Sequence record: SRR22947727_1880
Length of the DNA stretch: 63,298 nucleotides
Strand: one strand, 5' to 3'
The translations under genes and the position numbers were made by a program. The notes beneath the pieces are model-generated. The model saw only the letters and a list, made by a program, of their open reading frames with translations. It ran no database searches and was not told where the DNA came from. Shown here piece by piece: positions 1 through 63,298 of the stretch (position 1 is its first letter; the number at the start of each line of letters is the position of its first letter).

Positions 1-1
1 C

Positions 2-1144
2 GGTGGCGCCGCATCAGATATTCCTGTTGTCAAGCGTCTGAAAGAGCTTGGGTGGACGGTAATTACTGGCGGCACCGAGCCGAAGAGTCCGGCCCACCGT
101 TTGGCGGATGAATACCTTAGGTTTGATTACTCAAAGCCCGATGAAGTTCTAGGTGCCGCAAGGAAAGCAAAGGTCAGTTGCCTGATACCTTCTGGTCACG
201 ACAGGGCCGTATACCCAGCTGCGATTGCTGCACAAGAACTTGGACTTCCGGGTCATGATGCTCCAGAAAATGCCCTCAAATTGCATCGAAAAGATTCGCT
301 CAAGGAAAAATTGAGGCAGGTTGGAATTTCATCTCCTCAAAACTTTGGGAAAGCGGAAGCAAAGGACTTTCTGCGAGACGGAGGACGGCTAATTGTGAAG
401 CCAGTTGGTCTAGCGGGTGGCCGAGGGATTTCGAAGGTCACCACACTTCTCGAATTGGAAAGTGCTCTAGCTCATTCAGAAAGAGTCTCAGGCGATTCGA
501 GCTTCGTCATTGAAGAATTCATCGAAGGCACCAACCATGGAGTGAGCCTCATGGTAGTAGATGGTCAGAGTCACATTGTCTTCAAGGACAACGAATATTA
601 CGGCTCGAATAGATTCAGGGTAGCGGGAGCTCACTCTAAATCTGATTTAACAGCAAATCAACTCTTAATAGTCAATGGTTGGATTCAATCTCTTGTGGAA
701 GACATGAGGCTGGCGGACGGGCTCGTACATCTCCAGGTTATCCTCCAAGGAAACCAAGTCCAAGTGCTCGAAGTAATGCGCAGAATTCCAGGAGACGGGT
801 ACCCTTTGCTTCCCGAGCTTGCCAGCGGCATAGATTTTATGGGCATTTTTCTAGGGGCATATTTGGGTGAAGACTCGCTAGCCGATTCGGCCAATCGTCC
901 CACACGGAATGTTATCCGCCATGTAGTCGGCGCGCAGGAAGAGGGACGGTTCAATGGGATTGCGCTTGCTCCCGAAACATCCGATTTCTTAATTCATAGT
1001 TGCATTTGGGCCAAGAATGGAGAGCAAGTTTTTGACAAAATGAATTGGTCCGCGGGTGCCTTGTACTTCTCGTGTTCCGACAACGATTTCCCCTCCCTAC
1101 TTTCGTCGGTGCGCGAGAGCACTACCGCATCCGTCGAACGTTAA
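2..1144 (+). CDS. ATP-grasp domain protein (5'-partial, frame open from the window edge)
   Basis: Frame from nt 2 reads GGAASDIPVVKRLKELGWTVITGG...LADEY. ATP-grasp motifs IVKPVGLAGGRGI, VIEEFIEG, VHLQ and LEVMRRIPG are present. Confidence 0.8.
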   Translation, partial: GGAASDIPVVKRLKELGWTVITGGTEPKSPAHRLADEYLRFDYSKPDEVLGAARKAKVSCLIPSGHDRAVYPAAIAAQELGLPGHDAPENALKLHRKDSLKEKLRQVGISSPQNFGKAEAKDFLRDGGRLIVKPVGLAGGRGISKVTTLLELESALAHSERVSGDSSFVIEEFIEGTNHGVSLMVVDGQSHIVFKDNEYYGSNRFRVAGAHSKSDLTANQLLIVNGWIQSLVEDMRLADGLVHLQVILQGNQVQVLEVMRRIPGDGYPLLPELASGIDFMGIFLGAYLGEDSLADSANRPTRNVIRHVVGAQEEGRFNGIALAPETSDFLIHSCIWAKNGEQVFDKMNWSAGALYFSCSDNDFPSLLSSVRESTTASVER

Positions 1145-1236
1145 GAAATTGCCGCTCGAACACGGCGGAAGCAAGGGCTTAGGAGACACCGAAATAGAAG
1201 CCAAGTAGACGTCCTAGGCTGCCAGATTGAGGAACC

Positions 1237-1947
1237 CTAATCGCCAACACCCACAATGTCTTCTACCGCTAATTTCGACCTCTCCGGAAATGACAACAAT
1301 AGGGACGTGCCAAAGATTGGAAAATGGTTGTCGCCGGAATTCAGGCTGTCGAGCGCTTCTTTCACGTCCGGATGAAGTGACGATCCGTAATCGTGCCATA
1401 TACAGATTGACCGTTCAGAGGCAATTGTTTCAACGAGCTTATAGTCCGACAGCACGGTTTCTTTCGAGTGACCTCCGTCTACAAAAAACAGATCAAACCG
1501 CCTATTCTCTAGCAACCTGAACAACTCGGTAGACGTGCTGTCCAACTCTACCTCGCTAATGCGATTCCGAGCTCTTGTATTCAGGGCATCGAGATATGGG
1601 GTTCCTCGCGCATCTCGAACACTTGTGAGATATCGGTCATTCTGTCCCCCAGAAACTAGTGACAACTCTGGATCCGGCAAATCGCCCCCCAAACGCGGAA
1701 AATCTATGGTTGTAATTTCCACATCTTCAAGATTACGGACCAGAATTGACGTCGTGTAGCCGGTGTAGGTTCCAAACTCAAGGAGAAATTTCGGCCGAAT
1801 TATTCGTGCGAGGGCCAAAATCACAAAAGACTCAATTAGGGTTGGGCTTCCGATGTCCACTGGTGGAAATGGGTGGGACACCTCTTCCACAACAATATCT
1901 AGCTTCGAGAAAATTTGCTTCGGCTTCAGACCCCTTACGGCTTTCAT
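1237..1947 (-). CDS. Class I SAM-dependent methyltransferase (Methyltransf_24/CmcI-like)
   Basis: LEFGTYTGYTT, FDLFFVDGGHS and IWHDY motifs. Start moved to MKAVRG (ATG 1947), which overlaps the upstream stop as ATGA. Confidence 0.8.
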   Translation of the reverse strand: MKAVRGLKPKQIFSKLDIVVEEVSHPFPPVDIGSPTLIESFVILALARIIRPKFLLEFGTYTGYTTSILVRNLEDVEITTIDFPRLGGDLPDPELSLVSGGQNDRYLTSVRDARGTPYLDALNTRARNRISEVELDSTSTELFRLLENRRFDLFFVDGGHSKETVLSDYKLVETIASERSICIWHDYGSSLHPDVKEALDSLNSGDNHFPIFGTSLLLSFPERSKLAVEDIVGVGD

Positions 1948-2810
1948 GTCGACGGTACTTCTTCTACGAGTTCGGGATATTCCGAGGCAAAAAAGAAAGG
2001 GTACTTGTCTCTCGCTGTCAACCACAATCGACTGGCTGAGCGCACTCTGTGAACGTCAGCGTATCTGGCTGTAAATACCCAGCGAGAACTTTCCAATGTT
2101 CTATTTTTCCCGCTGGCATGCAAGAGCAAACTGTGTTGGACCACTGCGTCTCCCACAGCAATCTCAGGGAGCTCCTCTGAGTTTTCTTGGAAATCGGACG
2201 AGTCTTGCTCAAGACCCGAAAGCCGAAAATACGAGGAACTGTGAAAGTTATTCTTTTCACCCCGAACAAGTTCAACCGGCCGAACTGATAAACTTCCTCG
2301 AACTACCCTCATTCTCCCCATCTCTGAAGAGACAGGCTGAATTGGAGCCCAGACGGTTGCAGCGTCTTCCGCAAGAACGTTGTAAGGGAAATCTTGATGC
2401 CAAGTCAAGATTGTGGAATCATCGCCAGGTCTGTCCACACGAAGGACGTTACTGTCTCCCACAGTCTGAATAGCCGTTGTCTCGAACAACCTCCTCATCA
2501 CGGTTCTCACTGAATCGTGGCCCACCAAAGTTGCAAATGAGGATAGGTCCCCAGGAAGCGTCGATAGGTACCGACGGTTTTCGCCGAGTGACTCCCAAGC
2601 GCGGTTGTAAAGCTGGTCAAGATTGTCTTCTTGGCCGAAAACTATTTCTCTTGAAGCGAGAAGGTAGCGCAGAGTCTCGGAGATTTCGTCAACGACCGCC
2701 AGGAGGTTTTCGGCAGGAAACAAATTCTTTATAAAGAAGAATCCGTCCTTATAGAAAGCATCGCGAGCCTTCGCGAGGTCTTTGTCTGAAGCATCGACCC
2801 ACACATACAT
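1944..2810 (-). CDS. Phytanoyl-CoA dioxygenase (PhyH) family Fe(II)/2OG dioxygenase
   Basis: FYKDGFFFIKNLF N-terminus, WHQD (HxD), TVWAP and HSLLLHASGKNRT..SRW motifs. Confidence 0.85.
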   Translation of the reverse strand: MYVWVDASDKDLAKARDAFYKDGFFFIKNLFPAENLLAVVDEISETLRYLLASREIVFGQEDNLDQLYNRAWESLGENRRYLSTLPGDLSSFATLVGHDSVRTVMRRLFETTAIQTVGDSNVLRVDRPGDDSTILTWHQDFPYNVLAEDAATVWAPIQPVSSEMGRMRVVRGSLSVRPVELVRGEKNNFHSSSYFRLSGLEQDSSDFQENSEELPEIAVGDAVVQHSLLLHASGKNRTLESSRWVFTARYADVHRVRSASRLWLTARDKYPFFFASEYPELVEEVPST

Positions 2811-2848
2811 TTTTCATCAACTCCTCAAATTGAAACCCGGACAAACCA

Positions 2849-3988
2849 ATGCTATTTGAGCCCTACGATAGGACCGTGAAGTACTGGGGAGAGAGTTTTC
2901 TTGACAATGACTGGAGGCTAAGGGTTCTACCTAATGCTTCTCCTTCTGCAGATTTTGCCAAGATAGCATCCCTTCGTTCTCAGGACGCGCCAATTTTCTT
3001 GATTGGCAGGAACGTCGATTCCGAAGTCTTGGCTAATCATCTACCAATTCGCGGGATTATTGACGATTTTGATCACTCAGACTGGCAGAGCAAACGGGCT
3101 TTCCGATCAACTGAGGTTCCAAACGACTCAATTGTGATCACTGCAGTAAGTTCGATCTACCCGAAATCCGTCGAGAGCATGATTCTGGAGAAGCTTTCGA
3201 ACGCGTCGATACTTAGCTATCGCGACATCTATTTGGCCAACTCAAATGACATTCCACAACCGGCTTATGGAATCAGTGTTATGAATGTGAGCTCGAACTT
3301 GGAAACGCTGAATTGGTGCCAGCGCAAAGTTGTTTCGCCGCATGATTTGGAAGTCCTTAGGTCAATCCTTAATTTTCGAATGACGGGATTGACGGAATTT
3401 TTAGAGAACACAATGTTGCCTTCTGGAGAACACTATCTCCACCCAATGCTGCACGAACCGATAGAAACCTTAGTTGACTTTGGAGGCTTCGATGGCGAGA
3501 CCGCACTGAACCTTCACAGGTTTCTTGGCGGGCCCAGAAATGTAATAATTTACGAGCCTGACCACGCCCATAACGCTGAAATTCAGCAAAGGTTCAACGA
3601 AATTAAGTGCAACCTCGAAATTAGGAACGTTGCCGTTTCCGACCGCGAAGCGCGGGGGGAGCTAAACGATTCGGGTCTATCTAGTGCCACTTTTAAGGAA
3701 GCTCGGGAGGGAGAAGTGGTCCAGGTTGCACTGGGCTCGGAGAATTTTCCAGAGGGTCCCTCCGTTTGGAAATTTGACATTGAAGGAGCGGAACTCCGGG
3801 CGCTGTCGAGTGCGCGGACACTCCTTGAGAGGGGTGACGTGCGTCTTGCAATTTCGATTTATCACGACCCCACCCATTTATTTCTGATTCCAGCAATGAT
3901 CAGACAAATATTCCCTAACGCTCAGATTGGATTTGGCCACTACACCGAAGGGTGGTCGGAATCTGTCATGTATGTAGTTCCCGGTTAG
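2849..3988 (+). CDS. FkbM-family methyltransferase
   Basis: VDFGGFDGET, YEPD, KFDIEGAELRAL and LAISIYH motifs. Confidence 0.85.
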   Translation: MLFEPYDRTVKYWGESFLDNDWRLRVLPNASPSADFAKIASLRSQDAPIFLIGRNVDSEVLANHLPIRGIIDDFDHSDWQSKRAFRSTEVPNDSIVITAVSSIYPKSVESMILEKLSNASILSYRDIYLANSNDIPQPAYGISVMNVSSNLETLNWCQRKVVSPHDLEVLRSILNFRMTGLTEFLENTMLPSGEHYLHPMLHEPIETLVDFGGFDGETALNLHRFLGGPRNVIIYEPDHAHNAEIQQRFNEIKCNLEIRNVAVSDREARGELNDSGLSSATFKEAREGEVVQVALGSENFPEGPSVWKFDIEGAELRALSSARTLLERGDVRLAISIYHDPTHLFLIPAMIRQIFPNAQIGFGHYTEGWSESVMYVVPG

Positions 3989-4463
3989 GTCGTGGCTCTC
4001 CATTTGGTGAACACTCGGACCGGCGGCACCGAATCAACGCTAAAGATATTCGCGAACGGTTCGACTAACGTCTCACCCATTTCGAACCATTCCAGTACTT
4101 GGGCTCCGTGGTTCTGTGAACGCTTCTTGAATCATGAGCTTCTGGCCACCTTGCGACCAACGGTAAGCGCGGGTCCAAGAACTCATCGAGATAGCGCTTC
4201 GGTTTGTTCCTTCACTCATTCGGAATCGTACCTTTACACGTGGCAATATTTCCGCATCCGTGACTCTATGAAAAATTCCCAGAGCTAGCCAAACCTAACG
4301 CACCACGAGCGCGAACCAAGGCCATGGTTCTCGCTCGGCAAGTATCACCACAACTAATACCGAATCCTCTCCAGAGAGCACCCAGCTTTGCCTACGCTGT
4401 CGCCGGCATCCAGCCAAAAAGAGGAGGTAAATACCTGCGTAAGTAGCACTGTCTTCGTTGCAG

Positions 4464-5093
4464 CTAGTTCTCCAAGAACCACCCTTTGAGGAGTCGAAGA
4501 CCCTCCTCGCCACTCTTTTCGGGATGGAATTGGGTTGCAAATATTGAACCGGAGCGGATAGCGGCAGGAATCTCATCACCACCGAAAGCCGTTGTTGCAA
4601 GAATTTCCGATTCCAGCGCATTGGTCAAGAAATAGGAATGGTTGAAATAAGCAGTCCTTAGGTCAGGTGATGAAACGCTTTCACCACCAGTGCGCCACGT
4701 GAGGGGCGCCCACCCTGTGTGCGGAATTCGTACGTCTTGGTTGATGGCGCTGTGTTCCCGCAAATGCACGATATCTCCGGTGATGAGCCCAAGCCCGCTC
4801 GTAGCCCCGTTCTCAAAACCGTGTTGAGCGAGTAACTGCATACCTAAACAAATGCCTAGCGTAGGCTTCCCAGACTGAGTCCAGGCGACAATCTCATCTC
4901 CCAGCTTCCTGCGAGCAAGGTGCTCCATTCCATAGATGAAAGACCCCACTCCCGGCAACACCACGTGCGAATAGGTCCGAAGTTTTTCCGGCTCTGCCAC
5001 AAGCTCGGCGTCGATACCCTGACTCACGAACGCCCTCAGAACGTTCAAGATATTTCCAGCACCGTAGTCGACGATCGCAACTTTCCTAGCCAT
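4464..5093 (-). CDS. hisH: HisH-like glutamine amidotransferase (WbuY-type, glycan locus paralog)
   Basis: VAIVDYGAGN, LPGVGSF, LGICLGMQLL and QFHPEKSG triad motifs. Start MARK at 5093 overlaps the end of hisF. Confidence 0.9.
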   Translation of the reverse strand: MARKVAIVDYGAGNILNVLRAFVSQGIDAELVAEPEKLRTYSHVVLPGVGSFIYGMEHLARRKLGDEIVAWTQSGKPTLGICLGMQLLAQHGFENGATSGLGLITGDIVHLREHSAINQDVRIPHTGWAPLTWRTGGESVSSPDLRTAYFNHSYFLTNALESEILATTAFGGDEIPAAIRSGSIFATQFHPEKSGEEGLRLLKGWFLEN

Positions 5094-5862
5094 TTTCTGG
5101 CTCCAACTCTCGAACAGCGATTCCTCGGTCACGGCAAGCTTGCCGGCACTCCACCACTGTGAAGTTGCCCCAATGCAGGCCAGCCCCCAACGCCACGCCA
5201 TCGCAACCAGCTTCCCCCAGTGCCTGAGCGACGTGGGCGGGGGTGCCGGCACCACTCGAGGCAATAAGCGGGACACTAGCTGCATCCCGGACCGACGAGA
5301 GCAACGATAGGTCAATTCCTCGGCGGGTCCCGTCTCGATCAACATTGGTGATTAGGAACTCCCCTGCGCCGTAATCCTGAGCCTTGGTGACCCAGTCGAT
5401 TACCCCAATACCGGTAGGTTGGCGCCCGGCTTCGGTGTAACACTCCCATCCGTGTTCAGGGGTGGTCTTTGCTTCTACGTGGATTACCACTGCCTGAGAA
5501 CCATATTTCTCGGCGATTTCGGAGATCAAGTGTGGTCGAGTAAGTGCTGCTGTGTTGATTGCTACTTTGTCGGCACCCGCCCGAAATAAAGCGTTTGCGT
5601 CTTCGAGTGATCTGATACCCCCACCCACAGTGACCGGCACAAAACACTCTGCCGTTACTTCTCTAATCAGCTCCACCATCGAGTCTCTCCCGTAGAGGCT
5701 CGCGACCGTGTCAATCATGACGATTTCGTCCACACCTTGGTCGTAGTACCTCCTTGCGACGTCCGCTACCGGCCCAACGACCCGCAGGCCCTCCATTTGG
5801 ATGCCTTTGATTACGTTCGGACCCTTAATGTCTAGGCGAGAGATTATTCTGAGGAAGGACAT
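5086..5862 (-). CDS. hisF: HisF-like cyclase subunit (WbuZ-type ammonia channel)
   Basis: RIISRLDIKGPNVIKG, VGGGIRSLED, GADKVAINT, GAGEFLITNVDRDGT. Lies in a glycan locus, not a his operon. Confidence 0.9.
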   Translation of the reverse strand: MSFLRIISRLDIKGPNVIKGIQMEGLRVVGPVADVARRYYDQGVDEIVMIDTVASLYGRDSMVELIREVTAECFVPVTVGGGIRSLEDANALFRAGADKVAINTAALTRPHLISEIAEKYGSQAVVIHVEAKTTPEHGWECYTEAGRQPTGIGVIDWVTKAQDYGAGEFLITNVDRDGTRRGIDLSLLSSVRDAASVPLIASSGAGTPAHVAQALGEAGCDGVALGAGLHWGNFTVVECRQACRDRGIAVRELEPENG

Positions 5863-5868
5863 GTCTGC

Positions 5869-7080
5869 CTAGTGCCAGACAGCGTGCTTCAACACCCAGT
5901 CGCCGTTCCTTTTTTCCCACAGGTGTGGAGACCTAAATGACTCAACGGTGGCGTGAAAGCTGTCCTCTGTATGCGAAATGTAGTCAAGGAACTCGGGAAG
6001 AAAACGATCAGGAAACTCTTGATCAAATTTCTGAACGAGGGCGACGCCCTCGTCGCGGGTGATTTTTCCATTACGAATCTCTTGGGCTGCATCGTAACTG
6101 GCTCGACCGAGACCAAACTTCGCCAGCGTTGTGTAGTAGTGGTAGGGGTCAATCTTGTCGTCGATGCTGCTGTATTTCGAGTATGAACCCTGTGTTCTCT
6201 CGCTGTTGGGTTCAAAGCCCGTGTTCTCCGCTGCATAGTAGAAGCACTCTTGGGGGTCCCACTTCAGGTAGTACCCCAGATAGTGCACCTCGATGCCTGA
6301 CGCTTCCAAATCGCGTGCGTCCGGCGCGATGTAGGGGGAAAAATCATCAATCGTGAAGTCTGTGCTGTTGATGATGTCCTGAATCGTCTCCCCGCCTAGC
6401 CTAATGTCAGAGACGGATTGCTTCGAGAAAAAACTTTTATCCATCGTTGGAACAAAGTTCTCGCTCGCATCATTGCCGTATTCAGCTTGATTTTCCCCAT
6501 ACATCACCAGAGGAATGCCAAACCTCTGTGCAATGAGGGGCCCAATAATTCTTTGCCCCACAATAAAGGGCTGAAAAGGGTGCAGAAGGTTATCAAACGC
6601 CAATTTTGTCAGGTGACGGTGCAGCCTTCCGTTTGGCGTAAAGAGCATGTTGTCCAGGCCACCAACATGCATCCAGTTTTGAAAGTTCTTCCAACCAATT
6701 TCGGTGTAAAGGTGTGGTGCCCAAGTAACTGTGAGCGGGTTCATGCCGTATTTGTACTTCAGAATATGTGCGGTGAACGCGCTATCTTTTCCTCCCGATC
6801 CCGGGACGACCACGTCGTATCCATGAGACTTGACCGCTCTGTCTGCCAAGGCAATGAGTTGCTGTTCGCGCATGTCCCAATCAATGTCGGCGTTCTTGAC
6901 GTCGTTGTAGCGACATGCATCACACACTCCGTCGCCATCGAAGCCGATGGTCGACTTGAGGTCAGCCGCGCTCGCCAAAAACTCCCTCGTTGAGCTGGGC
7001 CTCTGGTTACTGATGACACAGGACGAACAGAACTTCACATCGAGGGGCAGTCCATACCGCCCAGTTGTCTCTGTGCTCAC
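5869..7080 (-). CDS. N-acetyl sugar amidotransferase (WbuX/PseA/PtmG family)
   Basis: CxxC...CDAC Zn motifs, PP-loop PGSGGKDS, YGENQAEYG and IRNGKITRDEG. Adjacent to hisF/hisH paralogs. Confidence 0.9.
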   Translation of the reverse strand: MSTETTGRYGLPLDVKFCSSCVISNQRPSSTREFLASAADLKSTIGFDGDGVCDACRYNDVKNADIDWDMREQQLIALADRAVKSHGYDVVVPGSGGKDSAFTAHILKYKYGMNPLTVTWAPHLYTEIGWKNFQNWMHVGGLDNMLFTPNGRLHRHLTKLAFDNLLHPFQPFIVGQRIIGPLIAQRFGIPLVMYGENQAEYGNDASENFVPTMDKSFFSKQSVSDIRLGGETIQDIINSTDFTIDDFSPYIAPDARDLEASGIEVHYLGYYLKWDPQECFYYAAENTGFEPNSERTQGSYSKYSSIDDKIDPYHYYTTLAKFGLGRASYDAAQEIRNGKITRDEGVALVQKFDQEFPDRFLPEFLDYISHTEDSFHATVESFRSPHLWEKRNGDWVLKHAVWH

Positions 7081-8222
7081 TATTTCTCTTTCTCGCCAAA
7101 ACCGGGGCGATCAATAAATTGCTTTTGGATGGGTTCTTCCCAACGACTAGCCTGCTGGAGAATTCCGACAAACCGCTCCACGCTGCGCCCGTCGCCAAAG
7201 TTTTTTTCCGGCACTCGCACCGCCGCTTCCGCTACTTTCAGGGACCGTGATACGGCCTCAGCGGTGATGTCCGTGTCTATGACCAAGGCTGATCGCACAC
7301 GATTATTCTGCCGGCTTCCCAGATTTATAGCTGGAACACCGTAGTGGGGAGCTTCTCGAATACCGGAGCTGGAATTTCCAATGATGAAGTCCGCCTTTCG
7401 CAAAATCGAGAGGAAATACTCAAAACGCATCGAGGGGAAAAAGTGAAGTGTAGGAATATCCTGGTAATCGCCAAAAACACGCCTAATTTTGTCCGAGCCC
7501 CAGTCGTTATTGGATTCGATAACTATCATCTCTCGGCCATCTGCTACCAGTGCGTCCATCACGACCCGGGTGTTCGCTTCAATCGACTCCAATTCGGTCG
7601 TTACCGGGTGAAAAATGAGAATGCCATACCGGTCAAGATGGAGCCCGTAATGCCCCAGGGATTCCTCGATGCTTGGCAAATTAGGCGAATCCATCGCGTC
7701 AATGTCGGGTGACCCAATGACGAAAACGTCCTCGTTCGCTTCGCCCAACTGAAGAAGACGATTGCGCGCCTCCTCATTGGAAACAAAGTGCCAATGGGAG
7801 AGCTTGGACACAGCGTGTCGCAGCACCTCGTCAACGGTGCCAGAAAGCTCACCACCCTCGATGTGGGCGACCCGAATGTTATTGAGGGTCCCCACAATCG
7901 CGCCCGCGAGAGCTTCGACCCGGTCACCATGCACTACGACCAAATCGGTTGGGCTTTCTTTGACATAATCTGACAAGCCAGTCACGGTCTTAGCCAACAC
8001 AATGTCCATCGAATCACCAGGGGCTTGATTGACAAATGGATAGACCGGCGCCAGGCCCGAACCGACCACTTCTTCCCAGGTAGAGCCAAAGCGTTCCAGC
8101 ATGTGCATACCGGTGACAAAGATCTGTGGGACGAAACCCTCGGTGTCTCGCATCGCACCAATAAGTGGCTTCAGCTTTCCAAAATCTGCTCGCGTACCCG
8201 TCAGAAAAAGTGCCTTTTTCAT
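7080..8222 (-). CDS. neuC: UDP-N-acetylglucosamine 2-epimerase (hydrolysing)
   Basis: TGTRADFGKLKP, VTGMH, HGDRVEALA, HIEGGELSGTVDE, GNSSSGIREAP. Confidence 0.95.
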   Translation of the reverse strand: MKKALFLTGTRADFGKLKPLIGAMRDTEGFVPQIFVTGMHMLERFGSTWEEVVGSGLAPVYPFVNQAPGDSMDIVLAKTVTGLSDYVKESPTDLVVVHGDRVEALAGAIVGTLNNIRVAHIEGGELSGTVDEVLRHAVSKLSHWHFVSNEEARNRLLQLGEANEDVFVIGSPDIDAMDSPNLPSIEESLGHYGLHLDRYGILIFHPVTTELESIEANTRVVMDALVADGREMIVIESNNDWGSDKIRRVFGDYQDIPTLHFFPSMRFEYFLSILRKADFIIGNSSSGIREAPHYGVPAINLGSRQNNRVRSALVIDTDITAEAVSRSLKVAEAAVRVPEKNFGDGRSVERFVGILQQASRWEEPIQKQFIDRPGFGEKEK

Positions 8223-9274
8223 CGAGCGACATCACCATCCTCGAGCGCGGAGCGCTTCAACTGGAACCCTGCGGGAGCTGACTCAATCACTCTGGTCCCA
8301 TAGAGCTCCTCAAGGTCAGTCGGGCCAAAGTCGCCACCGCCTGGCCTCTTGACCCAGATGTTTTGCGGACCTAGAACATCCCCGGGTTGCAAATCTCGGG
8401 TGGCCACCACTGAAGCAAAAGCAAAGGCGATGGTAACCGCTTCCTCATCAGCGGGCTCCTTCGAGCCTCCCGATGCTTCAAACACCTCCTGCGAGGCCTC
8501 GATAAGTTGGCGGGCCTCGTCTGGGGTCATCGAACACGCGATATCCGGGCCCACTCGACTCGGCGAATCTGTGAAATGGCGCTCCAGGATTCGAGCGCCA
8601 AGGGCCACTGATGCGATGCAGGCACTGTTGCTTGTCGAATGATCAGACAAACCAAGAACAGCATCAGGAAAAGCGTCTGCGAGTGCGCTGAGCCCTCCCA
8701 GTCGAATCAAATAGTTCGGTGTTGGATACAAATTGGTGGTGTGCAAGAGCGCAAACGGGACACCGGAATCTCGCAAGATTTCAACAGAGGGAGCTACTGA
8801 CTCGATGGTATTCATCCCCGTGCTCAAAATGACAGGCTTCCCGATAGCCGCAATGTGCTTCACTAGCGGGTAGTTGTTGCATTCCCCGGAGCCAATCTTG
8901 TACAGCGGAACATCCCAACTGGCAAGCCGGTCGGCCGCCTCTCGAGAAAATGGCGTGCTAAAAAATACGCCACCCCTGTTGTTGACGTGTTGCATCAACG
9001 CATATTCGTCGGCTTCACTCAGCGTGCAACGCTCGATGACCTCGTAAATAGAAACGTCTGCATTTCCGGGTTTGATGGTCTTAGCTTCTTCGGACATCTC
9101 TGCATACGGAATATGAGTTTGGTGCTTGATAAACCTCACCCCGGCGTCCAAAGCAGCATCAGCCATTTGCCGGGCAACCGCGAGTGAACCCTCGTGGTTA
9201 ATACCGATTTCAGCGACGACCACCGGCGCATGACGGTCGCCGAATGAAACACCACCCACCCTAAATTCCGACAT
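8219..9274 (-). CDS. neuB: N-acetylneuraminate synthase with C-terminal SAF/antifreeze-like domain
   Basis: AEIGINHEGS, KHQTH, STPFS, KIGSGECNNYP, LSTGM, GLSDH, LERHFT, VKRPGGG. Start MSEFRVGG at 9274. Confidence 0.95.
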   Translation of the reverse strand: MSEFRVGGVSFGDRHAPVVVAEIGINHEGSLAVARQMADAALDAGVRFIKHQTHIPYAEMSEEAKTIKPGNADVSIYEVIERCTLSEADEYALMQHVNNRGGVFFSTPFSREAADRLASWDVPLYKIGSGECNNYPLVKHIAAIGKPVILSTGMNTIESVAPSVEILRDSGVPFALLHTTNLYPTPNYLIRLGGLSALADAFPDAVLGLSDHSTSNSACIASVALGARILERHFTDSPSRVGPDIACSMTPDEARQLIEASQEVFEASGGSKEPADEEAVTIAFAFASVVATRDLQPGDVLGPQNIWVKRPGGGDFGPTDLEELYGTRVIESAPAGFQLKRSALEDGDVAR

Positions 9275-9959
9275 GCGCTGCAAGAGCCCTCGCCATCTCA
9301 AGATCAGCGGGAGAGTCAATATCCACGCTGGCCATCTCATCCATCTGAAAAAAAAGCGCCCCATCAATGGGCACTTCCGACCTGGCACTGAATTCTGCCT
9401 CAGAAAAAACGTAGATTGCTCCGTTCGCATAAAAGCGCTGCGGCAAATCCTGGCGGTTTGTGCCATGACCAGAGTTCATTTCCGGGTCTACACGAATTCG
9501 CTCTCCGTCCAGCACTACCATTTTCTCGGGGAGCTGCTTAGCCGAGCACACGGAAACCAAGCTTTCAGCTCCACCTCTCTCGAATGCATCCAGTGCTGCC
9601 TCAACGTGATGCCGAGTCCGGAACGGTGAGGTTGGTTGTAAGTAAACTATTAGCAAAGGGGCACCATCACCGATTTTTTCCTGTCCAGCAAGAAAGTCTC
9701 TGACGACCTCGGCGGCAGTCGCATCACTGTTCAATGCATCTGAATTCCTCATGTGTACGCTTGCGCCCAGCCTCGACGCTTGATCAGCAATCTCAGCATC
9801 GTCGGTGGAGACCACAACTGAGCTGATTCGACCTACAGACTGAGCAGATTCAATGGCGCGGGCCAAAAGAGTCTTGTCGCCCACAACTTGGAGATTCTTT
9901 CTTGGGACACCGAGCGAGTGTCCCTTCGCAGGAATCAAGGCGACATAATTGAGACCCAT
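9261..9959 (-). CDS. neuA: CMP-N-acylneuraminate synthetase (cytidylyltransferase)
   Basis: ALIPAKGHSLGVPRKN, VVSTD, LQPTSPFR, RQDLP, NGAIY, VDID. TAGGCT lies 7 nt before ATG 9959. Confidence 0.93.
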   Translation of the reverse strand: MGLNYVALIPAKGHSLGVPRKNLQVVGDKTLLARAIESAQSVGRISSVVVSTDDAEIADQASRLGASVHMRNSDALNSDATAAEVVRDFLAGQEKIGDGAPLLIVYLQPTSPFRTRHHVEAALDAFERGGAESLVSVCSAKQLPEKMVVLDGERIRVDPEMNSGHGTNRQDLPQRFYANGAIYVFSEAEFSARSEVPIDGALFFQMDEMASVDIDSPADLEMARALAAHVGI

Positions 9960-10079
9960 ACCGGATAGCCTACCTTCCTGGTCGAAGCAAAAACGGGCTC
10001 GGCCGAGGAGCATCAAACCAGCGATGTTGTGAGCGGTACCCTTGAAAATTCAGTGTCACAAATCAGGCAGGAAGACGAT

Positions 10080-11039
10080 ATGGGGAACCTCACTACTCGC
10101 CTAGAAGGGTTAAAGCGAGACGCTGTTGAGTCTGCGAGCGGTGGCCGTGTGCGCGATTGGGCTTCGTTACGTCTCGCCCATAGAGACGCCGCCGCAACCC
10201 GACGGGCCGCAAACACACGAGGAGTGTCAACGCTTGACACAAGAGACCCCCGCTCGCTCATGGGGGACCAAGTCCCGGATACGCTCTTCATCCTAGGTTC
10301 GGGTCCATCAGTCAATAGGCTCAGCTCCCAGAATTTCGAGGAAGTGGAGAGAGGGTTTTCCGTAGGCGTAAATTCGTGGATTTTGCATCCGTTCGTGCCT
10401 AATGTCTACGCATTCGAGCCATCGGAAAGTCTCGATTATCTCAACGAGAGCCAAGTGCTTCGGGAGGTTCTGGCCAGGAAGCTTGAAGAGGGTAACGACT
10501 CACGAATACTCCACCTCCGACCACATGCCTCGACAGCTCAGGCACTTGAGGTGCTTCCCCCGGACTCTCTTGCACACCGATTTTCCTACTATGGCCGCAC
10601 AGCGCTGACGACACAATTAGTCAGCAATCTCGAAAGAGACCTCACCCAGTTGTTGCAAGCTCATTCCCGGGAAAGGCTTCCATCCGAGATTTTGCTGGAC
10701 TCTGGGGGAAGTGTAGGCAGAATGGTGTCGCTCGGTATCTTCTTCGGATTCCAAAAAATTGTGCTTATAGGAGTCGACCTGAGCCGCAATCAGTACTTTT
10801 TTGAAGATGATCCAAGTTATTTAGAGGATTTAGGGATCGCCTCCTACAATCCCTGGAAATCAAGGACAGAGCACCACGAGACTCAGCAGCGCACTAATCG
10901 AGCTTTTGTAGCTACGGAGTTTCTGGGAGCACTTGCAAAGGTGTCCAAGGCCCGCGGCGGCCCGGAAATGTTTGTGGCAAACAACCAATCACTGTTGTCA
11001 CAGGTGATGCCTCAGTATGAGTGGTCTGGCAGAGATTAG
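10080..11039 (+). CDS. Putative nonulosonate/sialyl-transferase (Maf/CstII-like)
   Basis: FILGSGPS and KIVLIGVDL motifs resemble Maf and GT42 sialyltransferases. Divergent from neuA. Start uncertain (10029 or 10080). Confidence 0.55.
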   Translation: MGNLTTRLEGLKRDAVESASGGRVRDWASLRLAHRDAAATRRAANTRGVSTLDTRDPRSLMGDQVPDTLFILGSGPSVNRLSSQNFEEVERGFSVGVNSWILHPFVPNVYAFEPSESLDYLNESQVLREVLARKLEEGNDSRILHLRPHASTAQALEVLPPDSLAHRFSYYGRTALTTQLVSNLERDLTQLLQAHSRERLPSEILLDSGGSVGRMVSLGIFFGFQKIVLIGVDLSRNQYFFEDDPSYLEDLGIASYNPWKSRTEHHETQQRTNRAFVATEFLGALAKVSKARGGPEMFVANNQSLLSQVMPQYEWSGRD

Positions 11040-12286
11040 TAGCCTTGCGCCTCGTGGGGCGCAGATTCAAGGGCAACTAGGGACTCGAGGAAGTGATCCG
11101 GATCGAGATGGTAGTCGGCAACACGAGGGTCAACCCTCAGGCCGGAAGTGAGGGTCGAGGGTGGGTAAAAAATCTGGCGGTAGTGGACGTCGCTGATGTA
11201 GGCGACGTTCTCGTACCAGTTGTCCTCCGGCTCGCCTGCCCAGGTCCACAACATCGCCTTAGCTTCAGGATTCGCGAAAATTAGGTTGGCCCACGCGGCG
11301 CCGTGAGGGCCAACAATTGCCTCGGCCTCACGGAAAAGTTTGACAGACTCAAAAAAACTCAGATCGTCCAAGTAGACGGGCTCGTAGCCTAACTTCCTGG
11401 AACACTCAATGATTTCGTCCTGGTTGTAGCGCCTCACCTCAGAGGGTTTCCGCGCCAGAAACAACTTTCTGCCTTTCACAACACGGTGTTTCTCAAGACC
11501 AAGCTGTGCCACGATGGAATCGCGGTAGCTCAAGAATGGTTCCTTGACAATACCGATTCGTGCTTCCCGTGATTCCACCATACTGCGAGGGTTTGGCCTC
11601 GTCACACCATCCAGCCGTATCAGGGACTTGACCTTTACCCACCGATCGCCGGGGACCGGGAGCAGGGTTCTCTCCTGAATCACCAGCTCCAACGGTTCCC
11701 TCCAACTTGGCCGCTCAAAAACAATCTCAGGCACGAGAAGCGGGTAGTCACGAAATGTGTCGGGAAGCAGCCGAGCGGCGAAAAGATTCGGAAGATTATC
11801 GATAACCCAGTGAAACCAATTGTGGGGTGCCATCGAGCCGGTAAAGATGCCGAGGTCGATGCTTTCTACCCCCCTCGGTTTTTGTACGAGAACGGAACTC
11901 CCCACTTGGTCGAGAATGCCCGCTATCTCAGTGTTCGGGAAGAACACTTTGGCCGGCTGAGCCAAGCCGGTATGGGGAACGAGGAGTGAGGACCCATCAA
12001 GTAGGAAACCACCGCGCCTATTGGCTGATAGTTGTACGTCTGAAAACAACCGGTAGCTCAGCTGAGCGCCACCAGCCGGAGCGAGATTCTGAAGTCCGCC
12101 GTCTCTCCACCAAGCTTGCACAAGGGGAGACTCCTTTTCCGCAAGGGCTACGGAAGGGGCACACTCGATTTCCTCTCTCACGCCCACTACCCGCCAGCGA
12201 TTAAGGCTCAGGAGTCGGATCAGCCAAGAGAGAGGAAGCGCACGGAATATTTTCCTGACCGCGATAGTCCACATCGCCAAAATCAT
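11036..12286 (-). CDS. Glycosyltransferase family 61 (DUF563) protein
   Basis: NWFHWVIDNLP, LFLARK...RRYNQDEI and LFREAEAIVGPHGAAWANLIF motifs. Confidence 0.85.
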   Translation of the reverse strand: MILAMWTIAVRKIFRALPLSWLIRLLSLNRWRVVGVREEIECAPSVALAEKESPLVQAWWRDGGLQNLAPAGGAQLSYRLFSDVQLSANRRGGFLLDGSSLLVPHTGLAQPAKVFFPNTEIAGILDQVGSSVLVQKPRGVESIDLGIFTGSMAPHNWFHWVIDNLPNLFAARLLPDTFRDYPLLVPEIVFERPSWREPLELVIQERTLLPVPGDRWVKVKSLIRLDGVTRPNPRSMVESREARIGIVKEPFLSYRDSIVAQLGLEKHRVVKGRKLFLARKPSEVRRYNQDEIIECSRKLGYEPVYLDDLSFFESVKLFREAEAIVGPHGAAWANLIFANPEAKAMLWTWAGEPEDNWYENVAYISDVHYRQIFYPPSTLTSGLRVDPRVADYHLDPDHFLESLVALESAPHEAQGY

Positions 12287-12361
12287 CTGTCGGCTCCTCG
12301 ATCCTGGGGACGGGTAGGCTTACGCTGTTTCCACGCTAAGAAGAACTGGAGCTACTGCATC

Positions 12362-13102
12362 ATGGAGAAATCTAGTCCCTCGAATGTGCATCGAACCCAT
12401 GACGAATTTTACCTCGAAATCCCGGCGGGCGATGAGCCTAAGGATTCTTTCAAGAGTTCGGCAGACCTTCTCGAGAAGCTATTGGGTCCAGGGTTGGCAG
12501 GTCGTGAAGTTTTGGACGCTGGGTGTGCAGTGGGTCACTTTCCGCACTACCTCGCGACCAGGTTTCCGGGAGCAAAGATCGAGGGACTCGAGTATCTCCC
12601 CCAACTTGTGAGCAAAGGTAAAGAGCTCTTTCCCGACGTGACTATCCGTGAAGGTTCGATTTTTGATGGAAATCCCTCGAACAACGGGCGATTTGATGCG
12701 ATCACCATGTTGGGGGTCCTGCAGATTTTTGACGACATCGCGCCAATCATCTCCAACCTGGGCTCCTGGCTGAAACGTCCGGGAGGAGCGTTGCTGGTTC
12801 ACGGGCTTTTCAATCCCTTCGAATTTGACGTCTTCACTCGTTATCGCAAGGCTGGAGAAGGCGATGCGAGCGAGATGGAAAACGGGTGGAACATCGTGTC
12901 ACAGCAGACCTTTGCCACCGTATGCGAGACCGCTGGCGCTCAGTCCGTGATTTTCCATAAGTTCGACATCAGTGTTGATCTAACCCCCAGTGAGAGCGAC
13001 CCCGTCCGAAGCTGGACTGAAAAGTTAGAGAACGGGGAACGCCAAATTGTCAACGGATTGCACATTCGGCAACCCCAGTACATTGCCGAAGTCATCTTTT
13101 AG
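12362..13102 (+). CDS. Class I SAM-dependent methyltransferase
   Basis: VLDAGCAVG and FDAITMLGVLQIFDD. Start reassigned to ATG 12362 because the longer ORF overlaps the GT61 gene. Confidence 0.85.
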   Translation: MEKSSPSNVHRTHDEFYLEIPAGDEPKDSFKSSADLLEKLLGPGLAGREVLDAGCAVGHFPHYLATRFPGAKIEGLEYLPQLVSKGKELFPDVTIREGSIFDGNPSNNGRFDAITMLGVLQIFDDIAPIISNLGSWLKRPGGALLVHGLFNPFEFDVFTRYRKAGEGDASEMENGWNIVSQQTFATVCETAGAQSVIFHKFDISVDLTPSESDPVRSWTEKLENGERQIVNGLHIRQPQYIAEVIF

Positions 13103-13188
13103 TCGTTGAGAGCAGAGCGAACAATGGGGGGCGCATATTCGAGGGCCACTAACCCCAGTGTGGCCGGGCGTGGGGCGTCCTTTCGTCC

Positions 13189-14184
13189 ATGAACACCATA
13201 GATTTGGATCATTGCTCGGGTGACTGTCGTGGCGATAGCCACCTCCACTACTCCGACCGCTGCGTCCAGCTTTCCCGCCTCGACCCCCCCACAGAGTCAA
13301 ATGCCGGGGGCACTGGTAGCGCGTTTCATTTCGTCACTTTCGCAAACCAGAGTTTTCTCCCCTCTCTTCGTCGCATCAGGGCACAAGCCAGAGCAATGGC
13401 AGTTTTTTCTACAATCTCAGCTGTCACAGAGAAGGATCTCTCTGCTGACTTCGCTCAACATTTCAAATCACTTCTTACTCCCCCTAGCAAGGGATTCGGT
13501 TACTGGTCATGGAAACCGGAGGTGATTTCCCATGCACTCAGTGAGATTAGGGATGGAGATTTTCTGCTCTACGCTGACGCCGGCTGTCACCTCAACAAGT
13601 GGGGGGCCCAACGCCTGCGGACTTATGGTGCATGGCTCGCTAACGCTCCCCATGACGTCCTCTCTTTTCAGTACCGACCCCTGAGTTTCCCGCCTCGGGG
13701 TTACCCCCATGACGTCATGTCCATCATCACGGATCGTCAATACACGAAGATGGAAGTCAGGAATTACTTCGAGAAGCGCTTTGATACTCGGTCCGAGGTT
13801 GATAGCCCAGCGGTCGCTGCCGGAATCATACTTATCCGGAAGTCGCCTCAATCAACCGGACTCATTGAATTGTGGCGTCAGCTTCTGTGGGACAACCCTG
13901 ACCTGCTCACTGACTCACGTGATCCAACAATCCAGGACCCAGCGTTCATCGAGCCTCGACATGACCAAAGTCTCTTTTCCCTCCTTCTGAAGCACTTCGG
14001 CGGTGAGACCGTTTCGGCCTACGAAACTTGGATTCCCAAGGAAAAGGGTAAGAAGACAAACTGGCGTCCGCTCGGGGATTACCCAATCTTGGCAAAGCGG
14101 GACCTCAGACCCTCGTTCATGTCGCCTTTGTGGAGACAGAGAGCCCGTGCTCGTCTTGGCGGCGTCATCGACTCGCTTCGATAG
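13189..14184 (+). CDS. Hypothetical glycan-modifying protein (GYWxWKP / YxDAG / RHDQS family)
   Basis: FVTFAN, GFGYWSWKPEVI, LLYADAGC (DxD-like) and RHDQSLFSLL. True start uncertain. Confidence 0.6.
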   Translation: MNTIDLDHCSGDCRGDSHLHYSDRCVQLSRLDPPTESNAGGTGSAFHFVTFANQSFLPSLRRIRAQARAMAVFSTISAVTEKDLSADFAQHFKSLLTPPSKGFGYWSWKPEVISHALSEIRDGDFLLYADAGCHLNKWGAQRLRTYGAWLANAPHDVLSFQYRPLSFPPRGYPHDVMSIITDRQYTKMEVRNYFEKRFDTRSEVDSPAVAAGIILIRKSPQSTGLIELWRQLLWDNPDLLTDSRDPTIQDPAFIEPRHDQSLFSLLLKHFGGETVSAYETWIPKEKGKKTNWRPLGDYPILAKRDLRPSFMSPLWRQRARARLGGVIDSLR

Positions 14185-15069
14185 TCAAGCTGCGTCAAAT
14201 ATTCGAGACTCCCAATAGGAAAGTCTCGCTCCCTCCAAGCTGAATGTGTCGGACGACAACACGGCTTCTGCTTTGCGCAGTACTTCGCGGAAATTCGCCA
14301 AGCCGTTCCACGACCGAAGCCCGATGAAGGGAAGCCGTAGCTCTCGGGCGAGCGCTGCTTGGTAAGAATTATTGAGAACCACCGGCAGCGCTCCAACATA
14401 AAGGGCCTCCCAGAATCGATGGGTATCAAGGCCGTTTCCGCGAGGGCAAACAACTAGGCGGTAATCACGCATTTGCCGTAGATACGCAATTCTTCCTGCC
14501 GGGGTGTAGTCAGAGTGCCCCTCCGCGACGTGATCCAAGGTGTTAGATCTTTTTGCCACCACGCGCCTGTGCTTCGGTGCGGTAGCGCTGTTAAAATTGG
14601 CATAGAGAGCAAGCCTCTGCTCGACCAAGGGCTCTGCCATCACGGTCGCAATGTGCGCTTGATTACCTAGGACGGGGTGCAGAGAAGTTTCTGAGGTCGG
14701 ATTACACAAGCCAAGTGGCAAACGAACGGCGCCTAGCGCAGCATTGATGCTCCGCGAGCAGTCCAAATTTGAACAATAAACTCTTCCGCCTGAGTTGAGT
14801 TTCATCAACAATAGAGAAACACAACGGGTAACCAAATCAGAGTGCCCGACCACAACATCACCTCGGTAGCCTGATCCAACCAAGGGTTGTTGCACGTGGC
14901 CTCGCCACAGACCGCTTGTGAACACAAAATCACGCTTAATGTAACGTGGATTGTCCAGCCTGCTGGACCGAGACAAAAGCGCTTCCTGAAAGAAAAAATC
15001 ACCCGATTCTGCGATTGATCGTGCCTCGTGGCGAAGCCAATCTGTCATAAGAGACTCCCAGAACTGCAT
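14185..15069 (-). CDS. Exostosin (GT47)-like protein
   Basis: LYANF and VVCPRGNGLDTHRFWEALYVGALPVV match the exostosin C-terminal motif. Start uncertain (15048-15126). Confidence 0.65.
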   Translation of the reverse strand: MQFWESLMTDWLRHEARSIAESGDFFFQEALLSRSSRLDNPRYIKRDFVFTSGLWRGHVQQPLVGSGYRGDVVVGHSDLVTRCVSLLLMKLNSGGRVYCSNLDCSRSINAALGAVRLPLGLCNPTSETSLHPVLGNQAHIATVMAEPLVEQRLALYANFNSATAPKHRRVVAKRSNTLDHVAEGHSDYTPAGRIAYLRQMRDYRLVVCPRGNGLDTHRFWEALYVGALPVVLNNSYQAALARELRLPFIGLRSWNGLANFREVLRKAEAVLSSDTFSLEGARLSYWESRIFDAA

Positions 15070-15100
15070 GCCTCGACCGAACCTAAATCGTCGAAAGCGG

Positions 15101-16351
15101 TCACAACAGGCTCCGGAACTCTTCAAGCATCTGCAACCGCGTCTCCTGCAACCTTTGATTCCGTCTTTCAGTGGCGGGAAGCAGGTCCGGGAAGTATTTT
15201 TGTGTGCTTTCTCGAAACACCGGGTCCGAGAGTTCCTCCACGAGGCGAACGTTCGGCATCAAGTCAGCGTTCATGAAATCAGCTCTTTCCAGCCACCAGT
15301 GAACGAAATCCGGGTGGCGCTGGTCGGCCCCCGGGAAGCCTTTCGCCTTGGGGTGGACGAGGGGATCAAGTCGTTCTCTGAAGCTAAGCTCCGAAACAAC
15401 ACCGTCCCAATCGCTCGCGAGTTTGTCTAACAGCGATCCAGCGGGAATAAGTAATGGAATTCCGAGCGTAGCGAGCTCAAACAAGGTCATCGTGCTGGTG
15501 GTGTAGGGGACATAAAGAACGACATCAACGTGAGCCAGCAGTTCCCAAGAGTACCTTTTTCCGAAATAGTCACTAGCCGAAATCCACGGAGCGCCGAGTG
15601 CGGTGGCGATCTCTCTTTCTAACTCCTTAGACCGGCTTTGGACGATTCGGACATTAGGAATTTTGCTTCTATCGACAGCGATATAATCGCACACGGAAGG
15701 CACAATGTCTAGCTGTCTTTCGAGAAAATGGGCTGCGTACTCTGCATCCCCTCTGTTATTGGCAAATAACAACAACTTCCCAGAATCAGAAAGTTCTCGA
15801 ATCTCGTCGTCTAAGCGTTGCCACCGTTTTACGTCGCTGCCAAAAGGATGTTCATAGCGAATTGCCGACACCGCAAGAATCGGCTTGCCAAGAGACGAGA
15901 AAAGCCGAATAAAACCAGTGGGGTAGGTGACGATAAAGCCATCGAAACACTGCAAGAACCTGCCGTAACGCCTGAGAAAACTTTGAATTCTCTCCTCAGT
16001 AAGGTCCGACCAATTTTCGCTGTCAATGGCGAACACAGGGTCTGGATCAACAAAGAATGACCGAAACACAAAATTGTGTTTCGAGAGTGACCACGAGACA
16101 AGCTTGACATCGGATAACCCCGCCAGCCCTGCCTGAATATCTGCAATCACCGACACGTGGCAATCAAGGTTGAAAACCCACTTTCTCCGCGAAAATCTGC
16201 GGAGAAAAGGGAAGAGAGCAACGAAAATGTTCAGCTGAAAGCTGCGCAACCCTCTCCGCGTCGTTCTCATGGCAGTCAACAGCCAGCGCTGCCCGCTCAG
16301 ACGAAGGCTCTTGAAGGGGTTCTGCGCCGCTACGTCATTATTCAAGACCAT
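15101..16351 (-). CDS. Hypothetical protein, probable glycosyltransferase
   Basis: 416-aa ORF with FNLDCHVSVIAD and a GT-B-like YVPYTTSTMTLFELATLGIPLLIP segment, located between GT genes. Confidence 0.5.
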   Translation of the reverse strand: MVLNNDVAAQNPFKSLRLSGQRWLLTAMRTTRRGLRSFQLNIFVALFPFLRRFSRRKWVFNLDCHVSVIADIQAGLAGLSDVKLVSWSLSKHNFVFRSFFVDPDPVFAIDSENWSDLTEERIQSFLRRYGRFLQCFDGFIVTYPTGFIRLFSSLGKPILAVSAIRYEHPFGSDVKRWQRLDDEIRELSDSGKLLLFANNRGDAEYAAHFLERQLDIVPSVCDYIAVDRSKIPNVRIVQSRSKELEREIATALGAPWISASDYFGKRYSWELLAHVDVVLYVPYTTSTMTLFELATLGIPLLIPAGSLLDKLASDWDGVVSELSFRERLDPLVHPKAKGFPGADQRHPDFVHWWLERADFMNADLMPNVRLVEELSDPVFRESTQKYFPDLLPATERRNQRLQETRLQMLEEFRSLL

Positions 16352-16473
16352 TCAAAGACCTCGCGCCATTGCTCGAATCGTTACCGACGTCACGCTAACT
16401 TTCACCACTCATATTCTGCGGCGGCGAGAGGTGTTGTGACATCAACCCGCTCGCTACCAAAGCTCCTCGACAC

Positions 16474-17322
16474 TCAGGAATTGAGGCCTTTGTCCACACT
16501 AGATCCCTTTCTCCAAAAGGCTAGCGGCAATGAACCGTCCAGAACAGCAGTGGGAAAATAGCAATTCATCCTGAACTGAAAATCACGATCCGAGAATTTG
16601 ACCAGGCGACTTGATTTTCGCCGTCGGTAACCCCCAGCAGTTCTCCACGCTTCCTTGTGAAAAGTCATTCCGGAGTGGGTGATGTTGAAGTCAGCGACAT
16701 CAGAGTAGCCCTCGACCGCGTACCGCGGGTGAATCGTAACCTCCCCGGAGCGTTGTCTCGGAGGAGCCGCTGAGCCAAAATCCTCAAGAACCTTCTCCTC
16801 ACTAAAGGGCACGCATGATCCACCCAATAACGCGAACGCCCCAGAGAGCTCAAAATGCTGAAGGCTTAGCCAAACTGAGTCATCAAAGAGAATGTCGTCA
16901 TCGTTGAGCACCATCACAAGCTCCGACGACGCGTGCCGAACGCCACGATTAATCGTGGACGCTTGCCCGACGTTTCGCCGATTTTTGAGGACCAAGAAAT
17001 CAACGCCGCGTCGAATGAACGCGTCTCTGTAACCCAGCAGAATCCTTTCAGAATCATCAGGAGACGCATCAAGCACGGCCACCACTTGATCTGGCAGACG
17101 AGTTTGCCGCAAGACGCTTTCCAAACATGAACCCAAAAAGGACGCATGCCCGTAGCAAGGGATAATTACACTGACGTTTTTGGGAATACTTAACGTGGGA
17201 TGTCGCCGTCTTGATCTGCGAACTTCTCTGCGCAAAGCAGGAACATTAATGGGCCCCTGGGGGTGGAGTCGCAACCCGACGAACGCGGCTACCTTCTGAA
17301 ATTTTGAATCCAAGGAACTCAC
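16474..17322 (-). CDS. Glycosyltransferase family 2
   Basis: VSVIIPCY, VLDASPD, NVGQASTINRG, VLNDDD. Confidence 0.9.
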   Translation of the reverse strand: MSSLDSKFQKVAAFVGLRLHPQGPINVPALRREVRRSRRRHPTLSIPKNVSVIIPCYGHASFLGSCLESVLRQTRLPDQVVAVLDASPDDSERILLGYRDAFIRRGVDFLVLKNRRNVGQASTINRGVRHASSELVMVLNDDDILFDDSVWLSLQHFELSGAFALLGGSCVPFSEEKVLEDFGSAAPPRQRSGEVTIHPRYAVEGYSDVADFNITHSGMTFHKEAWRTAGGYRRRKSSRLVKFSDRDFQFRMNCYFPTAVLDGSLPLAFWRKGSSVDKGLNS

Positions 17323-17631
17323 CTTCTCCCCCTCTCAGACATTTCTCACAGACAGGCCGTTCCATCACCCTAATTTCGTTTGCGACCGAGAGGAAGCATG
17401 AATCACCAGAGTGATTCACGTATGTGACAGAATCCAGAGACAGAAACCCGGAAACCACTGGTTAGGGATTGGGGTTGAGGGTGTTGGGGCCCCTGGCAGA
17501 CGCCCGGACGTTTGATCAACTGCGCGGGGGTAAACCGCCAATCGTTCTAGTGTCCAAAACTTCGCGAATTTATCTAGATGGTGTAGCGCCTAGGCTACCC
17601 GAGAACCACAGAGTCCTCTACGATTTCGGAT

Positions 17632-18375
17632 ATGGAAAAAAATACCAGTACCTCCGAACCCGAACGCCAAAGGAGCCTGGTACTTCGAGAGGAAGCAGTC
17701 AGTTTTCTTTCCAATGCCGGGTTTGACTGGAACTCGGACTTCCTAGTTTTTCTGAGAAGGCAAACACTTTCCCGTGTGCTTTATTTGGCCTCACTCTATG
17801 AAATGGTCCTTGAAGTCCCCGGCTACATTTTGGAATTCGGATGCCGATGGGGTCCTTCGTTATCGGTTTTTTCAGGTCTGAGAGGAATCTACGAACCCTA
17901 CAACTACACCCGCGGAATATATGGTTTCGATACCTTTGAAGGCTTCCAAGGGGTGACGGAACACGATAGCGACGAAGCCGAGGATGGTGGCCTTTCCTCC
18001 GACCCAAACCATGTATCCACGCTCAACGAAATCCTCAGACTTTTGGCACTCGACAGCCCCCTGCCTGATCTGCATGAAACCAGCGCAGTTAAGGGTGACG
18101 TGAGGGAAACTCTTCCGGCATGGCTAGAGGAAAATCCCCACGCGATGCTGGCGATGGTTATTTTTGACATGGACATTTACTTGCCCACAAAGGAGGCCTT
18201 AGACCTGGTGATGCCGCGACTCATGCGGAATTCTCTCTTAGTCTTCGACGAATTTTCAACGAAGAGTTTTCCGGGAGAAACATTGGCACTTCTGGAGAAA
18301 GTTGCACCAGGAGAAGTCAACTTTCAACGATCGCCGTTGGCCCCGACGTCAGCATGGTTTCGCTGGCGGCCGTAG
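17632..18375 (+). CDS. TylF/MycF-family sugar O-methyltransferase
   Basis: VPGYILEFGCRWG, YGFDTFEGF, KGDVRETLP, FDMDIYLPT, VFDEF and FPGETLA motifs. Confidence 0.8.
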   Translation: MEKNTSTSEPERQRSLVLREEAVSFLSNAGFDWNSDFLVFLRRQTLSRVLYLASLYEMVLEVPGYILEFGCRWGPSLSVFSGLRGIYEPYNYTRGIYGFDTFEGFQGVTEHDSDEAEDGGLSSDPNHVSTLNEILRLLALDSPLPDLHETSAVKGDVRETLPAWLEENPHAMLAMVIFDMDIYLPTKEALDLVMPRLMRNSLLVFDEFSTKSFPGETLALLEKVAPGEVNFQRSPLAPTSAWFRWRP

Positions 18376-18988
18376 TTTAGAAATCTTCGCGTTCCGAGAA
18401 TTGAGGACTGCGTGAGCAGAACTCTGGTGGCTGGTGGTGTCTAATTTTGCGGCCACGGGCACCATTGCGAAAGCTAGAGACCACCCGTTGCCAGTCCGGC
18501 ATGCAGCGCGACTCCAGCTCGCCCGGGAACCATCAAGAAATATGGACCATAGGTGCCGACGAGAAAATATGTCCGATCACTATCAGACCCGCAGATAGGC
18601 ACCGATAGGGTGCCCCGGGAGGATGTATTTCGCATCGGCCCTGGCCCAACACCCGCTAGCCCTCAGTCCAATCAACACAGGCACTACCTCTCAAGTTTTT
18701 GTGCGGTCGTGTTCTTCTGGCGTAATGCAGACATGCTTCCTTGCCATCGTTAGCTCCAGCGGACAGAAACGTGCGTCCGGGTCCACAATTTTGATTTCTG
18801 CCCTCATTTGAGAATATCGGTGTAAGCAATAGCTAATTCAAAGCAGCGACTATGTCCCGGTCAACACCCTTTAGCGGCCACTGGTCCGCAGGTGTCTGGT
18901 GACTCTGGGCGGCAAAGGTTTCGCGTTCGCTCCGGTTGCCGATTATCCTTTGTTTCGCTCTTTTCAGCGCTGCCAAAGCCATTCTCCT

Positions 18989-19064
<76 letters not shown>

Positions 19065-19093
19065 TTAGAGCTGTTAAGCGTATAACAGTTCCG

Positions 19094-19167
19094 TAGCGGG
19101 GGCGGGGCTCGAACCCGCGACCTCACGATTATGAGCCGTGCGCTCTGACCAGCTGAGCTACCCCGCC
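19094..19167 (-). tRNA. tRNA-Met(CAT), probably elongator
   Basis: GGCGGGGTAGCTCAGCTGGTCAGAGCGCACGGCTCATAATCGTGAGGTCGCGGGTTCGAGCCCCGCCCCCGCTA. Follows tRNA-Thr(GGT). Confidence 0.92.
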
Positions 19168-19191
19168 GCGTGACTGGATGTTAGACATCCG

Positions 19192-19263
<72 letters not shown>

Positions 19264-19393
19264 AGGCCTACCAGTGGCAGGGCCAAGGCTCGAGATTAGC
19301 ACCTAGGAACCCTGCCCGGCAAACACAATCCTCATCGGCTCGCCCACTCCGCAACCGGTTGCACAACGTAAATTTCTCGTTAGGGTTATATCC

Positions 19394-21049
19394 ATGCTTG
19401 CCCCAAAAACACTGGCCAATTCCCCTGCCGACTGGTGGCGTCACGCCGTCATTTACCAGATCTATCCACGTTCTTTCGCGGATGGAAATGGTGATGGAAT
19501 TGGTGACCTTCCGGGCATCATCGACCGCCTTCCGGCGGTCGCGGACCTTGGCGTTGACGCCATCTGGCTCTCCCCCTTTTATACCTCCCCCCAAAAGGAC
19601 GCTGGCTACGACGTTGCTGACTACTGCAACATCGACCCTGTCTTTGGAACGTTGGCTGACGCAGAGCGTCTGATCACCACCGCGCACGACCTTGGTCTGC
19701 GCGTCATCGTGGACTTGGTCCCGAACCACTCATCTGACCAGCATGAGTGGTTCCACGCAGCTCTTGCCGCTGATCCAGGCTCACCCGAGCGTAATCGCTA
19801 CATTTTCCGTGACGGCACAGGCGAAAACGGCGAGCTACCCCCCAACAACTGGGAGTCCGTCTTTGGAGGACCGGCGTGGACGAGAGTCACCGAAGCAGAT
19901 GGTTCCCCTGGCCAATGGTATCTCCACCTCTTTGATGCTTCACAACCTGATTTGAATTGGGAGAACCCCGAAGTCTGGGAGATGTTCCGCGGAGTCCTGC
20001 GATTCTGGTTGGACCGCGGTGTCGATGGCTTCCGGGTAGACGTGGCTCACGGTCTGGTCAAGGAAGAGGGTCTCCCTGACAAGAAGATTGTCGCCAACCC
20101 ACCACTGGGTGACCGGGGTCCCCACTGGGACCAAGACGGTGTCCACGAGGTTTACCGGGATTGGCGAAAGGTTCTCGACGAGTACGGTCCCGATCGAATG
20201 CTCTGTGCCGAAGCGTGGGTTCTCCCGCTCTCGAAGATGGCCTGGTATGTGCGTGAGGACGAGATGAACCAGGCGTTCAACTTCGGCTACCTCGCCACCC
20301 AGTGGGACGCAAAAGCGCTCCGAAGTGTCATCGACGAGTCAATGGATGCGTTTGGCGGCGTGGGAGCCCCCAGCACCTGGGTCCTCTCCAACCATGATGT
20401 CGTGCGTCACGCGAGCCGCTTTGGACTCAGCATGCCCACCGAGGGCCAGCCCACGGGCATTGGTCCCAACACTCCAGAGAAACCCGATGAGGTTCTTGGA
20501 CTTCAGATCGCTAGGGCTGCCACCACGTTGATGATGGCGTTGCCGGGAAGTGCCTATGTCTACCAGGGTGAGGAATTGGGTCTCCCTGAGGTCATCGATA
20601 TCCCTGACGAGCTGAGGCAAGACCCCACGTTCTTCCGCACCAACGGCGAGCGCTACGGACGTGATGGTTGTCGTGTCCCCATCCCCTGGGAGGGTGGTGC
20701 ACCCGCATACGGTTTCAACTCATCCGGAGCCACCTGGCTTCCTCAACCAAAGAGCTTTGCATCCCTTGCCCGCAGTGAGCAGGACGGGGTTGCGGGCTCG
20801 ACACTCGAGCTCTATAAGACCCTTTTGTCTGTGCGTGCGGACTTGAGCTTAGGAACAGGGCCCGTTGACTGGCTCGAGGGCTACGACAGCGATGTCATAG
20901 CGTTTCGCAATGGACCCATCGGAATTATTGCCAACCTCGGTGAGAGTGATGTCACTCTTCCCGCGGGCGAGGTCCTGGTCTCTAGCGGAGACCTGAATGG
21001 CGCTGTGTTGCCATCCAACACGACCGCGTGGGTAAAGCTCGCGTCCTAG
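19394..21049 (+). CDS. GH13 alpha-glucosidase / oligo-1,6-glucosidase family
   Basis: WWRHAVIYQIYPRSFAD, DLVPNHSS, DGFRVDVAH, AEAW, SNHD, YQGEELG, RDGCRVP. Confidence 0.95.
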   Translation: MLAPKTLANSPADWWRHAVIYQIYPRSFADGNGDGIGDLPGIIDRLPAVADLGVDAIWLSPFYTSPQKDAGYDVADYCNIDPVFGTLADAERLITTAHDLGLRVIVDLVPNHSSDQHEWFHAALAADPGSPERNRYIFRDGTGENGELPPNNWESVFGGPAWTRVTEADGSPGQWYLHLFDASQPDLNWENPEVWEMFRGVLRFWLDRGVDGFRVDVAHGLVKEEGLPDKKIVANPPLGDRGPHWDQDGVHEVYRDWRKVLDEYGPDRMLCAEAWVLPLSKMAWYVREDEMNQAFNFGYLATQWDAKALRSVIDESMDAFGGVGAPSTWVLSNHDVVRHASRFGLSMPTEGQPTGIGPNTPEKPDEVLGLQIARAATTLMMALPGSAYVYQGEELGLPEVIDIPDELRQDPTFFRTNGERYGRDGCRVPIPWEGGAPAYGFNSSGATWLPQPKSFASLARSEQDGVAGSTLELYKTLLSVRADLSLGTGPVDWLEGYDSDVIAFRNGPIGIIANLGESDVTLPAGEVLVSSGDLNGAVLPSNTTAWVKLAS

Positions 21050-21894
21050 AAAGCGTTTTCTTTGAGCCAAGCAAACGGGTCGACGTATTCTCCTTCGATG
21101 CGCACCTCAAAATGAAGGTGCGGACCGGTAGAAATACCCGTATTTCCGACCAGTCCGATGAAGTCCCCGACTTCAACCACATCACCCACGCGTAGCGGGC
21201 TGCTCCCTCGCTGCATGTGGGCATAGACCGTGAGGACGCTTCGTCCATTGATGTCGTGCTCGAGGTAGACATATTGTCCATATCCGCCACCAAACTCTGC
21301 TGCGGTGACGACACCATCAGCGATAGCAAAGATAGGTGCACCATTGCCGGGAACAAAGTCCACCCCGCGATGATCACTGGAGCAGTAGCGACATGGGGCA
21401 ACGCGGTCGCCATAACCAGAGCTAATCGGGACCGCGGTCGGGAAAGGCCAGCGGATTGATCCAGTGCCGGTCGTGGAATAGGAGAAGCTTCGGCTCCCAT
21501 AGCGTGCCTTCAGGACCTCGGCGAAGGAGGTCACACTCCACGACTGACGTTGAATACCCACCTGAGCGGACTGAGACCCCGCCACCGTGAACGACTGTGC
21601 GGTGACTACCTCGTCCTCCCCGAGTGCCCCCGCAATCGCTGGGGTCATGTCGGCTTGGCCGTAAAAGATGTTGACGGGGAGTGAGACACCAATGAACAGC
21701 AACGGGGTTGCAATCATCGTGCCCCAGCTGAGGATTCGCTTTCCAAGGCTGGGTTTAGGGGGCGCAGGCGCACTGGGAACGGGTCGCTCCTCCAGCGCCA
21801 CAACAGCGGGAGGCGCAGCGATGCTGTCCCCCTGACGTTGCTTGAGTTGTCGTCTCGTTAACGGTTGTTCGGGGGAGGACGGTGTGTTCACCAC
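21046..21894 (-). CDS. M23 family metallopeptidase (membrane-anchored)
   Basis: HRGVD, YAHM and TGPHLHFEV motifs, one TM helix. GGAGG SD precedes GTG 21894. Confidence 0.92.
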   Translation of the reverse strand: MVNTPSSPEQPLTRRQLKQRQGDSIAAPPAVVALEERPVPSAPAPPKPSLGKRILSWGTMIATPLLFIGVSLPVNIFYGQADMTPAIAGALGEDEVVTAQSFTVAGSQSAQVGIQRQSWSVTSFAEVLKARYGSRSFSYSTTGTGSIRWPFPTAVPISSGYGDRVAPCRYCSSDHRGVDFVPGNGAPIFAIADGVVTAAEFGGGYGQYVYLEHDINGRSVLTVYAHMQRGSSPLRVGDVVEVGDFIGLVGNTGISTGPHLHFEVRIEGEYVDPFAWLKENAF

Positions 21895-22000
21895 GTATAT
21901 TCCTCCACACGACATCTCACGACAATCAGACTCATTACCCTCTGCACACCGGGTGACCAGACAAAAGTAACGGTTTGGTTAACCTATCTGACCTCACACA

Positions 22001-22837
22001 TCACTCCAAACCCCACCCGGGCACGTCTTGGAGAAGTGTGTCACCTCCAACTTCGGAAATCCTTGCCTTCAGCTGTGTAACTAGTGTGGGATGCCCCGCA
22101 AAGATTCCCTCTCGGCCTTGGGGCAGATCACGAATACCGGCGATGATTCCACCAGCCTCCGTCACCAACAACTCTCCCGCTGCGTGATCCCACGGGCTCA
22201 GGGTGCGCTCAAAGTAGACATCAACCCGGCCGGCAGCCACAGCGGCAAAATCCAAAGATGCGGTTCCCATGCGACGAATGTCTCGAACCTCACCGATCAG
22301 CTGGGACAGGATGCGAACCTGCTCTTTCCGCATCGCGGTGGAGTAGGCAAAGCCCGTAGCAAACAGCGCCAGGTTCATGGGCGGTGGAGAACCGATCTGC
22401 AAGCGCCTCTCCCCCAAGAAAGCGCCCTCACCCCTGGCGGCATGAAAAAGCTCACCAGTAGCCGGGTTGAACACAGCCCCTGCCTCTACCTGCCACGAGC
22501 CAGGCGATGGGTCCCCGGTGACCGCAGCGATGCTCACCGCGTAGTGGGGAATGTTGTACAGAAAGTTGACGGTGCCATCAATGGGGTCGACCACCCAGGT
22601 GACCCCAGTGGTGGATTCCTCCACCTGGCCTTCCTCACCGAGGAATCCATCACCGGGGCGAAGCTCTCGCAAGCGTGTGTAGAGGAACTCTTCGGACTCT
22701 TTGTCGACAGCAGTGACGACATCAACGTCCGAGGACTTGGTGCTTGCGACCTCGATGTGTCCGGCTCTGCGGGTCACAATGAGCTCGCCGGCTTCCCGGG
22801 CGAGCTTCACTGCGACGTCGTGCAATTCGTGGGCCAT
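22001..22837 (-). CDS. suhB: Inositol monophosphatase family protein
   Basis: DVVTAVD, GEE, WVVDPIDGTVNF and PWDHAAG motifs. Confidence 0.9.
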   Translation of the reverse strand: MAHELHDVAVKLAREAGELIVTRRAGHIEVASTKSSDVDVVTAVDKESEEFLYTRLRELRPGDGFLGEEGQVEESTTGVTWVVDPIDGTVNFLYNIPHYAVSIAAVTGDPSPGSWQVEAGAVFNPATGELFHAARGEGAFLGERRLQIGSPPPMNLALFATGFAYSTAMRKEQVRILSQLIGEVRDIRRMGTASLDFAAVAAGRVDVYFERTLSPWDHAAGELLVTEAGGIIAGIRDLPQGREGIFAGHPTLVTQLKARISEVGGDTLLQDVPGWGLE

Positions 22838-22841
22838 GCGG

Positions 22842-22923
22842 TGGCGAGTGAGGGATTCGAACCCCCGAAGGCTGAGCCAGCTGATTTACAGTCAGATCCC
22901 TTTGGCCGCTTGGGTAACTCGCC
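22842..22923 (-). tRNA. tRNA-Tyr(GTA)
   Basis: GGCGAGTTACCCAAGCGGCCAAAGGGATCTGACTGTAAATCAGCTGGCTCAGCCTTCGGGGGTTCGAATCCCTCACTCGCCA, with long variable arm and no encoded CCA. Confidence 0.95.
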
Positions 22924-23055
22924 ATGCGCTCCCGACCAATGTATTCACCAATCGGGTGCGCGCATCCCAGGATAACGGTATTTCTCGCTTCCGTTGTCAC
23001 GGGTCAGGTGTTCCAGACCCGTGACCCGGGTGGTCTTTCTGGTTACCATGGAGAA

Positions 23056-23544
23056 ATGGCTGATTCTTCGTTTGACATTGTGAGCAAAGTGGACCCGATG
23101 GAGCTGGAAAACGCAGTCAACCAGGCCCATAAGGAGCTCGCCCAGCGCTATGACTTCAAGGGTGTGGACGCGAAGCTCGAAAAGAACGCGTCCGGCATCG
23201 TCATGGAGGCCAACACTGAGGAGCGGGTGAAAGCTGTCCTCGATGTCCTCCAGTCCAAGCTCGTCAAGCGCGGGATATCGCTCAAGAGCTTGGAGATGGG
23301 CGACCCCGTGCTGAGTGGCAAAATTTATCGCCTGAGCGCTGCCGTCAAAGATGGCATCTCCGGCGAGAACGCCAAGAAGGTCACAGCCCTGATCCGCCAG
23401 GATGGCCCCAAAACAGTGAAGGCCACCATCCAGGGTGATGAGATTCGGGTGAGCTCGAAGAGCCGCGATGATCTGCAACAGACCATCGCGTTGTTGAAGT
23501 CCGCAGATCTCGACATTGACCTCCAATTCGTCAATTACCGCTAG
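23056..23544 (+). CDS. yajQ: YajQ family nucleotide-binding protein
   Basis: [13 protein letters not shown]...QRYDFKG...[17 protein letters not shown]...LQFVNYR. Confidence 0.95.
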
Positions 23545-23565
23545 TGCTGTGAGCGAGCGCCGCTG

Positions 23566-25041
23566 ATGGAGCTTGGAGCCCTCTGGGTCACCATCGCGCT
23601 CGTCATCGATATCGCTTTTCGCGTCATCGCGCTCGTTGTTGTTCCAAGAAACCGCAGACCCCAAACCGCGATGGCCTGGCTGCTCGCCATTTTCTTTATC
23701 CCCTACTTCGGCTTCCTGGCCTTCGTGGCATTTGGGTCCAGGCGATTACCCAAAAAGCGCCGGGATAACCAGCTCGCTATCAACGAGCACCTGCGCACCA
23801 GGGCTCGTTTGCTCTCTGATGGGATTGTCGTCACCCCGGAGAATCTTCTCAATCGACCAGAGTTCCCCCGCTGGCTCTCCCAAACCGTCTACATGAATGA
23901 ACGCTTAGGGGCCATGCCGATGGTGACCGGCAATGATGTGTCATTTCTCCCTGACTACCGGGGTTCCCTGGAGGAGATGACTCGGGCCATTGATGAGGCC
24001 ACCAGCGCCGTCCATGTTGAGTTCTACATCATGAGCTTTGACACCGTCACGAAAGACCTCTTTGGGGCCCTGGAGCGAGCAGGGAACCGGGGTGTGACAG
24101 TCAGGGTTCTCTACGACCAGGTCGCCAGCGCCCGTATTCGCGGTTACAAGGAACTGCGGGCTGAACTCGGTCGACTAGCCCTGTCTCATGTGGCAATGTT
24201 GCCGATTCAACCCTGGAAGGGCGTGTACCAGCGTCCTGATCTTCGCAATCACCGCAAACTCTTGGTCATCGACTCCCGTGTCGCTTACACGGGCTCTCAA
24301 AACATTATTGAGCCGAGCTATCGAAACCCGAGACACAAGGCCAGGGGTCTTGAATGGCTAGACGTCATGATGAAAGTCGAGGGACCTTTAGCGGATAGCC
24401 TCGAAGCCTTGTTCGTCTCGGACTGGTTCCAAGAGACCGGAGAACTCCTCACCACACCCTCCCCCCAAGCCCCCACCACCTCGCCTCAGAACGTCTGGGC
24501 ACAGGTTGTGCCAAGCGGTCCCGCGTTCGAGGGAGAAAACAACCTTCGGCTCTTCAACTCCCTCGTGTATGGCGCCCGGGAGCGACTCGTGCTCTCCAGC
24601 CCCTACTTCGTCCCTGATGAGTCCATGCGCTATGCCATCACGACCGCTGCGGAGCGCGGGGTGGATGTAAACCTGATGGTCTCCGAGATTGCTGATCAAC
24701 CCCTGGTGTTCTATGCCCAGCGCTCGTACTACGACGAACTCCTCGAAGCGGGGGTGAAGATTTGGCTCTATCAGGCCCCGACCATTTTGCATTCCAAGTT
24801 CGTCATCGTCGATGACGCGATCAGCGTCATCGGATCCTCGAATATCGATATGCGGAGCTTCAGTTTGAACCTCGAGGTCTCTGTCCTAATGGCAAGCCCG
24901 TTGGTCGTGAGCGAATTGGATGCGCTCTATGTCGACTACAAAGCGAACAGCGCAGAACTCACACTCTCCACCTGGCGGGCACGAGCCTGGCATGCACGCT
25001 TCATTGAGGGACTTGCTCGCCTGACGGCAACCGTCCAGTAA
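23566..25041 (+). CDS. cls: Cardiolipin synthase
   Basis: N-terminal PLDc_N TM pair and two HKD motifs (HRKLLVID, HSKFVIVD). Confidence 0.93.
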   Translation: MELGALWVTIALVIDIAFRVIALVVVPRNRRPQTAMAWLLAIFFIPYFGFLAFVAFGSRRLPKKRRDNQLAINEHLRTRARLLSDGIVVTPENLLNRPEFPRWLSQTVYMNERLGAMPMVTGNDVSFLPDYRGSLEEMTRAIDEATSAVHVEFYIMSFDTVTKDLFGALERAGNRGVTVRVLYDQVASARIRGYKELRAELGRLALSHVAMLPIQPWKGVYQRPDLRNHRKLLVIDSRVAYTGSQNIIEPSYRNPRHKARGLEWLDVMMKVEGPLADSLEALFVSDWFQETGELLTTPSPQAPTTSPQNVWAQVVPSGPAFEGENNLRLFNSLVYGARERLVLSSPYFVPDESMRYAITTAAERGVDVNLMVSEIADQPLVFYAQRSYYDELLEAGVKIWLYQAPTILHSKFVIVDDAISVIGSSNIDMRSFSLNLEVSVLMASPLVVSELDALYVDYKANSAELTLSTWRARAWHARFIEGLARLTATVQ

Positions 25042-25044
25042 GAG

Positions 25045-26397
25045 CTAGGAGGACCCGAGGGAGATCTCGAGCATCTCCTCACGAGGAACAACCTTGATGC
25101 GCTCCCGGCCGTGCTCTGCCCCTCGGGCAAGCTCCGCCTCATCGAGGCGGTGCCAACCGTCCAGGTTTGTGTAGGAAACACCTCTGGAGTCCAGGAGGTC
25201 TGTCACACTCTGCTCATCCGGGTCACTCGGGCTCCACCAGGATGCCTGGTCTTTGACCAGGTGCTGGATGGTTTCCATGGCATCACTCTTGGTGTGACCA
25301 ATGAGGCCCACGGGGCCTCGCTTGATCCACCCTGTGGCATACACACCGGGCATGATGCCATTGGTGTCATCCAAAACCTGACCCTCATGGTTCGGGATAA
25401 CTCCTCGACGGTCATCAAAGGGAATTCCTGGCAGTGGAGAGCCAAAGTAGCCCACAGCTCGGTAGATGGCCTGGATCGGGATCTCACGGATTTCCCCGGT
25501 TCCGCGAACTCCCCCCGCACCATCAGCCTCGGTCCGCTCGTATCGGAATCCTTCGACACGGTCGGTGCCGAGAACCTCCAGTGGCTTCGCATAGAAGTGA
25601 AGGTGCAGACGCCTCGACGCACTGCCCTTGTCGCGCGCCCGCCACTGATCGAAGGTTTTGTTGATGACAAAGATTTGTTTGTTGGACTCGATTGCGCTCT
25701 TGGCCGCCTCATCGAGGACAAAGTCCTCCTCATAGACGACCATGTCCACATCCCTCATCTCGCCAAGCTCACGAAGCTCGAGCGGAGTGAACTTCACTTG
25801 CATGGGACCCCGTCGACCAAAAACATGGACATCGGTCACGGGTGAGGCCTTCAGTCCCTCATACACATTGTCGGGAACCTCGGTCGGGAGGAGGTCATCG
25901 GGGTGCTTAGCGAGCATCCTCGCAACGTCGAGGGCGACGTTGCCGTTGCCGATGACGGCAACTTCTTTGGCCTCCAACGGCCAGGTCCGTGGCACATCCG
26001 GGTGACCGTCATACCAACTGACGAAATCTGCGGCTCCATAGCTTCCGGGAAGATCAATGCCGGGGATGGTGAGGTCTGCGTCCTGGATAGCGCCTGTGGA
26101 GAAAATCACCGCGTGGTAGTGCTTCTTCAGGTCTTCCAGGGTGATGTCGGTGCCATAGTTCACGTTGCCAAAGAGTCGAATCTGGCCGGTGTCCAACACT
26201 TCACGGAGGGCAGTGATGATGCCCTTGATGCGGGGGTGGTCAGGAGCAACTCCGTAACGAACAAGTCCGTACGGTGCTGGCAAGCGCTCAAACAGGTCAA
26301 TGGAGACATCAAACGACCGCTCGTGCTTGAGCAAAATGTCGGCTGCATAGATTCCTGCGGGACCAGCTCCCACAATGGCTAAGCGCAAGCGCGACAT
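25045..26397 (-). CDS. Ferredoxin--NADP reductase (FprA/adrenodoxin reductase-like)
   Basis: GAGPAG, PYGLVRYGVAPDHP, GNGNVALDVAR, GWIKRGPVGLIG. Confidence 0.92.
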   Translation of the reverse strand: MSRLRLAIVGAGPAGIYAADILLKHERSFDVSIDLFERLPAPYGLVRYGVAPDHPRIKGIITALREVLDTGQIRLFGNVNYGTDITLEDLKKHYHAVIFSTGAIQDADLTIPGIDLPGSYGAADFVSWYDGHPDVPRTWPLEAKEVAVIGNGNVALDVARMLAKHPDDLLPTEVPDNVYEGLKASPVTDVHVFGRRGPMQVKFTPLELRELGEMRDVDMVVYEEDFVLDEAAKSAIESNKQIFVINKTFDQWRARDKGSASRRLHLHFYAKPLEVLGTDRVEGFRYERTEADGAGGVRGTGEIREIPIQAIYRAVGYFGSPLPGIPFDDRRGVIPNHEGQVLDDTNGIMPGVYATGWIKRGPVGLIGHTKSDAMETIQHLVKDQASWWSPSDPDEQSVTDLLDSRGVSYTNLDGWHRLDEAELARGAEHGRERIKVVPREEMLEISLGSS

Positions 26398-26438
26398 AAA
26401 GATCCTTGTCTGTCCGAAGTGAGCACCGAAGCTCTAAT

Positions 26439-27512
26439 TTAGTAGCTTCGCTTCACAACCTGGTGAGCAAAGCGAATCAGGGCGTCCTTCACGATGCCCT
26501 CAGGAACACCATCGAGTTCCGCGATGGCCTCATCGGCCATCGCACGGGCCGTGTCCATGGTGCGAGCGGTGACCTCGTGGTCTCGCAATTCGGTAATGGA
26601 GTCCTGGAACTCTTCTTCGGTTGCCTCCCCGAGGGTCCCTCTGGCCAGTTTCGATAACAGCGCCAGCGCGGCCTCGTCCCCGCCGTCGGCGAGCTTCTGC
26701 AAGTAGAGCATGGGCAATGTCGTGACACCACGGCGAACATCGGTGCCGGGAGGCTTCCCTGTTCCGGAGTCACGATCCGCGAGATCGATGACGTCATCGA
26801 CGAGCTGGAAGGCAACACCAATCTTCTCGCCAAACTTTCGGGCAGGAGGCACAAGGTTCTCTGGTCCCCCCGACATCCGGATACCAAACTCGGAGGCCAG
26901 GGCAATCAGAGACCCTGTCTTATCCGAGAGCACATTGAGGTAGTGGGCGATGGGATCTTGGCCAGGCTTGGGTCCCACTGTCTCCCGCATTTGCCCCACA
27001 CAAAGCCGCTCAAAGGTGGCGGCTTGCAGGGTGATGGCCTGCTGACCCAGGGAGCCCCCCAAACTGCCAGCCCTGGCGAACAGCAAGTCCCCGGCAAGGA
27101 TGGCGACCGAGTTCCCCCACACTGTTTGAGCAGCCGGAACACCTCGGCGCTGAGCAGCCTCGTCCATGACGTCATCGTGATACAGCGTGGCGAGGTGGGT
27201 GAGCTCAATCACTTGCGCAGCACGAATCACTGTGTCGTTGATGCCCTCACCCCACTGGGCGGTGAGCAACATCAGCAGGGGGCGAACTCGTTTGCCACCT
27301 GCTGAGAACAGGTATCTGGCCACTGCATCAGCAATGTCTTCGGAAAACTTGAGCTCCCGCTCCAAACCCTGCTCAATCTGCTCCAAACCTTCATCGAGCG
27401 CTTTGGCCAGCGCTTTCTCCTCTTTGGAGGCGAACAACAGTGAGCCTCCCGTGAGGAAGGCTGCGCCTCTGCCCGCAGCGTCCGTAGAAGCTGTGGGGGT
27501 TGTGGGAGTCAC
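26439..27512 (-). CDS. Polyprenyl diphosphate synthase (HepT/GrcC-like)
   Basis: GGKRVRP, FARM HDDVMD..RRG and SARM FQLVDDVID. Start approximate (GTG 27512). Confidence 0.92.
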   Translation of the reverse strand: MTPTTPTASTDAAGRGAAFLTGGSLLFASKEEKALAKALDEGLEQIEQGLERELKFSEDIADAVARYLFSAGGKRVRPLLMLLTAQWGEGINDTVIRAAQVIELTHLATLYHDDVMDEAAQRRGVPAAQTVWGNSVAILAGDLLFARAGSLGGSLGQQAITLQAATFERLCVGQMRETVGPKPGQDPIAHYLNVLSDKTGSLIALASEFGIRMSGGPENLVPPARKFGEKIGVAFQLVDDVIDLADRDSGTGKPPGTDVRRGVTTLPMLYLQKLADGGDEAALALLSKLARGTLGEATEEEFQDSITELRDHEVTARTMDTARAMADEAIAELDGVPEGIVKDALIRFAHQVVKRSY

Positions 27513-27522
27513 GGGAAGTCCT

Positions 27523-28323
27523 TTAGGAGGTGGGAGGTGAAATGTCCTGGATGGGCACAGACACCGAGGATGTGGAGGGTGATGCCGGTCGGCTCCGTCT
27601 CTTACCGATCGACTCACGAACTTTGGAGTCTTCCGGGCTTCGTGCCCGGTGCAAGGCCACAATGCCTCCCGTCAGGTTACGGTATGCAACCCGAGTAAAA
27701 CCTGCAGCCCGTAACCATTGGGAGAGAACTCTCTGCTCCGGCCACTCGTTGATGGAGTCCATGAGGTAGCGGTAAGCATCCTTGTGGCTACTGGAGAGCG
27801 CAGTGACCGCTGGCATTACGTATTTCAGGTAGCCCTGGTAGCCCGCTCGAACAATGGGTGCTGCCGGGTGGGAGAACTCACAAATGACAATGCGACCACC
27901 GGGCTTCAGCACCCGATACATCTCGCCAATGGCGACCTGGGGCTGGTTGACGTTTCGCAACCCAAAACTGATGGTGACAGCGTCAAAACTGGCCGAGGGA
28001 AACGGCAGTGCTTCCGCATCCCCCTCCACAAATTCAATGTCGGGGTGGCGTTTACGACCTTCAGCGACCATTCCGGGGGAAAAATCGAGGGCGACGACCG
28101 TTGCCCCCGTTTTGTGGAGTGCTTTAGAGGATGTTCCGGTGCCAGCAGCAACGTCCAGTACTCGCTCGCCAGGCTTCAAATCCAGGGCTTTGACCGTGGC
28201 GATCCGCCACAGCACCGAGTTTCCGCCAGAGAGTAAGGCGTTGGTGCGGTCATAACCTTTGGCGACCTCGTCGAACATGCCAGCTACTTCGTCTGGCTTT
28301 TTGCTCAAGTCGGCCGTGGTCAC
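27523..28323 (-). CDS. menG: Demethylmenaquinone methyltransferase
   Basis: MFDEVAKGYDRTN, LDVAAGTG, TISFGLRNV and EFS motifs, within the men cluster. Confidence 0.93.
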   Translation of the reverse strand: MTTADLSKKPDEVAGMFDEVAKGYDRTNALLSGGNSVLWRIATVKALDLKPGERVLDVAAGTGTSSKALHKTGATVVALDFSPGMVAEGRKRHPDIEFVEGDAEALPFPSASFDAVTISFGLRNVNQPQVAIGEMYRVLKPGGRIVICEFSHPAAPIVRAGYQGYLKYVMPAVTALSSSHKDAYRYLMDSINEWPEQRVLSQWLRAAGFTRVAYRNLTGGIVALHRARSPEDSKVRESIGKRRSRPASPSTSSVSVPIQDISPPTS

Positions 28324-28405
28324 AGTGTCTAGAGTACTGGGCGAAAGTGACGAAAAGCCGGGAGTATTTCTCTCCAGGCATGTCCTCATCGACCCGTACT
28401 AACCT

Positions 28406-29662
28406 GTGCTCGTGGCCACAACGACAACCTCTCTCTCGGTGCGCACCCGCGCCATGAGTCATGAGGGTGCTCTCACCGAGTGGGTGAGCGCGGAGAACCC
28501 TCTGACGTTCCAACGTCTGGGCCAAGGGTTTGTGGGCTTAGGCCAAGCACTGCGCCTCACCTTCCGGGGCCCGAATCGTTTTGTGGACGCCAGTGCAGCC
28601 TGGAAAGAGCTGGTCGAGGGCGCCACCATCGATGACGCCGTCGTAGTCCCAGGCTCCGGCCTGGTGTGTTTTGGCACTTTCACCTTCAGCGATAGCTCCT
28701 CCCAGGAGAGTGTCCTCATCGTTCCCCAGGTGGTGATCGGTCGCCAAGGTTCCACCTCCTGGCGCACCGACATCTCTGTCGTGGGGGATTCACCCAAAGC
28801 TCAGAGCTCCCGCGGCACACTGCCCGCGGATTTCGCCCCCCTCCACTGGCAACCAGGGCTCGTGAGCGAAGAAGACTATGTCGCAGGGGTTGGTCGGATG
28901 ATCACGCAGGTTCGTGAGGGAGTGGCCGACAAGGTGGTTCTTGCCAGGGACTTAGTCGCCCATGCTCCCGGCGTCAGAGATTGGCGCGGCGCCATTTCCC
29001 GCCTCACCGAGGCGTATCCCGATTGCCAAACCTTCGCTATCGATGGAATTGTCGGCTCCACACCGGAAACGCTTGCTCGGGTCGATCGGGGACGCCTCGG
29101 CATTCGAGTTTTGGCTGGCTCGATCGGTAGAGGATCCAACCCTGCCGATGACCGCGCCAAAGCCCAGGAACTGATCACCTCCACTAAAGACAACGATGAA
29201 CACCGCTACGCGGTGAACAGTGTGATGGAGTCGTTGCGAGAGCTCACCCCTCACGCGGTGGCAGATGAGCGGCCCTTCACGGTGAAGCTTGCGAACGTGT
29301 GGCACTTGGCGACCGATATCGAAGCCACCCTGCCTGAGGCCGTCTCCAGTCTCGATGTGGTGGCGGCCCTGCACCCGAGTGCTGCAGTCGCTGGATCGCC
29401 GACACACGTCGCACTCGAGCGGATCTCCTCTCACGAGCCTTTTGATCGTGGTCGCTATGCCGGGCCTGTGGGGTGGATGGATGCCTCCGGGGATGGGGAG
29501 TGGTCTGTGGCACTGCGCTGTGCACAGTGGTCGAGCGAGGGAACCCTCACCGCCTATGCAGGGGCTGGAATTGTGGCGGAGTCAGATCCAGAGTCTGAGC
29601 TTCTGGAAACCCGACTCAAGTTCAAACCCATCGTCCAGGCCTTCGGCCACGACGCGGACTAG
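28406..29662 (+). CDS. menF: Isochorismate synthase
   Basis: KVVLAR, GSTPE, LAGS, EH, HLAT, LHPSAAV, RGRYAGPVGW, AGAGIV. Confidence 0.92.
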   Translation: MLVATTTTSLSVRTRAMSHEGALTEWVSAENPLTFQRLGQGFVGLGQALRLTFRGPNRFVDASAAWKELVEGATIDDAVVVPGSGLVCFGTFTFSDSSSQESVLIVPQVVIGRQGSTSWRTDISVVGDSPKAQSSRGTLPADFAPLHWQPGLVSEEDYVAGVGRMITQVREGVADKVVLARDLVAHAPGVRDWRGAISRLTEAYPDCQTFAIDGIVGSTPETLARVDRGRLGIRVLAGSIGRGSNPADDRAKAQELITSTKDNDEHRYAVNSVMESLRELTPHAVADERPFTVKLANVWHLATDIEATLPEAVSSLDVVAALHPSAAVAGSPTHVALERISSHEPFDRGRYAGPVGWMDASGDGEWSVALRCAQWSSEGTLTAYAGAGIVAESDPESELLETRLKFKPIVQAFGHDAD

Positions 29663-31335
29663 TCCCTCGGTAGGGAGATATCCACCACAAGGTAGCTCTC
29701 GCTGCTGGCAAGAGCCTCGGTGAGCTCGCCCATGGTGGACACTGCCCGGTAGCTCCAGCCATAGGCACTAGCCAAGGCAGACAAGTCCACCTCGTGGGGT
29801 GTGTACAGAGCCCGGTCAAAGTCAGCACTGGGTGCTGACTCTTTGACCTCCAGAGAATCAAAGATGGTCCCCCCGCCATCATTGGCGACAAACAGCTGAA
29901 CACGACCAGCCTCGGGGACTCCCGGCTCTCTCATCAGTGATCCAGCGTCATGCAGCAGTGCCAGGTCTCCCAACAACACTCGTGTGACACCCGTCACCCC
30001 TGCGTGAGCTGCCGCCTCTGCCACTCCCCTGGAGAAGGACACCGTCCCATCAATCCCGGAGAGTCCCCGGTTGGAATGGACGGTGATGTTCTTAGGCCCC
30101 ACCACCTGGTCCACCACCCGGACCATCCGGGATGCTCCGAGAACCAACCGGTCATGAGGCCAGGTCGCCTCCCACATCGCCAGAGCGAGAGCTTCCCTGG
30201 TGACTGGTCTGCGAAGCACAGCCATCTCCTGCTTCGCAAAAGCGCTCCTGCTCGCGGGGTCACTGGCACTCAAGGATTCAAGATCAGGTGCCTGCGGGAG
30301 GATCTGCTCCACCACCTCGGCATGACGCTCACGCCCCGCCATCACCCACGGCTTCACCCACAGCGCGGTTTCCTCTTTCGTTGCCGGCCGGGAGACAGCT
30401 ATCTCATCGACGATCACCGCTGATCCACTGGGGTTGGGAGCCTCCGCAGCGCTCCCCCTCGCCACATAGTGCTGACGTGACGTATCAGAGAGTAACGACC
30501 ACACTTCCCGAGACAGGGTGGGTCTGCCCCAGGTGATCACTCGCGTGATGTGGTCAGCATCCTCACTCACCATGTTCCGGTAGTCCAAGACAAGGTGAGG
30601 TCCACAGCGAGCTCCACTGACCGCTTCCGCGATCAAAGGAGCACCGATCTCGACTGCGAAGGCCTCCGCACCAGAACCCGCTCCGTGACCGGCGATTACG
30701 AGCGTATTCGGTTCTGGATCCAGCGTCACAGTGTTGTTGGCGCTGGATTCTTCGAGCGTCTGGGGTTTCGGGATGACCAGCTCGTCGGGGACAGTGCCAC
30801 TGAGTGGTTCGCGGAACCCCACATTGACATGGACGGGGTGTTTGTTACCGAGAGCCATGCGCATAACGTCACTGGCAACGCCTGCGACTCCCGCCAGGCT
30901 CGCCTTGTCAGGGGTGGGAACGGTGATGGTTGGCGCGAAGACCCCGAACAGCCCGTCCTGGGTCGTAGTTTGGTTCGCTCCGACCCCCCGCAGTTCTTCA
31001 GGGCGATCAGCGCTCACCACAATCAGGGGGATTCCCGCGTGGTGGGCTTCCATGACGGCGGGGAGATAGTGCCCAGGCGCTGATCCCGAGGTTGAGACAC
31101 ACATCGCTGGAGCTCCTGACTCCGCGGCAATACCGAGTGCCCGAAACGCGGCACTGCGCTCATCGATGACGACGTGGACTCGAAGCTCACCCTCGGTGGC
31201 GCGCTCCCACTCCAGGGCGGCAAGCGCCAGGGCTTGAGATCGAGCCCCCGGAGAGAGAACAACATCCCTCACACCCCAGGAGTAGAGCTCACCGAGGAAA
31301 GCTCTCGACCACAGGGTGGCCGGAGAGTGACTCAT
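29659..31335 (-). CDS. menD: SEPHCHC synthase
   Basis: SPGARS, DERSAAF, TSGSA, SADRP, GANQT, NRGLSGIDG, GDLALLHD, NDGGGTIF. Confidence 0.95.
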   Translation of the reverse strand: MSHSPATLWSRAFLGELYSWGVRDVVLSPGARSQALALAALEWERATEGELRVHVVIDERSAAFRALGIAAESGAPAMCVSTSGSAPGHYLPAVMEAHHAGIPLIVVSADRPEELRGVGANQTTTQDGLFGVFAPTITVPTPDKASLAGVAGVASDVMRMALGNKHPVHVNVGFREPLSGTVPDELVIPKPQTLEESSANNTVTLDPEPNTLVIAGHGAGSGAEAFAVEIGAPLIAEAVSGARCGPHLVLDYRNMVSEDADHITRVITWGRPTLSREVWSLLSDTSRQHYVARGSAAEAPNPSGSAVIVDEIAVSRPATKEETALWVKPWVMAGRERHAEVVEQILPQAPDLESLSASDPASRSAFAKQEMAVLRRPVTREALALAMWEATWPHDRLVLGASRMVRVVDQVVGPKNITVHSNRGLSGIDGTVSFSRGVAEAAAHAGVTGVTRVLLGDLALLHDAGSLMREPGVPEAGRVQLFVANDGGGTIFDSLEVKESAPSADFDRALYTPHEVDLSALASAYGWSYRAVSTMGELTEALASSESYLVVDISLPRD

Positions 31336-31709
31336 GAGGATTTCGGTGGGGTGTCCTGGTCGCCCTCGGTGTCCCCGCCAGGAGGGTTGTCTTCTTCATC
31401 GAGCTTCCGAAGCTCTTCTTCGAGGCGTCGAATGCGCTCATCCGAGGACTCGGTGTCGATGGAGCCGAGGAAACTGGGGTCATCATCGGGGGCGCGACCC
31501 ACCGTGCGCCACTTGGAGGGTCCTTTGCGGGCTTTACCAACTAGGAGCCACAGGGTGGGCCCGATGATGGGCAACGCCACCACGACGGCTATCCAGAGCG
31601 GCTTGGGGAACGCCCGAACCCTGGGGTTCTGGGTCATAAAGAGGTCCACGAGTGCATACACGGTGAAGGCCACTGCGGCGACCGACCCAATAACTATCCA
31701 GCGGACCAT
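31332..31709 (-). CDS. PLDc N-terminal domain membrane protein
   Basis: YALVD...KPLWIAVVVALPIIGPTLW and APDDDPSFL. Typical menD neighbour. TACAAT lies 7 nt before ATG. Confidence 0.8.
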   Translation of the reverse strand: MVRWIVIGSVAAVAFTVYALVDLFMTQNPRVRAFPKPLWIAVVVALPIIGPTLWLLVGKARKGPSKWRTVGRAPDDDPSFLGSIDTESSDERIRRLEEELRKLDEEDNPPGGDTEGDQDTPPKSS

Positions 31710-31740
31710 GTCCCCGATTGTACGCACCTAGACTGTGAGG

Positions 31741-32001
31741 GTGTCGCCCTGGATTCGCTACAGCCTCATACGCTTAGGACTCTTTGGGGCAACTTTCAGC
31801 CTTCTGATGGTGCTGAACATTGTCTGGTGGGCGTCAGCACTTTTTGCCACAGCTATCTCATTCACCGTGTCCTACATCTTCTTCTCCACGCTTCGCACCC
31901 AGGTGGCGGCTGATTTTGCTGAGCGAGTCAGCAAATCCAAGAACACCGATGAGGATTCCGCCATCGAAGATGGCGAGATCGACTCAGAGGGCAATCGCTA
32001 G
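31741..32001 (+). CDS. DUF4229 family small membrane protein
   Basis: YSLIRLGLF, two TM helices, SYIFF..LR and an acidic tail. Conserved position next to menA. Confidence 0.75.
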   Translation: MSPWIRYSLIRLGLFGATFSLLMVLNIVWWASALFATAISFTVSYIFFSTLRTQVAADFAERVSKSKNTDEDSAIEDGEIDSEGNR

Positions 32002-32853
32002 AGCGAGCCCCATTGCATAGAGCAGGGCGTTCATGGTCATCAGACCAAGAGCGGTGATGAGCTCTCGGGGAGTTTTCGCTACCACCACAATGACGATGAT
32101 CACCCCGGTGAGCACCGACGTGATGAATACCACCGGGGCAAAGAAGAACACCAGGGACAGGGCCGCAAGGATTAGGTAGGGCATCACCAGGAAGACAATC
32201 AGGATTCCGATTGCTGGCTTTCTCCCCACACGGACCGCGAGGGTGGTCTTTCCGGCCTGGGTGTCCTGCTCAATATCTCGGATGTTGTTCACCAGCAACA
32301 CAGCAGCGGCAAAGAACCCGGCAGCGCTCCCGGTCAGCCATGACTCCGCCGGGATCTCCCCGATCATGATGGCCGCTGTTCCGGTCGTGGCGACCAGGCC
32401 AAAGAACACAAACACGACTACTTCGCCAAGCCCGGCATAGCCATAGGGCTTGGGCCCTCCGGTATACAACCAGGCGGCGACCACGGCGAGTGCTCCCACC
32501 AGGGCAAACCACCACAGTCCACTCAGCACAATGATGAGCGCACCAGCGCCCAGTGCCACACCAAACGAGATGAACGCTGCTCGCTTGACTAGCTGCGCGT
32601 CCACAGCCCCGGACCCGGTCAAGCGGGCAGGGCCTACTCGAACGTCATCGGTTCCACGCACACCATCGGAGTAGTCATTGGCGTAGTTCACCCCAACCTG
32701 CAGTGACACTGCCACCAGCAGAGCGAGTACGAACAACAGTGCATCAAACGCTCCGGCCAGCACGGCGGACCCAGTCCCCAGCAACACAGGAGCCAGGGCT
32801 AAGGGCAGGGTGCGAAGCCTTGCCCCCTGAATCCACAACGCTGGTGATGTCAT
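31984..32853 (-). CDS. menA: DHNA polyprenyltransferase
   Basis: GARLRTLP, NYANDYSDGVRGTD, YTGGPKPYGY, NNIRDIEQD. Confidence 0.95.
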   Translation of the reverse strand: MTSPALWIQGARLRTLPLALAPVLLGTGSAVLAGAFDALLFVLALLVAVSLQVGVNYANDYSDGVRGTDDVRVGPARLTGSGAVDAQLVKRAAFISFGVALGAGALIIVLSGLWWFALVGALAVVAAWLYTGGPKPYGYAGLGEVVVFVFFGLVATTGTAAIMIGEIPAESWLTGSAAGFFAAAVLLVNNIRDIEQDTQAGKTTLAVRVGRKPAIGILIVFLVMPYLILAALSLVFFFAPVVFITSVLTGVIIVIVVVAKTPRELITALGLMTMNALLYAMGLALAIAL

Positions 32854-33995
32854 GGTCGCCCCGCCTTCACTCTCGCGGTGAGAGCCAAACGGTCGGGCTT
32901 CCCCGAAGGCAACAGCGGAATCTCGGACACCCTCACCACACGATCAGGTCTTGCCTCCGGGCCAAGAGCTGCGCCAACACCCAAGCGCAGTGCAGTCAGG
33001 TCAAGATCCTTCGTAGTGACGACCACGGGAACATGACCCCAGGTCTCGTGCTCACAGGCGACCACGATCGCATCGGGGGCGTGGAAATCACTCTGCACCC
33101 ACCGCTCAATGCGACCCAAGGCCACTTTCACTCCACCGGAAACGATGACGTCATCGAGTCGCCCCTGGATGGTGAGCACTCCGTCCTCATCGACCACACC
33201 CGCGTCATCGCTCAAATACCAGCGGGTTCCCTCACGCTCCACAAAGCTGCGAGACGTTCGCTCGGGGTCCTCAAGGTACGAATGCGCGAGGGTGGGACCC
33301 GCGATCGCAATCCGACCCTCAAACTCCGCAATCTGAGTGTCTCCGACAGCTCGTCCATCCCACACGCAACCGCCCGCCGTCTCCGAAGACCCATAGGTCC
33401 TGGTCACCCGATATCCAGCCGCAGCGGAGCGCTCCAGAAGACTCTCCGGGATGGCCTGGCCTCCCACCAAAATGCGCTCAAAGCTCTGCATCAGCTCATG
33501 CAGCTTTGTCATCGCAGGTGCATCATCGAGGATGCGCTGCAGTTGTGCAGGAACGACGGAGGTGTAGAGGGGGGTTCCAGCATTCAAAAGCTCCCGGGCT
33601 TTCGACGCCATCGCCACAGTCGAAAACGGTTCCGGGTGTAACACCACTGGGGTGGTCCCACTCACGAGAGAGCGAGCAATCACTTGAACTCCCGCGATGT
33701 AGTGGGCAGGGAGGAGAAGTAGCCAGGTTCCAGGCTGTCCCAACTCCTCCACCGCAGATCGTGCACTAGCCAGCACGGCCTCAGCACTCAGTGCGACTCG
33801 TTTAGGTGCCCCCGTGGTTCCACTGGTCTCGATGACGAGAGCAATCTCGCCCTCGACCTCTAGTGGTGCCGTGGCGGTGATCTTTGCGCCACCGGGTCGC
33901 GGCAACACGGCAGGGCCACCCTCGAAGAGTGCTTGCCGCAGTGGTTCCACTAAGGAGCGAGGGTCACTCACATCAACAACAAGAAGCTCACGCAT
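32850..33995 (-). CDS. menE: o-succinylbenzoate--CoA ligase
   Basis: TSGTTGAPK, YGSSET, GRLDDVIVSGGVKV, SGKPDR. Confidence 0.92.
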   Translation of the reverse strand: MRELLVVDVSDPRSLVEPLRQALFEGGPAVLPRPGGAKITATAPLEVEGEIALVIETSGTTGAPKRVALSAEAVLASARSAVEELGQPGTWLLLLPAHYIAGVQVIARSLVSGTTPVVLHPEPFSTVAMASKARELLNAGTPLYTSVVPAQLQRILDDAPAMTKLHELMQSFERILVGGQAIPESLLERSAAAGYRVTRTYGSSETAGGCVWDGRAVGDTQIAEFEGRIAIAGPTLAHSYLEDPERTSRSFVEREGTRWYLSDDAGVVDEDGVLTIQGRLDDVIVSGGVKVALGRIERWVQSDFHAPDAIVVACEHETWGHVPVVVTTKDLDLTALRLGVGAALGPEARPDRVVRVSEIPLLPSGKPDRLALTARVKAGRP

Positions 33996-34006
33996 GCGTG
34001 TGATCG

Positions 34007-34918
34007 CTAAATCTGCCAGGGAAAAGGTGACCAATCGGGCTGGCGTTTCTCCAGGAACGCATCCCTGCCCTCTACTGCCTCATCTGTTCCATAGGCGAGC
34101 CTGGTTGCCTCCCCGGCGAAAACCTGCTGGCCAACCAAACCATCGTCGGTCGCGTTCAGAGCGAACTTCACCATCCGAATAGCTGTGGGGCTCTTGGTGA
34201 GGATGGTCCGCGCCCACGACACGGCAGCTCGCTCCAGTTCCTCGTGGGGGACCACCGCGTTCACTGCACCCATCTCGAGCGCTCGGGGGGCGTCGTATTC
34301 CTGTCCGAGGAAGAACACTTCGCGAGCAAACTTCTGGCCGACCTGCTTGGCAAAGTAGGCGCTGCCGTAGCCACCATCAAAGGATCCGACATCGACATCG
34401 GTTTGCTTGAATCGTGCATGCTCGGCACTCGCGATGCTCAAGTCACACACCACATGCAGGGAGTGTCCGCCTCCGGCGGCCCACCCGGGGATAGCGGCAA
34501 TGACGACTTTGGGCATAAAACGAATCAGGCGCTGCACCTCGAGAATGTGGAGTCGACCGGCCCTGGCCTGGTCGACACCACTGGCATCCTCGGTGTTGGA
34601 GTACTGGTAGCCATCCTTGCCACGGATGCGCTGGTCACCGCCAGAGCAAAAAGCCCACCCACCATCGGTGGGGCTCGGGCCATTACCGGTGAGGATCACA
34701 GCTCCCAGAGTGGGCACGAGCCTCGCGTGATCCAGCACCCGGTAGAGCTCATCCACGGTGTGGGGGCGAAAAGCATTTCTGACCTCGGGGCGGTTGAAAG
34801 CAACCCGGGCCATGGAGTGAGCCTCGTCCTGGTGGTAGGTGACGTCGCTTAAGTCCTCAAAGCCTGGAACCACGCGCCACAGAGCCTCATCAAAGAGGGG
34901 AGAGAGAGTGCCAGACAT
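34007..34918 (-). CDS. menB: 1,4-dihydroxy-2-naphthoyl-CoA synthase
   Basis: NRPEVRNAFRP, AFCSGGDQR, GGGHSLHVVCD, VGSFDGGYG. Confidence 0.97.
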   Translation of the reverse strand: MSGTLSPLFDEALWRVVPGFEDLSDVTYHQDEAHSMARVAFNRPEVRNAFRPHTVDELYRVLDHARLVPTLGAVILTGNGPSPTDGGWAFCSGGDQRIRGKDGYQYSNTEDASGVDQARAGRLHILEVQRLIRFMPKVVIAAIPGWAAGGGHSLHVVCDLSIASAEHARFKQTDVDVGSFDGGYGSAYFAKQVGQKFAREVFFLGQEYDAPRALEMGAVNAVVPHEELERAAVSWARTILTKSPTAIRMVKFALNATDDGLVGQQVFAGEATRLAYGTDEAVEGRDAFLEKRQPDWSPFPWQI

Positions 34919-34960
34919 GTTCTAAGCCTACGACGGACAAAGCGTGGAAAACTGTGGAGC

Positions 34961-35950
34961 ATGAGCCACGTACAGAGAGATGACATCCTCCCGCTCGCTC
35001 ATGTGGTCTCGATTCCACTCAGCACCTCGTTTCGAGGCCTCAACCACCGGGAAGTTCTCCTGATTGAGGGGCCCCAGGGGCCCGCCGAGTGGAGTCCTTT
35101 TCTCGAGTATGACGACGCTGAGGCAGCAACCTGGTTGAGAGCGGCCCTCGAGCAAGCCTTTGAGCCATCCTCCCCAGCACCCTCCAGCGTTCGGGTCAAT
35201 GGGACCATCCCCGCTGTTGCTGCCGAGCAGGTCGCAGGTCTCCTCGCCTCGGCAGGAATGCCCACCACGGTGAAGGTCAAGGTGGGTGGCCCTGGCACCA
35301 CACTGGCCGACGATGTTGAGCGGGTCAGAGCGGTTCGCGATGCTCTTGGCCCGACCGGTCGTATTCGACTAGATGCCAATGGCTCCTTGACTCTGGATGA
35401 AGCAGAGCACGCCATCCGGGACATGGAACTGCTTGACCTTGACTATGTCGAGCAGCCCGTGAGCGATCTCTCCGACATGGCAGAGCTTCGCCGGCGCATC
35501 TCAAGGCTTGGCATTCAGGTGGCAGCGGATGAGAGCATCCGACGCTTTGCTGACATCGATACCGTCATCGCAGCAGAAGCGTGCGATGTCGTGGTCCTCA
35601 AAGTCCAGCCACTCGGAGGCTTAGAAGCAACCAAGCAGGTGGCACAGAAAGCCCTCCAGGCAGGCCTGGAGGTCGTGGTCTCCAGTGCACTGGAGACCAG
35701 CGTTGGTCTGTACCGGGGTGCTCAGATGGTCGGCTGGCTGGAAGAGCGGGGCTCGGTTCTTGATGCGGGGCTTGGGACTCAGAGCTTCCTGGCCGACGAT
35801 GTCGTCGGTGACCCTATGGGTGCTAGCGGTGGCATCCTCACCGTGACGCCACTGACGCTCGACCCAGAGAAGCTCTCAGCGCTGAGGGCAGATGATGAGC
35901 GCACCACCTGGTGGCACCAGCGCCTCGAGCGCTGCCTAGCCCTGCTGTAG
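34961..35950 (+). CDS. menC: o-succinylbenzoate synthase
   Basis: FRGLNHRE, EWSPF, KVKVG, DAN, EQP, AADES, VVSSALET. Confidence 0.93.
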   Translation: MSHVQRDDILPLAHVVSIPLSTSFRGLNHREVLLIEGPQGPAEWSPFLEYDDAEAATWLRAALEQAFEPSSPAPSSVRVNGTIPAVAAEQVAGLLASAGMPTTVKVKVGGPGTTLADDVERVRAVRDALGPTGRIRLDANGSLTLDEAEHAIRDMELLDLDYVEQPVSDLSDMAELRRRISRLGIQVAADESIRRFADIDTVIAAEACDVVVLKVQPLGGLEATKQVAQKALQAGLEVVVSSALETSVGLYRGAQMVGWLEERGSVLDAGLGTQSFLADDVVGDPMGASGGILTVTPLTLDPEKLSALRADDERTTWWHQRLERCLALL

Positions 35951-35959
35951 AGGCCGGCT

Positions 35960-36877
35960 TTAGAGGCCTGAGTATGAGTGCAGCCCGGTGAAGGCAATAT
36001 TCACCACGGTGTAGTTGAAGATGACGGCACCAAACCCAATGATCGCGAGCCACGCTGCGCGTGAGCCACGCCACCCGCGGGTGGCGCGAGCGTGAATATA
36101 TCCAGCAAAGAGAACCCAGATGATGAAGGTCCAGACCTCTTTGACATCCCAGCCCCAGTAGCGACCCCAAGCGCGCTCTGCCCAAATGGCACCAGCTATC
36201 AAGGTGAAGCTCCACAGCACAAAACCAACGACGTTGAGGCGATAAGCGAGGGACTCCATGACCGAGGACCCCGGCAGGGTGTTCATAATGCGCGCCTTCG
36301 CCATCTGTTGCGCTTCATAGCGGGCACGCACGAGCTGCAGGACGGAGAGCGCAGCTCCCAGGGCAAAGAACGCCGTGGCGGTGCTGGCCACAAAGACGTG
36401 GATGACCAGCCAGGCGGACTGCAGTGCAGGGGGAAGTGGTGTGACGTCAACATAGAAGTTGACGGTCACCACACCCAAGGCGAGGAGAACAAACCCGGTG
36501 ATGTAAGCGCCGAGATAGCCCAGGTCCTTCCAGAACAGTGTCCCCAAGAACACGGCGACTATCAGGAGTGTGGAGGTGAGCCCAAACTCGAACATGTTGG
36601 CCCAGGGAACTCTGTTGCCGGCAATGCCTCGCCCGATGGTGGCCAGCAGGTGGAGAATCCAGCCCAGGACGAGCAGGGTGAGGCCGATTCTTTGGAAAGG
36701 ACCCCAGGTGGAGGGTGCTGCGGGGGCTTCTGCTTCTCGCCCGCCGCCAGCCATAACAGCGACTGGCTGTGATGCAGAGCGACGGGCCAAATCCCAGGTG
36801 AAGGCAAAGAAAGCCACCGTGTAGACGGCCATCGCCGAATACACGCCAACAAGCGAGAGATACGCGAAATCCATCAT
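35960..36877 (-). CDS. ccsB: Cytochrome c biogenesis protein (System II, CcsB/ResC)
   Basis: PWANMFE, PALQSAWLVIH, GAIWA..AWGRYWGWDVKE, GLHSY. Confidence 0.95.
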   Translation of the reverse strand: MMDFAYLSLVGVYSAMAVYTVAFFAFTWDLARRSASQPVAVMAGGGREAEAPAAPSTWGPFQRIGLTLLVLGWILHLLATIGRGIAGNRVPWANMFEFGLTSTLLIVAVFLGTLFWKDLGYLGAYITGFVLLALGVVTVNFYVDVTPLPPALQSAWLVIHVFVASTATAFFALGAALSVLQLVRARYEAQQMAKARIMNTLPGSSVMESLAYRLNVVGFVLWSFTLIAGAIWAERAWGRYWGWDVKEVWTFIIWVLFAGYIHARATRGWRGSRAAWLAIIGFGAVIFNYTVVNIAFTGLHSYSGL

Positions 36878-38466
36878 TTCTCTTTCAGTCTAGATTTCGT
36901 GCTCTGAGAAAACGCCTCGACAAGATCGTCCAACCCTGTGGCGAGACCCGGGTCTTCCCCGCGGGCGAGTGCTGCGAACTCAACAGTTGACTCCCCTTTC
37001 CTGCTGGGGGTGATCTTGATCCAGGCTCGACGCCTGGTCACAAACAACGTCACGATCAAGCCCGCCATGATCAACATCGCCGAGATGGCCACCGGCAATT
37101 GGGTGGGGTCTCGGTGAACATCAAAACTCACAAACCGTCGAAGCTCCGTGAATTCCACGGACCCAAGCCCTGCGGGGAGATCAACACGCTCCCCCAACCC
37201 CATGACGAGCGAGTCCCGACCGGTCTCACCCCCGGTGAGTTGGGTCAAGGTGTCGGTGTCGAGCGAGTAGACATTGCGAGGAATTCCCTCATCCAGCCCC
37301 AAATCCCCGCGGAACACGTTCAACGTCAACACGGGTTGATCGGGTTCTGGGTAGACAGAAGTGAGGGCGCCCGTGTCGAGCGCAACCGCTGAGGGATAGA
37401 AGAACCCGATCATGCCCAGTTGAGAGGGCAGACCGTCGGGAATCTTCACCACGCCGAGGCTGGTCAGGTTGGAGTCCTGGGGAAGGAACGCCACCGGCTG
37501 GCTAAACACCACATCACCTTCTGGCGAGTAGACGGTAATCCAGGGGGCAAAACCATTACCGAGGAGATACACCGAGGTGCCATCGTGATCCAGCGGTTGG
37601 TTCACCCGGAGCTCCAGGTCTCTCGCTCCCTCAGCATCCCTCAAGGTCATGTCCGCCACAAAGTCCAGAGGGTTGGCAAAGCCCGAGGTGAAGTCGAACT
37701 GGTAGGTGGGGGTAAATGAATTGAGCGTCAAGGAGTAAGGCTCGAGTGAGGAGTCGGTAAAGAAACGACCGGGGTTGAACGAGTCGTAGCTGGTTAGCTG
37801 GTTCGTGAAGGTTTGCCCCTCCACCAACACCTTCTGGCCCTGGTATTTGAATCCCGTTCCGAGCGCCAAGCCCAGAAGGATTCCCACGAGAGCAAAGTGG
37901 AACACCAGGTTGGCGGTCTCTCTCAGGTACCCGCGCTCACCGGAGACGCTGTTCTTCTCCACCGTGACCCGGTATCCGCTTTTTCGGAGGGTGTCCTCCG
38001 CAGCACGCAAAAGTTCGTCAGGGCCGCCCTCCGCTTTCCCTGTGCGGTAGTGCTCAAAACGCTCTAACCTCGACGGGGTCGCCGGCGGCGGTGACTTAAG
38101 AGCTGCCAGGTGGTGCGAGGTGCGCGGCAGGATGCACCCCACCAGGGAGATAAAGAGCAGCAGATAGATCGAGGAGAACCAGACTGAGGTGAAGGTGTCA
38201 AAGAGCTGGAGTGTGTCAAGAATCTCGAAGAGTTCGGGGTCGTCCCTGCGGAATTGGACAACACCATTGGGGTCACTGGAGCGCTGGGGAACCAATGAGC
38301 CTGGGATCGACGCCAGTGCCAGCAGCAGCAACAAAATCAGCGCCGTGCGCATGCTGGTGAGCTGGCGCCACATAAACCGCCCAAAGCCTGCCAGCCCCAG
38401 GGCTGGCTGCTGGATGGGGCGCTCGGTCGAGCCGTCGTCGTAATCAGAGGGGCGTAGTGGTTCCAC
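36874..38466 (-). CDS. resB: Cytochrome c biogenesis protein ResB
   Basis: LTSMRTALILL..IPGS.VPQ, WFSSIYLLL..SLVGC, GYLRETANLVFH, VNQPL. Confidence 0.93.
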   Translation of the reverse strand: MEPLRPSDYDDGSTERPIQQPALGLAGFGRFMWRQLTSMRTALILLLLLALASIPGSLVPQRSSDPNGVVQFRRDDPELFEILDTLQLFDTFTSVWFSSIYLLLFISLVGCILPRTSHHLAALKSPPPATPSRLERFEHYRTGKAEGGPDELLRAAEDTLRKSGYRVTVEKNSVSGERGYLRETANLVFHFALVGILLGLALGTGFKYQGQKVLVEGQTFTNQLTSYDSFNPGRFFTDSSLEPYSLTLNSFTPTYQFDFTSGFANPLDFVADMTLRDAEGARDLELRVNQPLDHDGTSVYLLGNGFAPWITVYSPEGDVVFSQPVAFLPQDSNLTSLGVVKIPDGLPSQLGMIGFFYPSAVALDTGALTSVYPEPDQPVLTLNVFRGDLGLDEGIPRNVYSLDTDTLTQLTGGETGRDSLVMGLGERVDLPAGLGSVEFTELRRFVSFDVHRDPTQLPVAISAMLIMAGLIVTLFVTRRRAWIKITPSRKGESTVEFAALARGEDPGLATGLDDLVEAFSQSTKSRLKEK

Positions 38467-39190
38467 CGATCACCGCCTGCAGACTCGACATCCAGATTTG
38501 CCACACGCCAGAGACCATCGCTATTCCAATGGCCATCAGGATCACCCCGCCAGCAATGTTGATGGCACGGATGTGGCGCTTGAGCCACGCAACCGCTCCG
38601 GTGACCCAACCAAAGCCCAGCGCAATGAGGAGGAAGGGAATCCCGAGTCCCAGGCAATATGCCACGGCTAGTGCCGCTGCCCGAGGGATGTCCCCCACGC
38701 TAAAGGCGAGGGTGTTCACGGCAATCAGTGTTGGCCCGATGCAGGGAGCCCACCCGAGCCCAAACACCACACCCAGGATCGGTGCTCCTAGGAAACCGTT
38801 GGTGCTGGCGAGGGGGAGCTTGGTGGTTCTCTGCAAAAAGGACACCTGGCCGATAAAGACGAAACCCATCAGGATCAGCAGCAGACCGGCAATCCGAAGG
38901 ATGACATCCACCCAGGCAATGAGAGCTGCTCCGAGCGATGCGAACACAATCGAGAAACTGATGAAGACGGTGGAGAACCCGAGGATGAACAACAGCACCC
39001 CGACCACGAGGCGGGTGGTGGGTCGTGTCGTGGTGGTGGAGGAGCCGGTGAAACCGCTGACATATCCCAGATAACCCGGGACGAGCGGCAGTACGCAGGG
39101 GGAGGCAAAAGCCACAAACCCGGCAGCAAGCGCTATCGGCAAAGCCAGCAACAGCGGCCCGGAGAACACCAGCTCACCGATGGAGCTCAT
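38444..39190 (-). CDS. ccdA: Cytochrome c biogenesis CcdA
   Basis: SPCVLPLVPGY and WAPCIGP motifs. Confidence 0.95.
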   Translation of the reverse strand: MSSIGELVFSGPLLLALPIALAAGFVAFASPCVLPLVPGYLGYVSGFTGSSTTTTRPTTRLVVGVLLFILGFSTVFISFSIVFASLGAALIAWVDVILRIAGLLLILMGFVFIGQVSFLQRTTKLPLASTNGFLGAPILGVVFGLGWAPCIGPTLIAVNTLAFSVGDIPRAAALAVAYCLGLGIPFLLIALGFGWVTGAVAWLKRHIRAINIAGGVILMAIGIAMVSGVWQIWMSSLQAVIGGTTTPL

Positions 39191-39786
39191 GAGCCAGTGA
39201 CCTCGGCCTGAACATCCCGAATGAGTGCTGCCAGCACATCGGGTTCTGTGAGAAGGCCAGAAATCCTGGCGGCAACCCGCCCTTGCTGATCCAGCACCAC
39301 CGTGGTGGGCACCGCATTCGGTGCCACTTGGCCTGAGAAAGCTAAACGAACGGAGCCATCATTGGTGTCCATGATGGAGGGGTAGGTGACCCCAAACTCG
39401 TCGGCGAACGCGAGAGCGGTGGGGGCTTGATCGAGGATGTTCACCCCGATAAACACCACTGCTTCATCCAAGAATTCTTGGTGGAGCGCTTCCAGGTCAG
39501 GTGCTTCTAGGCGACAAGGCGGGCAGCCTGCATACCAAAAGTTGACGACCATAACCTGGCCCTCGTAATCATCACTAGAAAACGTTCCGCCCACATCCAG
39601 GGGGCCTTGGAAGGCGATGCCCTCGTCCCGTGACTCGGGTGCGACCACGGTGAGGGCACCATCACCCGAGATGTAGTTCTGGCCCGTCCCCGCGCGATAC
39701 TGCTCTGCGAGTGCATCACTTTCCGCAGCACACCCGCTCAAGACGAGACCGACAACCAGAAGGACCCCGCCAAAGGCTGCCTTCAT
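39187..39786 (-). CDS. TlpA/ResA thiol-disulfide reductase lipoprotein
   Basis: Lipobox LSGC and NFWYAGCPPCRLE. Confidence 0.92.
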   Translation of the reverse strand: MKAAFGGVLLVVGLVLSGCAAESDALAEQYRAGTGQNYISGDGALTVVAPESRDEGIAFQGPLDVGGTFSSDDYEGQVMVVNFWYAGCPPCRLEAPDLEALHQEFLDEAVVFIGVNILDQAPTALAFADEFGVTYPSIMDTNDGSVRLAFSGQVAPNAVPTTVVLDQQGRVAARISGLLTEPDVLAALIRDVQAEVTGS

Positions 39787-40422
39787 TTAGACGGCTCCCA
39801 AATCGATGGCGTCTTCCAGAAGGTCAGCGGCTGGTTCTCGGTAGCTTTCCTCTTTCCACCGCTCCCCGACCTTTTTAATGGTCGTGATGCTGGAGAGGGA
39901 ACAGCGTCGCTGGGAGGGCACATGGGGCAGAGGAATCCCTGCAACACTGCGGTGAAGAATCCAGATCGCCACCTGGTGGGTGACCAGCACGACCTCGCCC
40001 TCGTCGACTGAGTTCCAGGCATCCTCGGCAACCGCCATCATGCGCTGCGCAATCTCGCGGTACGGCTCGCCCCAGCTGGGCCTAAAGGGATTGTGCAGAG
40101 CCATCCAGGCGGATGGGTCCCGCAGCAGTCGTGCCGCGGAGAGCCTGGTTCCCTGGAAATGATTCAGCCCTTCATTGAGGCGCTCATCGATTTCGACGGG
40201 CAACCCCAATTCGTTCGCGAGCGGGGCCGCAGATTCCTGAGCTCTCTGGAGCGGGCTGGCATAAATCTTCGCAATGGGTCTGGTGGCGAGAGCACTGGCG
40301 CTCCTGGCCGCCATCTGGTGGCCTCGATCACTGAGTCCATAACCCTCTAGGCGTCCATACAAAATGCGCTCGGGGTTATGAACTTCGCCATGCCTGACAA
40401 AGTGAAGGAAGTCTGCTGGCAC
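39787..40422 (-). CDS. Histidine phosphatase family protein
   Basis: RHGEVHNP, SPLQRAQE and VTHQ. First gene of the cytochrome c biogenesis operon. Confidence 0.9.
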   Translation of the reverse strand: MPADFLHFVRHGEVHNPERILYGRLEGYGLSDRGHQMAARSASALATRPIAKIYASPLQRAQESAAPLANELGLPVEIDERLNEGLNHFQGTRLSAARLLRDPSAWMALHNPFRPSWGEPYREIAQRMMAVAEDAWNSVDEGEVVLVTHQVAIWILHRSVAGIPLPHVPSQRRCSLSSITTIKKVGERWKEESYREPAADLLEDAIDLGAV

Positions 40423-40482
40423 AGCCCCAGTCTACGAGGCACAAGCTCGGGAGAATCTGGGTCCGGGCTAGACTCGACTCTC

Positions 40483-41826
40483 GTGAGCACCCGCACCCGC
40501 ATTGCCGACCTTGCCCAGACGACCGATGGCACCACCGTCACCGTAGGGGGGTTTGTCGACACGGTTCGTGACCAGAAGAAGGTTCAATTCATCATCCTTC
40601 GGGACGAATCCGGCAGCGCTCAACTCGTGAACCCCGCACTGCGTGAGGACGACCCTGAGGCAGCCGCATCACCAGAGCGCCGCACCCTCACGGATGCCAT
40701 TTCCGAACTGTCCGCCGGGACGTTTATTCGGGTGACCGGTGAGCTAAAGCTCGATGAGCGCGTGAAGCTGGGTGGCCTGGAAGTCAAAATCCACACCCTC
40801 GAGGTGACCGGAGCTGCCGAGCCCGAGCCCCCCATCGCCGAGGACTCGAGTGTGGATAAGCGCATGGATTGGCGCTTCCTTGATTTGCGCAGACCATCGG
40901 CGAACCTCATCTTCCGCGCCCAAACAGCGTTTGAGCACGGAATGCGCTCCTGGTGGGTGGACAACAACTGGATTGAAATCCACACCCCGAAGTTCATGGC
41001 CAGCGCCAGCGAATCTCGCGCCGAACTTTTCGAGGTCGGCTATTTCGACACCACCGCTTACCTGGCGCAAAGCCCTCAGTTCTTCAAACAGATGGCTCAA
41101 CCCGCAGGTTTCGGTGCAGTGTTCGAAATCGCCCCTGCATTCCGGGCCGACCCCTCCTTCACTGCCCGTCACGCGACTGAGTTCACCAGTGTGGACGCGG
41201 AAATGAGCTGGGTGGAGTCTCACCACGACGTGATGGCCATGCACGAGCAGGTTCTTGTCGCAGGTATCACTGCTGTGGTGGAGAAGTACGGGACCCAAAT
41301 TGCTGAGGTCATGGGTGTGGAGCTCTCAGTGCCCAGCACTCCCTTCCCCCGTGTAACACTGCAGGAAGCCAGGGAGATTGTGGCGGCTGGCGGCTATGAC
41401 ATTCCTCGCGCTGATGGGGATCTCGACCCCGAGGCGGAGCGGAGACTCTCCGCCTACATCGAGGAAACCCACGGTCACCCGTTCGTCTTCGTCACCGACT
41501 ACGACACCAGCATCCGGCCGTTCTACCACATGCGTCACGCGGACAACGATGCGCTCACGAAGTCCTACGACCTTCTCTTCCGGGGAACAGAGATCTCCAC
41601 CGGAGCTCAGCGCGAGCACCGCATTGACATCCTCGAGGCACAGGCCAAGGACAAGGGAATGCACCTGGATGAGCTCCAAAGCTACTTTGACTTCTTCCGC
41701 CACGGTGTCCCACCCCACGGTGGGTTCGGGATGGGGCTTGCCCGCGTGATGATGTTGATGCTGGAGCAATCCAGTATTCGAGAGACCACGTTCCTCTTCA
41801 GAGGACCTAACCGACTTCTGCCCTAG
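40483..41826 (+). CDS. aspS: Aspartyl-tRNA synthetase, short archaeal-like (likely non-discriminating) type
   Basis: OB-fold N-terminus, RFLDLR, YLAQSPQFFKQ, FRAD, GAQRE and PPHGGFGMGLAR. About 447 aa with no GAD insert. Confidence 0.92.
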   Translation: MSTRTRIADLAQTTDGTTVTVGGFVDTVRDQKKVQFIILRDESGSAQLVNPALREDDPEAAASPERRTLTDAISELSAGTFIRVTGELKLDERVKLGGLEVKIHTLEVTGAAEPEPPIAEDSSVDKRMDWRFLDLRRPSANLIFRAQTAFEHGMRSWWVDNNWIEIHTPKFMASASESRAELFEVGYFDTTAYLAQSPQFFKQMAQPAGFGAVFEIAPAFRADPSFTARHATEFTSVDAEMSWVESHHDVMAMHEQVLVAGITAVVEKYGTQIAEVMGVELSVPSTPFPRVTLQEAREIVAAGGYDIPRADGDLDPEAERRLSAYIEETHGHPFVFVTDYDTSIRPFYHMRHADNDALTKSYDLLFRGTEISTGAQREHRIDILEAQAKDKGMHLDELQSYFDFFRHGVPPHGGFGMGLARVMMLMLEQSSIRETTFLFRGPNRLLP

Positions 41827-42109
41827 GGATTTCGTGAATAGACCACCCGAGAGTCGTCTCGAGGGTGCGGGTGACCTGAGCGGCAACCTCTCGAAGCACT
41901 GAATCCTCCGCGTGGTGAAGATCCAGTGTGAGCGGAAGATCCTCCCCAAACTTTGGGATTTCAATACTCACCACAACCCCCTGGTCAAGCGGGAGTGTGA
42001 CATCGCTGGGGTCATCGATGTTCCACGGAGTATCCAGCGCGTCCTCCAACACAGCGAGAGCTTCCGCTTTGGAGAGGAATACTGAGGTCACTAACGTCAC
42101 CGTCGGCAT
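41807..42109 (-). CDS. Hypothetical protein (100 aa)
   Basis: ATG overlaps the DUF2256 stop (TGATG). Plausible composition, with segment SIEIPKFGEDLPLTLD. Confidence 0.65.
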   Translation of the reverse strand: MPTVTLVTSVFLSKAEALAVLEDALDTPWNIDDPSDVTLPLDQGVVVSIEIPKFGEDLPLTLDLHHAEDSVLREVAAQVTRTLETTLGWSIHEIPRAEVG

Positions 42110-42258
42110 CAGGACGTCCCCCCTCGTCGACACTTCTCCGAACAGTAGAGAACCTGGTCCCAGTTCCTCGCCCACTTTTTGCGCCACTCAAACGGCAAAC
42201 CGCAGCGAGCACAGGTTTTCGGCTCAAACCCGTTCTTCGTCAGTGCGGTGCGGGGCAT
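42109..42258 (-). CDS. DUF2256 domain small protein
   Basis: [32 protein letters not shown] signature. TACACT lies 7 nt before ATG. Confidence 0.9.
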
Positions 42259-42322
42259 GGCCCTCAGTGTAGGCAGTAGCGCTGAAACACCCCTGACACA
42301 TGGCCAGGGGTACTGTGTTTCT

Positions 42323-43972
42323 ATGGCAGACCTCTTCGAGGGGTATGGAGACCCACGAGTCTTCCCTGGCACAGCTGCGCCTTATGACGAAATGTTTGCC
42401 ACCGCGGCTACTCCTCGAGGCCCCTATGAGATGGTCCATGAAGCTCTCTCGCGGATGTCTCGAGATGAGCTTCGGGGTCGAACCGATGCGCTCGCAAGCT
42501 CATACCTCGCCCAGGGGGTGACCTTCGACTTCGCCGGCGAAGAGAGACCGTTCCCCCTCGACGCTGTCCCCCGCGTTATTTCTCAGGGAGAGTGGGCGGG
42601 CCTGGAGGCGGGTATCCAGCAGCGAGTCCGCGCCCTGGAGGCCTTCCTCGCGGACATTTATGGCGCCAAGTCAGCCATCCGGGATCGTGTCATCCCTGCC
42701 AGTGTGATTACGTCGTCGGAACATTTCCTGCGCGCTGCACACAACGTGGTGGCCGCCAACCAAGTGCGCATTCAAGTCTCTGGCATTGATCTGATTCGCG
42801 ACGAAGCCGGAGTGTGGCGGGTCTTGGAGGACAACGTCCGGGTTCCGAGCGGTGTGAGCTATGTGATCTCCAACCGGCGTGTGATGGCGCAAACCCTTCC
42901 CGAGCTGTTCGTGAGCATGCGCGTGAGGCCAGTCGGGGATTACCCCTTCCAACTGCTGCAAGCGCTGCGTGCTGCCGCGCCCAATGGTGTCGAGGACCCC
43001 ACAATCGTGGTTCTCACCCCTGGCGTGTATAACTCTGCCTACTTTGAACACACCCTGCTCGCTCGCCTGATGGGCGTTGAACTGGTCGAGGGTCGCGACC
43101 TCTTCTGTTCTGGTGGTCGGGTGTGGATGAGGACAACCGCTGGGCCCACACGAGTCGATGTCATCTATCGACGAGTCGATGATGAGTTCCTTGATCCTCT
43201 TGAGTTCCGCGTTGATTCTTTGCTCGGCGCCCCGGGCCTGATGTTGGCGGCCCGGCTGGGTAACGTCACGATAGCTAACGCGGTCGGGAACGGGGTCGCC
43301 GATGACAAGCTCGTTTATACCTATGTCCCCGACCTCATCCGCTACTACCTTGCGGAAGAACCACTTCTGCCAAACGTTGACACCTGGCGGCTCGAAGAGC
43401 CCGAGTCTCTCGAGGAGGTTTTGGATCGACTCGATGAGCTCGTGGTCAAACCCGTGGATGGCTCTGGCGGAAAAGGGCTCGTCGTGGGGCCGGCTGCGAG
43501 CAAAAAGAAACTGGCCGAGCTGAAGAAATCCCTGGTCGGTGATCCTCGCGGTTGGATTGCTCAAGATGTGGTGGCGTTCTCCACCATCCCCACCTTGGTG
43601 GACGAGGGGCTTCGTCCTCGTCACGCCGATTTGCGACCGTTTGCGGTCAACGACGGTCGAGACGTGTGGGTGCTCCCGGGTGGACTCACTCGAGTAGCAC
43701 TGCCCGAGGGTGAGCTCGTCGTGAATAGCTCCCAAGGTGGCGGGTCCAAAGACACCTGGGTTTTGGGGGGTCGGGTGTCGGCAGCCACCGAACACGACGT
43801 CAAGGCCATTGTCATGGAACAAGCGACCGTAACCCAGGCGATTCCCATCATCACTGCAGCTCAACTGGCCGCGTATGACTCGCATCCCACAACTCCGCAA
43901 CACTCTCCTGCGGAGGATGACGCGCGCCGAGATCAACAGCAGCAGCAGCAACAACAAGGGGCAGGTGCATGA
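42323..43972 (+). CDS. Circularly permuted type 2 ATP-grasp protein with poly-Gln tail
   Basis: [60 protein letters not shown]. Confidence 0.93.
43934..43957 (+). repeat. (CAR)8 poly-glutamine tract
   Basis: CAA CAG CAG CAG CAG CAA CAA CAA, in frame. Confidence 0.9.
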
Positions 43973-44901
43973 TGCTCAGTCGAATAGCGGAGAGCCTCTT
44001 CTGGATTGGCCGCTACGTGGAGAGAGCGGATGGCACCGCTCGAATCCTTGACGTTCACCTGCAGTTACTTCTCGAGGACCCCTGGGTGGAAGAGGACGTG
44101 GCCTGTCGAGCACTCCTAGGCGTAATGGGCTCCCACGCCGAGGATGATTCACCGGTCACTCGCTCGGATCTCCTTATTACTTTGGGGGTCGATCGTGAGT
44201 CACCCGCCTCTATCGCGTATTGCCTCGATCAGGCGCGGGAGAACGCCCGGCGAGCCCGGGAAGTCGTCTCCACCGAGTTGTGGGAAGTACTCAACACGAC
44301 ACGCTCGAGAGTGCCCCGCAAAGTTGCCCCCGACAAGGTCCACGAATTCTTCGCCTGGGTTCGAGAGCGCAGCGCTCTCGCTGTCGGCACGGTCGACTCT
44401 TCCACGAGTCGGGACGAAGCCTGGTCCTTCTTCACTTTGGGTCGGAGTCTTGAGCGTGTCGACATGACCGCCAGACTTCTCTCGACCTCTGCCTTGGTCG
44501 AGGCTGGTGGTCCTTCCTGGACCACGATCTTGCGCTCCTGCGGGGGCTACGAGGCATACCTGCGGACCTACCGGGGGATGCCTTCGGCAGAAAATGCCGC
44601 AGAGTTCCTGATTCTTGACCGACTCTTCCCCCGGTCGATCCTGTTTTCGCTCATCCGGGCGGAGAAGTGCCTACACGACATTGAACCCCGCTCCGACCGA
44701 GCTGGGGTCAGCGATCAAGCCTTGCGAGTCCTCGGTCAGATTCGCTCCGATCTCGAGTTTTCTCCCATCACGCGCATCATTAGCAACCTGACCGAGAATA
44801 TGGACTCCATTCAGGCGGGGGTGTCCGATGTGAGCGAAGGAATCCGCCAGCGGTATTTCCCTGTCCTGCAGGCTCCCATCTGGGTACGGGAGGACGCATG
44901 A
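43969..44901 (+). CDS. Alpha-E domain protein
   Basis: [41 protein letters not shown]. Confidence 0.93.
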   Translation: MMLSRIAESLFWIGRYVERADGTARILDVHLQLLLEDPWVEEDVACRALLGVMGSHAEDDSPVTRSDLLITLGVDRESPASIAYCLDQARENARRAREVVSTELWEVLNTTRSRVPRKVAPDKVHEFFAWVRERSALAVGTVDSSTSRDEAWSFFTLGRSLERVDMTARLLSTSALVEAGGPSWTTILRSCGGYEAYLRTYRGMPSAENAAEFLILDRLFPRSILFSLIRAEKCLHDIEPRSDRAGVSDQALRVLGQIRSDLEFSPITRIISNLTENMDSIQAGVSDVSEGIRQRYFPVLQAPIWVREDA

Positions 44902-45743
44902 CTCGGTTGCGCATCAAACACACCACGTCTTTCCGCTACGAAGCGGAGGTGCAAGCGTCCTACAACGAGGCTCGTATGCGGCCCGACATGAGTGATCGAC
45001 AGTTCCTTCTGTCCTCGCAGATGGTGATTACTCCCCTCTCGAGCCAGCACCAATTCACCGACTATTGGGGAACCAGGGTCACCTCGATGGAGATTCTCAC
45101 TCCTCATCAGGAGCTTTCCCTGGTTGCGGAGAGCTTGGTGGAGATCAATCCGCGACCTGTGACCTCCGAGGTTCTGGAGTGGGGTGAGCTCAAAGAGGCG
45201 CCGCTGTCCTCAGCAGAGCTGACCGAGCTCCTCACACTGACCCCTCTGACCAAACCACCCAAGGATGTCATCAAGGGTGCCCACAAAATTGCGGCAGCTT
45301 CGGAAACTCCCGATCATGCCGCGCGAGAAATCTGCGAGTGGATCAACGACGAAATGTCGTACGTTCCCGGAGTGACCGCTGTCCACTCCAGTGCTTCTGA
45401 AGCGTGGAAGGACAAGCAGGGTGTGTGCCAGGACATTTCTCACATCGCCCTGGGCGCCCTGCGCAGTGCGGGAATTCCCGCCCGATACGTCAGTGGTTAC
45501 CTGCATCCCGTTGCGGACGCCGGCATCGGTGATGTGGTCGAAGGCGAATCGCACGCCTGGGTGGAATGGTGGTCCGGCGGGTTCCGCGGTTTTGACCCCA
45601 CCAACCGCAGAGAAGTGGGCGATCGCCACGTCATCGTAGGACGAGGCCGCGACTACACCGATGTCCCCCCACTACGAGGCGTGTATGACGGTCCCCCTAC
45701 CTCTGACCACCAGGTGCGCGTGGAGCTAAGCCTCGAGTACTAA
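44898..45743 (+). CDS. Transglutaminase family protein
   Basis: GVCQD, PARYVSGYL, HAWVE, DPTN, GRDYTDVPP (Cys-His-Asp triad). Confidence 0.93.
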   Translation: MTRLRIKHTTSFRYEAEVQASYNEARMRPDMSDRQFLLSSQMVITPLSSQHQFTDYWGTRVTSMEILTPHQELSLVAESLVEINPRPVTSEVLEWGELKEAPLSSAELTELLTLTPLTKPPKDVIKGAHKIAAASETPDHAAREICEWINDEMSYVPGVTAVHSSASEAWKDKQGVCQDISHIALGALRSAGIPARYVSGYLHPVADAGIGDVVEGESHAWVEWWSGGFRGFDPTNRREVGDRHVIVGRGRDYTDVPPLRGVYDGPPTSDHQVRVELSLEY

Positions 45744-46129
45744 GTAGTGCGTGCATGAATTGCGTCGTGAAAGTACTGAGCTAGACCTTCACGACGTGAT
45801 TCGTAGAACGCCCTAAAACGCTCGTCCGTGACATAGAGCGTGGCGAGCTGCTTGTGCATCTCTGGTGTGCACTCGAAATACCAGCGGGAAATCACGTGAC
45901 GACAGTGATCTGCGGCAACAATGGCCTCCATGCTCGTCGGAGGGAGCCCCCTATCCATGACGTCAAGGATTCCCTGAAGGGCTTCCTCTTGGGCAGCCTG
46001 AGCGTTCTTTTTCTCCACCGTGGAGTAGGAGGCAAGCCTCTTTTGGGACTCCTGAAACGCTTCCGTTGCGCCCCAGCGCTCCCGCGCTTCCGCCTCATGC
46101 TGGGCGGTCAGGTCCTCTGGCTCACTCAT
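45740..46129 (-). CDS. Stand-alone TipAS antibiotic-recognition domain protein
   Basis: EARERWG.TEAF.ES and YFECTPEMH..LATLYVTDERF...GLAQY..DAI. Confidence 0.85.
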   Translation of the reverse strand: MSEPEDLTAQHEAEARERWGATEAFQESQKRLASYSTVEKKNAQAAQEEALQGILDVMDRGLPPTSMEAIVAADHCRHVISRWYFECTPEMHKQLATLYVTDERFRAFYESRREGLAQYFHDAIHARTT

Positions 46130-46139
46130 CCGAGACAGG

Positions 46140-46964
46140 TTACCGGGAACTAATTGACTGGAACTTCTTAATCGAGAGCGGAACAAAGATGGCCAGCATG
46201 ATCGCCATCCCCAGCAACACCGTCAGGATCGGGTTTTGGCTAGTCCAGGCATCCCCCACCGGGGTGCCCGGGGCCGTATTCCCAAAGAGCTCCCTGGCTG
46301 CTTGCACCAGTGCCGACACCGGGTTCCACTCCGCAAACACCCGAAGGGGTGTGGGGAGGGTCTCGGAGGGAACGAAAGCATTGGAGATGAAGGTCAGGGG
46401 GAAGAGCACCAGGAACGAGACGTTGTTGATGATCTCTGGGCTTCTCACACTCATGCCGATATAAGCCATCACCCAGGAGAACGAGTAGGCGAAGAGTAAT
46501 AACAACACCACCGCAAGGACGGCTTCGAAGAAGCTGGATCGAATCCGCCACCCGACGATAAAGCCCGTGACCATCATGACGACCATGGAGCTTGCGTTAA
46601 TAAACATGTCGCCATTGGTGCGACCCACCAGCACGGCCGCTGGGCTCATCGGCAGCGTTCTAAACCTGTCGATGATGCCATCCTTCAAGTCTTGCGCCAT
46701 CGCGGACCCGGAGTAAGTGGATCCAAAGACCACGGTTTGGGCGAAAATTCCCGCCATCAAGAACTCCGCATAGGAGCTACCGGGAATCTCGATCACGCCG
46801 CCATAGACATAGGTGAAGAGGAGCACAAACATGATCGGCTGGATGAGCGTGAACACCAGAATGTCGGGGACGCGCTTGATTTTCAGCAAGTTCCGCTTGG
46901 TGGTCACCCAGCCATCGGAGAGAAATCTGCTCACCGGGGTTCCCCGTGGGGTCAACATGGTCAC
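46140..46964 (-). CDS. ABC-2 type permease (DrrB-like)
   Basis: QPIMFVLLF, GIIDRFRTLP, SNAFVP, WNPVS. Confidence 0.92.
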   Translation of the reverse strand: MTMLTPRGTPVSRFLSDGWVTTKRNLLKIKRVPDILVFTLIQPIMFVLLFTYVYGGVIEIPGSSYAEFLMAGIFAQTVVFGSTYSGSAMAQDLKDGIIDRFRTLPMSPAAVLVGRTNGDMFINASSMVVMMVTGFIVGWRIRSSFFEAVLAVVLLLLFAYSFSWVMAYIGMSVRSPEIINNVSFLVLFPLTFISNAFVPSETLPTPLRVFAEWNPVSALVQAARELFGNTAPGTPVGDAWTSQNPILTVLLGMAIMLAIFVPLSIKKFQSISSR

Positions 46965-47929
46965 GCGGTGACCTCCTCTGCCTTGTGTCCGGTGAGTTGC
47001 AGGAACACATCATCCAGAGTGGGCCTGCGCATTCCAGCATCGTTGAGCTCAATGCCGGCATCAGCCATAGCTTTCAGTACGGCCTGCAGGGACTTAGCTG
47101 CGTTGTCGACCGGTCCCACCAGTGTTCTTTCGTCCGCTCCTGTCACGATGTCGCCGGTGACAAGCGGAGCGAGAACACTCATTGCGCGCTCGACATCGGC
47201 AACATCGTGAACGGTGACCTCGACGCGCTGTCCTCCCACGAGGAGTTTCAGCTCGTCGCTGGTTCCCTGAGCAATAACACGGCCCTCGTCGATGACGGCA
47301 ATGTTGTCAGCGAGCTGGTCCGCTTCCTCCAAGTATTGGGTGGTGAGCAACACGGTCGTGCCATCAGAGACTAAGCGCTTGATGACGTCCCAGAGTGCCA
47401 AGCGGCTCCTTGGGTCAAGACCGGTGGTGGGCTCATCCAGGAACAACACCGGGGGGTTCACCACCAGCGCGCCAGCCAAGTCAATACGGCGTCGCATACC
47501 GCCGGAGAATCCTTTGACGGGGCGATCACCCGCCTCCACCAGGTCAAACATCTCAATCAGTTCGCGAGCTCGTTTCCGAGATTCATCCGGAGTGAGGTGA
47601 TAGAGCCTGCCGACCATGTCGAGGTTTTCAAACCCGGTCATGTTCTCGTCAACGGCGGCGTATTGACCGCTCACCCCGATCATCCGGCGAACCTGGTCAG
47701 GTTGCTCGATGACATTGACTCCGCCGATCGTGGCGGAACCCGAGTCTGGCTTCGTCAGAGTGGTCAAAACCTTGACGGTGGTGGTTTTCCCGGCACCGTT
47801 AGGACCCAAAAGAGCCTGCACAGTGCCGCGAGGAACACTGAGGGACAAATCATCGAGAGCCTTCACGACTCGTTTGCCGGCGGTGTAGGTCTTGACCAGG
47901 TTGGTGGCCTGAATGAACGGTTCTGTCAC
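46961..47929 (-). CDS. ABC ATP-binding protein (DrrA-like)
   Basis: GPNGAGKTT, FSGGMRRR, LDEPTTGLDP, LTTQYLEEAD, LDDVFL.LTG. Confidence 0.93.
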   Translation of the reverse strand: MTEPFIQATNLVKTYTAGKRVVKALDDLSLSVPRGTVQALLGPNGAGKTTTVKVLTTLTKPDSGSATIGGVNVIEQPDQVRRMIGVSGQYAAVDENMTGFENLDMVGRLYHLTPDESRKRARELIEMFDLVEAGDRPVKGFSGGMRRRIDLAGALVVNPPVLFLDEPTTGLDPRSRLALWDVIKRLVSDGTTVLLTTQYLEEADQLADNIAVIDEGRVIAQGTSDELKLLVGGQRVEVTVHDVADVERAMSVLAPLVTGDIVTGADERTLVGPVDNAAKSLQAVLKAMADAGIELNDAGMRRPTLDDVFLQLTGHKAEEVTA

Positions 47930-48012
47930 AATCAACTTTCCTCTGCTGGAGCTCGCTTAGAGTAGCGGACATACCCCAGCGCCATCTGAACTCCAGAGGA
48001 ATCGCATAACTC

Positions 48013-48723
48013 GTGTCCACACCTCGTATTGGCCTATCGACCTATCGAACTCCCGGTCAGATGACCATCTATGACACCGAGCTAGCGGTGTTGCCCGCTC
48101 AATACATCGAAGCCGTCACTCGTGCGGGTGGCCTGGCCGTGATGTTTCCCCCGCAACCCCTCACCCCTGATCAGGCGAGATCTCTCCTCCAGGGACTTGA
48201 TGGTCTCATCATTACCGGCGGTGCCGATATCAACCCGGCGCGCTATGGCCAAGAGAAGGGCCCCCACACCCAAGACTCTGAAGATCTCCGCGATGCACTC
48301 GAGGACACGCTCCTCGGGGCGGCCCGCGCACTGGGAATGCCGATTCTCGGCATTTGCCGGGGCGCCCAGATGCTGAACGTGCACCTCGGGGGGACCCTCC
48401 ACCAGCACCTCCCCGACGTGGTGGGACATGACCGATATCGGGTGGGCGATGGGGTTTTTCATCCAGAACCCATGTCGATCACCGAGGGCAGCCTGCTCCA
48501 TCAGATTCTCGGTGAGAGTGAAGTCCCCGGACACGTCTATCACCACCAAGCCATCGACCAGGTGGCACCGGGGCTCACCGTCACCGCCAGAGGCTTCGAT
48601 GGCACTATTCAGGGCATCGAAATGACGGACTATCCCTTTGGATTAGCCGTTCAGTGGCACCCTGAAGAGAACCTGGATGATGTGCGCATCATCCAGGGCC
48701 TCATCTCTCACCTCACGCAGTAG
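48013..48723 (+). CDS. Gamma-glutamyl-GABA hydrolase family (peptidase C26, PuuD-like)
   Basis: GGADINP, LGICRGAQ, HHQAI, VQWHPE. Confidence 0.9.
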   Translation: MSTPRIGLSTYRTPGQMTIYDTELAVLPAQYIEAVTRAGGLAVMFPPQPLTPDQARSLLQGLDGLIITGGADINPARYGQEKGPHTQDSEDLRDALEDTLLGAARALGMPILGICRGAQMLNVHLGGTLHQHLPDVVGHDRYRVGDGVFHPEPMSITEGSLLHQILGESEVPGHVYHHQAIDQVAPGLTVTARGFDGTIQGIEMTDYPFGLAVQWHPEENLDDVRIIQGLISHLTQ

Positions 48724-49762
48724 TGAAAGTGCTGCCGTCAATCACGAAGCGGTAGCGAACATCGCTCTCGACCACGCGGTCCCACGCCTCATTCAGGTAG
48801 TCAGCCTTGATGACCTCAACATCGGACACGATGTTGTGTTCCCCAGCGAAGTCCAGCATTTCCTGCAGTTGAGCCACCGGCCCAATCATGCTTCCCGCAA
48901 TACGGCGACGCTGAGCGAGCATCGTGGGAGCCTTGATCGGGTAGGGCTCTGGCGCCAAGCCCACCATGACAAGAGTGGAGTCGAGACCGAGGAGTTCCAG
49001 ATACAGATTCAAGTCAATAGGTGCTGAGACCGTATTGATGATCAGATCGAACTGCTGCTTGTGCGTCTCAAACACCGATTCATCGGTGGTGAGAATGAAG
49101 CCATCAGCACCCATCGCTAGGGCGTCCTCTTTCTTGGACGCCGAGTGGGAGAAGACGGTGAGGTGAGCACCGAGGGCCTTCGCGAACTTCACGCCCATGT
49201 GTCCCAGGCCTCCGAGACCGATGATGCCGACCCTCTTGCCGGGTCCAGCACCCCACTCTTTAAGCGGAGAGTAGAGGGTGATTCCCGCGCAGAGCAGAGG
49301 TGCTGCACCTGCTGGGTCGAGGGATTCAGGAACGCTCACCACATATCCGTGGTCCACCACAATTCCGCTGGCGTAGCCGCCGAGGGTGTACCCATCGCCC
49401 TCGCGCTCGGGGACGTTGTAAGTCCCAATCATTCCTTTAGCGCAGTAGTTGCTCATGCCGCCGACGCACTGGTCACACTCGCGACACGAGTCGACATAGA
49501 CCCCAACGCCGACTCTCTGACCTACCGAAAATTTGGTGACGTCTGCACCCACCTCGACGACACGGCCCACGATTTCGTGACCGGGAACACAGGGAAACAG
49601 GACCTCTCCCCATTCACTTCGCCCCGTGTGGATATCCGAGTGACACACACCTGACCACTCAATCGAGACGGCAACGTCCGCGGGACCAACATCTCTGGTG
49701 GAAAATTCGAGAGGTGCAAGTTTCTCTCGTTCACCGTGCACTGCATAACCAATTACGTCCAT
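48713..49762 (-). CDS. Zn-dependent NADP alcohol dehydrogenase (CAD family)
   Basis: GVCHSD, PGHEIVG, CxxCxxC..C, PLLCAGIT, GLGGLGH, YRFVID. Confidence 0.95.
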   Translation of the reverse strand: MDVIGYAVHGEREKLAPLEFSTRDVGPADVAVSIEWSGVCHSDIHTGRSEWGEVLFPCVPGHEIVGRVVEVGADVTKFSVGQRVGVGVYVDSCRECDQCVGGMSNYCAKGMIGTYNVPEREGDGYTLGGYASGIVVDHGYVVSVPESLDPAGAAPLLCAGITLYSPLKEWGAGPGKRVGIIGLGGLGHMGVKFAKALGAHLTVFSHSASKKEDALAMGADGFILTTDESVFETHKQQFDLIINTVSAPIDLNLYLELLGLDSTLVMVGLAPEPYPIKAPTMLAQRRRIAGSMIGPVAQLQEMLDFAGEHNIVSDVEVIKADYLNEAWDRVVESDVRYRFVIDGSTFTTA

Positions 49763-49823
49763 GATGGGGTCCTTTCGAGGCCTGAGTCCCACCATTGTGC
49801 CCCACTCCTCCTAGGCTTGCCTG

Positions 49824-51056
49824 ATGGCCACTCACGAACTAGAGATCACGACCATGGCCCACGGCGGCTCCGGCATTGGACGCTTGGACGGCCGTGTGGT
49901 GTTCACACCCGGTGTTGTCCCCGGTGAAGTCGTAGAAGTGGAGATCGTCGAGGACTCCAAGAAATCCCTGTGGCGAGCACAACCCGTGAAGATTGTGGCC
50001 CCGAGCACCCACCGCATTCCTCACATCTGGCCAGAGGCTGACCTATCCCGCCCCTGGGCGATGCGAGCGGGCGGCGCTGACTATGGCCACATAGAGCTCT
50101 CTCACCAGCGCACCCTAAAGACCGACATTCTCCGTGATGCCCTCCAGCGCTTTGGAGGCCTCTCCGGGGACCTGGTCGACTCTCTGGTCGTCCAGGGTGT
50201 CCCCGGTGATGACGAAAAAAACGGTCTGGCCTGGCGCACCCGAGTGTCCCTTCACGCGGACGCCGAGGGCAGGCTTGGCCCCTACGCCGAAAAGAGCCAC
50301 ACCGTTATTCCAGTGAGCTCGCTTCCCCTGGCGACCGAGAACATCCAGAACTGCGGGGTACTGGACTCCACCTACCAGGGTGCCGAAAGTGTTCGTGTGG
50401 TGGATGCGCTCTCTGGCGTTCGCCTCATCATCGACAACCAGAAGCCTCAAGAACTGAGCGAGTTTGTCTCTGGTGTGGAGTTTCGCCTCAGCGATCAAAC
50501 CTTCTGGCAGGTCCACCACCAAGCGCCCGAAGTTCTTCAGGGAGCACTACAGCGCGCCGTTCAGCGGGATCGACTGGATCCCACCGCCAGAAACGCTGAC
50601 CTCTACTCCGGGGTGGGACTTCTCGGCGCAGCCCTTGCCGATATCTCGCCCTCCACCCTGACGCTGACAGGAGTCGAGTCCGAGGAGAGCGCTCTGCCCT
50701 ATCTGATGCAGAATCTCGACGACAAGACGACCCTGACCCCGGTCGCCGACCGGGTCGACCGGTGGCTTCGTCGCGAGGTCACAGGCCTCAGTGCTGCCAC
50801 TGCTAACGAATGGTCGAGGGCCACCGTCATTCTGGATCCTCCTCGCAGTGGCGCAAAGTCCGATGTGATTTCCTCCCTCGAGAAGCTCGCGCCAGCACAG
50901 ATTGTCTATGTGGCATGCGACCCGGTGGCGCTGGGTCGAGACACCGGTTTACTCGACAAGGCCGGCTATGACATGGTGTTTGTAGAGGCGTGGGATCTCT
51001 TCCCCCACACTCATCACATGGAAACCATCGCCACGTTTGTGCGGAGAGAGGTGTAG
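49824..51056 (+). CDS. TRAM-domain RNA m5U methyltransferase (RlmD/TrmA family)
   Basis: AHGG.GI TRAM domain, FWQ, DLYSGVG, DPPRSG, YVACDP, DLFPHTHHME. Confidence 0.9.
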   Translation: MATHELEITTMAHGGSGIGRLDGRVVFTPGVVPGEVVEVEIVEDSKKSLWRAQPVKIVAPSTHRIPHIWPEADLSRPWAMRAGGADYGHIELSHQRTLKTDILRDALQRFGGLSGDLVDSLVVQGVPGDDEKNGLAWRTRVSLHADAEGRLGPYAEKSHTVIPVSSLPLATENIQNCGVLDSTYQGAESVRVVDALSGVRLIIDNQKPQELSEFVSGVEFRLSDQTFWQVHHQAPEVLQGALQRAVQRDRLDPTARNADLYSGVGLLGAALADISPSTLTLTGVESEESALPYLMQNLDDKTTLTPVADRVDRWLRREVTGLSAATANEWSRATVILDPPRSGAKSDVISSLEKLAPAQIVYVACDPVALGRDTGLLDKAGYDMVFVEAWDLFPHTHHMETIATFVRREV

Positions 51057-51058
51057 TC

Positions 51059-51676
51059 GTGACCACGCTGTATCTCGCGTCGACCTCTCCCGCGAGAAAG
51101 AAGATTCTCTCGGACATTGGCCTGAAAGCCACCGTGGTCGCTCCCGATGTCGACGAAGCAAAGGCCGTCGAGGCCATGACGATTGAGCGGACCGCCTCCA
51201 ATGTTGCGCTTCATCTGGCGAAGCTCAAAGCGGAAAGTGTCGTCAAACCCTCTCGCAAAGGTCTCATCATCGGCGGTGACTCTGTTTTCGAATTTGGCGG
51301 TGAGCTTCTGGGCAAACCACATAAGGCTTCGGTGGCGACCGAGCGCTGGAAGGCCATGCGGGGCAGGAGTGGAACCCTCTATTCGGGCCTCTGGGTGGTC
51401 GACAATTCTGACGGCTCCCACCATGGTGGATTGGGTCGCGTCAGTCACGCCACCGTTCACTTTGCCGAGAACATCAGCGATGCCGAAATAAAGGCCTATG
51501 TAAAGACGGGCGAACCTCTCAATGTCGCGGGAGCATTCACTCTGGACGCCCGCGGGGCCGCGCTCATTAGTCACCTTGAGGGTGACCCTTGGGCAGTAGT
51601 CGGAATGTCCGCCTCGGCGCTCCGGTTGCTGATCCGCGGGCTCGGGCACGACTATCACTCGCTGTGGAGCTCATAG
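51059..51676 (+). CDS. maf: Maf family nucleoside triphosphate pyrophosphatase
   Basis: LASTSPAR, VDE, KAE, GGDSV, LGKP, YVKTGEP..VAGAF. Confidence 0.92.
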   Translation: MTTLYLASTSPARKKILSDIGLKATVVAPDVDEAKAVEAMTIERTASNVALHLAKLKAESVVKPSRKGLIIGGDSVFEFGGELLGKPHKASVATERWKAMRGRSGTLYSGLWVVDNSDGSHHGGLGRVSHATVHFAENISDAEIKAYVKTGEPLNVAGAFTLDARGAALISHLEGDPWAVVGMSASALRLLIRGLGHDYHSLWSS

Positions 51677-51700
51677 TCTTCAAGGCCTCATACTGAGCTG

Positions 51701-52312
51701 GTGGAACTGGGTACCTGGCTTCTCTACACCGCTGCCGCGGTGGGGCTTTCGCTCACCCCTGGGCCCAATGGATTACTCGCTCTCACCCACGGGGCTCTCT
51801 ATGGCGTGAAGAAGACAGCCTTCACGATTGCGGGAGGAGCACTCGGTTTTACCGCCGTGATTGCACTCTCGCTCTTTGGCATCGGGGCGCTCTTGGCTGC
51901 CTCGGCACAGCTCCTTATCGTTCTCAAATGGATGGGTGGTGCTTACCTGGTGTTCTTGGGCATCCAGGTGTGGCGATCGCCGACCATCGGAAGCGTGCCC
52001 GGTTCCAGCACAGCGGTGGTGACCCGCCCCAAGGTTTTCCGCCAAGGACTCTTGGCTGCGGTCTCGAACCCGAAAGGAATCCTGTTCTTTGTGGCGTTCT
52101 TACCCCAGTTCCTGGTCACCGATTCGCCTTTGCTGATTCAGTTCGCCATCATGACGCTCACCTTCGTGGGAATTGAAATCATCACCGAAACGGTCATTGC
52201 TCTGGGATCGGAAAAGGTTCAGCCCTTCTTGGCGAAGTTTGGAAAACGGGTCAACCAGACCTTTGGTGGAATTTTCGTCGCGATTGGGATTGCACTGCCC
52301 TTGAGGGGCTAG
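51701..52312 (+). CDS. LysE/RhtB family translocator
   Basis: TPGPN, LKWMGGAYL, F.QG....SNPK..LFF.AFLPQF. Confidence 0.93.
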   Translation: MELGTWLLYTAAAVGLSLTPGPNGLLALTHGALYGVKKTAFTIAGGALGFTAVIALSLFGIGALLAASAQLLIVLKWMGGAYLVFLGIQVWRSPTIGSVPGSSTAVVTRPKVFRQGLLAAVSNPKGILFFVAFLPQFLVTDSPLLIQFAIMTLTFVGIEIITETVIALGSEKVQPFLAKFGKRVNQTFGGIFVAIGIALPLRG

Positions 52313-53304
52313 GAACGATCGCGCTTTTTCACCGCCATGGCGGCGAAAAACTCCCAAATCAGTCGGTGGGCGTTGTTGATGGTCACATCGGCGTGGTCAT
52401 ACGCCGGTGCGACCTCCATGACGTCAAACCCGACAACATCAAGCTCAAGAGTGAGCCTGCGCACAATACGCAGCAGATCAATCGGAGCGAACCCTCCGGG
52501 TTCGGGTGTTCCCGTGGCGGGCGCGAAACCTGGGTCCAGCACATCAATGTCGATAGAGATGTAGGCCTTGGGTGCTCGCTTTTTCGCTTCCGCAATGACG
52601 TCGTCAAGAACGGGCATAGCTCCCCGCTCCCAGAACTCCTGCATCATGTAGTGCTTCAGGTTGTTCTCCCGCATCCACTTCTGGTCTTCTTCGCCCGGCC
52701 AGTAGCCTCGCAAGCCCAATTGCAGGAATCGATCTCCAGGGAATGCACCTGACTCCACGAGTCGGCGCATCATCGCTCCGTGACTGGCGAAGTTGCCCTC
52801 AATTTCGTTCGCAGTGTCAGCGTGGGCGTCAAAGTGAATCATCGCCACATTGCCAAAACCGTGGGCTTCCGCCACCGCTGTGGCACTGGGCCAGGTGACC
52901 GCGTGGTCACCGCCGAGAATCACGGGGACAATGCCTCGGGTGGTGAGCGCGCTCACGCGCTCATAAATACTGGCTTTCGATTTCTCCCATTGACCGTGGC
53001 TGGTGATGGCATCACCAAAGTCGACGACGTTGAGGTGGTCAAAGATTTCGATCCCCAAGTCCAGGTGATAGGTGCCGGGGTCATAGGCGTTAGCTCGCAG
53101 TGCTCGAGGCCCAAAGCGTGCACCGGGACGATTCGTGGTGCTGCTATCCCATGGCGCCCCGACCACACCAATATCAGGCTTGATGGTGTCCAAATCTTTG
53201 GCATCGGCGACAAACGGTTGCATTCCGAAGGTGGCAAGCCCCTGAAAGGACGGGGAGTCCAACTGTTCGCGCATACCCGGAGAGACAAAATCTTCAGTAC
53301 CCAT
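52309..53304 (-). CDS. Agmatinase / ureohydrolase family
   Basis: RPGARFGP, GGDH, HFDAHAD, SIDIDVLDP and GTPEPGG metal-binding motifs. Confidence 0.9.
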   Translation of the reverse strand: MGTEDFVSPGMREQLDSPSFQGLATFGMQPFVADAKDLDTIKPDIGVVGAPWDSSTTNRPGARFGPRALRANAYDPGTYHLDLGIEIFDHLNVVDFGDAITSHGQWEKSKASIYERVSALTTRGIVPVILGGDHAVTWPSATAVAEAHGFGNVAMIHFDAHADTANEIEGNFASHGAMMRRLVESGAFPGDRFLQLGLRGYWPGEEDQKWMRENNLKHYMMQEFWERGAMPVLDDVIAEAKKRAPKAYISIDIDVLDPGFAPATGTPEPGGFAPIDLLRIVRRLTLELDVVGFDVMEVAPAYDHADVTINNAHRLIWEFFAAMAVKKRDRS

Positions 53305-53341
53305 ATATCCAGAGTAGAGCTCAACAGGCCAGACTTGAGAT

Positions 53342-54022
53342 GTGTGTGGACGTTTTGCTCTGGACCAAACCACGGATGCCATCGTGGCGGAGTTTCTCGC
53401 GCAGACCAACCGCTTTCCCGACTGGTTTCCTCAGTGGAATATCGCCCCCACCACGACGATTCCCATCGTCGTCACCGCCGAGACCGGGGAACGACTCGTC
53501 GGTCCGGCACGGTGGTCACTCGTTCCCTCCTGGTCGACCGAGCTCACGCTGAAGTACCCGACGTTCAATGCTCGGTCAGAAACTGCCGCAGAGAAGCCCA
53601 CCTTCCGCGGATCAGTGAATAAACACCGCTGCATTGTCCCTCTCTCCGCCTACTACGAGTGGACCACGATGAGTGGGCCCAAAGCTCCCCACGTCATTCA
53701 TCGACCAGACCGACCACTCGTGGGACTCGCCGGTCTCTATTCATGGTGGACGAATCCCGCCACGGGCGAGATGGTCGCCACCACAACCATCCTCACGCGG
53801 GAGAGTGCCGGGATACTCGCTCCGGTTCACGACCGGATGCCGATTGCGCTGGAAGCTGCTGACTATGACCGGTGGCTCGATCCCTCAAAAACCGAGGGTG
53901 CACACCTCATTGCGGAGGTTTCTGATCGTGCAGCCCAGACCGCGAGTCTGTGGGAGCACTACGAGGTGCCACCGTTGCGCGGCGATGGTCCACACTTAGT
54001 GGAAAGGAAGGGATCCGCGTGA
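53342..54022 (+). CDS. SOS response-associated peptidase (SRAP/YedK/HMCES family)
   Basis: N-terminal MCGRF, NIAPT, FNARSE, RC, YYEW, HDRMP. Confidence 0.95.
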   Translation: MCGRFALDQTTDAIVAEFLAQTNRFPDWFPQWNIAPTTTIPIVVTAETGERLVGPARWSLVPSWSTELTLKYPTFNARSETAAEKPTFRGSVNKHRCIVPLSAYYEWTTMSGPKAPHVIHRPDRPLVGLAGLYSWWTNPATGEMVATTTILTRESAGILAPVHDRMPIALEAADYDRWLDPSKTEGAHLIAEVSDRAAQTASLWEHYEVPPLRGDGPHLVERKGSA

Positions 54023-54579
54023 ACACGATCGCCGAGGTCTTGAATTCTTTTCCCGAACAGCAATCTCGGGCGCTGCGGAGCGTGCATCACACCCTTGAAA
54101 CACTGTTGCCGAGCTCTGAGCAGGACATGTCGTGGGGGATGCCCACCTTTCGGTGTGAGGGAATGATCGTGACCTCGCTACTGGGATTCCAGAACCACAA
54201 CAGTTTGTTTCCTGGCCCCGAGGTCATGGAGATTTTGGGTGATGCACTCGAGGGATACACCGTGACCAAGGGAACCATTCACTTTGAGAAAGAAAAAGCT
54301 CCCCCGAAAAGCTTCCTGAAGGCTGTCGTCACCGCACGTATTCAGGCCATCAACGCTGGTTTTCCGAAGAAATCTGGCGAGTTTCTGGAGCTCTATGGCA
54401 ACGGTCGACCGAAAGCACAAGGAAAGTACAAAGGGGACCAGATGCACGGCGCCTGGAGCTTTTTTCGGAAAGACGGGACCCTGATGCGATCGGGGTCTTT
54501 CCGGGAAGGTAAGCAAACCGGTGAATGGATTACCTACGACACGTCGGGTTCTCCCTATAAGACAACCCGGATGGGCTAA
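54019..54579 (+). CDS. DUF1801 (YdhG-like) domain fused to MORN-variant repeats
   Basis: SWGMPTF, HNSLFP and TKGTIHF (DUF1801). C-terminal YGNG..K.QGKYKG..MHG.W.FF..DG.L..SG.F..GK..GEW..YD repeats. Confidence 0.8.
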   Translation: MNTIAEVLNSFPEQQSRALRSVHHTLETLLPSSEQDMSWGMPTFRCEGMIVTSLLGFQNHNSLFPGPEVMEILGDALEGYTVTKGTIHFEKEKAPPKSFLKAVVTARIQAINAGFPKKSGEFLELYGNGRPKAQGKYKGDQMHGAWSFFRKDGTLMRSGSFREGKQTGEWITYDTSGSPYKTTRMG

Positions 54580-54582
54580 TCG

Positions 54583-55185
54583 ATGGGTCAACACCTCCCC
54601 GAAGCGAAGGAGCACCTCGCCTCAGCGTGTGATGTGATGGCATCGCTCATCCCGCGGCACACACCCCCGGATATCAGCCCCAAAGCCCCGGAACAGTATT
54701 TCTCTGTCCTGGTGTCCTCGATCCTCGGCCAACAGCTCTCGGTGAAAGCAGCCGAGACTATTGAGGGGCGACTCATCGCAGCTCTGGGACCTCACGACCC
54801 GGGCACTCTCGCGAAGACCACCGTCGAGGATCTCCGGAGCTATGGTCTTTCTCGTTCCAAAGCCTCCTATGTGATCGGCATGGCGGAAGCATTTCGTGTT
54901 GGGGAGATTAACCCCCATGAGTTAGCGCGTGCTGAGACCGAAGACGTCATCCAGCAACTCACGAGCCTCAAAGGGATTGGCCCTTGGACGGCGGAAATGT
55001 TCCTCATCTTCGGAATGGGACACCCCGATGTCTGGTCCCCGGGAGACCTGGGTCTGCGCAACGCCGTCTGGGCGCACTTCGGAGAGGACGCCAATGTGAG
55101 TGAGATTGCCGATCGATGGCGTCCCTACCGCTCCTATGCGGCGCTCTATTTGTGGGAATTTAGCGACAACAAACCGAAGGTTTAG
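54583..55185 (+). CDS. DNA-3-methyladenine glycosylase (AlkA/HhH-GPD family)
   Basis: [18 protein letters not shown], Hh[26 protein letters not shown]. Confidence 0.92.
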
Positions 55186-56198
55186 AACGCTGTCGTGTAG
55201 GCGTTAACCGCTGGTTGCCCACCGAGGTGTGCATAGAGGATTCTGGAGCCCTCGGGGAAATACCCTTCCCGCACCAAATCAATGAGAGCGGCGATTGACT
55301 TGCCCTCGTACACAGGGTCAGAAATGACACCTTCCGTCCGAGCCAGGTGCTTGATGGCCTCGATCGTTCTCGGGCCTGCGACACCATAAATCCCATCGTG
55401 CCAACGATCCAGGAGAACAACCTCGTCATCCCGAAGCTCACGTCCCAGACCAATTGCGTCCGCTGTGCGTGAGGCGATCCGGGTGATCTGATCGCGCGTC
55501 TTCTCTACGGTTGCCGAAGCATCAATCCCGAGTACCGAGCTAGCGCGGTCAGAGTGGGCGAACCCGGCGATCATGCCGCCCTGAGTGGATCCCGTGACAG
55601 AACAGACGATGGTGGCATCGAAGGTGATGCCCAAGTCTTTCTCCTGGTCCTCCACCTCAAAAGCCCATCCTGCAAAACCATGACCACCCAGCGGGTGGTC
55701 AGAGGCACCCGCAGGAATTGGATAGGGCTTACCGCCTGAGGCAACAACATCATCGATGGCTTGCTGCCAGGACTCACGGAACCCAATGTCAAAGCCCGCG
55801 TCATCCAGTCGAACATCCGCACCCAAAATTCGTGAAAGAAGAATGTTTCCTGTCTTCTCATAGTTGACCTCGTCCCAGTCAACCCAGTGCTCCTGAACCA
55901 AGACAGCCTTAAGGCCGAGCTTTGCGGCGACAGCAGCGACCTGCCTCGTGTGATTGGACTGCACACCACCAATCGAGACCAACGTGTCACAGCCCTGCTC
56001 GAGAGCATCAGCAACGAGATATTCGAGCTTCCGAGTCTTGTTACCGCCATAGGCGATACCGGAGTTCAGGTCTTCTCTTTTGGCCCAAATCTCAACTTTT
56101 CCGCCGAGATCCTCGGTCAGTCGATCCCAGCGCTCAAGCGGGGAGGGGCCATAGAGCAGCGGGACCCGGGGGAAGCTCTCTAGTTGCTCACGTGACAT
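55182..56198 (-). CDS. acdS: 1-aminocyclopropane-1-carboxylate deaminase
   Basis: [20 protein letters not shown] and GGVQSNHTR, plus the diagnostic DPVYEGKS (Glu) and YAHLGG (Leu). Confidence 0.93.
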
Positions 56199-56252
56199 AG
56201 CTCAACGATAGAGGACTCACGAAAGCGTCTAGTCCCGGCTACGCTCAAGACC

Positions 56253-57269
56253 ATGCGTGCCAAAACCTGGATCGGGATTGGGCTTGGTGCCGTGCTCGTT
56301 CTCGGAGGTGGCGGAGCCGTGGCGCTCGGCGATTACGTCTACCGGTCAGGTACCACCGTGCCGTGTGGGATCAATGCCGATGATGCCGATAACTCCCCGG
56401 AGCGTTTCACCACTCCCGTGGAGGGCCCCTTCCCGGGAGATGGTTGGAACAAATGGGTCGGTCATGACCTATCCGACTGGTGGTTGAGCAATATTCCGAT
56501 TGAGACAGTGACCATCCCTGTCTCTGACGATGTGGCGCTCGAAGCGTGGTGGATTAAGGCGAGCTACCCCACCGCTCAGGAAACCGTCATTGTGACTCAC
56601 GGGTATGGCACGTCTCGTCGTGACTACAACGCCCTGCTTCCCGCCTCCATGCTCGCCGCCGAGGGTTTCAACGTCTTGCTCGTTGACCAGCGTGACACCG
56701 GGAATTCGACTTGCGTCGACGGACGTCACTCTGCCGGTCAGGACGAATCCGATGATTTTGCCCGGGTAGCCGAGTGGTTGGTGGCGGAGAAGGGCATCAC
56801 TCCCGACAAGATCGGCATGTTTGGAGTCTCAGGTGGAGCCATCGCGACCGCGATCCTTCCCGCCAAGACCGACAACGTGAGCGCATTCGCGATGGAAGCA
56901 CCCATCTTTGATTTTGCCGAGACAGCTCGTCGCGAGGTGGAGTTCCAGGGTTTTCCGGGATTCCTCTGGAGTCTCGCGGACACAGCAGCGATGCTCCGTG
57001 GGGTGGACCTCAATCAGACCCCGATTTCGGCGGGAATCGACTCCGCCGGCAACCGGCCTCTCTTGCTTCTCCATGGCACGGACGATCAGCGCCTGGCCTA
57101 CGAGGGTGCGCTCAAGTTTCGTGACTATGCCGAGAACGCCGGTGTCGAGGTGACACTGGAAACTTTTGAGGGTGCTGATCACACCGAGGGGATGTTGACA
57201 GAAACCGACCGCTACGCCAGGGCGCTGACTACGTTCTTCCGCAATGCTCTGGGCCAATCACCCAACTAG
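56253..57269 (+). CDS. Exported/membrane-anchored alpha/beta hydrolase
   Basis: N-terminal TM, HGY, GVSGG nucleophile, HGTDD, GADH. Confidence 0.88.
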   Translation: MRAKTWIGIGLGAVLVLGGGGAVALGDYVYRSGTTVPCGINADDADNSPERFTTPVEGPFPGDGWNKWVGHDLSDWWLSNIPIETVTIPVSDDVALEAWWIKASYPTAQETVIVTHGYGTSRRDYNALLPASMLAAEGFNVLLVDQRDTGNSTCVDGRHSAGQDESDDFARVAEWLVAEKGITPDKIGMFGVSGGAIATAILPAKTDNVSAFAMEAPIFDFAETARREVEFQGFPGFLWSLADTAAMLRGVDLNQTPISAGIDSAGNRPLLLLHGTDDQRLAYEGALKFRDYAENAGVEVTLETFEGADHTEGMLTETDRYARALTTFFRNALGQSPN

Positions 57270-57272
57270 GGC

Positions 57273-57500
57273 CTACTGACCTAAATCGAACTCTTCCGAA
57301 GCGCGACGATCGAATTCGTTGCGGACTCGGTGATAGTCGTTCCAGTCATCCTTCTCATCACCGCCCAGCTCGAAGACTTCGTGCCGCAGGGTCTCCATGT
57401 AGTTTTCATCACCGGACTCAAGGGCTCGCCCCCACTCCTCTAGCTGGACGAGGCGTGCTCGGAGCTGATCGAGGTCGAGGTCAAAGAGTGCTGGAGTCAT
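57273..57500 (-). CDS. Small acidic hypothetical protein
   Basis: 75-aa ORF starting 26 nt downstream of dgcA on the same strand. Confidence 0.5.
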   Translation of the reverse strand: MTPALFDLDLDQLRARLVQLEEWGRALESGDENYMETLRHEVFELGGDEKDDWNDYHRVRNEFDRRASEEFDLGQ

Positions 57501-57526
57501 CACCAGTTTTCTAGCACAGGTGGGAA

Positions 57527-58510
57527 CTACCCCCACAGCTCTGAGCTGGGGGGGCTCACGACTCCCTCCGGGGAGTACGTCAGGCCGTGGTCGATGTCGT
57601 GGCGCAGCAAGAGGGGACCATCGATATCGACAAATTCACAAAACTGTCCCACAACGAACGAGGGAGCCATCGACAGTGAAGACCCGGTCATATTTCCCAC
57701 CATGAGTCTTTTGCCAGCGTGTTGTGCGGCCTCCACCATCGCCAGCGCCTCCGTCAACCCACCACATTTGTCCAACTTGATGTTGATGACGTCGTATCTG
57801 GTGACGGCACTGTCTAATTCGGCAAGACTCAGGCAACTTTCGTCTGCCCCCAAAGGAATGGGAGAGTCGAACCCTTCGAGCTCCGCATCCCCACCTCGAG
57901 GCAGGGGTTGCTCGATCATGGCAATGTCCAGTTCAACAAGCGCTGGCAGATACTCCTGGAGCTCCGCAAAGCTCCACGCCTGATTGGCATCCACGACCAA
58001 GACAGCGTCGGGGCGAGCGCTTCTGATGGCCCGCATCTTCTCCACGGGGGACTCCGCGGAGAGCTTGATCTTGAGGTGGGGGTAGCTCGACCAGCGTCGG
58101 GCATGCTCGGCCATGATGTCGGCTTCACCGACTCCGATGGTGGCGACGGTGGTGAGCTCATGTGGTGTGGCACCGACTCGTTCCCATATGGTCTGGCCCG
58201 CTTCTTTGCACTCGAGGTCCCACAGCGCGCAGTCCACAGCGTTACGAGCACCCCCCGGGGCGAGGAGGTCTTGCAGTTCTTCTCGAGTAAGGCCACTCTC
58301 GAGCGCTGGGGTAATTCTCTCAATCTCTTCGACGATGCTGTCTTGGGTTTCCCCTAAGTAGTAGGAGCCGGTTCCCTCGCCTCGTCCAATCACACCCTCT
58401 CTTTCCAGGGTGACCCACACTGTGTTCAGATGAGAGAACGAGTGGCCCGTAATGACCAGTGGCTCATGGAGGGGAATCGAGACTCGCTCTATCGACACAG
58501 ACACGGTCAT
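57527..58510 (-). CDS. dgcA: N-acetyl-D-Glu racemase / L-Ala-D/L-Glu epimerase (enolase superfamily)
   Basis: GRGEG, GARNAVDCALWDL, KIKL, DANQAW, EQP, ADES, NIKLDKCGGLTE, DIDGPLLL. ATGA-coupled to the DUF1611 gene. Confidence 0.85.
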   Translation of the reverse strand: MTVSVSIERVSIPLHEPLVITGHSFSHLNTVWVTLEREGVIGRGEGTGSYYLGETQDSIVEEIERITPALESGLTREELQDLLAPGGARNAVDCALWDLECKEAGQTIWERVGATPHELTTVATIGVGEADIMAEHARRWSSYPHLKIKLSAESPVEKMRAIRSARPDAVLVVDANQAWSFAELQEYLPALVELDIAMIEQPLPRGGDAELEGFDSPIPLGADESCLSLAELDSAVTRYDVINIKLDKCGGLTEALAMVEAAQHAGKRLMVGNMTGSSLSMAPSFVVGQFCEFVDIDGPLLLRHDIDHGLTYSPEGVVSPPSSELWG

Positions 58511-59514
58511 GACTGAACAGCATCCACAATCGGTCCTACCCCCGTGGCCACGGAATCCACGGCGGGAACGCCATGCTCCTGCGCCAGACGGCTCAAATAG
58601 TCTTCTCGCTCCGCATCACTCAACGCTGAGGTGTTGGCACTAATCCCCACCACGCGAATATCAGGATTCACCACCGATCCGATGCGAACTGTGAGGTCGA
58701 TAATTTCTTGAATGCTCGGCAGAGCAAAATCTGGCCATCCGACAATGGTTTCTCTGGTGGCATCGGTACACACCACAATCGCATCGGGTTGTGATCCCAT
58801 CAACAGCCCCATACTTACTGCTGCATAACCGGGGTGGAGTATCGCCCCCTGACCCTCGATGATGTCCCAATGCGTTTCCGCCGCGTCGGGAGAAAGCGTC
58901 TCTGCTGCCCCGGAGACAAAATCGGCAACAACAGCGTCAATCGGCACTCCTCCGCCGGAAATCAGAATCCCGGTTTGCCCGGTGGCGCGGAATGTTGCGT
59001 CCATACCCCGACTGGTCATCTCCTGGGCAAGAGCGAGCGCCGTGTACTTCTTGCCCAAGGCGCAATCTGTGCCCACAGTGAGCAACCGCTTACCCGACCT
59101 TTTCACTCCTTTGCCCACGGGAAGGCCGGGCGGTGGGACGCGAACGTCCGAAATACGAGCGCCCGACTGCGCGGCCAACGCGGCGAATTCGGGATCGTCA
59201 GCCAGTCGATCGTGAGTTCCCGATGCCACATCAATTCCTTGGGTCAGTGCGTCCGCAATCACAGCACGCATCGAAGAGGGAATGGCGCCACCGACCACAG
59301 CAATACCGATGACCAAGGTCTTCGCTCCCGCAGCTATGGCTTCCTCGAGTGACATATCCGGCAACCCAAGGTTTGCGGCCTCCGCAGAGAGGCGAATCTG
59401 CCCCACACAGCTCTCACGATCCCAGTGGGCGATGCCACTCCCTGTCTTTGTGTAGACCGGGCTCGTCTCATTTCCCACAAAAATGACGTAAGGCTTCTCG
59501 ATGACATTAGGCAT
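58507..59514 (-). CDS. dgcN: DUF1611 D-glutamate N-acetyltransferase
   Basis: KTGSG, LTVGTDCALGKKYT, FRATGQTGI, DAVVADF.SGAAE, IEGQG...HP, GSQPD. Confidence 0.88.
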   Translation of the reverse strand: MPNVIEKPYVIFVGNETSPVYTKTGSGIAHWDRESCVGQIRLSAEAANLGLPDMSLEEAIAAGAKTLVIGIAVVGGAIPSSMRAVIADALTQGIDVASGTHDRLADDPEFAALAAQSGARISDVRVPPPGLPVGKGVKRSGKRLLTVGTDCALGKKYTALALAQEMTSRGMDATFRATGQTGILISGGGVPIDAVVADFVSGAAETLSPDAAETHWDIIEGQGAILHPGYAAVSMGLLMGSQPDAIVVCTDATRETIVGWPDFALPSIQEIIDLTVRIGSVVNPDIRVVGISANTSALSDAEREDYLSRLAQEHGVPAVDSVATGVGPIVDAVQS

Positions 59515-59583
59515 TTCTATATTGTGGTGCACCTCCGCCTCGATCAGTGCAACCGCGATGTCCGCCGGGTACGCTGAAACATT

Positions 59584-59838
59584 ATGCGAGGAACTCCCAA
59601 CAAGTTCGTGACCCTCGGATTCTCCATCGCCGCTCTAGCGTCTTCGACAATCCCTATTTTGTGCATCGCTCTGGGAATTATGGGAATTGTGTTCTCCCGC
59701 AAACTGATCACGACCGAGAAGGCGGAAAATCAAGCCCCCTCAGTGATGCCTCGAGTCTCCCTCGTTCTCTCAGTTCTCGCTCTTGCCATCACGGTCGGAT
59801 TGATGGCCTTTGCGCTGCCGGTGGCTCTCGGCTGGTGA
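59584..59838 (+). CDS. Small membrane protein
   Basis: 84 aa with 2-3 hydrophobic segments. TACGCT lies upstream. Confidence 0.6.
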   Translation: MRGTPNKFVTLGFSIAALASSTIPILCIALGIMGIVFSRKLITTEKAENQAPSVMPRVSLVLSVLALAITVGLMAFALPVALGW

Positions 59839-59854
59839 GTAGGCCCCCGGGCCT

Positions 59855-60052
59855 CTAGCCGAGAGTGAAGTGGAAGAAGATGCCGAGAATCGTGATGATG
59901 ACCCCAGAAATGCCGAGCATCCGGTGCGCATTGTCTTTCCACATCAGGCGGGCTCGGTACACCAAATAGATGAAGGGTTTTGCCTCGGATTTTCGAAATC
60001 CACCATCTGCGAGATAAGCGCCTACCGCGGCCATGAGGAGATACCAGGACAT
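59855..60052 (-). CDS. Small membrane protein
   Basis: 65 aa with two hydrophobic segments. TAAGCT lies 6 nt before ATG. Confidence 0.6.
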   Translation of the reverse strand: MSWYLLMAAVGAYLADGGFRKSEAKPFIYLVYRARLMWKDNAHRMLGISGVIITILGIFFHFTLG

Positions 60053-60154
60053 CCCCTCAGCTTAGTTTCCTGGGGTCAGGTGGGACACAGGAATTTCCTC
60101 ACCTACTGTGGTGTTCTACAAGGTGTTGATCTTTAGCTCATAACAGAAATAGGC

Positions 60155-62017
60155 GTGATGACCTCAGTTCCTGCCCACGGACCTCTTGGCCGCTATGGCC
60201 AGACCGAAGAGAGCAAACGCGCGGCCATTGAGAACGCGCCCTCTATTGACGGCCTCTTGCCTCGAATCCTGAGCCTGTTTGACCCACACAGGAAACCTCT
60301 TGGCCTCACCATCGGGCTCGTCATTGTGGGTGCTGCTCTCTCCGTCATCCCACCACTTCTCATCCAGGACGCCTTCAATGAGGGCCTTTTCCCGGAGAGC
60401 GGTGTTCCGAACCTCGAGATTCTGGGGACCTTGGTCGCCATCATGGTGGGCCTCTGGGCCTTTATTGGTGCGCTGAGTGTCTGGCAGCACTACCTCACGG
60501 CCCAAATCGGTAACCGGGTGATGGGCTCGCTCCGGGTAAAAATGTTTGAACACCTGCAATCGATGCACTTGGGGTTTTTCACGAAGACCAAGACCGGTGC
60601 GATTCAATCCCGCCTTCAAAACGATGTGGGCGGGGTCGCCAACGTCCTCAAAGAAGTGATCGCGAACCTGTTGGGAAGCACTGTCACCGTTGCCGCGTCC
60701 CTGGTGGCGATGTTGATTCTCAGCTGGCAGCTCACCCTAGTCGCCGTCATCCTGCTCCCGGTCATGATTTTCTTGCAAAAACGCATCGGACGAGTCCGCG
60801 CCCGAATCGCTGCGGCAACCCAGCACTCACTCAGCGAAATGTCGGCAATGACCCAGGAAGCACTCGGCATCAGCGGAATCTTGCTCTCGAAGAGCTTCGG
60901 TCGCCAAAGCAGCGAGGTGGCACGGTATGAGCGGGAAAACGAGACACAAATAGGGCTGCAGGTGAAGCTGTCCATGTCGGGTCAAGCGTTCTTTGCGCTG
61001 ATCCAACTGTTCATGTCCGCAATCCCTGCCGTCATCTATTTGGTCGCCGGAGTCCTGATTCTCGGAGCAGCTCCTCTGACAGTGGGAACCTTGGTGGCGT
61101 TCACGACCGCGCAGTCTCGTCTGATGTTCCCCATGATGAACCTGCTGCAGATTGGTTTGGAGATTCAAACCTCGAGAGCGCTGTTTGCGCGGATTTTTGA
61201 GTACCTCGATCTCACACCCTCTATTTCCAGCCCTGCCTCACCGACACCTATCGACAGCTCGAAGTTGGGGCTCGTGGAGTTCGAAGATGTCTCTTTCCGC
61301 TACGACGAAGGCACCGACGAGGAAGAGTCCTCAGGCCTGTCCGACATCAGCTTCCGCATCGAACCCGGTGAATACGTGGCCCTCGTCGGACCCTCAGGTG
61401 CGGGAAAGACCACTATCACCTCGTTGATTCCCCGATTCTTCGACGTGACATCTGGTGCCGTGAAGTTTGCCGGAGTTGACGTCAAGAACTGTGACCAGGA
61501 CGAGCTCATCAGCCACATCGGCATCCTGAGCCAGGAGACATTCCTGTTCAACGACACCATTGCCGAGAACATCGCCTACGCCAAAGATGGCGCCACCCAG
61601 GATGACATCGAAGAAGCCGCTCGATTGGCCAACATCCATGACACGATCTTGTCCTTCCCCGAGGGATACAACACCCTTGTCGGTGAGCGGGGATACCGCC
61701 TCAGTGGTGGCGAAAAACAAAGAATCGCGATTGCTCGTGTGCTGCTGAAAGACCCCAAGGTCCTGATACTGGACGAAGCCACCAGTTCACTGGATACCCA
61801 GTCCGAGCGACTCGTCCAAGCAGCACTGGACTCAGCGTCCGCAAACCGAACCACGCTTGCTATCGCGCACCGCCTCTCCACGGTGGTCAATGCTGATCGG
61901 ATCATGGTGGTCTCAGGGGGTCGCATCGTGGAGTCCGGCACTCACACCGATCTTCTCGACAACAAGGGTCTTTACGCGGCGCTGCTTACCGAGCAACGCC
62001 TGGAGGTTGCGGGCTAA
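60155..62017 (+). CDS. ABC exporter, fused permease/ATP-binding (MsbA/MdlB-like)
   Basis: TM domain followed by GPSGAGKT, LSGGEKQR, LDEATSSLD, IAHRLST. Confidence 0.95.
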   Translation: MMTSVPAHGPLGRYGQTEESKRAAIENAPSIDGLLPRILSLFDPHRKPLGLTIGLVIVGAALSVIPPLLIQDAFNEGLFPESGVPNLEILGTLVAIMVGLWAFIGALSVWQHYLTAQIGNRVMGSLRVKMFEHLQSMHLGFFTKTKTGAIQSRLQNDVGGVANVLKEVIANLLGSTVTVAASLVAMLILSWQLTLVAVILLPVMIFLQKRIGRVRARIAAATQHSLSEMSAMTQEALGISGILLSKSFGRQSSEVARYERENETQIGLQVKLSMSGQAFFALIQLFMSAIPAVIYLVAGVLILGAAPLTVGTLVAFTTAQSRLMFPMMNLLQIGLEIQTSRALFARIFEYLDLTPSISSPASPTPIDSSKLGLVEFEDVSFRYDEGTDEEESSGLSDISFRIEPGEYVALVGPSGAGKTTITSLIPRFFDVTSGAVKFAGVDVKNCDQDELISHIGILSQETFLFNDTIAENIAYAKDGATQDDIEEAARLANIHDTILSFPEGYNTLVGERGYRLSGGEKQRIAIARVLLKDPKVLILDEATSSLDTQSERLVQAALDSASANRTTLAIAHRLSTVVNADRIMVVSGGRIVESGTHTDLLDNKGLYAALLTEQRLEVAG

Positions 62018-62038
62018 AGCCCACCTCTGCTCTCGACC

Positions 62039-62518
62039 ATGATGCGAAAAATCTGCTGGCCAGCATGGATAAGCGCCATCTCGATGGTCGCTTTTGTCCT
62101 CGTAACATCCGGATATCAGGCGTCTGAGCCGTTAGTGCCGAGGGAGATATACCAGCAGGTCAACGATGACGGTCGCGAGTGGACCTATGACACAGCGTGG
62201 CAAAACATTAGAAAGCTCAATGATGACCTCGACGCCAGTGAGCTCAGCGAACTATCCGAGCAAGCTTTGTTCATCGCCTCCCAAATGGAGCGTCTCGAAA
62301 AGGGGAAAGCTACTTCTCTCACCAGCTCTTGGGCAAACACTCTCGTGGAGGAGATATCGAATGACGCCGGCGACATGTCTGAGGAGTCGGCCCTGATTGC
62401 TGCTCGGAAAGCAGGGCTACGTCTTCAAGATGCCTTTGATGCGGGCGACTTCCTCAGCGCACAAGAGGCCGCACTGGAAGTCCATGTGCTGACGCGAGCA
62501 AGCGGCCCCGGCAACTGA
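62039..62518 (+). CDS. Hypothetical secreted/membrane-anchored protein
   Basis: N-terminal hydrophobic signal followed by an acidic helical body. Confidence 0.6.
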   Translation: MMRKICWPAWISAISMVAFVLVTSGYQASEPLVPREIYQQVNDDGREWTYDTAWQNIRKLNDDLDASELSELSEQALFIASQMERLEKGKATSLTSSWANTLVEEISNDAGDMSEESALIAARKAGLRLQDAFDAGDFLSAQEAALEVHVLTRASGPGN

Positions 62519-62552
62519 GCGACGCTCGCATAGTTCCTGGGCATTCTCGTAC

Positions 62553-62592
62553 ACCACAGAGTCCACCATGGGTGGATCTCCCCTTCTGTGGT
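62553..62592. terminator. Stem-loop between convergent genes (possible terminator)
   Basis: ACCACAGA-GTCCACC-ATG-GGTGGAT-...-TCTGTGGT inverted repeats, with no U-tract. Confidence 0.35.
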
Positions 62593-62594
62593 TC

Positions 62595-62714
62595 CTACCT
62601 CACCACGCCAATCAGCAAGAAAAAGCCTGCGGCAATAATTGCGGTTGCTGTCACCACAAGTCCAGGCCACAAGTGCCACTCGTTAATGAGTTGAACCCAC
62701 GACTTCTTTGTCAT
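62595..62714 (-). CDS. Small 39-aa single-TM protein (absent from ORF track)
   Basis: MTKKSWVQLINEWHLWPGLVVTATAIIAAGFFLLIGVVR*. Starts 31 nt downstream of the 62746..63117 gene on the same strand. Confidence 0.55.
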   Translation of the reverse strand: MTKKSWVQLINEWHLWPGLVVTATAIIAAGFFLLIGVVR

Positions 62715-62745
62715 TCCCAGGCTCCCTTTCCGTTGTCGGAGACCC

Positions 62746-63117
62746 TCAGAGGACGAGAAGCACGAGACTCAGCAGAAGCGCCAGACTGAACACGGCCATG
62801 AGTACACGGGTGTATATCAGGTACGAGCCGCTCGAGGCGATGTTTTGTGCGACACCGCTGAGGTTACCGATAGCCTGCAAGTCCTTCACGACCGACTGTG
62901 CTTCGCGGATGATGGCGAACTGGTTCAGGACACTCAGGGCACCAACCGTCACGAGAAACAGTGACGCAAAGGCGTGAGCGTAGGTGTACTCGCCATCGAA
63001 ATAGCCCATCATCGCCATGACAGTAATCACGGCCAGAGCAATAACAGAGGGCATTTGGGCGGAAATAATCTGGCGTCTCTTGTCGTTCCAGAGCTCGACG
63101 AGGTCTTTTTCGGTCAT
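62746..63117 (-). CDS. Hypothetical membrane protein (3 TM)
   Basis: MTEKDLVELWNDKRRQII, with an AAGGGAGA SD upstream. Confidence 0.75.
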   Translation of the reverse strand: MTEKDLVELWNDKRRQIISAQMPSVIALAVITVMAMMGYFDGEYTYAHAFASLFLVTVGALSVLNQFAIIREAQSVVKDLQAIGNLSGVAQNIASSGSYLIYTRVLMAVFSLALLLSLVLLVL

Positions 63118-63161
63118 AGTGTCTCCCTTGTGTGACCCGAGGAAAGTTCGGGCTTTCTCAC

Positions 63162-63205
63162 GCTAACAGTGTTAGCTGGTGGCCGTGGCTGTGAGAAAAC
63201 CGTGA
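63162..63205 (-). promoter_or_regulatory. Candidate operator palindrome plus OmpR/PhoP-like direct repeat
   Basis: GCTAACA-G-TGTTAGC at 63162-63176, and minus-strand TCACGGT-N4-TCACAGC at 63205-63188. Confidence 0.4.
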
Positions 63206-63250
63206 AACTCAGAAATAGCGCAAACGGCGCACCTTGGTGCTGATGTCCTG

Positions 63251-63298
63251 TGGCACGCCCGGAGGGACTCGAACCCCCAACCTTCTGATCCGTAGTCA
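63251..63298 (-). tRNA. tRNA-Arg(ACG), 5'-truncated by window end
   Basis: ...TGACTACGGATCAGAAGGTTGGGGGTTCGAGTCCCTCCGGGCGTGCCA. Confidence 0.9.

Follow-up and report, generated by a model that had tools for sequence, protein, structure and literature searches.

Gene sets that join NeuA, NeuB and NeuC to a PtmG-like N-acetyl sugar amidotransferase (NASAT) and a HisF/HisH pair have, to our knowledge, been studied biochemically only in Legionella, which makes Leg5Am7Ac. In the lipopolysaccharide (LPS) locus of L. pneumophila, ORFs 28–22 form one operon encoding these six contiguous functions and the acetyltransferase NeuD; the aminotransferase gene ORF21 adjoins it and the dehydratase gene lpg0966 lies outside (PMC3766260 section 6), and a methyltransferase N-methylates the amidine (PMC3766260). 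ORF28, the ptmG homologue, is credited with the conversion of Leg5Ac7Ac to Leg5Am7Ac (PMC3766260 section 6; PMC10607449). Campylobacter PtmG (Cj1324), which we liken to the amidotransferase described here by its described function, converts the 5-N-acetyl group of a CMP-nonulosonic acid to an acetamidino group (PMC3766260 section 6; SugarBase preprint). The Campylobacter legionaminic pathway relies on GDP-linked precursors and on LegB, LegC and LegH.

Two sialic acid systems are also relevant. The O-antigen cluster of E. coli O145 brings sialic acid genes (nna/neu) together with wbuX, wbuY and wbuZ and thus with an amidotransferase and a HisH/HisF pair; in O145:H28 RM13514, neuD-neuB-neuA-neuC is accompanied by an N-acetyl sugar amidotransferase and hisH, and the genes are non-contiguous. 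The O145 O antigen reportedly holds both Neu5Ac and FucNAm, a finding attributed to Feng et al. 2005. The meningococcus makes use of the proven Neu5Ac synthase SiaC and of an epimerase, SiaA, and lacks an amidotransferase. Two reports concern mono-amino nonulosonic acids with a 5-amidino group: peaks consistent with CMP-5-acetimidoyl-neuraminic acid (CMP-Neu5Am) in C. jejuni (SugarBase preprint, 2026), and a 5-acetimidoylamino-3,5,9-trideoxy-nonulosonic acid from Fusobacterium nucleatum 25586, which is 9-deoxy and differs in configuration from Neu5Am. The C. jejuni species is a putative one, a mass-spectrometric signal that likely reflects a side activity of PtmG, and the available part of the preprint proposes no dedicated gene set for it.

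The locus described here lies in a stretch of 63,298 nucleotides (the window) whose left end cuts through the island that holds it. The host is a Pontimonas-like actinobacterium, and six co-oriented genes, neuA-neuB-neuC-wbuX-hisF-hisH, fill positions 4464–9959 of the minus strand:

9261..9959, minus strand: neuA, CMP-nonulosonate synthetase, 232 aa (Pfam CTP_transf_3, 71.8 bits)
8219..9274, minus strand: neuB, nonulosonic acid synthase of the N. meningitidis SiaC lineage, 351 aa (Pfam NeuB and SAF)
7080..8222, minus strand: neuC, hydrolysing NDP-HexNAc 2-epimerase of the "type A" clade, 380 aa (TIGR03568)
5869..7080, minus strand: wbuX, wbuX/ptmG-type N-acetyl sugar amidotransferase, 403 aa (TIGR03573)
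5086..5862, minus strand: hisF/wbuZ-like cyclase-type subunit, presumed ammonia channel partner, 258 aa (Pfam His_biosynth)
4464..5093, minus strand: hisH/wbuY-like glutaminase subunit, 209 aa (TIGR01855)

An earlier note on this DNA had described these genes as one operon, and the genes, the shared strand and the overlapping or near-abutting ends are all present. From hisH to neuA, the junctions are an 8-nt overlap (hisH/hisF), a 6-nt gap, a 1-nt overlap (wbuX/neuC), a 4-nt overlap and a 14-nt overlap (neuB/neuA); neuA is the first gene, with its ATG at 9959 preceded by GGAAGG. Every motif that the note had cited occurs in the translations, and its family assignments are upheld by profile scores above cut-off for WbuX, NeuC_NnaA and HisH and by the Pfam domains NeuB with SAF, His_biosynth and CTP_transf_3. 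HisH scores 164.6 bits against TIGR01855 (cut-off 105.4) and carries the motifs GICLGMQ, with the catalytic Cys, and QFHPEKS, with the His-Glu pair. HisF scores 207 bits against Pfam His_biosynth (cut-off 23.6) and falls below the cut-offs of the equivalogs TIGR00735 (263.2 < 294.55), WbuZ (249.1 < 299.7) and AglZ/HisF2 (187.8 < 310). The best solved relatives of NeuA are the CMP-Neu5Ac synthetases 6ifd (110 bits) and 1eyr (88 bits). The window shares with Legionella the six contiguous functions and the order NeuA-NeuB-NeuC, whereas wbuX is fourth here and first there. NeuA, NeuB and NeuC are just 27–35% identical to their counterparts in E. coli K1 and O145 (34% for NeuB and 29% for NeuC in the case of O145).

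The closest solved relative of WbuX is the L. pneumophila NASAT 8WEX, which aligns at 497 bits over residues 7–401 and whose gene we take to be ORF28, the Legionella ptmG homologue. The profile score is 348.9 bits against TIGR03573 (cut-off 203.2). The family hallmarks, a PP-loop SGGxDS and a zinc-binding tetracysteine CxxC...CxxC (PMC10607449), are present as SGGKDS and CSSC...CDAC and align with those of 8WEX. Identity to the O145 WbuX, an enzyme assigned to FucNAc (PMC10607449), is just 24% over 139 aa. Since WbuX resembles the enzyme linked to Leg5Am7Ac and is distant from that of O145, its substrate is most likely a nonulosonic acid itself rather than a sugar of the FucNAc type.

Genomes were scanned by WbuX, and the best 80 of 236 relatives were kept (63–87% WbuX identity), with 10 kb seen on each side of the match. 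All six genes occur in 68 of these 80 closest loci, and a hisF homologue in 70; of the 12 incomplete loci, 10 end at a contig edge no more than 350 bases from the genes found. The gene set is thus a widespread cassette across many phyla rather than a system confined to this organism. Loci with the NeuC type of the window, assigned by identity, are here called type A (n = 65). Among them, the set is complete in 60, co-oriented within 9 kb in 58, and 11 named phyla are represented. Cassettes with LegB and PtmE share the WbuX/NeuB core. Among the cassette types other than A, seven of the eight complete loci encode a LegB or PseB-like dehydratase within the block or next to it.

NeuB matches N. 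meningitidis SiaC (1xuu) at 422 bits over 343 residues, versus 135 bits for the PseI structure 8h2c, and the stretch PGNADVSIYE is identical to SiaC 72–81. It retains both histidine motifs of the metal site, GLSDH and ERHF, and also WVKRPG, which holds the equivalent of SiaC Arg314, a residue that presumably contacts the N-acetyl group. The Pfam scores (NeuB, 205.9; SAF, 27.2) are above cut-off, and that for the NCBI N-acetylneuraminate synthase equivalog TIGR03569 is below it (337.6 < 399.65). In a tree from which SiaC itself is absent, NeuB sits within a 69-row clade (SH-aLRT 99), with K1 NeuB and the LegI-like copies outside, as expected if NeuB belongs with SiaC rather than with LegI or PseI. 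The strong SiaC match put forward in the earlier note therefore stands, but its value as a marker of Neu5Ac does not: a relative encoded beside a LegB 4,6-dehydratase and PtmE scores 525 bits against SiaC and one of the window's own type 501, so that the dehydratase-linked relatives resemble SiaC even more. Because the active-site segments are identical between cassettes with and without dehydratases, NeuB is neutral on the Neu5Ac question. As far as these comparisons reach, SiaC-likeness is a property of the whole NeuB lineage; that this lineage includes a proven Neu5Ac synthase is nonetheless counted for Neu5Am.

The close match of NeuC to Neisseria SiaA claimed in the same note was not borne out. 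The SiaA structure 6vlb aligns at just 56 bits and only with the N-terminal half (residues 3–177), and an SiaA-type identity was rejected. Among solved structures, this NeuC matches human GNE best (170 bits), followed by A. baumannii LegG (160 bits), and its score against NeuC_NnaA (TIGR03568, the NeuC/LegG family) is 371.9 bits, with a cut-off of 235.9. Likewise, it does not group with the E. coli K1 and O145 enzymes, which are proven Neu5Ac epimerases: identity to these is 29–31%, the NeuC of the window falls in a separate 61-row clade (SH-aLRT 100), and a joint clade with the K1/O145 NeuC is rejected by the AU test (p = 0.00135, for a group named post hoc from the tree). Phylogeny thus places this NeuC away from the proven Neu5Ac epimerases. 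Human GNE, which uses UDP-GlcNAc, matches type-A NeuC at 170 and 186 bits versus 117 bits for K1 NeuC, and this relative nearness is counted as suggesting a UDP-GlcNAc substrate.

The absence of Leg/Pse dehydratase and aminotransferase genes noted earlier was confirmed by profile and tblastn searches. With NCBIfam and Pfam, no Leg, Pse or FucNAc precursor gene is found among the 63 ORFs of the 63 kb window, and tblastn with DegT, PseB/PglF, LegB and PglD/NeuD seeds finds none there at E<1e-4. The window likewise holds no HexNAc 4,6-dehydratase, 4-aminotransferase or N-acetyltransferase of the kind that makes diNAcBac, and no LegB, LegC or LegH gene as in Campylobacter. The nearest relative, a Pontimonas MAG (L001), has no DegT, dehydratase or PglD/NeuD gene at E<1e-4. 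In the type-A loci as a whole, 52 of 65 are without DegT aminotransferase, LegB or PseB/PglF dehydratase and PglD/NeuD acetyltransferase genes, as are 37 of the 49 that are well flanked (at least 4 kb on both sides). A DegT aminotransferase is present in 11 of these 49, which is counted against a UDP-GlcNAc start, and two loci (L017 and L029) have an unclassified dehydratase-like SDR and an aminotransferase about 8–9 kb downstream of WbuX. L010 is the only type-A locus with a PglD/NeuD-type acetyltransferase, and there the gene belongs to a separate Leg set; the Legionella layout, in which acetyltransferase and aminotransferase adjoin NeuC, was therefore not encountered.

These observations suggest an operon-like cassette for a CMP-nonulosonic acid with a 5-acetamidino group, and we give about an even chance to a route that starts from UDP-GlcNAc and ends in CMP-Neu5Am, a net-neutral sialic acid. 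NeuC would hydrolyse and 2-epimerise the nucleotide-HexNAc, NeuB would condense the free sugar with PEP, and NeuA would add CMP. WbuX, a PP-loop enzyme of the PtmG/NASAT type, would then adenylate the 5-N-acetyl carbonyl and swap its oxygen for ammonia, which HisH would release from glutamine and HisF would channel. As the type-A cassette is not accompanied by genes for a 4,6-dehydratase, a 4-aminotransferase or an N-acetyltransferase, UDP-GlcNAc is the simplest substrate. The earlier note had reached the same product; its conclusion stands and gains support from comparative genomics, while two of its premises, a SiaA-like NeuC and NeuB as a Neu5Ac marker, fail. Its view of Neu5Am as an undescribed product is overtaken in part by the C. 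jejuni peaks, which make amidino-Neu chemistry plausible.

A neuraminic acid backbone, and thus Neu5Am, is favoured at about even odds, with a legionaminic acid backbone in the form of Leg5Am7Ac, which we consider doubtful though a serious contender, as the main rival. In the latter case, UDP-N,N'-diacetylbacillosamine from unlinked genes would lead to CMP-Leg5Ac7Ac, and WbuX/HisFH would convert it to CMP-Leg5Am7Ac, a known product. Legionella itself, with six contiguous functions in its LPS locus and lpg0966 elsewhere, is a precedent for unlinked precursor genes (PMC3766260 section 6). The 497-bit WbuX match is to the Legionella enzyme, cassettes that include a 4,6-dehydratase use a NeuB of this lineage too, the island is truncated at the left end of the window, and the acetamidino nonulosonic acids with firm structures in the literature at hand are Leg, 8eLeg and Pse derivatives and one 9-deoxy sugar. 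Legionella NeuC, moreover, reportedly refuses UDP-GlcNAc, as Glaze et al. 2008 are said to have found. Against this stand the missing precursor genes in the window, in L001 and in most well-flanked type-A loci, and the restriction of PglD/NeuD to L010. Pathways with modified precursors in the same data set keep their precursor genes beside the synthase; indeed, the separate Leg and Pse gene sets of the surveyed loci are contiguous. In L010, the type-A cassette is followed downstream, in one co-oriented gene run, by a full LegB-LegC-PglD-NeuB-NeuC-PtmE set, and since that locus owns a complete Leg set, its type-A NeuB and NeuC are unlikely to be Leg enzymes.

Another order of steps or another sugar seems improbable to us. 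WbuX might act on UDP-GlcNAc or ManNAc ahead of NeuB, or NeuC might take a different nucleotide sugar, to give an isomeric or modified mono-amino nonulosonic acid. The literature at hand (PMC10607449 and the available part of the SugarBase preprint) establishes the amidination step for no family member, and that part of the preprint mentions acetimidoyl UDP-HexNAc forms. A related cassette type, in which LegB accompanies a short-chain reductase and PtmE and five of the eight complete loci have no DegT aminotransferase in view, also points to further mono-amino products, and the trideoxy sugar of F. nucleatum is of this class. However, the conserved WVKRPG arginine of NeuB argues for an N-acetyl substrate at that step, and CMP-Leg5Ac7Ac is the substrate given for PtmG (PMC3766260 section 6). 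Finally, an arrangement like that of O145, in which NeuABC would make ordinary Neu5Ac and WbuX/HisFH would amidinate another glycan sugar (FucNAc, GlcNAc or a ManNAc uronate), has the O145 gene cluster and its reported sugars and the acetimidoyl UDP-HexNAc forms in the preprint to recommend it but is very improbable given the distant O145 WbuX, the wzx, wzy and further gene that separate WbuX from neuC there as against a one-base overlap here, the complete set in 68 of 80 loci, and a window free of fnlABC-type or other HexNAc-modifying genes.

Returning to CMP-Neu5Am, we consider it slightly short of an even bet that the type-A cassette is dedicated to this product, suffices to reach it from UDP-GlcNAc and has been carried by horizontal transfer into no fewer than 11 phyla. 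In that case, environmental bacteria would commonly display a net-neutral amidino sialic acid on their surfaces. The sugar may have escaped notice because, as the 2026 SugarBase preprint describes, Am forms are shifted to Ac forms by acid hydrolysis with DMB labelling.

Two neighbouring genes may act on the product:

10080..11039, plus strand: sialyltransferase-fold protein, 319 aa, candidate CMP-nonulosonate transferase (AlphaFold and Foldseek)
17632..18375, plus strand: TylF-like methyltransferase (Pfam TylF, 25 bits)

The first adjoins neuA in divergent orientation and might pass the sugar to a cell-envelope glycan. Its AlphaFold model (pLDDT 93.4, pTM 0.92) finds C. jejuni CstII/CstI (GT42) as the best Foldseek matches (E 2e-6, probability 1.00), at a TM-score of just 0.40–0.52, and also Maf 5mu5 (E 2.4e-5). 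It has just 50 homologues, none with a Pfam domain, and its own match to Pfam MptE-like is weak (20.5 bits, below the cut-off of 34.6). Methyltransferases near the cassette recall the amidine N-methylation of Legionella and could modify the sugar. The one at 17632–18375 shares 26% identity across its whole length (E 2e-24) with a methyltransferase of cluster c67, encoded within the cassette in three loci (L067, L072 and L074), which is consistent with a possible role on the cassette sugar.

All six genes of the cassette, which pairs a PtmG/NASAT-type N-acetyl sugar amidotransferase (WbuX) and its presumed ammonia-supplying HisH/HisF pair with neuABC, lie on the minus strand and were named by profile search:

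9261-9959, minus strand, neuA
8219-9274, minus strand, neuB
7080-8222, minus strand, neuC
5869-7080, minus strand, wbuX
5086-5862, minus strand, hisF-like gene
4464-5093, minus strand, hisH-like gene

Neighbouring genes, taken from neuA to hisH, overlap by 14, 4 and 1 nt, then stand 6 nt apart, and overlap again by 8 nt. WbuX keeps its PP-loop and its four cysteines, and the catalytic motifs of HisH and the metal-site histidines of NeuB are likewise intact. A scan of 3900-10400 returned one promoter-like site (3.7 expected) and eight terminator-like sites (6.4 expected). The observation made in the earlier note is real, save for one wrong detail; its interpretation, that these genes may make 5-acetimidoyl-neuraminic acid (Neu5Am), is supported in part, and on evidence other than that which the note brought forward.

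A genome scan with WbuX gave 236 relatives, the best 80 of which (63-87% identity) were analysed; Legionella is not among these 80. The six genes are complete in 68 of the 80 loci, and 10 of the other 12 end at a contig edge less than 350 bases from the genes found. The closest relative among the best 80 of 236 is L001, from a Pontimonas sp. MAG (family Microbacteriaceae), where the locus is fragmented, probably by assembly frameshifts, into numerous short ORFs (NeuA 145 aa, NeuC 213 aa, WbuX 314 aa). The gene content of L001 was therefore taken from tblastn only. Loci were sorted into types by a quick NeuC tree of 73 rows, in which 61 rows, including the window's NeuC, form a clade on a long stem (SH-aLRT 100) that we name type A. 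On identity, type A takes in 65 of the 80 loci, with all six genes in 60 of the 65 and co-orientation within 9 kb in 58, and 11 phyla are named for them. In nine loci NeuC is of a different kind; eight of these carry all six genes, with a LegB or PseB-like 4,6-dehydratase in or adjoining the block in seven of the eight. A short-chain reductase and a PtmE-type nucleotidyltransferase are further features of most of the nine. NeuC was not seen in six of the 80 loci, mostly because the contig is short. The NeuB and WbuX trees intermix the cassette types, which argues for a common WbuX-HisFH-NeuB-NeuA core paired with differing epimerase and precursor modules; the exchangeable part of these cassettes is NeuC plus the precursor genes.

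Genes for Leg, Pse or FucNAc precursors are absent from the window, in keeping with what the earlier note had stated for Leg/Pse dehydratases and aminotransferases: none was found by profile searches or tblastn, and the precursor-gene families are missing from both the window and L001 even at a loose threshold. For the relatives the view took in up to 10 kb to each side of the WbuX match, and here it was the window only, the island running off its left end. DegT-family aminotransferase genes number just 18 over the 80 loci and fall in 15 of them; PglD/NeuD-type acetyltransferases are confined to two separate Leg gene sets, which together with the non-A cassettes also account for every true LegB. 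Flanks of 4 kb or more on both sides are available for 49 type-A loci; the aminotransferase, dehydratase and acetyltransferase families are absent from 37 of these, and an aminotransferase is present in 11, mostly within separate Pse, Leg or dTDP-sugar sets. One co-oriented run, L010:7106-20020, has a type-A cassette followed by a 466-aa gene (cluster c39) and a full LegB-LegC-PglD-NeuB-NeuC-PtmE set, placing two nonulosonic acid pathways side by side. The NeuB lineage includes the proven Neu5Ac synthase SiaC, and Legionella neuB and neuA are said to complement E. coli K1 mutants. The simplest reading of type A would be a pathway with UDP-GlcNAc as its start and CMP-Neu5Am as its end, and we give Neu5Am roughly an even chance of being the product.

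The earlier note had arrived at Neu5Am partly through the likeness of NeuB and NeuC to Neisseria SiaC and SiaA. For NeuB the likeness to N. meningitidis SiaC is real (1xuu, 422 bits, 343 residues). As a diagnostic of Neu5Ac the resemblance fails: against SiaC a type-A cassette member scores 501 bits and a dehydratase-type member 525, both above the window's score, which deprives the key NeuB argument of diagnostic value. The NeuB active-site segments, mapped via the SiaC alignment, are the same in cassettes with and without dehydratases. The proposed likeness of NeuC to SiaA was not borne out, the match (6vlb) amounting to 56 bits over the N-terminal half only; among solved structures NeuC comes nearest to human GNE (170 bits), then to the A. 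baumannii diNAcBac 2-epimerase LegG (160 bits). The window's NeuC, NeuB and NeuA share just 27-35% identity with the proteins of two genuine Neu5Ac gene sets, those of E. coli K1 strain UTI89 and E. coli O145:H28. In the trees, the clades of the window's proteins exclude K1 NeuC and NeuB, which group with LegG- and LegI-like copies, and O145 NeuC groups with K1 NeuC; a clade uniting the NeuCs of the window, K1 and O145, picked after the tree was viewed, is rejected (AU p = 0.00135). Human GNE is relatively closer to type-A NeuC than to E. coli K1 NeuC, which lends weak side support to UDP-GlcNAc.

By score, SiaC (PDB 1xuu) itself is of the cassette NeuB lineage, at 422-525 bits to the window (8219-9274) and to the relatives L008:5446-6489 and L025:5745-6785; SiaA, its partner epimerase, is unrelated to cassette NeuC. 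From these comparisons the meningococcal Neu5Ac pathway looks like a mosaic. Likeness to meningococcal NeuB is unusable for calling Neu5Ac, whichever product proves right.

We take the L. pneumophila N-acetyl sugar amidotransferase 8WEX to be the product of Legionella LPS locus ORF28. The window's WbuX matches 8WEX (PMC10607449) at 497 bits, and is 24% identical over 139 residues to E. coli O145 WbuX, which is assigned to FucNAc. ORF28 is a ptmG homologue credited with converting CMP-Leg5Ac7Ac to CMP-Leg5Am7Ac (PMC3766260). On sequence grounds, the putative substrate of WbuX pointed at is the nonulosonic acid. WbuX of the related locus L044 scores 507 bits against 8WEX, level with the window's, and the WbuX tree leaves the cassette types unseparated. 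A plasmid tblastn with WbuX gave nine records, each at 52% identity or less. Two other candidates were set aside: WbuX of a Sphingomonas exopolysaccharide locus has a different context from this cassette, and a Leptospira cluster is of the Campylobacter Leg type.

The main rival product is Leg5Am7Ac, amidino legionaminic acid, made with precursor genes unlinked to the cassette. To our knowledge, no system with this gene set other than Legionella has been studied, and the Legionella NeuC reportedly refuses UDP-GlcNAc. Legionella makes Leg5Am7Ac with such a gene set, its dehydratase being unlinked (PMC3766260), and in the relatives L017 and L029 an unclassified dehydratase-like SDR and an aminotransferase lie about 8-9 kb downstream of WbuX. 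In the same 80-locus data, pathways needing modified HexNAc precursors have those genes adjoining the synthase, and we regard Leg5Am7Ac as possible, if doubtful. Were it correct, the cassette would simply belong to a known pathway, the sole lesson being that precursor genes are usually unlinked. The remaining probability is shared between other step orders and an O145-like arrangement, in which the cassette would make Neu5Ac and the amidino group would sit on another sugar of the glycan. Since the window's WbuX is near 8WEX and far from O145 WbuX, the latter arrangement is by itself unlikely, and a FucNAm-type reading as in E. coli O145 is largely rejected.

Sialic-acid-type sugars govern how phages, predators and immune lectins see bacterial surfaces, and the amidino group neutralises the sugar's negative charge. 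In our literature search "Neu5Am" appeared only in a 2026 SugarBase preprint, so the product is not entirely undescribed; the preprint has acid hydrolysis and DMB shifting Am forms to Ac forms. From F. nucleatum 25586 comes a 5-acetimidoylamino-3,5,9-trideoxy-nonulosonic acid, and with both the product class is already heard of. The search found no description of a dedicated, widespread Neu5Am cassette. The cassette is best filed with the known PtmG/NASAT nonulosonic-acid amidination cassettes, its product being predicted. If Neu5Am is indeed made from UDP-GlcNAc alone, six genes would be enough for a laboratory host to produce a new sialic acid, many "sialic acid synthesis" genome annotations would have to be re-examined, and acid-hydrolysis surveys would have under-reported the sugar.

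G+C is 0.49-0.54 across about 1-19 kb of the window, the cassette included, versus 0.58-0.61 further on. Window 1-19000 is likely a horizontally acquired glycan island, with glycosyltransferase-like genes (GT61-like, GT47-like, GT2), several methyltransferases (Methyltransf_24 and FkbM among them), a PhyH-type dioxygenase, an ATP-grasp gene severed by the window's left end, and three family-less ORFs (13189-14184, 15101-16351, 3992-4288). Past about 19 kb come actinobacterial housekeeping genes, such as those for menaquinone synthesis, cytochrome c maturation and AspRS; this part includes, at 55182-59532 and with no relation to the cassette, a homologue of ACC deaminase (541 bits) and the paired genes dgcN and dgcA, for the N-acetyltransferase DgcN and the N-acetyl-D-Glu racemase DgcA. 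Two further island genes are:

10080-11039, divergent from neuA, sialyltransferase-fold gene, 319 aa, start at 10080 probable
17632-18375, TylF-like methyltransferase, 26% identical to a methyltransferase inside the type-A blocks of three loci

The first protein has 50 homologues among 5.8 billion sequences, none annotated and none with a Pfam domain. Its model (pLDDT 93.4, pTM 0.92) finds as top fold matches the C. jejuni sialyltransferases CstII/CstI and a Maf glycosyltransferase (prob 1.00, E 2e-6 to 2e-5), with TM-scores of just 0.40-0.52, which make it a candidate transferase, short of a proven one. Several of its homologues share longest-contig sizes (20122, 20931, 9615) with NeuB relatives, which suggests that the two are linked. 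SAM methyltransferases (clusters c14 and c31) lie within or adjoin the cassette block in 13 other loci, reminiscent of Legionella, where the amidine is N-methylated (PMC3766260).

Among the relatives, a second cassette type (L025, L038, L043, L050, L053 and L056, also L004 and L024) sets a LegB 4,6-dehydratase, a short-chain reductase (c29/c110), a LegG-like NeuC and PtmE on the WbuX/HisFH/NeuB/NeuA core. A DegT aminotransferase is not in view in five of the eight second-type loci with all six genes, and the type suggests a 9-deoxy mono-amino 5-amidino nonulosonic acid, akin in class to the Fusobacterium sugar. In 28 of the 80 loci, usually directly after WbuX (e.g., L041:11210-12370), there is a gene for a protein of about 386 aa that carries a polysaccharide pyruvyl transferase domain (PS_pyruv_trans, 53.5 bits); the window has no homologue. 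The low-GC cassette L079, from a complete Halarcobacter ebronensis chromosome, gave no blastn match in all complete E. coli genomes. Finally, L031 (flanks of 8.6 and 10 kb, PtmE adjoining HisF) and L012 (upstream flank only 2.4 kb) have WbuX-HisF-HisH with no NeuA, NeuB or NeuC in view, which indicates that the amidotransferase trio can travel separately from the synthase genes.
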